A stretch of 37,145 nucleotides of DNA from Perkinsus chesapeaki ATCC PRA-425 (GCA_013115145.1 JAAPAO010000351.1:1-37145); one strand, 5' to 3'; shown: positions 1 to 37,145, counted from the stretch's first letter. Notes: a model not told the origin generated them from the sequence alone. Numbers and translations are program-made.

Positions 1-833
1 GTGGGTATGTCACCCGATAGGAAGCCTCGAGCGAGATGTGCGTCATGAAGACCTGCGGTTACTGCCGCTTCATTAGCTGATGTATAAAACTCATCAATTT
101 GGTAAACGGCATATAGTTCAGATATTGCGTCATCGAGCTTGAAGCTATCCGGGAGGCGCTCTACGTTGGTGAACTCCATCTCCTGATACACAATCCCGCT
201 GTGTTGCTCATTAGTTGCAACGAGTCTAACTGGTGATTCATCTTTATCATCCATGTAGAGGGTCCACATATCAGGCGCAACGCCGCTAACATATAATGTG
301 CTCATATTCATACCCGTATCGGGATGCAAACCGTCGAAGCTTGCCCTCTTCCAGACGTTTAAGGTAGCCCCGTCTTGAACGGTTTGGCCTTGACGAGCCC
401 AACCAGCTTCAATGAGGTTTGTTACACCAGAGAACTCATCTACAGAGAAGTCGGCGTGGCCAGAGCTGACCATGTTAAAAGACCGATGATTGTAGAGAAG
501 GTCGACAGAAACGTAACCGGATTTGGAAGTAGTCATGATGTACTGGTAGGGATAGCTGGGGTGGCTCATTACGGAAGCCACTCCCGTGACGGTTGATATG
601 ACATGCTCTTTAGTGTTGAGGACGCCATCTTTCATACCGGGAAGTATTAGGCCCATAGTCTCCCTCGCGGTTGATCGCCGGCAGGGAGCTGAAAGGCCCT
701 CGTGGGTCTTGAGCTCATCGATGCAATACTGTTTAGTGTCAACAAGGAACCGGTAGTTACCTTTAGTTAAGCAGTATCCTCCTCGTATAAAAGTTACGAG
801 GAATAAAACGAACAGATATATATGATAGTGCAT
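1..833 (-). CDS. Uncharacterised secreted protein, N-terminal part only (runs off the left edge); intronless over these 833 nt
   Basis: Manual translation gives an open frame from ATG 833 to the window edge: MHYHIYLFVLFLVTFIRGGYC-LTKGNYRF...WTLYMDDKDESPVRLVATNE...LSGDIP. The hydrophobic N-terminus looks like a signal peptide. It is absent from the ORF track because there is no stop in the window. Family not recognised. Confidence 0.75.
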   Translation of the reverse strand, partial: MHYHIYLFVLFLVTFIRGGYCLTKGNYRFLVDTKQYCIDELKTHEGLSAPCRRSTARETMGLILPGMKDGVLNTKEHVISTVTGVASVMSHPSYPYQYIMTTSKSGYVSVDLLYNHRSFNMVSSGHADFSVDEFSGVTNLIEAGWARQGQTVQDGATLNVWKRASFDGLHPDTGMNMSTLYVSGVAPDMWTLYMDDKDESPVRLVATNEQHSGIVYQEMEFTNVERLPDSFKLDDAISELYAVYQIDEFYTSANEAAVTAGLHDAHLARGFLSGDIP

Positions 834-1249
834 GTAGCCACAAGACCGTGACACACCGATATAAGCACAACAGAAAAAGATGTTCATACGTATCGAGCTT
901 GCGCGCGTCATTATAATCGATTAAGAGCTCTTGCCAATCTTCTAACGACAGACCCCCATCCCTTGCTGACCTTTAAGGTCAAGGATGAAGCTACGGCCAA
1001 GGAGGAGATATGGCGATAAATATTAGACTGAGTTCGCAGTATGTGTCAAGTATTGATGATTTGTTGTATTGTTCTCGGTGTATCATGTTTTATAACAATT
1101 GTGCTCTTTCCAATAGAGCCTTGGCATTTTAATAAGTTTCAGGCTCTTCGGTTTACCTCACTGCGCTAAAAAGCACAGCCCGGTGTCCAATCAGAATCTG
1201 GTCGAGGGAAGTTTGAGAATCTTAAAGATCCTCAGAATGGGACCCAATC

Positions 1250-1353
1250 TTCATTAAACCAATTCTGAGATTGAGAATCGATTCCAGCATCGCATTTTAC
1301 GTGTTGAAAGCAGTTCTGGAATCGATTCTGAATTTCAAAATCGGTTTATTGAA
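1250..1353. repeat. Imperfect 38-bp inverted repeat (1250-1287 / 1316-1353) in the divergent intergenic region
   Basis: TTCATTAAACCAATTCTGAGATTGAGAATCGATTCCAG versus the reverse complement of the right arm, TTCAATAAACCGATTTTGAAATTCAGAATCGATTCCAG. The inner 14 bp match perfectly, and each arm contains the palindrome GAATCGATTC. Confidence 0.85.
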
Positions 1354-1590
1354 CGACCCCAGAATCTTTGAGTCTAAGAAAGATCTTGCTATCTTATCTT
1401 AACCCATGCAGTCGTTGCAAAGGTTGACTGTGATACTAATTCTTTGAGCTCATTCTAGAACTCCCTCCAGTACCACTCCAGATGCCGATTCACGGCGATG
1501 TCGGCTCCCCTAGGGTTCCCCAGCTGATAATGGTTCGTCGGGAATCAGTAACTCCCCGTCGTGTAGGCTTTTTGGGGCCTTCCACCAACC

Positions 1591-4500
1591 ATGTCCACAG
1601 TGGTGCCAGCTGAGAGCAACTCTCCAAATATCAATGAGGAGGATAAAAATAAAGACAAAAAGAAACGCAATCATCACAAGAAAAAAACAACTCCGACGGT
1701 TCCACAAGTACCCAAGCAACCCCAGCCTCGATTTCACCATTTACCAGGTGGCTCCACCGCCGAGCTGTCCTGCGGCCGCAGCAGCTCAGGCCGCCGTTGC
1801 ATTGCTGAAGCAACGAGAGCACGAACGCCGAATCGCTGAGGAGGCCAGACGGGCTGCCGAGGAGGAGTAATGAGTGATTCAGAGCGCCCTTTGAAGAGTA
1901 TGTATCAGGATAAAACAAAGTAAAGTGGCACCGGTTGTTGCGGAGCCTGCGGTCTCGGGGAAGAAAAAAAAGAAGAACCCCAAACCGGGGCCGCTAACTG
2001 ATAGGGATAGGCAGTAGGACAGCTGGGTACGCCGAACTAATAATGATCAGGTTCCGAGAATTCCTGCAGCAATCGGGGCAGGTCCCCGGGGGGAACGAAG
2101 ACGCTCAGTCGCCGTCTAGGCGACCGAGAACCCAAAGCGAAATGTAACAAATGTGCAGGTGGAGGAAATCATCGCTTCCTTCGAGGTATAAGAAGAAGAA
2201 TGCGTGCAAGTCCAAGATAGAAGAGCACGCTCCACAGAGCCCCAGAGCGTCTATTGGAAGCTCCGATGAAGACGAGGATCATGATAGCTTCGGGTAGGCC
2301 GTGTCGGTCTATTACTATCTCAAAGAGCCTGGTCGAGGTCTCCTTCGTGGGAGATGGTCGATCTACCATCACCCGAAGGCACTGGAGTAGTTGTAACGCC
2401 GATACAGGGGTCTACAACCCCGTCACCGTCGAAGGGAGTGGTAGCACCTTCACACGCCGCAGGTAGTCAGGACCTATTGGAGGAAGGAGGAGGAGTGCTG
2501 CCTGAGCCTTAGCAAACTGATGGAAAAAAACGGCAACTCTAGAATACAATTTTCATCTTGGAATATATTCAATAAAACCATTGTTACGGTTGTTCGGTCC
2601 TTCCTTATCACTTCAATTGGAGACATGCATTCACATTTCGCCAGATCTTTTTCCTTCACCGAGATACATTAGTCTCTCGGGGGTGATCCGACCAAGTCAG
2701 GCTGCAATCGGCTTTTCTCGAGACGTGGCTGATCTGTACCGACGTGCTTTCAGATGGGGGCTCCACAGAGGGGCACCCCTCGGGTCTGAGGGCTCCTGTT
2801 ATCTGCGTGCTTGGGCACTCCGATGCCGGCAAGACTAAGCTGCTGGACAGGATAAGGAATTCTAAAGTTCAAGAAGGTAGTTTAATGAGTAGACCTCGAA
2901 GCCATTGGCTACTCCAGGCGAGGCCGGAGGGATATCACAACAGATTGGGGCCACGATGGTACCGAGAGAAGTGCTTACTGAGATGTCACAGAGGGTTAAG
3001 AAGTTACAGACAGAAGAGGTGCTGCGGTGGGAGGAGGAGTTGGGGACAGGAATTGTGTACAAGATACCGCGGGGAACTGCTAATATTAGATTCTTAGAAG
3101 GTTGCTGACATCTCTCCGATGTGAACTGGACTGGGTGCGATGAGTCTCCGAGCCCCGCGGGGAGGTGTTCCTCGAACGGTACAAATGTTCCTATTAGAGA
3201 CTCCCATAGGAAAAACGTTCCCAAGGCGAATGAATTACTTCTAGGAGCATTTAATGCCTCTTTATGACTCGCCGGGGTATCTTAGGTTGATCCGTGTCTG
3301 ACACGTACGAATCTAATCATATCGAAGCGTTCAGATCCCCGGTCTGCTCCTGTTGGACACCCCTGGCCACGAGACCTTTAATAATTTGAGACATCGTGGC
3401 AGCTCCATCTGCGATGTTGGTATTGTTGTGGTAGGCCAGCTGTGATTGCTGCAAAGCTCTCCTAGCTTTATTAAGGTCGATATAATGCATGGGTTAGAAA
3501 GGCAAACCAAAGAGGCAATAGCTATGCTGCGAAGTCAACGAAGGCCCTTCGTGGTGGCACTTAATAAAGTGAAGATCGTCTTGGAATCTCAGTGATCACC
3601 GCATCAGTCCACAGGTCGATCGTCTCTACGGCTGGCAGGCCAACGAGACTGCTTCGGTGAGGCAAACTCTAGGGAAGCAATCGAGAGGCGCCTCAGATGA
3701 ATTTGAAATGAGATGGACGAAAGTGAAGGTGCGCGGATGATCAATACCATCCACTCCTATCTCTCATAAGCTAGGTCGGCCTGGCCGAGCTTGGCCTCAA
3801 CTCAGCTCTCTATTGGGAACCCGGGCATGATGAGAGAAGGGACATCTCAGTTGTGCCAGTCTCAGCGCTCAGCGGCGACGGTATCGCCGACCTGCTCCTG
3901 CTTTTAGTAATGAGTTTCCATCGTTCTCATAACGCTGACTGCCGATTGCCTTTCAGTCATCATTTTCACAGCGGTTCCTCTCGAACCGTCTAGCGGTGAA
4001 GTCCGGCCCTCTGGTCTGTACAGTCCTGGAGGTCAGGGAGGCAGTCGGCATGGGAATTTGTGCAGATGTCATCCTTCTACAAGGAAGTAAGTTACCTCTC
4101 GAAATCGCCTCCGCCCACTCTGCTCAGGTCTGAGTGAGGGCGATCATATCACGGTCAGGAACAGGAGTAACGAGACCATCTCGAGCACTATCAGAGCGCT
4201 TGTGACGCCCAAACCGCTGGAGTAGTTTCATTACTGTGGTTTCCATCTCGATATGTATCCCCCATCAGAGAGCTTCGTCTGCAGGGAGGAGGTGCTGCTG
4301 CCTACAATTACCATCACTCAGTCACTGGCACCGCAGCCGTCAGAATAAGCGGACCCAATCTGGGGAATGTAGAAACTCTCGCCCCTGAGAAGCTCCCAGT
4401 GCTTCCGCGGATCAGATTCAAGCTGGCTCTCCTCTTACAGTTGATGAAGGAAGAGGTCGAACCGCGAGTGTAAGACATCTAAAAGATTCCTTTTAGTTCT

Positions 4501-5399
4501 TTCCAGGCATCTTCCACGGTCACTAGCCCCGCCAGCTCCGCTGGGGGCGTCACACTGAAGTGTTCCTCTATGGGCGGCCTTGAGGCCCTCACTAAGCTCG
4601 TTCAGGATCTCCGAGCTCCCATCGGACAGTCTGGCATCGGAGATGTAAAGGCTACACGCATCACGTGCTCACCACCCGACTTCAGGTGCATCTTTTCGAC
4701 GTTCGCAAGGCATCTTGCGTCCTCACTAATAATGGTAAGTTCAGCGTTATCCTCGCCTTTGACGTGAAGGTCAATAGCGATGCCAGAGTTGAGGCTGATA
4801 AGCTCGGGGTACGGCTTGGCCCATCAGTGTTATTGCATCTTCTTCCAGGTTCGGATTATTGAAGGTGATGTTATCTACAAGATAGTAGATGAACTCAAGA
4901 TGTATCTCGAAGGCAAAGAGGATGAACGGTGGGGATCCTCGCATGCTCCGAACGCCACGGTTTTTCCAGGCGAAAGGAGGAGGCTGCGTTGGCCGTTTTC
5001 CCGTGTGTTGTATCTTTGGTGCCGTCTCTGATACTTTCACGGAAGCCACCTTTCCATTTTGGCCTCTACGTTGAGGAAGGCGTTCTGCGTGTCGGCACAC
5101 CGTTATGTGTTGCTAGTAAAAAGCACACCCAACTCGGTAAAGTAATTTCGCTAAAGTCGGCCAGCGGCGACCGGTCTGTCGATGAGGCTACCGCTGGTGA
5201 CACAGTTGTGGTGAGGCTGTCAACTCCACAGAACAACGTGTGGTTTGGAAGTGGTGGAGGCCTCGAGGAGCAGAGCAAGATCGTATCATACATTACTCGG
5301 GAAAGCATAGACTTTTTGAAGACGTATCACAGGGATGCCGTGAAGCTTCAAGATTGGGATCTGGTGGTTAGATTGAAGAAGCTCTTTGATATCACATGA
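1591..5399 (+). CDS. eIF5B: Translation initiation factor eIF5B (IF2 family GTPase), multi-exon, divergent
   Basis: Exon peptides: [87 protein letters not shown], and C-terminal [10 protein letters not shown]...[15 protein letters not shown]. The N-terminus is Lys/Glu-rich. The start codon and several internal exon borders are approximate. Confidence 0.9.
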
Positions 5400-5505
5400 T
5401 AAATCATCACATTAGTGATTGCAGCTATCTTGCTTGACATATGATGCTTTTCAAACTGCTGGAACAAGTGTTGAGTTAAAAGTGAGTGGACTGTAACACT
5501 AATAA

Positions 5506-5746
5506 AAAAGGCAAGCGGGACCACACTACTGTACGAATAAAAGGCAAGCGGGACCACACTGCTGTACGAATAAAAGGCAAGCGGGACCACACTACTGTAC
5601 GAATAAAAGGCAAGAGGGACCACACTACTGTACGAATAAAAGGCAAGAGGGACCACACTACTGTACGAATAAAAGGCAAGCGGGACCACACTTCTGTACG
5701 AATAAAAGGCAAGCGGGACCATACTACTGTACGAATAAAAGGCAAG
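5506..5746. repeat. 33-bp minisatellite, about 7.3 copies
   Basis: Unit AAAAGGCAAGCGGGACCACACTACTGTACGAAT recurs at 5506, 5539, ... with few substitutions. It explains the spurious repeat ORFs (KGKRDHTTVRI)n and (PLAFYSYSSVV)n. Confidence 0.97.
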
Positions 5747-5944
5747 ATAATTATTATAATTGCTGACCATGCGAGAGATTGGGCTCAATGATGTTTAAAC
5801 CTACGAGGGTTATTTTGGTAACTTGTCCTGTGTCAGGTCTCCTGACTTCCTGCTTGGGCTGCCGTGCTGCTCTATGAGTATCACGCTTCAAATCCTGACA
5901 AATCTCCGAATTCATTACACTACAATTGCTCTAGTTCCCATGAA

Positions 5945-6190
5945 CTAATGCCCCGAGTTCCCACCAACCACAGATGTATCGCCCATAACAGCAGCAGATG
6001 AAGAAGTTGTCCATTCCCTAACGGTCGAAGCCTTCAAGAACGCCTTGCCCTCGAAAGGATCTTGCGCAGTACCAGAGGTACTGTACCACCATTTGAGCCT
6101 CCTTTGTAACACAACAGAGCGAGTCTGCTGATACTGTGATCCTGGAACAGTAATGAGATTACGACCTCTAGTGGAATGGACGGCAAAAGG
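5945..6190 (-). pseudogene. Possible decayed retroelement RNase H/connection remnant
   Basis: Start-less open frame ...LQRRLKWWYSTSGTAQDPFEGKAFLKASTVREW...GDTSVVGG loosely resembles the LxWW...DPxxG...(T/G)DAS pattern of retroelement pol. Pattern recognition only. Confidence 0.25.
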
Positions 6191-6374
6191 TTAATAATGT
6201 ACTCCTGATAACATCATTGTAGCCTTCGGGAAGGTATAATATGAAAGAGAATAGCCAACCGAATCGTGACAGTAAGTCACACTATGATTTTGGATGATAT
6301 TTCTATGATAGAAATTCTATCCAATAATTTTAGGACATCTTTCTGGAGATTTTAATCGAGACGTTTATATTGTG

Positions 6375-7361
6375 TTAGTAATATACTTGATATTCACAGA
6401 GCCCTGACACCATGGATCCACCACCATACTTCTCGCAATTAAGCGGGCTTCTGCGGATGAGATGGCTATCTAGATCCTTAATTGATTTGAATCTATGCGG
6501 TTTATCCCGGAACAGCTGAGCAACAAATAAAGACATTGAACTGGAAACTCGGAAAGCATCCTTCGACTTTATTAATCCATCTTTCAATGGATAAAACCAA
6601 ACGTATGGAACCATTTCCGGGTGCCACTGAAGACTATACATAGGAGGCATGCCAGGCTGGGACTCCATACTGGCGGAGAATACGTTACCATTAGGATCTT
6701 TGCTGGTACTTGTAAGCTTGAACTGCTCCCTTAGACTCGGGTAATTGTCCCACATTTCAGGTGGGACACCGTTCACATGGAAGTTGGGAGTCACTGCCTT
6801 CGTTTTCAAGATCTCCTGCACTTCGGTTGGGAGGGAACCGAGCATTGTTCCCCCGTCCCCAATTATATCCAGATTCAGAGCGATATCAGAAGTCTCGTAC
6901 TTCTCTTTCATAATAACATCTGTGGTACCGGCGGCCAGAGCGGCGAGAAGTTGGTGACCTTGGCATGAACCGAGCAAGGGAAATGGGTCATTCTGTTTGT
7001 GTCTCTCTACGGCATACTCATAAATCTTTGCAGCGGTCTGCTCGTAGAGCCCTTCAAGATTCAAATCAAGGTCACCCTCGCCGAAGTAGACACCACTAAT
7101 AGAAGGTAGAATCCAATGAATAAGTGGATCAGCGTAGCGTAACGGGACAACCTGTAGACCGGCGCTTTCTAGATACTGAACCACATACTCCATGATGAAA
7201 GGACTGCCCCCTAACAGGTCGCCAGGGTGAGTCAGAACTCCAATCACTGGGCTCCAAGGTTCGTAGTCGGAAGAACCACGAAGGTTGTGCGTGTCGTTGG
7301 TAGCACGAGTCATAGCAGCAAGAATGCAGAATGTAGACAACGTATGAAAGAATATAGTCAT
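6375..7361 (-). CDS. GGH: Gamma-glutamyl hydrolase (peptidase C26, class I glutamine amidotransferase fold), secreted, single exon
   Basis: Likely start MTIFFHTLSTFCILAAMTRA (signal-like). Motifs PVIGVL, YVVQYLESAGLQVVP, nucleophile elbow GSCQGHQ, NFHVNGV and catalytic QWHPE. The ORF track extends this frame 60 codons upstream from a non-ATG start. Confidence 0.9.
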   Translation of the reverse strand: MTIFFHTLSTFCILAAMTRATNDTHNLRGSSDYEPWSPVIGVLTHPGDLLGGSPFIMEYVVQYLESAGLQVVPLRYADPLIHWILPSISGVYFGEGDLDLNLEGLYEQTAAKIYEYAVERHKQNDPFPLLGSCQGHQLLAALAAGTTDVIMKEKYETSDIALNLDIIGDGGTMLGSLPTEVQEILKTKAVTPNFHVNGVPPEMWDNYPSLREQFKLTSTSKDPNGNVFSASMESQPGMPPMYSLQWHPEMVPYVWFYPLKDGLIKSKDAFRVSSSMSLFVAQLFRDKPHRFKSIKDLDSHLIRRSPLNCEKYGGGSMVSGLCEYQVYY

Positions 7362-7599
7362 GAGGCTGCAACGAGTGGTCTGGATAGTTGAATGTGAAAT
7401 CCTTTTAATCTGTGACACGCATAGTGACCCTTTTGTCGCCGGTGAAGTGAGACCTCCGAAGACCTTTGCGCTCCAACTTCTGTCCTGCGTCGATGTCTTG
7501 AGGTGCTCGAACAATCGACAAAGGTCTGCTAGAGCTGCCAAACTCGAGCATGAGCGATGTTTTAGGAGTATACTGTACCGGCTGTTCTGCTCGCTGGTT

Positions 7600-7860
7600 G
7601 AGGCTCATTCACGTAGTCCAAGCGGAAGTGGGCTTATTATAGGTGACACGAGCTTTCACAGATAGCGAATACGAAGTATGGGAGGGAAGGTTTTCCGCTT
7701 GAGAGACTTCCTTAAGCCAACGGTGCGAGTACAAAGACTTCATCCGGAACGAATGGTCGGATCACTCGGTAATGCCATTGGCATTATGCCAAGGACCGTT
7801 GTGGTCCTTCGCATAACGCCCATGCGCATGTTATACTCATCTATGGGATGGTCAGTGGAG
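7600..7860 (-). pseudogene. Possible decayed retroelement integrase-core remnant (frameshift and in-frame stops)
   Basis: Restoring one base joins two frames into MGVMRRTTTVLG/HNANGITE*SDHSFRMKSLYSHRWLKEV...HTSYS...YNKP, resembling integrase GI...PxHxxxNGxxERxxxxL...W...Y. Weak. Confidence 0.3.
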
Positions 7861-8499
7861 TTTCAGTAGTGTCAGTAAGAGGCTGTCACCGATGAACGAT
7901 GTCACTCAAGGCGGAGAGGGGAGTTTCTATCCTGAATTCAGTAGTTGAACTATCCATACTGACTGCTTTGGTGCATGGGTGACATATAAGGCATGGTGCT
8001 GTCAGCTTTATGGCTTAGCTTCATGTTTGTAGCTACAGTCTTATACATTCTGTGTAAGTGATTGAGTTGAAGTTGTTATGGTTATCCTACATCCTTCGCA
8101 AGACGTGACAGCTATCTTGTATCACACATTAACACCCGAGTTGGACTGACCTTCTCGCCCAGGCACCGGAATAGGTTCTGAAAGGTATAAATGTGCCCAC
8201 TGTTTAAGGAGAATATAATGCAAGTGTAACCCTGATTTTATAAGGATAAGGGAAATGAGATGCGTTAAAGAATGACGATGTTTCACTGGCCGCGCACCAC
8301 TTCTATCCTTTAATAAAGGACCTTTACGCGACAGGATAATTGGTTAACGGGTTAAGCCACACGTGGGTGCTGGTCCCCTAAACAGAAGGTATTTCTCTGA
8401 GGTGGGTTTCGGGCCTCACCAGCAAGCAACAAGGGGAGCGTTGAGTGCGTCAACACCATAGCTTGATAGAGCGGTGGCATCGCACGGGAAGGTGCCTTG

Positions 8500-11400
8500 A
8501 TGAGTATAGTCAGTTGAATCAGGGACGTGCCCTTATTGTGATGTTCTCGCTCATTAAGCCGGCGTCCGCCAAAACCAGTTCTAGAACCGGTTCCGAGTTT
8601 CGGAACTGGTTACTAAATGACGATCCGAGTTTGTTCGTTCTCCAATTTGCCGATTTGATAATAACTCGTGGAGTTTCCCTCAATACGACGTTGAACTTCC
8701 TATGTACGACGGTCGTTCGTACTGGCGTAACGCAAAAGGCAATAAATGACATCACCTTCCTTAATGTTCATGTAGAGTACATTATAACAATAGTGCGGAC
8801 AATATGATAACGATTATGTACAATAATGATACGGACGAAGGCCTAGCAAATGCTATGATCCTCGTATTAGTGTTTGGATGGACGTCACCAATATCGAAGC
8901 CACCAATCGGAAGCGTGGCGAGCACCTATAGGAGAATCATGGATGAGGGAAGCCTAGCGAATCTTACGCCAGAGTCTCGAATAGAGCTACAGCCACCACT
9001 GCGACCACAGAACGACACGAACCTGAATACATTAAGATAGGTCATCTGTTGTCTAAGATCTCACCATATGTTGTCCGAAGGCATCTGACTTGGAACGTAG
9101 ACAGGGAAACGAAACCAGTACTCCATTTTGAGGATGTTCTCGGTCGGTAGCACATGAATTAAGAGGCGGTCCTGACGACCATAACAGTTGCACGCGGAGC
9201 GAATGGCGGTTTGCTTACCATTTTTGTAAAGTCAACCCATTTGTCCAGCGTGGTGTCGACTGGGAAGTTCTGTAAATTAAGAACGTCCGATGTGTGCTCA
9301 ACAGCGTGAATGAAACCTGATGAGCCGTTTGATGGCCGCCACCGCGGCTCGGACGTACCCGGTGGCAGTGTTATGAGAACGCTGGTGACGGCGATCACGC
9401 CCGAGGTGTCGGGGATAACTTGCTGCAAGAACTCAAAACGGACCTCCACACCGAGCTTGGATTCAGCACGAACCGTCGACGGATACCTGACAGCACCGTG
9501 AGATCCTGTAGCCGTTCAAACTTGCCATCTCAAGCAGTCTGGCCGCCTTATGGTTTGAACCACAATGGAAGCCGCTTCCTGGAGTGTCCCGTCGTCCGAG
9601 GTATCAGTGAAGCTCGGGCCCTGGACATTGGTGGCACCATCCACCACCTGCAGTAGGCATATAGACCATCAAGTGAAAAGTGCCTACATTGCCGTCCAGG
9701 TCCAACAGTATCATATCGAACGCAGTGTGCAGCGGTTGTTGCTCAGGCATGCTCACATCAATGATAAAGGCATAGTCTCCGGGGAACTGAGCCAGGTAGA
9801 ATGCCTAGAGGCATGAGGGCATGAGGGAACCCACCAAAGTCTCCGTCAATTTTATCGCGAAAAATGGTCGGTTTGAATCGGTCGTCTCGTCGATGCTGCA
9901 GATGTCGGCCGGGTTCTGAAACAGACGGTATCATCGGGCATAAATTTTATCGAGATACAGCGAACAGCGAGTATACAATTTCACCAGGTATAGGAGTTTG
10001 ACCTTCAGCTAGCGCCTGCCGAGGCACGCAGCTGTCTGCTAAACTTACATCGATCGAATGGAAGGGCAAAGATATCTTCGTGAAGGTGCTACAAGAGAAC
10101 TGCAAGCCAGGAGGATAGACCACCTTGAGCTCACCGCCAGCAGCGACTTTCAGAACCTACTGGCCGTTCGGGCGAGTGTGGTAAGGTTGGCTATTACACT
10201 GCGGAATGTGAACGCAGTTTGACTGACGATATTCAGCAGCCTGCCGTAGGTTACACTGACCGATCTGAACGAAGGAGAACTGTCGGGGAGGAATAAAGGG
10301 AATCTTACTTCATCTGTACGACGTCAAATTGCACTGAGCTTTCTCCCCAGCCGATGCGTTCATCCGAAAGCAGCTTGCCCTCGACGAACCACTTAACTGT
10401 GGAGATGGGCGTCTGCGCCGGTGTGATGACCTAAACTCCACAAGTATCTTTTCTTCGTCGAGCTTCCCCTCATCGACCTTGAGGATGAGACCATGAGTCG
10501 GCTCGGAGATGGCATCTCGGAAGGTTAACCTTGCAGTTGGTCTGCCGCCGACCGCGTCAGTGGAGGTCTTAGCAAGAGCGGTGCAGCCTGTCACAACCTG
10601 CTCAATGACAGATGACAGTTCGATATGAAGGCGCTGAGACTACCGCTCTGGAGCTCCCGCCGGACACAAGACAATCGTCCACGAACACAAAAGTCGGTGG
10701 CGCCACTAGAGTGAGCTCGACAGGCCTGAAAAGTTCGATATATTTTTCCCGAATAAACTGGGCACAGGTCACCTGGCCTGGCCAGGAGTTAGAAGAATGC
10801 TGACGTCTATGATGGCATTCGGTGGGCTACGACCGGCGACGATTTCCAAGCCGAGAGGGTAGACCAGTTTAAAGCCACCTAAGAGTAGCACAATCAAACC
10901 AGTAAAGGGCACCGTTTCTACCGGTTAGGCCATCATCGGTGTTCAGTGGTAGGGCTTCGAGGCCGTCGGCATCAACTGACAACCGTCTACACCAAGGGTT
11001 GCGTATAAAACCTACCATCTGGATCGGACCCTTCTGGTCCCCACGTCTCCAAGCGCCAATGTATCAGACCAGCAGCCGCCGAGGCAGGCGTCCAGCACTC
11101 CACGGCCACGCGGTATTCTGACGGGAGCAATTGGACAGTGAATGCCCCCGAGGAGTAACCACCTGTGCTCTCCGACAGACCCTCGGTGACGAGCTGCGCG
11201 ATTAGAAGGTTGCCGTCGTAGAACACAACTGTGGTGTTGATGAGGCGACCTGACCGACTCCTACGCGGCTGGCCAGCCCTTCCGGCCTACCATCGGCGGT
11301 AGTAACTCGGAAGCCTCCGGACATTTGGTACTCTCCGCCAGACACCCGGAACACCCCACCGACCGGCACCCTCTGGGTAAGGAACACCGGGAACAAAGCG

Positions 11401-14400
11401 GTCGCTGTGCTGTCGGTTCGAACACCCCACAGGGACTTGATTGGGTACACCACAGGATCGAGGGCGTACTCGGACAGGATCTGTTTGGCTTCGGTAGCCA
11501 GCAGGCCTGGTAAGGATATCGGTGGCATGTGTTCGGGACACTACCCTACCTGGGAGTGTGAAGCCTTGAAGGCCGACCTTCTCATCTCGAGTTATCTGAG
11601 CGGACATTCATCAGCCAATGGTAGATTTTGGATCAAGGGGGAAAACGCCGCGTTTTTCCCCTAGAAATTGGGGGAGGTAAAAACGGTGTGGATTTGCAGC
11701 GCAATTTTCGTTGACTGTCGAGTAAGGTGGACGAATATGCGCAGTTGGATGAGCTACGGCAGGGTGACCGAAACGGTGTAACTTCACGAGTAGGAAAGAA
11801 TAAAGTAGAAGGAGTCCTATTGCACGGACTCCTGACGATTAGACGAGATCGCGGTACGGATTGTGATGTGTTGTGATTGCTCAAGTAGGTTACCTCGAGG
11901 TAGCTTGTGTGTAGCAGCCACACTGTAGGGCCCCCCAGTTCTCCAAGTTTTAAGTTTGATATGATACAACTGAAGACATCTCCACCAGAGATGGAGGCTC
12001 TGAATCTTATCGAATCACCAGACTGGTCAGTAATAACGAATCTTTCAAGCCCGCCCACACTCAATGAGTTTCGTGGCGCTGCGGTCGGAGCTGATTTGTA
12101 CACCGTGGCCGAAGTGAAATCGAAGCCTATCGGTGAGACGGCTTCAACCAGGACAGTATCCGCCCGGCTGACGCTCGTGAAGGTGATCTGTACGCTAGAT
12201 ATCGCCGTGGCCCTCATCAACTTGCCGACCAAGCGGACCGTGACGTTCTGTAGCTGTGGCACGATAGTCCAGCCCTCGACAGCGTGCGAGCTCTGAATGG
12301 TACGCCCCGAGCCGCCATAGTGGTGCACGAGCCACCAGTTCTGGGTGACGAACGGAGTGGTCGGTGGGTTGAATGTCGACAGGGTAACGACCAAGTCCAG
12401 GTCTCGAGGGAAGGGGAACGGCTCTCGAATGGTTATCGTCATCGAGCCTTCGGAACAGTTCACAAGCGAGTTAGGCAGCACGTTTGCTGTAGCGTCGCCA
12501 GTGTCGCTCAGGAATGAGAAGTTCCAGCATGTCCCGGGCGAATCTGGGTCCTCTAGAGGGAACCCCTCGGGAGCCTGAATCTCGACCACATCACCGTTAA
12601 AGAGCCTGTTGGGGAACTGCATGGTGAGCTCGAGGTTTTCGACAGCAGACAGACCGTTCACCTAAAAAAGATATGGTGACAATCTTCAGAGTTCTGGGCT
12701 ACCTGAGGGTGACCGTGCTCATCCAGATTGGTGAATTCCCAAATGTTAAGCACAGCATTGATGAGGAACCCTTCGACGATATTCTCATCAAGTGCTAACG
12801 AGGGAGTTGCCGACTCCGCAAGATATGTCTGCAGCTTCCACTGGTCTGGAGCCTGTCCGCTCGAGGTCGGGTTATAGACTTTGACCACAATAAGATACTC
12901 CCTCTCAGATACCATCATCAGTGCGCTTCCAAGTCTGATAATCTGATAAAAAAGCTCGAGCTTCGCTCCGCCTCGGCCCAGCGTTACCAATGTGTCGAGG
13001 GCCTGCAAGTCCGGCACCACACAGAGGTAGTCGTTCTCGCTCCACTGTGAGCCTGCTACGTACTCCCCTCGATCGTTGTAATATGGCAGTTCGGTGACAT
13101 GAGCTTGGCAAGTCCCACTGTCGTGGGCGAACTGAAATCCGGTTGGAGCCTCAACTATGAAGGAGCCGCCTGTTCCCCGCGAGTCCGTCGGGTCCACTGT
13201 TTGATGAGGTATGAACTTAATGCTGATGGGATTCACCCTAGGCTCTATATCAAACCCGACAGGTGTCCTGAAATGAGAGATGTCGGAGCTGTCGGAGCGC
13301 GGCGATGTCGCACCTGGCTGTGGAGACCGGGGTGATCATAGCCCTTTTCCCGGTACTAAGTTCAAACCCTTCAAACGGTTCGCTGGTCTCGCCATTGAAG
13401 GCTATGGTCCATTCGTTCACCAACGGAGTGGCATCCGGGTTCCGCACCACTCCGACCCGAATCACGTACAGCTCGTTTTTCTCCAGACCTAAAAACGCAC
13501 CCACCAGGAGTCGAACCAGCGGCCTTTCGCATGAAAGCCTTGCCTGGTAGTATGCTGATCAATGCATTAGAAGCATCACCGGCACAACTCACAATGGCAG
13601 CTTCAGATGGCCAAGTGGCATACTCTGGTGGCCAGCGCGCAGCTCCGCCGAAGACCTCGGCCTCGGCAACTTGGACCGTGTTGAGGCAGTCCTCCGCGAA
13701 GATGAACCCCTCCGGGCCTCGAAGATCGAACAGGAGTGCGGAGCCGTCGCTTCCTGGGACAATCGTGTCGGTGCCAAGACGGAAGGCAAATATGATGTTA
13801 TTGATTCTTCCAGGGCGGTCATCTCGACCGGTATCGAGCCTCTCCTGGCTACTTAGAAATGGCACGCGAGCCTCGACCATTTTCATGGCGATCGGGAAGC
13901 CTGAAGCGACGACCAAGTCTGAACAGTGGGGTAGGTGGATACTGACCTTGGGTGCTCAATCGATAATCGGCCTCCGAAGTGAGCTCTTGAGTATCTTCTA
14001 GTGCGTAAAACGTGAAGCAAAGATTCCACCCGCACTCGGTAGTATCGTCGGTGATAATCTCTGCGACATCGTCCGGGTTCCGAGTGACCAGCCGCCACTC
14101 GTACAGTCCAGCGGTTATGCCTTCCTGACCGGCCGCGATCGTGATCGTTGGAAATGGCCCTATGTTGGTCTGATAGCTGCAGACAGCGTCAACGGGAAAG
14201 GGGCTAGGACCGTTATCGATGCCCAATAGGGTACAGGAAGCCACCGCCGAGAAGCCTCGAGGCATCTCGATCACAAGGCCGCCGCCAGGAGAGACCAGTT
14301 GCGTTTCGATCCTGACGCGGAAGGTGAGCATGTTTTCCTTTCCAGCTGCATTGTATGTGTATGCCACATGAGCGTCGGACAACGCTCTCACGGGCGGGCC

Positions 14401-17400
14401 CGTGACCACGCCGACAAAGGGTCTGCTCTCGGCAGTGACGCCGTCCCATGATATCTCAATTCGCCATTCATTGAAGCTCGACACTGGGTTCCTATCCGGC
14501 ACTTCGATGTCAGCTTCGAAGCCGTAAACCTCGGCGTCGTTATACGTGGCTGAGGCGAAGTGTAGTTGGTTGCCGAGCTCGACGGTTGGCAGCCCACCGG
14601 GCCAGACAGCGGTGATGTTGTAGCCGCCTACCCAATCCATCGTGTCACCAGTGCTCCCCGTGGGATGCATTGCAAACCGGACAGAATTAATATTTCGCCA
14701 TATGAAATTTTGTGGCGCAGTGACTCTTACCGACCCGGTAGCCTCCGCAGGGAATGTCACTGGCGCTACAGTGACCCTGGCATACTGGAAGCTGAGCGAA
14801 CGGGGACGCATGTCTGTTACCGACACGCCGAACTGTTCGCCAGGCACCAGCTCCGCCCCGTACATTCCCCAGGCACGGTGGTCCCCTGTAGGCTCACCCT
14901 CGTTGAGAGGACCGCTGCCAAAGGAGCCATCGATTCTGCGACCATCAGCGTCTCTCGTGTAGAGGAGCCAACTCTCTTGGTGGTCGAAACTGTAGGCGGT
15001 AGGGTTGGTTATCATCACACCGAACGCGTATCTTAGCCCCGCTGTCATGCGACCGTTTACTGTGATCGAGGCCGAACTCGCTGTGCCCACAGTGGTCTTG
15101 GTGCAGCCATTTTCAACGCCCATGATTCGGTGAGTCGGGAGTGTCGAGCCAGTGGCGTAAACGACGGAATCGAGGTGACGGACGCCACACGGATTGGTGA
15201 AAATGAAACCGGCGGGGGCGACAACTTCGACTTTACCGCCGATGCCAACATCCTGTTCAGTCGAGAAAAACACACGGAGAAGATGTGTTGCTCGGCTAAG
15301 CCAACTGCTAGGCTCTATGTGAATCAAAGGCGTCTTGCCGAGCACCTGAATAAAATGTCGACGCCGGGGATCGAACCCGCGTGCTTACCGCCTTATTGCT
15401 AGACCAAGCCGTCGAAGCCGCATCTGACTCTGCATCCTCTTCAATCCCAGCTAAACAACAGCGTAAAAACTACTATTAAACAACAAGACTCACCGTGACC
15501 CTTAAAAACCTCTGTGGTCGCTTGTTTAACTTCACCGCTACTGTAGCCATCACCCGCACCCGCCAGATCCAGCTTCCATAAATTTCTGTCATCAAACGCG
15601 CTCAACGAGTTCGCCGGATTGTTAACAGTGACCTTCAGGAACACCGAGCTGCCCGCATACACGACACCGTTCTCCGGTAACGTGAAGATGCATTTGTTAT
15701 CGGTGAAACTCCAGTAGGTCGATTCCAGGGTGCCTCTCCCCTGCGGCACGGCATCACCAAACTGATGCAAGTCAACCTCCGCGCCTTCTACTCCGACACA
15801 CTCATACCCGCTTGGTAGAGTCAAGGTCATCTTCGCGAAGGCCGCGGGGGCAGCTCCCCTCGGTGTGAATATCGTCGACCCAAGAATGAGCTGGGCATAG
15901 ATAACATTCGCTTGGTCGGACTTATACGGCTTGGCATTGCCGTCCACGCCATTATCAACCAGCCTGGCGATGGTTCGCCCCGAGTCGGGAGACTTCCACA
16001 GGTAGTCTCCAACAGATTCAATATAGTAAGGGTATTCGTCATTGATGTCAGTGACCTCAGCACCCAGGCGACCCGGAAAGAAGCCTCCACTGGGAATGCT
16101 GATGCCAATCACCGAGAGTCTACGCACTTCATCACCGACAAGATCCGGCATCTCCGGAGGCAGTTGTATCCTCACCTGAATGAAGCTATTGTTCTGCCAC
16201 AGGGTTCACAGTTAAGTCCCTAAATTTCGCCACAATTAGTAAAAATGAAATGCCCAACGCGGCATTGCGGCGGTTGCATTGGTCTGAAATACTATCACCC
16301 GCAAAAGTCAACTGGACCAAAAAAATTCTCCATTGTCGTATACACCTTTCCCTCCTCCTCCCACCTTGTTATTCTGAAAACCTTCAACCACAGGCTCTCC
16401 AATACAGCTCTGTATCTCCCCACAAATCTTATTATCCTCTCCAGGTGGTACAGACAAACACACTGCGTTGCAGGAGGCACCGATCTTCCATTCAGTCAAC
16501 GGCCACAGCATGACCCGGATATGATACCCAGCTTTAATTGCACCAGTGAAGAGATTGTCGCCACCTTTAATATCAAACTCTATCGATTCCATATCACCAG
16601 CGTTTATGTAACCTGTCACGGGGATGTAAAAAGCGCGCGCCCAGGTGATCGATTTGTTCCGTACTTACCATTGGTTCCGCCCACCAGAGTGAAGCCCCTC
16701 GAGCCGAAGCTGGGTGTAGCAGTGCCAGCGCTGGGCAGACCCTGTTTCGTCGACAGCTGCGCTCGGCCCATTTCCAGTGCCGAATAAGGATTGTTATCGA
16801 TATCATCGTGCACGAGGAGATGCACATAATCGCAGCTCCGAAGGTCGTCGGGATCACCAAAATTGCCGCAGGTTTTGCTCCCACAACAATCGTCATTTTT
16901 ATAATTAGCGCCGGTGGCCGTCGAACCCACGACCACCAGCTGGTAATTCTGCCCCGGTCGAAGCCCCGACCGTTCCACAAAAATGACTGTGATCTCTCTG
17001 GATGTAATGGTGCTGCCGTCTGGTCTTATGTTCCTATAGTAGCAACCCTGCGGCACCGGGAATCCATAGTCGGCATCATCCGACCACATCTCCCGGAAAA
17101 TTTTTCCGCATGCGAGTTGATTGGCTTCGTGGATCTCATCTTCCTCGGGAATCTCCGCTATGTCGTTCATAGCGACATCGCCGTAGTGTATATCAAACAT
17201 TGCAGGCACCTTAACCATAATTCTCAGGGCCATTCTTCCGGCTGCGGAGGAGTATCTTAGACCCGCGCTGCCGCCAGCCGTTTGAAAGCTGATAATAACC
17301 GGCGCGCGCACTCCACCAGCGGTGCTGGTGCTGACGTGTAAACCGACGCCCTTCATCACAGCAGCACCGACCACCGATAGACGACCGACCTCGTATAGGT

Positions 17401-20400
17401 ACTTCCCAGGCAGACCACTTGGTGCCCAACAGACTTTCATTTGGCTTCGCTCCGCTAAACCTTTTAGCTCCTCTCGCGTGTGTGCCTTATTCGTTCGTTT
17501 CCATTCGCCTTGTGAAACTGTGAATGATGGCGGATTATTAGACCACCCCAATGGTATCGAATAAACTGTGTCGGATACTTTAGTGATCTGATGTCCGATG
17601 TCGTAGGTGTCCTGTAGAGTATTGTCGTTCGCAGAGGAATCACCGTACGGGAACATTCCCATCAGACTGCTCAACTGCTCATCAGAACCTACTACCCGAG
17701 ATATCGGCACCTAGCCTTCCGCGCCAGACGAGGGGAATTTCTCTCACGACTCTCTGGACAAAGCATTTTCGATTGAGTTTTCCCTACTCGACCGCCCGTA
17801 ACCCAGTCAACTGCGACTCGAAACGAACAATTTCACACGGCGCTATTCACTCATTCGTAGGAGTTCCGGTGAAGAAAGTAAATATTTCACATTTTCGGAA
17901 AATCGAAGAAGGGTCCATGGAACCCCACCTGTCCGAGTGGCGGATGACACCATTGCTCTGGATTACATGATCAAGATGCCTTGCTGCCCCAGCGACACCA
18001 TTGAGGAAGCCGACGCACTTTCACACGAATGATCATAACGTTCTCATCACAATTGCGATAATCGAATCAAAGAAGGAATAATTCCGGTAGAATTCACTGC
18101 GCAAGGTCCGCACCCAGGCCTCACATTGCGCTCCACAGGCATAGCCGTTGCCGGTAAGGACAATCCAATCACCAGTGTCGAGTTTCGGGGGGGAAGCAAA
18201 TGTAAGCCGAGTAGTGGTAGCATCAGACATGACTGTGATGCTGGCAATGTAGGCACTTCCTGAGCACTGATTCTTGGCGTCACAATCGACCTAAGATGCG
18301 TGACAGATTATTCAATAAAATGATCAGAGAAATCAGAGTAGATTCCATAACCGGCTTGCAGGTTCCAAATTCGGCGAAGGGATGCAAGCACACGCTCACG
18401 TAGACCGATACTATTTACGCGATATTTCTCCTCCTCGCCCTCATCGACTCTAACACAAATAATAGACGATTTCCGTCGTGCATTATATGGCGATGTATGT
18501 GCGTAATATGCCCTTCTATAATATGCCGGCCATGGGCCCATTTCAAAATCCCAAAATAAAGCCGCTCCCACTTACCCTATCGCTGGCACTGGTAGTGAGA
18601 GGTATATCATCTGAGCTCGTAATAGGCGTGCATCCTGCCGTTGTGACGTCGGGACAGTTCCATTCGTTTGTAGCAACAGCAAGGACTGGTGAGTTGTTAT
18701 TATCGGTGCACTAACAGACACATGCGAACATGGTGAATACGTTCACCGAGTCACCTTAGCGTCGGGCTCGACGATCCTTATGGTGTCACCATTTGACAGG
18801 CCCCACCTGAAGGACACATTCTACTCAGAAATTGAGATCGTCTCACCCAGTAAGTTCAAAGCGAAAAACGATGAAGGTGGAAAATATCCAATTCTGGTCA
18901 GAGTCTGGCCCTCGTACCTGCGCACGCGTGCAAAAAGATTCATACCGATTTTTTCTCACCGTAAATCTTCCAGCAACGACCCAATAGTCGCCATCTGCAC
19001 AGGCATTGTCCGATATAATGCCGCAATAGCAGAGCGCCATGATGCCTGGCTTCTTCACTGTAACTTGCTTTGTGAAATCACCGGCGTTGAACATAAGACG
19101 ATCGTAACTGCGGTACAATGACAAATATACACTAGCAGAAATATAGAAACAAATTAATTGTATGGGAGAAATACAGATATATTTGTTTGGAATAGGACAT
19201 CTTGTACACCTCTATAGCGGTGTTGAAGTGTATATAATACAACAGCCTTCACTGTCACATGACGTAGTTAGCGTGTCACACTCGCAACTGTGATATTATG
19301 ACATCACACCCTCCGACACACAGTGGCGCAGCACGAAGTCTTTGAAAGACAGAAGAGATACGAAAGCAAATTGCCTATAAAATCGATGGAAAATTGAGTA
19401 GGAAAGTGGCCGTAACAGACAAACATCACCGCCAGAAGGTCCAGAAACCTTTATACGTTTCATCGCTACAGTCTTAATGACAGAAATAAAATACTACTCA
19501 AAACGTCCGGTGGTAATAATAGCGAACATAGTATCATTATCAGCCACAGATTGCCAACCTCCGGTAGAACGACCATGCACACTTCGATCAACCTACTTAT
19601 TAGTGGCTCCCTTATACTCACTGGCAGCACTACTCGCTGTCAGACCATCAAGCAGAGCATTGTCATAGGATCTGATAATAATGAACAAGGTATCTTTCTG
19701 CACGCATGCACATGACACAATTCCAAGCTACCTAGCAGCACAGTCAGAATTCATCAAAGGCGTCGGTGAAGAATCATCAACAATTTTAATTATACCTGAG
19801 GGACTCGCATCATCGAATACGTGAACAATACCAATGGAAGATTCAACTAAGTCGCTGGAGAATACCGATTCGCGGTGCCCGGGATGCTCGAACCTCTCGG
19901 CAAAGCCCCTTTCAACGCATCCCAATAAAAGTTAGTTCATCTTCATCGCTCGTCAAACGTTTGCCAAGGACCAGGATACATTGGTCTGCTTTCGTGAGTT
20001 CCATTCGGATGTAACCTCGTTTTGATTGAGATGATGTGATGACCCGGAATGATTCACGAACCCCGCCATTGAGCGGTCTCACCTCCATCAGTAAAGCCTA
20101 ATGCTTCTTCATATATTTCTGGCTTATAGAGAGCCACCGCAGCTGGCTCATTAACGTACCTTAGGAAAATACAAGTCCAGCAACAACGCTGGAAATCACT
20201 TACTGTATAAAAGGACGATCAGCTGTGTCAGTGGCAGCCGAGGCCAGCCGGAACGGCAATAAGCGAAGAATGCCAACTTTAAAATAGTCACCTAGGTAAG
20301 CATGTCAGTCTCTCATCCCAAAGGCCGTGGGTTCGATCCTCACCGTCGCCATTGCAGCCGCTATCACAATAGCAAATGTCAAAGTACTTCATTGCGTGGA

Positions 20401-23400
20401 AGCTCCGTCTTTCATAGGCGTTCTCGCCAGCGGCAAATCCCAGCGGCTCCAAGATGCTGCCAAATTCCTTATAGTCCTGCCGCGCCCCACCACTCATCAG
20501 ATCTAGCATTGTAATGAAATCTCCGTAGGAATATTTAGCCAACCTGCGGTAGCAGAATCCGGCAAAGTCTCAATTAATGTTGACATGCTTCCCGTCTTGC
20601 AGATATGTGTATCACTCCAACTCGGAGCCTCTCCTGTGTTACCTGGTAACAGAGTGGGATGCTCTCACTCGATTGTCGGGAGTGGCTCACTATAGACTAT
20701 CACTCGATCGCTCCATAATTTACCACACTACGACTAAATTATTCACATTGCTCCTGCAGTTTTTACGGAAATTCCCGCGAAAAATTTCCAAAAATTTCCA
20801 TCATCCTCACCAGGATTGATGGAGCACCACAAGAACAGGAAACGGGCGAAAACACAGCGGAGTAAAGATTAGTAAAATTCAGCGCTTTTTCTCACAAAGA
20901 CTTACGCTGCATAATACTAAACTCGCAACGATTATCTTTTTATACTCAATAGGCAAAATGTGTTGCGGCAACCTACTGGGATCAGACCAGGAAGCCAGCT
21001 GCAATTTGAATCTATTATTGTCTGCATTTGCACAAGCATCACTCGGGCAACCAATTCTAATCTTGAATAGATGATCGGCAGCCACGGCGATGTAGGGTGT
21101 TGAACCTGATAAACTAACAATGCCGCGATTGGCTGTCATACCGACACTTACTAAAATTGAAATTTAATACCGTAACAATTATACATGTATGCTATAATTT
21201 TACACGTCGATTCCAGACTGAAATTCCACATAGAAATTTTACACTTAATTTTACTCAAATTCTTTTACTAGAATTTCACTCTCAAAATTTTGCACTTCCA
21301 TTTCGTGCGAATTGTACTTTAAGAAATTTTACGCTCGAATTTCAAACTGACATTTTGCACTTCGATTTTGGATTGCAATTCTATTTCCGAAATGTTAAGC
21401 GACATTTCACCAACGTTTACTTAAAGAAAAGTTACACACGGAACTTATCGCATTTCTGACATTCCCTATTGTCCAGCTTCTTACAATCGTCATCGCCAGC
21501 TGCACAGAGATCTGCGGTATAATAATGTACCACTCCAATCGATTGGGTGTATTCGGTAGTCTGATCACATTCGTCATTACCACCAGAATTATCATAACTT
21601 GGGCAATAACATGCGGCCACGGTGTAACTGAGCACACGGTGCTGGGTTGAACCATGGACGTGTGCGGCTCGACAGGGTTTAAGATTTGGAATAGATGCTT
21701 CGCACTAGGAATTATTAAAATAATAAAGTCAATGAGTTACAATCACCGAAACGGCTGCTACGATGTCCGCCATGCAAAAAAGAATACTCTTTAGTAAATC
21801 GACAATTTTTTTGACTGATTTTGACCCACTTTCCGAATCCGCCAAACTTGCCATTGAGTAATATTAGTAGATATTAGTAGATATAGTAGATTAATACAGT
21901 AGACTAAATAGATTTAGTAGTATAATAGTTTAGAGATATAGTAACATTTTCAGGGATACCAAGCACTGGACCTGTAAGTAAGTTATACGTCAGTAATGAC
22001 AGGGAACGAATGTCAGTAGACATTTTAGGTCCCTATACGGTTTCCTTTGGGACGCCGCCACACTCATCGGGACTTACGGTCTGAAGGTGTTAGCATCCAG
22101 ATTCTTCATGCCCTGTGGAATGGTGATAACCATTTTACCGTACTTCCCAGCAACAACAGAGGACGTAACTGAAAGCGACTTTTCAGCAATTAGCCGCGAA
22201 TCAACCTCCAAAATATCTTCTGAGGGGAAGATGCAAAAATTTATACAAAAAAACTGACCGTCGTTCTACCGGAAAATTTCCCTGTTGATCGGTGGGACAA
22301 GGTGAGCCATCCTATATATAGACTAGAGATGCTAGAGCGAAAACTGGAACTGAAATATCTCCCTACCTGGCGCTATCAATCTTGATCCTCCTGAGCACCC
22401 CTCTCCATCGGGACAAATGAACTGTGCAGCGGCCGCTCCCGTGCCACAGAGACTCTGTGTCACTCCGCTCACAACACCATCGGTGGTGTAAGTCGTTGCC
22501 CACTCTGCTGTCCATGTGGCCTTGCCAGCATTTCCTGTGGTGCGCTTGTAGAATCCCTGACATAGTAGAACCGTACAAGGTCCAAAATAGGAAATTTCTA
22601 TGCAGATTTTTCCTGGAAAATATTTCTAGGCTTTTTTATGGAACATACACAACCATTGCTGAGATAACTGCATGATCTTATGTTGGAAAGAAATCCGGAA
22701 TTTTTTTGGAAAAAATTACAGTTTTTTTTCAAATACACTGAAATTTCTTTGCTGGGAAGAAAAAAAATTGTGCAAATTTCGCATCCGTCAGTTGTGAAGG
22801 TTACTCGTGAAGCGATCGGATCTCAGTGCTCAACTGAGGTAAGCCGACAGGCATTAGACTATAGAATGGATACGTAAAATGCCCCATCCCAGATTCGAAC
22901 CCGCGTCCACCGACCTGATTTGCGCCGGTGAAGTCCATCTCACAGCTGCCTTTGGAGGAATGCTGCTTCCTCAACAGATAGCAAGTCATCTCAGTTTTCG
23001 CCAGACAATCGTCGGCATCGCAGTCAGTGTAAATTCCCGTTACTAGTAGAGTCGCGCTCGGTACCTGTCAACCCCCAGTTCACATCGCTGTTACACTGAC
23101 GCGCCTACATCTCCGTGGAAGGCTCCGAATGTGCCCGTGTCGGTATAACACAATTTGAATTCGCCTCCCATCCGAAAGTTCAACAGTCCCTCGGTTGGCG
23201 TGGCTATGAAAGCACCAATGAAAATCCCCTCAACAGCTTGTCTCACTGTCAGGTTGAGCCACCAGACTTGGTGAATTAGCGGTGGTTGCGGTAGGCATGC
23301 CGGTATTGGTGGACCATGGGCTGTTGACGTAGTTGCCCGCTTTGTGGGATGACCCAGGAGCGCATGCTCCGGCCTGAAGAACGGAGATAGTTTTGAAGTC

Positions 23401-24425
23401 GAATGTCATCAGCCGTCGTCTGCGGCCGTGGAGGTGTTAATTTTTGATCCCTACTGTGAACTTTGCACAGGGAATTGGCTTGAATTGATATTTAATGTCA
23501 ATGCTGTTATAAAGAATATAATGCCAGTATCCCTTACCCATGCATCATCGGCCGACACAGAGCCATCGACTATGTTGAGCCGTCCATAGCTAGGGCTCCA
23601 CGAGTTACCAACGCCGAGGTAAAGCTCGACCGATGTGATAGGCACACCCGAATGAAGCTTCGTCGAGGAAGTCGCTGAAAGACGGCCACTATTGTGACCG
23701 ACAATCCTTCCTGTTTTAACCTGGAGTCGTGGCGCCGTTGAGACGGATTTCCGCGTCGATTGCAAGCTGAGTGAAGCTGGACGTGACGACTGCGAGCCTC
23801 CGTAGCTGTGGTTTGTCGGTCTGTTAAGGACGGTAATTAGTAGAGATTGCACGCATGCGTTGTTACTGTTGTAGCGTTCTGCGGCGGTGGTGCTGCTGCA
23901 TTACAGGTGAAAAGGGTTATTATATGTAGAGGGAGCCGACTCCATTTCATATGGTACAAGAGGACGAACTGTTAATTACCAACAAGATAAGTGATGATGG
24001 TCTACGAGTTGAAGGGGTTATGTACAACCTCAATACATTAGTATTATGCCACTTTCTCATTACATTTATATATTATTTTCATGCCACTTTTTCATTACTT
24101 CTATATATTATTTTCATGCCACTTTTTCATTACTTCTATATATTATTTTCAGGCCACTTTCTCATTACATTTATATATTATTATTCACCATGGTTGTAAA
24201 GGTCATATAGAACTGGTCTCTTACTATTAAAGAGTTCAGCACATTCAACCTTACTCCATCTAGGCGATTCAGGTCGACTGTTGAGTACAACAGCAACCAC
24301 AACAGTCCAAGAAATCGCCAATGCAATCTTAGAGAGCCCCCACCCGACACGCCCATATGAACGCCTGTTTTCGGACGGTCATCTTGAGTTTTGTGGCGCG
24401 CGCCGTTTACATTGCATCTTGACAT
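8500..24425 (-). CDS. Very large multi-exon uncharacterised protein locus (probably one gene, possibly more); Cys-rich 'CYC' repeats toward the N-terminus, beta-strand-rich Ig-like repeats toward the C-terminus; probable surface or secreted protein
   Basis: A chain of minus-strand ORFs (23451, 20288, 18843, 16616, 16308, 15441, 13849, 13371, 13250, 12658, 11633, 11202, 9159) that I could join in frame across short introns in several places, e.g. ...SNKA|VLGK..., ...ILP|GLEKN..., ...LSTQ|DLVV.... Recurrent ICYCDSGC and LCYCG...C...GP motifs, and xxxPxGFxF strands. Hydrophobic segment LHWRFLGLLWLLLYS near 24300. The ends are uncertain. Confidence 0.6.
13489..13543 (-). other. 55-nt GC-AG intron containing a tRNA 3' half (sense): GCTGG TTCGACT CCTGG TGGGTGC G TTTTT AG
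   Basis: Splicing joins ORF 13371 (ILP-G) to ORF 13250 (GLEKNELY) in frame. Canonical T-arm/acceptor spacing, with the T-run serving as the polypyrimidine tract. Confidence 0.85.
15346..15388 (-). other. 43-nt intron containing a tRNA 3' end (sense): GCGGG TTCGATC CCCGG CGTCGAC A TTTT
   Basis: GTAAG...TTCAG; splicing gives AWSSNKA|VLGKTPLI in frame. Confidence 0.88.
20292..20343 (+). other. 52-nt intron of the minus-strand gene that is an antisense tRNA-Met-like fragment (D-loop end to T-arm)
   Basis: Plus strand TAGGTAAGCATGTCAGTCTCTCATCCCAAAGGCCGTGGGTTCGATCCTCAC parallels the typical elongator tRNA-Met pattern TAGGTAGCGCGTCAGTCTCATAATCTGAAGGTCGTGAGTTCGATCCTCAC (recalled). Removing it gives CNGDG|DYFKVG in frame. 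Confidence 0.85.
21170..21430. repeat. Degenerate AATTTT-tract cryptic repeat in a long intron
   Basis: Recurring AATTTTAC / AAATTT / ATTTTGC units about every 10-16 nt. Confidence 0.55.
22859..22914 (-). other. 56-nt intron containing a tRNA 3' end (sense): GCGGG TTCGAAT CTGGG ATGGGGC A TTTT
   Basis: CAG|GTCGG...ATAG|TCT; splicing gives DFTGANQ|SNACRL. Confidence 0.82.
24046..24185. repeat. 35-bp AT-rich minisatellite, 4 copies
   Basis: ATGCCACTTT(C/T)TCATTAC(A/T)T(T/C)TATATATTATTTTC at 24046, 24081, 24116 and 24151. Confidence 0.95.
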
Positions 24426-24925
24426 TTCTCAATGGCACGATCGATTTGGCGTCACGTCACGGCTCCCGTGTCCCCACAATTATCTATCAACTTGTAGGCT
24501 TATCTCTGTGCTTTGCTGTCATCAATCCACCTAATTCGATCAAACCTCTCTGTTGTGCTCCAAGCTAAGATACGCTCCTATTCACATACACCCTCAAGGA
24601 GGAGGAGAGCAATTCCATTTCTCCGTGAAAAGCGCACGCCCCAAGAGACGCATGATTGTTACTCCTGCACGTGAACGGCTTTCCATGTTTATTAAATAAA
24701 CGCGTGCAGTAAACTTTATTTCGGCTAATTCGACTTCGAAATAGGATTTGCCATGTGTGGATCCCGAACTAAGTTCGGTCAGTAGGTTATCGTTTTGGTG
24801 CAACCTCCACTATTTTTGAAACCGCTGGGTGCGAAGTTTGAAAAAATGTCATTAAAACTGAGTATGTTATAGAGCGCGTGAGATCGTTGAAAGGCATTAT
24901 GAAGAGGTCTGGCAGGCTGTTTAAA

Positions 24926-27346
<2,421 letters not shown>

Positions 27347-27711
27347 TTGGTGGAGGGAAAATCTTCACAGTGCGCAAAGATGCGCCTGTGTTGGAGTTTG
27401 TTATGTGATTGTTACCTGCAGTGACTTTGACCACTCGTACGGTCTTATTGATAGTGTAATTATGACACAAAATCTGTCCCCATCTACAGTTCGATTGAAA
27501 TAAGGTCTTCTCACCTGCCCGGTGCGTTGCGTTCCTTCCTGGGAGCTCCACGGTTGAGGGAACTAGGGTCAACTATGACGGCTACGGTGGCCGTGCCGTC
27601 ACCACTCGGAGCTGGGCAACCCTTACCGAGGTATCGAGAGACAGCATCCGGTGTTACGATCTCAGACAGGCAAAACCGAATAAGGCGAGGTAGCTGTGAA
27701 AGTTGAGGGAA

Positions 27712-30167
27712 ATGTGGTATGAAAAATCAGGAGTCACCAGACGGTTTCATGATGTTGATTATCTAGTGGAAGTGGAGATCGACGGTGACAATTTAAGCGC
27801 CTCCTGCGAAGACAGATTCGAGGGGACTCGGTAGGGCAGTACAGGAAGCCCTGGCGGCTGGAGTGCTGTCCCCATATAGGTGGGTGTCATCATTCTCCAG
27901 CCGATTTATCGAAGAGATAACCCACCGCACGGGCAACTTCAAATCGTTCGCGGTGTTCGTTCAAATGTTGTTCGACGCTCTGTTGGACTCGGATGAGCAG
28001 GCGGCAGTCAGTGACAGTAGCAGTACGGTTACGGTTGATATATTGACGTAATGCCCTCGCTGGGGATCGAACCAGGGTGGATTTATCTGGTTAGGGGCAG
28101 AGATCTCGAGCTGTTACGTCATCGAAATGGAGGAAGCTCAGCTGCAGCACAAATGACAGCATCGAGGAGTCCTCCTCCTCCTGATGGTGATGCCAAACGA
28201 TATCTTATATTAACGTACCAGGTAGTAGTAGGAAGGCTGGGCGGCTGGGCGGATCAGCTTAATTCGGTTTTCTTGAACTCATCGAGCGACCACTGAGATG
28301 CTGCTGGGAGCGCGATACTTCCTGTCCTGAGTGGAGCGCACATGGCCGATATAAGGCAGGAATGGCTACACCTCCTTAAATCCCTGTCAGTTGCTGTTAT
28401 TTAGTGACTTCTGGGTCATTCCTCATCTGGATGACCGGGATCAGATAGTAGTTTCCCCGTTTAGTTGTGGGCATTTATTGCGTTACCAAAGCGGCCTTTG
28501 GAACTCAACAAGCGGGCCGGTTCCGACGCTCTGGCCTTACCCTTCTGGGGTGTTCATAGATCTTAAGACTCGAATCGTTAAAGTGTGCAGGTCTCCTATG
28601 ATAGAGTGCACTATCCCTTGGCCTTGGCCCGACAGGAGCCAGGCTCGGATGTAGGGGCTTTATTACGGACGATAAAACGGCTAAGTCGGGAGCTGAAGGT
28701 GAAGCAATCTCGCGTGGGTTGCCGGAGGAAGGATTCAGGAAGCGTATCGAAGCGGGCGGTCCAACAGCAAGATGACGCGATCGGTAGACAGCGATTATGT
28801 CGCCGGAGATGCTCTGTTGAGGTGAGGCCGGCTCGTGTGGGGGGTAGGGTACGACTCGATCAGGCAAGGGCCTTCGAAGAAGCTTCTGGGACAACTAGAG
28901 GAAGAGAACGATAGACTAGCAAGACGGTGCGCGGAGCTGCAAGAGGAGCTTGAGAATCGTAGAGGTAGTAGCGGTGATGAGGGGTGATGGGATGGTAAGG
29001 TTAGGAGGACGGCATAGAGGAGATCATACAGCTGAGTTGAAGCGGGTGAAGGAGAATAATGCTAGATTGCAGGCGGAACTGAGGCAGATGAGAGAGACCA
29101 AATTGCGGCTCAGTCAAACGGTAATAAAGGGGGGGGCTAACTTGAGATTTGGGAGAAATGTGGTATGAAGATCCCATCAGGCAACCGTGGGCTCGGTAGA
29201 CGTGCAAGGAAAATATCTTGTTCAAAATGAATCTCGGTTGGTTGGGCCGTTCTAGTGGACTCCAGAGAGCGACTGACCGAATATTGGTGTAAAAACCGGG
29301 CGGAATTTTCCGAGCATGTCCGAAATTCCTTGTAGAATTTGCATGTAAAATCGAACGGCAATTTCTCACTGTTTTTTCTAACTAAATCGATATTGGTTCA
29401 TTTTCAGCATCGGGCTGAAGTAGATAAGCTAAGAAGAGAGCTCAACGCAGTTCGAGGCCAGGAACGGCAACTGAAATCCAAAGTAGGTGGGCAATGGAAT
29501 TAGCGCGCGCCATGGTGATCGATTCCAGGTTCGATCGCTCGAAAATGATCTACTGCGGCAAAGGAGCAGGGCCCCTAGTTCGGCAGGCTCGCTGCGTTCA
29601 GTGGGCAGCCGAGCAGCATCCCCGGTATCGCCTCGAACACATATGATGAATAGATCGTCTCGGGCCGCCAGTAGCAGTAATCGATCACCTTCTCCGACAA
29701 CCAGTAGGGGCCGTCGGCCTCAAAGTGCGGCGTTGCCGAGGCGGCCACCGAGCACAGCGTCATCTCGATCGAGAGGGAGCGTTGGTTCAGCTCCAGTTAG
29801 GTCTACACGGTCCCCCAGCCCTAGCAACTATGCATCGGGATACGTCAGTCCGTATGCCCAGAGACCATCACCAGCTTCAAGGCGGCCATCACCGTACAGA
29901 GGAAGCGAGTACAGACCGTCTCCAGTACGGAGAATGGATACGAGAGCGCCGTCACCAGTGCGAGGCCCGAGCCCTACGAGGCCTAGAAGAAGCGACAGCC
30001 CAGCGCCTCGGCCCACTCCGCCAGCTCCGCTGGTGAGGCCGGTGCCGCCGACGGTTCAGAAGGGAGTGGTGGCAACGGAGGGCATGAAAACAGCAGCCGA
30101 GGTGTCGGATATCGACGCCCGGTTGATGGCGCTGCAGAATTTCTTGAGAAATACGATGAAGCCGTGA
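27712..30167 (+). CDS. CCDC61: CCDC61/VFL3 (SAS-6-superfamily basal body/centriole protein), multi-exon
   Basis: FHDVDYLVEVEIDG...RWVSSFSSRFIEEITHRTGNFKSFAVFVQML...VDILT|GRDLELLR...KRYLILTYQ|VSYDRVHYPL, then a coiled coil, a Ser/Arg/Pro-rich tail and C-terminal DIDARLMALQNFL. All match CCDC61 hallmarks. Confidence 0.92.
28048..28094 (-). other. 47-nt CCDC61 intron with an antisense tRNA 3' end: CCTGG TTCGATC CCCAG CGAGGGC A
   Basis: GTAAT...TTAG; splicing gives VDILT|GRDLELLR, a conserved CCDC61 segment. Confidence 0.87.
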
Positions 30168-30317
30168 ATGTATTATATTGTATTATTATTCGTATAAAGT
30201 ATAATTCAGCACATGATGGTAGCAGAAGCGGTCTCAATGAAATGGGAATGGTTGAGTTTTTATATGGGGATAGCTAGAGGTGTCAGAAAATAGTTAGGGA
30301 AGATTTAAGCAATCATA

Positions 30318-31468
30318 ATGCAACCATCAATAAGAAACACCTTCTTAACATTCGATGATGAAGCTGCACGAGCTGCTGGATGTCAACGTAGACAGAAGAA
30401 GTCTCGAAGTCTGCCGGCCAAGAGCACCTGTGATCGGCAGAAATTGGCACTTACCTCGCTGCTTTACCGCGCTGGCAGCGGGCCGGCTAGGATGGAAGCT
30501 CCACAGGTTTGTCCACAGATCACTAGGATATAAGTGTGTTCGAGGGGTACTAGCTTGGTCCTAGTAAATTAGTAGTACTAATACTCTTCAACGCAGAGAT
30601 GCAGGTTACTTAGTACTGGATCGGCCAGTGACGTTTTTTGTGTGACAGAAAGGCGTCAACTAGGGATCGCTGCTAGTGGTAATGCTTTGTGGAACAGCAA
30701 TGAATGAATTGCTGCATTTCTAATGGAGAGGTCTTTCTGATTGAAGATGAAATCCCCAAATAGCCCCTTTCTAACTCTCCATTAATACGCAACCAATCTA
30801 AACCGGGCTCTGCGGTCATTTCGCTAGTGTTAAGGTTTCAGGTATCTTTAATAGACATCGCAGAAGCCGACGAGTCTGCACCAACGACCTCATCAATCTA
30901 TCGTCTCAATCCCCTAACGCTGTTGAAATCCGACTCCAACAGCACATGTTCGAATGTATTGAACAGGGAGCTGAGTCCGAGCCCGAAGGCAGCGCACTCA
31001 GTACATAAGAAAAAGGGCTGGCCATCCCACATCGACCTTGACCGTCTCAGCGAGGACCATCGAGACACGTTATTGGCAGCGATTCCACAGGACCCAATTT
31101 CGGACCAATTGCTTTCCTGTGGAAGCATCCCTCATATCTTAGGGGCCTGCCGCCCATGCGTTTTCGCGAGGAACTTCGACAGGCCTTGCCAGTACGGCGC
31201 AGCATGCCTGTATTGCCATTACCCCCACGAAGCAAAGAAGAGAACGAGGAAGACTAAGAAGCAAAGAGCCGAAGCGAAGCTGGCGGCGGCAGCTGCCGTC
31301 ATGGCCAAGTCCACTGGTGACGAGGATCTCTTCGAAGAGGACGCCTCCCCGATACCGAGCGAGAACACTGAGCAACATGATCCGGAGAATATTTATCGCG
31401 AGTTGATGGACCAAGTGATGCTGGTGTGCGCGCAGAACTTCGGCATTACTCCGAAAGCCAGTCAGTAG
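30318..31468 (+). CDS. Dinoflagellate-type C3H1-like zinc-finger protein with an N-terminal 'IRNTFL...SRSLP' motif; probably 2 or more exons
   Basis: MQPSIRNTFLTF...KSRSLP, followed by CGSIPHILGACRPCVFARNFDRPCQYGAACLYCHYPH and a basic segment. The link between the two ORFs is inferred. Confidence 0.65.
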
Positions 31469-31699
31469 GCTGCGCGCGGAGGAGCACGTGTTTGTCGTCC
31501 TGTTTATTTCCGTTCGAGACAGCACCGTTGAGATTTCTTTTCATTTTTGATAATATATATAATTGGCGCCTTTTTGGTTTATTCTACATGTTATCCTACT
31601 GATGATGTTGTCCACAAGTGGAGGTTTTGTGTTCAGTGTCCCCAATTCTATAATACCGCAGTTCAATGGTACTTTTATCGTGGTCGTCATCTCGACGGC

Positions 31700-34600
31700 G
31701 GTCACAGAGCTGCCCCTTCAACACTGTGCTTAATAACAGTGACATACATTTCATTTTAGCGGAGTATCTCACTTATACAGATTGTGTCGCTCTGCAAGGG
31801 ACTTGTACAGGATGGCAGCACGCTTTCCGAGGTAGGCCGCCGCCGTCGCGTCCTGTGTGCTCTGTGCTCTCTATCGGGTTTTAATGCACATCGCTTGTAC
31901 TACAGCATCTCTCGGTCATGTTCCCGACTGGCGCGCATCAAATTATCCGAGCAATACAACGTGTCTGCTACCTAGCCGTAAAATATTTTCTTGGAAGATC
32001 CCAAATAATTTCAATTTTGGAGCTTTCTCGTGGTGCTGTTTCGTTCCTTTTTGCCGCTAATCGAAGGGGAACTTGATATAGAGTTAAATGTGAACGATGA
32101 CCTCGTGTACCTTCTATGCGTAAATTAGTAGTTCCCCGCGCCTGCTTCACAGAAAGCATCTTTTTGCTGTGCCTCTTGAGGTTTATGGTGATTTATCTCG
32201 ATAACATAAGTTAAAAGTCAATAAGATACATGACATAGTAGCAGGAGGGATGGCAAAATAAGCCAATACAAAGCAGTTCGGTTAAGCAATTAAATCGAAT
32301 TAGTTGAGACATACGACCTGGCAGCAATGAACATCGAGTTTGAATCACTGCTCGCTCTGGAGGTCCGGCGAATTTCTTTGCGATGAAAAAAGTGTCTCGA
32401 CAAATACCCGTTCGATACATGCCATCCTCCATGTGACGGCGTCACACGACGCCGTATGGCCAGGAATTTGCCAAGGATCGTATTGGGTAGTGATTCAAGA
32501 AGCATGTGGTCTTTGTTGTTGTTGTCAGAGGAAGTCTGGCAGCTTTGGCGAAGAATCTTTTATTTCAACTACTGTTTTAAACTGGACACAACGCCGTCGC
32601 GGTCTACGGAAGGTGAATTGGTCATTGGCAGGCTAACGCTTCATTCATCGCGCTGGTTTTCCGATCGTTCTTCGCGCCACATCGGTAGTTCGCACCTATT
32701 TTTACATATTTGTTAAATCTTAATTGGCGGAATCGTCATTCTTAGTGTCGTGGATTTCGACCGGACCAGGGCTGGTCGAAGAGTTCCCGGTTGTTCGACT
32801 AGCAACCCCTACTGGAGAGCCAGGCTTCCCGGTGGATAGTCTCCGCCAGTTTTGTGAACGAAAACGCACGTGTTGATATGAGACAATACTCATGTTTAAT
32901 ATATCAGATTCTGCAGTGTGCGATGCTCGACCGTTCGGTGAGCAGGCCGTTGGGTGGAGCCTGCTTGTTCAAGACCATCACGATGATTTTATTTGGAGAG
33001 AGGGTGTTGTGGTCGAGTACAGCCCTATTCGGGACTGGTAAGTCTGGTGGGTTATTGAACATTCGAAAACCTAGCTCAATGCACCTGATATACAAATTTA
33101 ATGGGATGATTCTGTAATAGTTATCATAGACCTCCCTGCGTAGAAATAATAGAACTTATCGTATGTCTACTATAATATACGTATAATATACTATATATAA
33201 CTTACGTATCTTTAATATGGTACTGTATGTTCTATTAAAAAGGCGTATTATTTTATAGACTACTTCTCCAATGTCACTTCTTTGATCATGATATTTTGCC
33301 AATTGGGCAACTGCTAGCTACTCTAATATTAATACTAATTGGAATGTATAACTTACAGTATGATATTTATATTTGTCATCTTCTCGACAGATGGACTTGT
33401 GTCGTTTTCTGTCCCAGTTACAGAATTCTCTACTCTGACCCTGCGGTCCAGTCGATGACTCGGTTAGAGTCCCTCCAGGCCGGCTTGGATATGCATGAGA
33501 GGCCAGACGGCGAGGAGGAGTTCCCGCCGACCTTCTGGGAATCTGAGAGCCACACGAATGAATACCGCGTTCGTCGAGGGGGATACGTGAAGACGATGTC
33601 TCGGTTTAAGTGGATGAAGGCACCAAATGGGAGCGGCCATCGACCACCTGCTGTAACCAATGTTAACCGGTTCCCAATCAGCGGCGATAGTGCACTGGAG
33701 ATGCCACTCGGCGGCCTCAGCTGGAAGAGAGCTGTGGCGCAACTGTCTGCTGAGGTGAGAGATGCTTGGTTGTTGGCCATAAAGCTGCCGACGTGCCCCC
33801 GTCGGCAATTCCGTGGCGGCGGAAAAGCGAGTAGTTGTGTTGTATTCAGTCTGATTAGTCCGCTGTGTGTCGTGTGTGGACTCTAGGCGCCGCGTGGAAG
33901 AGTAGCACTATTCCCTTATGAAGAGATAGTCGATCGTCAAATTTGGTGGCCAAGCAGATGACACTCGACCTGTTATAACGAAACTGGGCCCAGGGGACGG
34001 GGATTTCTATCTCTTCCTCAGGTAACGAGTGAGCCGGTATTGACGATACGTGACCATGATGATGAGGTCCTTTATGCCGACTTTAGCCCTTGTGGCAAGT
34101 TCCTCGCCACCGCCAGTCGAGACGGGTCATGTGAGCAAAATACACAGCGCGGGGTTCGAACTCACGACCTCTTGTTTCCCAGGCAACGTGTATGCCCTGT
34201 TCGACCCATTGAGCGATTCCAAGGAAGAGTTCGACTTCGATCGCACTGTCTGCTATGACTTCTTGGATCTCTCCGAGTTCTCACCGGGGCTCCCGGATGT
34301 CATGGTTGATGCCTCCACGTGGCGTTGGGCATCCGATGCCAGCATCGCCACGCGCCTTCTCTGTAATTCTCCGTACCCGTTGGTTGCGGTATTCTCGATT
34401 AGGTAAACTGAACTGCGGATGGACGATCAGAGCGACCAGGCGCTCGCAGGCCGACGAGCCCGCAGACGCTGAGCGCGAGAAATTGTACCCCGGGAGAGTG
34501 ATGTGGGCGCCGGACTCCAGCTCCATCCTGGTCGCCTCCACCGGCCCTCTGTTCTGGGTCGACATGCGCTCTCTCATCGCTGGCCGAGGCCCTCCGAGAC

Positions 34601-36731
34601 TTATCACTAGTATCACCCAGGTGGGCAGCTTCAGTGGCCCAACGGAAGCCTTAAGGAGTTGCCGTTCAGACGCCCAGCGACGTATATGGTGGGTTCCTGT
34701 ACTACCCTCCAGAAGGTTCTAGTAACTTGCCGGAGGAAGACTTCGAGGGAAGAATCCCGCTGGACGATCGACTCTGTGTGCTATCATGTAACAGGCTTTG
34801 AGAAGTCGCGTGCATTTTGGGAAGACAAATAGCACTGCTACCTGTTTTGGTAGCGGTATTGAAAACAGAGGTTCACAGCAATGTGTTCATCGTGGGTCTG
34901 CCGTTTAAGCGCGAAATAATTTCCAGTTTCGGAAACCCTGTTGGAGCCATACGCCTGATAGAGCGCCAACCACGCAAGCCACTGTTGCCGTCGATGTATC
35001 ATAGAGAGTAAAAGTTTTCTTTATATATATGGAAGACGAATTGTCTGTGCTTCTTCAAGCTATATATGAACAAGCCATTGGTGCTCTCCGTTACTCTTTC
35101 CCTAGGTACACGCGTTATTCCAGTCATTGACCGCGATACAGGGGTATCCAGCCTTACCCAGCGCTTTGAAGTCCACGCCAGGCCGCCACCACCACCAGCA
35201 GCAGCACCGCCCTCGGAAGGCGGCGCGCGGTTTGCAGGCGCTGCTGCTTCAGCGGCGTTTGATATCAATCTTGGACATCAGGCTTTGATCAGAGCCATCT
35301 CCGGTAACACTTCCTGAAATAAAGGTCCTGATTATCTGTTTCTAATGTCTTACAAAGAGAGAGTTCTGAGAGTCTTCCCGTGTGCTACGACTACTATATA
35401 GTTACTATTTCTCTCTGGACTCGTAATGTGCCTAATGGCACGAGAAGTCTCCCTTTATCCTAACTAGTGCGCAGGCAGAGGATTCTCCTCTTCTTGTTGC
35501 CAACTAGTTGGGGCCCGAAGCTTTATACCGTTCGAAGGCTCTCATCTTCTTGGTCTACGAGAAAGGTCTAAAAAGTGGTCAGTGGGCCTTAGTGAGCGAA
35601 CACCCTCCATTACTAGTAGATTGGCTCCTTGAAATCTCTCACATCTGGAGGCAGATTACATATACAAGTGTTATTATTACATATCTTATAGCATCGCATC
35701 TAGGCGTGAATTCGAATCACATGCTACTTCATTCTCGCCTCAGTTGAGCCTCGTCAACAGCTTATGGTGGGCCTTAGCGGCGTCAAGCTAACCATGATGG
35801 ACCAAGTTGTCCTTGTGGATCTTCGTAACACAGTCACAGTCAGCCGACCTGTGCCGAAGAGTAAGCCGACCTGTGCTGCGTCGGTCCGGTACCTCCTCTC
35901 CCTCTAGGTCTTCGTTTCCCAATCCGACTGTCTTCGCCTCCAGTTCGTATAGTTGACTTCTCCCGTTTTGCGTGTAAGATTATCTTCTCTGAGTTACGCT
36001 GGTATCATGGTCCTCGTAGGCTGTTTGGCTTGCCGTTTCACACCTTCCGCTGAAGGCCTCCTCCTCAACTTGAGGAAGTTTGTGAACCACGCTCTCACCG
36101 ATAAGTTCTACGAGGATCCCTCGCCAGTGCCGGCCATCGCGCCTGATCTTGACGTCAATATGGAGGCTTTGCTGCTGCCTGTGGTTCCCGGTGAACCGGA
36201 GAAGCCTGCTCGAACTGACAGTGAGAACATTACTGTTATGAAAGGGCACCACGCCTACACTACTAAGAGCAGCCCTTTCATCATAATGCCTGACGGTAAG
36301 TATCCTGAATACCATCACCAGACTCACGAGGCTGCTTTGTCCGGTGGAAGTGATGCGTTTTACGTGCCTGATAGAGCTGAGTCATCGCCTTGTCCGTATC
36401 GCTCTCTTGTCCAGGTGTCCTGGGCTCACGCCAAGTTGTATCAAGCGGCGGTGAAGATGGTAACGTGTACACCTGGAGTCTTCTCGGCCGTCACAACAAC
36501 AGCAGCAGCAGCGGGACCGCCGCCCCTCTCGTATGTGCTGGTAGACTTGCTCATAGCGATACTGTAAATCTTGTTAACTACTGTCCCTCAAAGCATGGTG
36601 TAATGGCCAGCAGCTCCGACGATAATACTGTTGTCATTTGGCTCAGCCAGCAACGATCGTTCTACGCTGGAGTCAGTCGCCGTTGTTTATCAGTAGATAC
36701 TTGTGTACCCTTTTCAAATGTTTCTCCTTGA
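31700..36731 (+). CDS. FBXW5: FBXW5-like F-box/WD40 protein, multi-exon
   Basis: F-box-like LNNSDIHFILAEYLTYTDCVALQGTCTGWQ, then LWRRIFYFNY, DHDDEVLYADFSPCGKFLATASRDGSC|NVY, LNLRKF...PAIAPDLD, MKGHHAYT, VSSGGEDGNVYTW...RLAHSDTVNLVNYCP...MASSSDDNTVVIW. These are collinear with FBXW5 motifs. The start is uncertain, and inclusion of the 31.7-33.3 kb part is inferred. Confidence 0.75.
34131..34182 (-). other. 52-nt FBXW5-like intron with an antisense tRNA 3' end: AGGTC GTGAG TTCGAAC CCCGC GCTGTGT A TTTT
   Basis: GTGAG...CCAG; splicing gives ASRDGSC|NVYALF, completing a WD40 repeat. Confidence 0.88.
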
Positions 36732-37145
36732 CCATTGGGCGTTATTGTTACAAGTGGTAGTCTAGATAATACCGCACCGACCTGCGCTCGAAAGAATGAG
36801 AGAAGTAAACCTGTCTCTCCTTGGTTATAAGGGTTCTTATGAGAACTGCTCATAATAGGATTAGGCTCTGGTGTGTCCACATTACTGCCCACATGCCCAG
36901 TGGGCGTTGGATGACCGCTCCATGTGGATTAAACTATTTCGTAAAACTGATACGAATGAGACTCTTGATAACCGCTACGTGAGCTGCTGCCTTTACTGTT
37001 TGCGAACCTAGGGCTGTTTCGTATTCGAAATCCCCCCATGTTGAGGAGGCAATGCCAATTTAGTGTGAAATAGTAAATCGCTATCTTTTCGGGAGAGTGG
37101 GAAGAGGGCGAAGGTGTTGACCGACAGCCGGATGGCGGCATGTCT
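36662..37145 (-). CDS. Possible 3' exons of an unidentified minus-strand gene entering from the right edge
   Basis: Short ORFs 36929-37141 and 36662-36892 with plausible splice sites; no recognisable motif. Confidence 0.25.

Follow-up and report, generated by a model that had tools for sequence, protein, structure and literature searches.

Isolated B boxes without a full tRNA gene are known as ETC sites in budding yeast and mammals and as chromosome-organising-clamp sites in fission yeast. Known ETC sites number from tens to a few thousand and are mostly intergenic or located in promoters. The tRNA-derived relics that we describe here resemble ETC-type sites: related species retain the B box, which would, as DNA, be independent of the orientation of the Pol II genes. 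In contrast to ETC sites, the Perkinsus relics are visibly tRNA-derived (variable loop, C72-A73, and T run) and sit within tiny coding introns, roughly one every 3-8 kb.

Introns built around a recognisable insert are found among the introners and introner-like elements of Micromonas, Aureococcus, fungi, and dinoflagellates, and among the intronic elements of Amoebophrya (PMC7789003). As in those systems, the insert in Perkinsus makes up most of a short spliceosomal intron and occurs in many unrelated genes, in either orientation. However, introners are near-identical to one another, carry terminal repeats or target-site duplications, and represent recent, lineage-specific gains, whereas the Perkinsus relics all differ, have no terminal repeats, and occupy positions common to three species. 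With no near-identical copies and all ten intron positions occupied in other species, we rejected an introner identity. tRNA-derived SINEs and tRNA retropseudogene fragments share with the relics their tRNA origin, their dispersal, and their often intronic location. In SINEs, a 5' tRNA-related head carrying the A and B boxes is followed by a body and a tail, whereas the relics represent the 3' third only, without A box or tail, and their B box is conserved between species. A SINE identity was rejected because the relics cover only tRNA positions 44 (once 32) to 73 and lack the A box. Finally, Dada DNA transposons target tRNA genes in Perkinsus marinus (PMC3706591), which gives them the same genus and a tRNA-gene link, and an earlier sequence-only reading of this DNA had proposed footprints of a tRNA-targeting element. 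Dada elements, however, are 4.7-11 kb transposons within intact tRNA genes, and since there is no intact tRNA gene in the window or in the Perkinsus comparison sequences L003 and L004, nothing here ties the relics to Dada. We found no published description of such tRNA-relic introns.

The window (the whole stretch of DNA analysed, 37,145 nucleotides) contains 13 matches, over both strands, to GTTCGANNC followed by 11 nt and a purine, compared with 2.4 expected from shuffles, and none of 100 shuffles reaches 13. Ten of the 13 are the places named in the sequence-only reading, which had claimed tRNA-gene 3' ends in ten tiny introns and had called for a scan of the spaced motif against shuffled controls; within the window, the tRNA-gene 3' ends are real and the motif is enriched. 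A 34-column HMM (tRNA positions 44-73 plus trailer) built from the ten relics scores them at 18.0-28.6 bits. The next-best match in the window (4.8 bits) is at the level of the best match on reversed sequence (4.9 bits), and the relics therefore form a discrete class. The introns, with the profile score of each relic, are as follows:

13489..13543, minus strand: 55-nt GC-AG intron of a large minus-strand gene; sense relic at 13492-13525 (18.0 bits)
15346..15388, minus strand: 43-nt GT-AG intron of the same large gene; sense relic at 15352-15385 (28.6 bits), then TTTT
20292..20343, minus strand: 52-nt GT-AG intron; the relic, antisense, spans about 20300-20343 (18.9 bits), from an anticodon-loop-like part to the T arm
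22834..22914, minus strand: 81-nt intron that keeps the frame; sense relic at 22876-22909 (22.7 bits)
25371..25786, plus strand: 416-nt GT-AG intron of the TDO gene with 36-nt tandem repeats; not a relic intron
26211..26253, plus strand: 43-nt TDO intron; antisense relic at 26216-26249 (18.6 bits)
26356..26399, plus strand: 44-nt TDO intron; sense relic at 26364-26397 (22.9 bits), ending ...ACATTTTAG
26500..26548, plus strand: 49-nt TDO intron; antisense relic at 26510-26543 (20.8 bits)
26813..26864, plus strand: 52-nt TDO intron; sense relic at 26822-26855 (22.8 bits), with an intact 5-bp T stem
28048..28094, plus strand: 47-nt intron of a CCDC61-like gene; antisense relic at 28048-28081 (23.1 bits)
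34131..34182, plus strand: 52-nt intron of a WD40-repeat gene (FBXW5 in the sequence-only reading); antisense relic at 34137-34170 (19.6 bits)

Derivation from tRNA is borne out by tRNA-specific features that the search pattern does not force (C48, C72, A73, and an AGGTC-like variable loop). Specifically, C48, C72, and A73 are each present in nine of the ten window relics, and TTTT directly follows the discriminator in six. The 12 relics of L003 and L004, which stood outside profile building, show the same C48, C72, A73, and T hallmarks. Over 22 relics, C48 is present in 91%, C72 in 86%, A73 in 82%, and T at +1/+2 in 86-91%, and positions 52-62 reach 77-100% consensus (free positions 59-60 excepted). 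CCA is absent from all ten window relics; together with the oligo-T, this points to a gene or primary transcript, and not a mature tRNA, as the source. The relics differ from each other in variable loop, stems, and acceptor strand, and relative to the host gene their orientation is sense in five and antisense in the other five. Altogether, the ten places represent relics of tRNA-gene 3' ends, probably from several different tRNAs. The earlier counts for orientation, T runs, and CCA, and the earlier view that these are not copies of one element, agree with what we find.

ARAGORN detected no intact tRNA gene in 89 kb (window, L001, L003, and L004), A-box matches upstream of the relics and complements of the 5' acceptor strand were at shuffle level, and no tRNA-like fold was found, the sole Rfam match being an insignificant one to mascRNA. 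On the missing cloverleaf, 5' acceptor, and A box, we rejected an intact or functional intronic tRNA gene. T-stem pairing is eroded in eight of the ten window relics; most relics retain 3-4 of 5 pairs, and the stem-base pair is lost in the consensus.

These results also bear on the idea that the relics are short Pol III units, in which TFIIIC at the B box would recruit Pol III, with a start in the neighbouring exon or intron and a stop at the T run, yielding a small RNA or interference with Pol II. Such units would explain why C72-A73-TTTT has been conserved with constant spacing to the B box, and why this block is kept in antisense relics too, where the T run is unable to act as a polypyrimidine tract. 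However, the shuffle-level A-box-like sequence, the lack of a tRNA-like fold, and the absence of any significant ARAGORN or Rfam result argue against them, and several conserved relics have no T run, namely the orthologs of 26356 and the set at 20292. We regard this explanation as decidedly unlikely.

The relic-bearing introns are real spliceosomal introns as judged by their GT-AG or GC-AG borders (the donor of 13489 being corrected to GC-AG) and by the frame or homology restored on their removal. The sequence-only reading had extended frame restoration to every intron, which stands for 13489, 26356, 28048, and 34131. In addition, the frame and TDO motifs are restored together (slash at the junction) at 26211 (...RRM/YGSPEFF, as in P. 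olseni and P. marinus TDO), 26356 (AELTEK/WLERLP), 26500 (...EQTVKQ/VFG), and 26813 (the motif starting SRG/). The claim does not stand for the 56-nt intron 22859-22914, which breaks the frame; here only the 81-nt version qualifies, and our reading of sequence and ORF also allows in-frame read-through. The introns at 15346 and 20292 are supported by flank conservation. At 20292, the last 8 nt of the relic had been placed in the adjacent exon; these nucleotides are conserved coding sequence in other species, and the match there is therefore probably due to chance. The 5' splice site of this intron, GTGAG, lies in the T-stem and equals the complement of the T-stem 3' strand, and at 28048 the 5' splice site GTAA adjoins the relic discriminator.

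For the relic introns, cDNA support for splicing comes from orthologous sites: the junction corresponding to 26356 is spliced in a P. olseni-like mRNA contig, and those corresponding to 26211 and 26813 are spliced in P. marinus-like mRNA. Four non-relic TDO introns are spliced in same-species cDNA. An assembly gap at 25518-25614 falls within the 416-nt TDO intron and touches none of the ten relic introns. The same-species cDNA contig X1 joins 25370 directly to 25787, and therefore both sides of the gap belong to one transcript, whose exons on either side match TDO.

In alignable, mostly exonic blocks, identity of the window is 70.4% with P. olseni and 68.6% with P. marinus, and 71.2% between those two; judged by these values, the window represents a third Perkinsus species. 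In the comparison of orthologous introns proposed in the sequence-only reading, all ten relic intron positions are also introns in P. olseni and/or P. marinus, so that none is lineage-specific, and the relic itself is present in five of the ten, in the same orientation. The shared relics are those at 20292 (orthologous introns of 54 nt in L003 and 57 nt in L004, with conservation from the loop-like CTYYCAT through the T arm), 26211 (antisense; 72 nt and 21.8 bits in L003, 61 nt and 24.9 bits in L004), 26356 (sense; 80 nt and 18.5 bits in L003, 57 nt and 18.9 bits in L004), 28048 (antisense; 72 nt and 14.7 bits in L003, 52 nt and 5.8 bits with a TTCAATC loop in L004), and 34131 (antisense; 59 nt and 11.9 bits in L003, L004 ending short of the WD40-repeat gene). 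At 28048, the variable loop TCCAC is identical in the window, L003, and L004, and the L003 annotation of this gene includes CCDC61_N.

The other five relics were not seen in the orthologous introns. These are a same-length intron at the same position for 13489 in the P. marinus-like contig L001 (no detectable relic), introns of 45 nt (L003) and 42 nt (L001, L004) for 15346, of about 240 nt (L003) and 214 nt (L004) for 26500, and of 48 nt (L003) and 45 nt (L004) for 26813; for 22834..22914, homology in L003 and L004 stops at the same ...CAG, and the sequence after it has no relic. When the window-built HMM was run on L003 and L004, it gave nine matches at E < 0.05, five of them in orthologous introns on the same strand, for which we roughly estimate a chance probability of ~5e-8.

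This comparison bears on the proposal that fragments of tRNA genes or pre-tRNA cDNAs keep entering exons, with filler at repaired breaks and 5'-truncated reverse transcripts as examples of the route, and give new introns with the relic as intron body. Several features would suit it: the 3' end is always retained while the 5' part is lost at varying points, as in 5'-truncated copies; oligo-T without CCA implies a gene or primary transcript as source; and the relic accounts for 34 of the 43-44 nt in the tiniest introns. In addition, TTTTAG is usable as a 3' splice site, the trailer complement directly follows GTRAG in antisense relics, and the first bases of intron 26813 (GTAAG..TGGTCA) recur where the next exon begins, in the manner of a target-site duplication, which is only marginally significant by our own estimate. 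However, with all ten positions occupied, five of them with the relic, none is a lineage-specific new intron. The positions are filled with or without a relic, often at the same length (43 versus 42-45 nt; 52 versus 45-48 nt), the window-only relics look no younger and are no better preserved than the five shared between species (2-5 versus 3-5 T-stem pairs), and some relics sit in a long intron or in an intergenic or UTR stretch without creating an intron there. The insertion proposal is thus unlikely in its ongoing form, and since the relics do not mark newly born introns, they should be left out of the evidence for ongoing intron gain. An ancient origin of the relic introns by insertion, as a burst in the stem lineage, is possible, but the still intact B box would stay unexplained.

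With half of the relics in the same introns of two other species, the relics look old and kept by selection, not newly inserted; the introns and at least half of the relics would already have been present in the common ancestor of three deeply diverged species. Between ortholog pairs, identity is 86% in the T-loop (a value inflated because orthologous relics were recognised partly by it), 74% in the T-stem 3' strand, 69% in the variable loop, 66% in the T-stem 5' strand, 65% in the trailer, and only 37% at acceptor positions 66-72. Non-relic orthologous introns reach 0.55, compared with 0.50 in shuffles, and are therefore randomised. P. olseni and P. marinus are perhaps not fully saturated with respect to each other, as the relic of the 26211 intron shares six of seven acceptor bases between them.

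Could the relics be neutral tRNA pseudogene fragments, whose likeness across species reflects chance, slow decay, or conversion events repeatedly templated by real tRNA genes? The abundance of tRNA genes and the T-arm sequence that they share could offer a conversion template, and half of the relics are unshared between species. However, comparison of the same species shows the adjoining acceptor bases and the ordinary introns to be randomised, conversion would restore T-stem pairing and the acceptor sequence (neither of which is seen), and the same orientation and position in five introns cannot be chance. We give neutrality only a slim chance.

We favour the reading that these are old tRNA relics kept as constrained B-box-only DNA sites, read by TFIIIC or another B-box-reading factor, and we assign it a probability of about 0.5. 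Each relic would begin in the variable loop (once in the anticodon loop), take in the T arm and the 3' acceptor strand, and reach the discriminator, usually with oligo-T last. Two blocks would be under purifying selection, namely positions 48-65, which include the Pol III B box GGTTCGANNCC, and C72-A73 plus the T run, whereas the six bases between them, the remaining intron, and ordinary introns would have drifted to randomness. We infer that the constraint is selection on a DNA site: it appears effective in both orientations, T-stem pairing is not preserved, and there is no A box or 5' acceptor, and therefore it most likely acts on double-stranded DNA. The putative sites would be lodged in the sole non-coding DNA of these compact genes. 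As in ETC-like sites, a B-box consensus is present without a tRNA gene and is more conserved between species than its surroundings (T-loop versus acceptor strand), and the conserved core equals the B-box consensus, which we take to make TFIIIC the putative reader. The alternative raised in the sequence-only reading, retention as intragenic TFIIIC sites, fits better than insertion. Since five of the ten relics are unseen in the other species, the constraint would either not be universal or turnover would be high. We note that the site density (one per 3-8 kb, with four sites in a 1.5-kb TDO stretch) is far above that of known ETC sites, which speaks against a B-box-site reading. So does the lack of a T run in some conserved relics, as at 20292 and in the orthologs of 26356.

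Selection could instead act on the pre-mRNA, with the T-arm hairpin, its complement, or the near-palindromic UCGA core aiding the spliceosome or the folding of near-minimum introns. All ten window relics are housed in 43-81-nt introns, a hairpin has a complement that can itself form a hairpin, and, in our own reading of the sequence, the T-loop A and the 3' splice site are 13-28 nt apart in the 43-52-nt introns, a plausible branch-point distance. However, T-stem pairing is not maintained, sense and antisense relics show different sequence in the RNA, and ~55 nt separate the relic from the 3' splice site where the orthologous intron is longer. In addition, about nine in ten introns have no relic, and one relic is conserved in two species outside any coding intron. 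This account seems to us a poor prospect.

If the B box is indeed under selection, the genomes of Perkinsus contain regulatory DNA sites of a class concealed within introns of 40-60 nt, where nearly every base is already claimed by splicing signals. For intron biology this would be unusual, as function would reside in what tiny introns contain and not just in their length; for Pol III biology it would be unusual in that intragenic B-box-only sites would be far denser than in any known system. Perkinsus is a culturable and transfectable parasite of oysters and clams, and the same site is available as a test bed in both orientations, with and without the T run, in three sequenced species. More tentatively, and well short of even odds, Perkinsus may carry thousands of selected tRNA-derived B-box sites in tiny introns and other non-coding DNA. 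These would form a dense intragenic network of Pol III-factor sites that couples TFIIIC or Pol III machinery with transcription by Pol II, with splicing, or with the folding of chromosomes, perhaps seeded by ancient tRNA-fragment insertions that also made many introns. Outside tiny introns, one relic lies at L003 13594-13623, within a 370-nt intron, and another, common to P. marinus and P. olseni, lies ~135 nt past the TDO stop codon in an intergenic or UTR stretch.

The motif GTTCGANNC, with 11 bases and then a purine after it, occurs 13 times in the window, where dinucleotide shuffles predict 2.4, and 10 of these 13 matches are the places that the sequence-only reading had listed as tRNA-gene 3'-end fragments in tiny introns (here "relics", named by intron start). 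When the ten are aligned in tRNA orientation, columns that the motif does not force also agree with tRNA genes: C48, C72 and A73 each occur in nine of the ten, the variable loop is AGGNC-like, and TTTT lies directly 3' of the discriminator in six. CCA, looked for at the 3' end of the aligned relics, was found in 0/10, and full T-stem pairing in only 2/10. The derivation from tRNA genes is secure and, since oligo-T is present and CCA absent, the source is a gene or primary transcript rather than a mature tRNA.

To describe the class quantitatively, we built a 34-column profile (HMM) from the ten relics, spanning tRNA positions 44-73 plus four trailer bases, with reversed-sequence decoys as the control. 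The relics score 18.0-28.6 bits, while the next window match reaches 4.8 and the top reversed-sequence match 4.9; because of this gap between 4.9 and 18.0 bits, the class is discrete. The ten places hold with small corrections. Judged by eye, several other introns had seemed to hold relics in decay, among them the counterparts of 13489 and 15346 in a P. marinus-like contig (L001), but such a continuum of decay was rejected, as the HMM with decoys left the interval between 4.9 and 18 bits empty. The consensus of 22 relics is aggaC cCgGG TTCGAtC CCcGG nnnnnnC A TTTT. No fuller tRNA feature accompanies it: ARAGORN predicted no tRNA gene in the window, the Rfam search of the window gave no significant match at the relics, and A-box-like sequence upstream of the relics was not above shuffle level. 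A hidden full tRNA or minihelix, suggested by an Rfam mascRNA match (E=7) pairing exon GUGUCCA with the acceptor strand of relic 26813, was discarded, since upstream complements to the acceptor strand occur at shuffle level over the 22 relics.

Dynamic-programming gene models proved unreliable because codon bias is weak, and their use was limited to a rough intron count (~100) and to control introns. The structure of the tryptophan 2,3-dioxygenase gene (TDO; plus strand, about 24,900-27,340; ~13 introns, four with relics) was instead settled by manual comparison with TDO of P. olseni and of P. marinus. Five of its introns are as follows.

26211-26253, plus strand, relic intron
26356-26399, plus strand, relic intron
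26500-26548, plus strand, relic intron
26813-26864, plus strand, relic intron
25371-25786, plus strand, 416-nt intron of ~36-nt tandem repeats (…GAAAGGAAAGGGGATTATATAAGATATATTATA…), containing an assembly gap and skipped by cDNA

Joint removal of the four relic introns gives one frame, which matches annotated TDO of both P. olseni and P. marinus across every junction. The assembly gap falls within the tandem-repeat intron absent from cDNA and does not affect the finding. Elsewhere, removal of introns 13489, 28048 and 34131 restores long frames, and introns 15346 and 20292 are backed by conserved flanks. The exception is 22859, where the proposed 56-nt intron breaks the frame, an 81-nt version (22834-22914) preserves it, and read-through is also open. 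The earlier claim that the relics sit in real introns stands on frame, TDO homology or conserved flanks, except for 22859 as a 56-nt intron. RNA coverage is thin, consisting of two small same-species runs with zero depth at 26074-26857 and 32900-35300; cDNA contigs from a small run splice four TDO introns (25371-25786, about 25894-25938, 26951-27002 and 27153-27198). The splicing evidence for relic introns comes from orthologs in P. olseni-like and P. marinus-like RNA rather than from the window's own transcripts. Specifically, a P. olseni-like mRNA contig joins GAACTGACGGAAAA straight to 26400, removing the ortholog of relic intron 26356, and in a P. marinus-like contig GAGGGGAGAAAA is followed by 26255, so that the ortholog of 26211 is removed; this contig is spliced at the ortholog of 26813 as well.

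Two kinds of unusual splice site were observed along the way. TDO intron 26114-26162 has the donor GTTGGA; only its removal brings SVQFR next to IIEVMM, the order seen in TDO of P. olseni and P. marinus, and the gene would otherwise look frameshifted. A GC-AG donor lies at 13543 (minus strand; intron 13489-13543), and, at the 22859 site, the shared ...CAG is followed in both P. olseni and P. marinus by sequence that starts GCACGA and is similar between the two, which suggests possible further GC-AG introns at these orthologs.

For comparison between species, we used the loci of the TDO proteins of P. olseni (L003) and P. marinus ATCC 50983 (L004), reached via a TDO exon; matches to a long exon of the large minus-strand gene comprised only Perkinsus proteins. 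Both loci are syntenic with window positions 15.5-36.3 kb, and identity in alignable blocks is 70.4% (window-L003), 68.6% (window-L004) and 71.2% (L003-L004). Given these near-equal values, the window represents a third, roughly equidistant Perkinsus species. L001, which spans the large gene, is 93.7% identical to L004.

With orthologous introns anchored through exon flanks, we found an intron at all ten relic-intron positions in at least one other species. Introns 20292, 26211, 26356 and 28048 carry the relic itself in each of the three species with orientation unchanged, and intron 34131 carries it in the window and P. olseni (L004 ends short of that gene). At 13489, 15346, 22859, 26500 and 26813, the intron elsewhere carries no detectable relic, and these relic-free orthologs are often near the window length (43 vs 42-45 nt, 52 vs 45-48, 55 vs 55). 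The window-built HMM returned nine matches at E<0.05 on L003 and L004, five of which are introns orthologous to window relic introns with matching strand, a coincidence with a chance probability of about 5e-8 by our own rough estimate. Two further relics lie at places that have no relic in the window: one in a 370-nt intron, the first of the P. olseni CCDC61-like gene, and one, common to P. marinus and P. olseni, past TDO.

L004 13040-13120, region of the relic ~135 nt after the TDO stop
L003 13060-13130, region of the relic ~135 nt after the TDO stop

A relic in a 370-nt intron and another past the TDO stop mean that relics are not limited to tiny introns, which are simply most of the intragenic non-coding DNA in the window species. 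In each of the three species, relics occur about once per 3-8 kb. The post-TDO relic of P. marinus and P. olseni has a short conserved hairpin (GGGTC TTACTY GACCT) before it; at about 27440-27520 the window keeps only a remnant (CAGTTCGATTG) and, next to it, a string resembling the hairpin, with the order changed.

For these ten relics, the comparisons do not support the proposal that fragments are now entering exons as new introns: none of the ten introns is lineage-specific, and half of the relics predate the three-species split. Window-only relics are preserved no better than common ones. An ancient, stem-lineage seeding of introns by tRNA fragments is neither shown nor excluded. A position rule considered as a birth mark, that antisense relics lie near the 5' splice site, was dropped because sense relics in longer orthologous introns do likewise; relics lie there because the branch-point region needs room. 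Within 26813-26880, the next exon begins with a repeat (GTAAGGAGATGGTCA) of the first bases of the relic intron (GTAAGATTGGTCA), like a target-site duplication; neither of the two other species has this repeat, whose significance is marginal by our own estimate.

Ungapped identity over 13 orthologous relic pairs differs by segment: it is 86% in the T-loop, 74% and 66% in the 3' and 5' strands of the T-stem, 69% in the variable loop, 69% at the discriminator and 65% in the trailer, but 37% at acceptor positions 66-72. The T-loop value is biased upward because orthologous relics were recognised partly via that loop, which leaves the contrast with the adjoining acceptor bases unaffected; window-including pairs alone, counted by hand, give 84% for the loop and 33% for the acceptor. 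Non-relic orthologous introns (18 pairs) show 0.55 identity versus 0.50 for shuffled partners, and neutral intron sequence is thus saturated at this distance. Across the 22 relics, two blocks are held, positions 48-65 with the Pol III B box and C72-A73 with the T run, with the six intervening bases free to vary. Neutral persistence or gene conversion would also leave similar relics in orthologous introns, but both are contradicted by the randomised adjoining bases and the unrepaired T stems.

The pattern favours the alternative first raised from the sequence, that relics are retained as intragenic B-box sites, with the loop at 86%, the acceptor at 37% and other intron bases randomised. A role in splicing at the RNA level fits poorly, since T-stem pairing is eroded (3-4 of 5 pairs in most relics), sense and antisense relics yield different RNAs, the distance from relic to 3' splice site varies among orthologs, and coding introns do not account for one of the conserved relics, which lies beyond them. 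Selection on double-stranded DNA would be the simplest answer to why the B box stays intact in both orientations. TFIIIC is the known reader of B-box sequence, and yeasts and mammals have B-box-only extra TFIIIC (ETC) sites that related species share. The relic B box may accordingly be read as double-stranded DNA, with TFIIIC as the candidate reader, and the C-A-TTTT block, at its constant spacing, could show how far downstream the B-box-binding module extends. It could instead mark genuine Pol III termination, and we therefore keep as a rival the possibility that relics are short Pol III units.

In sequence and conservation, relics qualify as candidate ETC-like sites; unlike ETC sites, they show visible tRNA ancestry, lie inside coding introns and are dense. 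Introners are near-identical copies and recent gains, and tRNA-derived SINEs carry a 5' head and A box, whereas relics have none of these defining properties. Dada transposons target tRNA genes in P. marinus but are kilobase-sized and lie inside intact tRNA genes (PMC3706591), and nothing in the present data ties relics to them. Within the library searched, no paper connects introns of Perkinsus with TFIIIC, B boxes, introners or sequence resembling tRNA. The importance of the finding rests on the cross-species evidence that the content of 43-56-nt introns is constrained.

Several further features were observed. In the large gene, a 54-56-nt intron (16613-16668, minus strand) keeps the core ATCGATC..(5-6 nt)..GGCGCGCGC in all three species, with identity of 0.63-0.67 versus 0.50 for shuffles. 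The core, which the relic HMM does not detect, resembles a T-loop in which T54 has become A; a GC-rich conserved block stands at the acceptor-strand position and, in the window, TTTTT comes after it. Coding sequence at 16902-16935 (minus strand), within the 364-codon exon 16619-17710, holds a T-arm look-alike, TGGTC GTGGG TTCGAC..., as does the orthologous place in L003 (2802-2817) and L004 (2374-2402); with HMM scores of just 4.8-9.5 bits, it may be either a relic that became exonic or a chance match. Outside Perkinsus, the database proteins closest to Perkinsus TDO belong to Bdellovibrionota and Halobacteriovorax (45-48% identity), and this bacterial likeness of a ~13-intron gene may reflect either database make-up or a bacterial origin of the gene. 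Finally, weak Rfam matches on both strands of intergenic positions 1246-1366 (MIR8706, 32.8 bits, E 0.0096; Wolbachia sRNA 46) are suggestive of an inverted repeat or a long hairpin.
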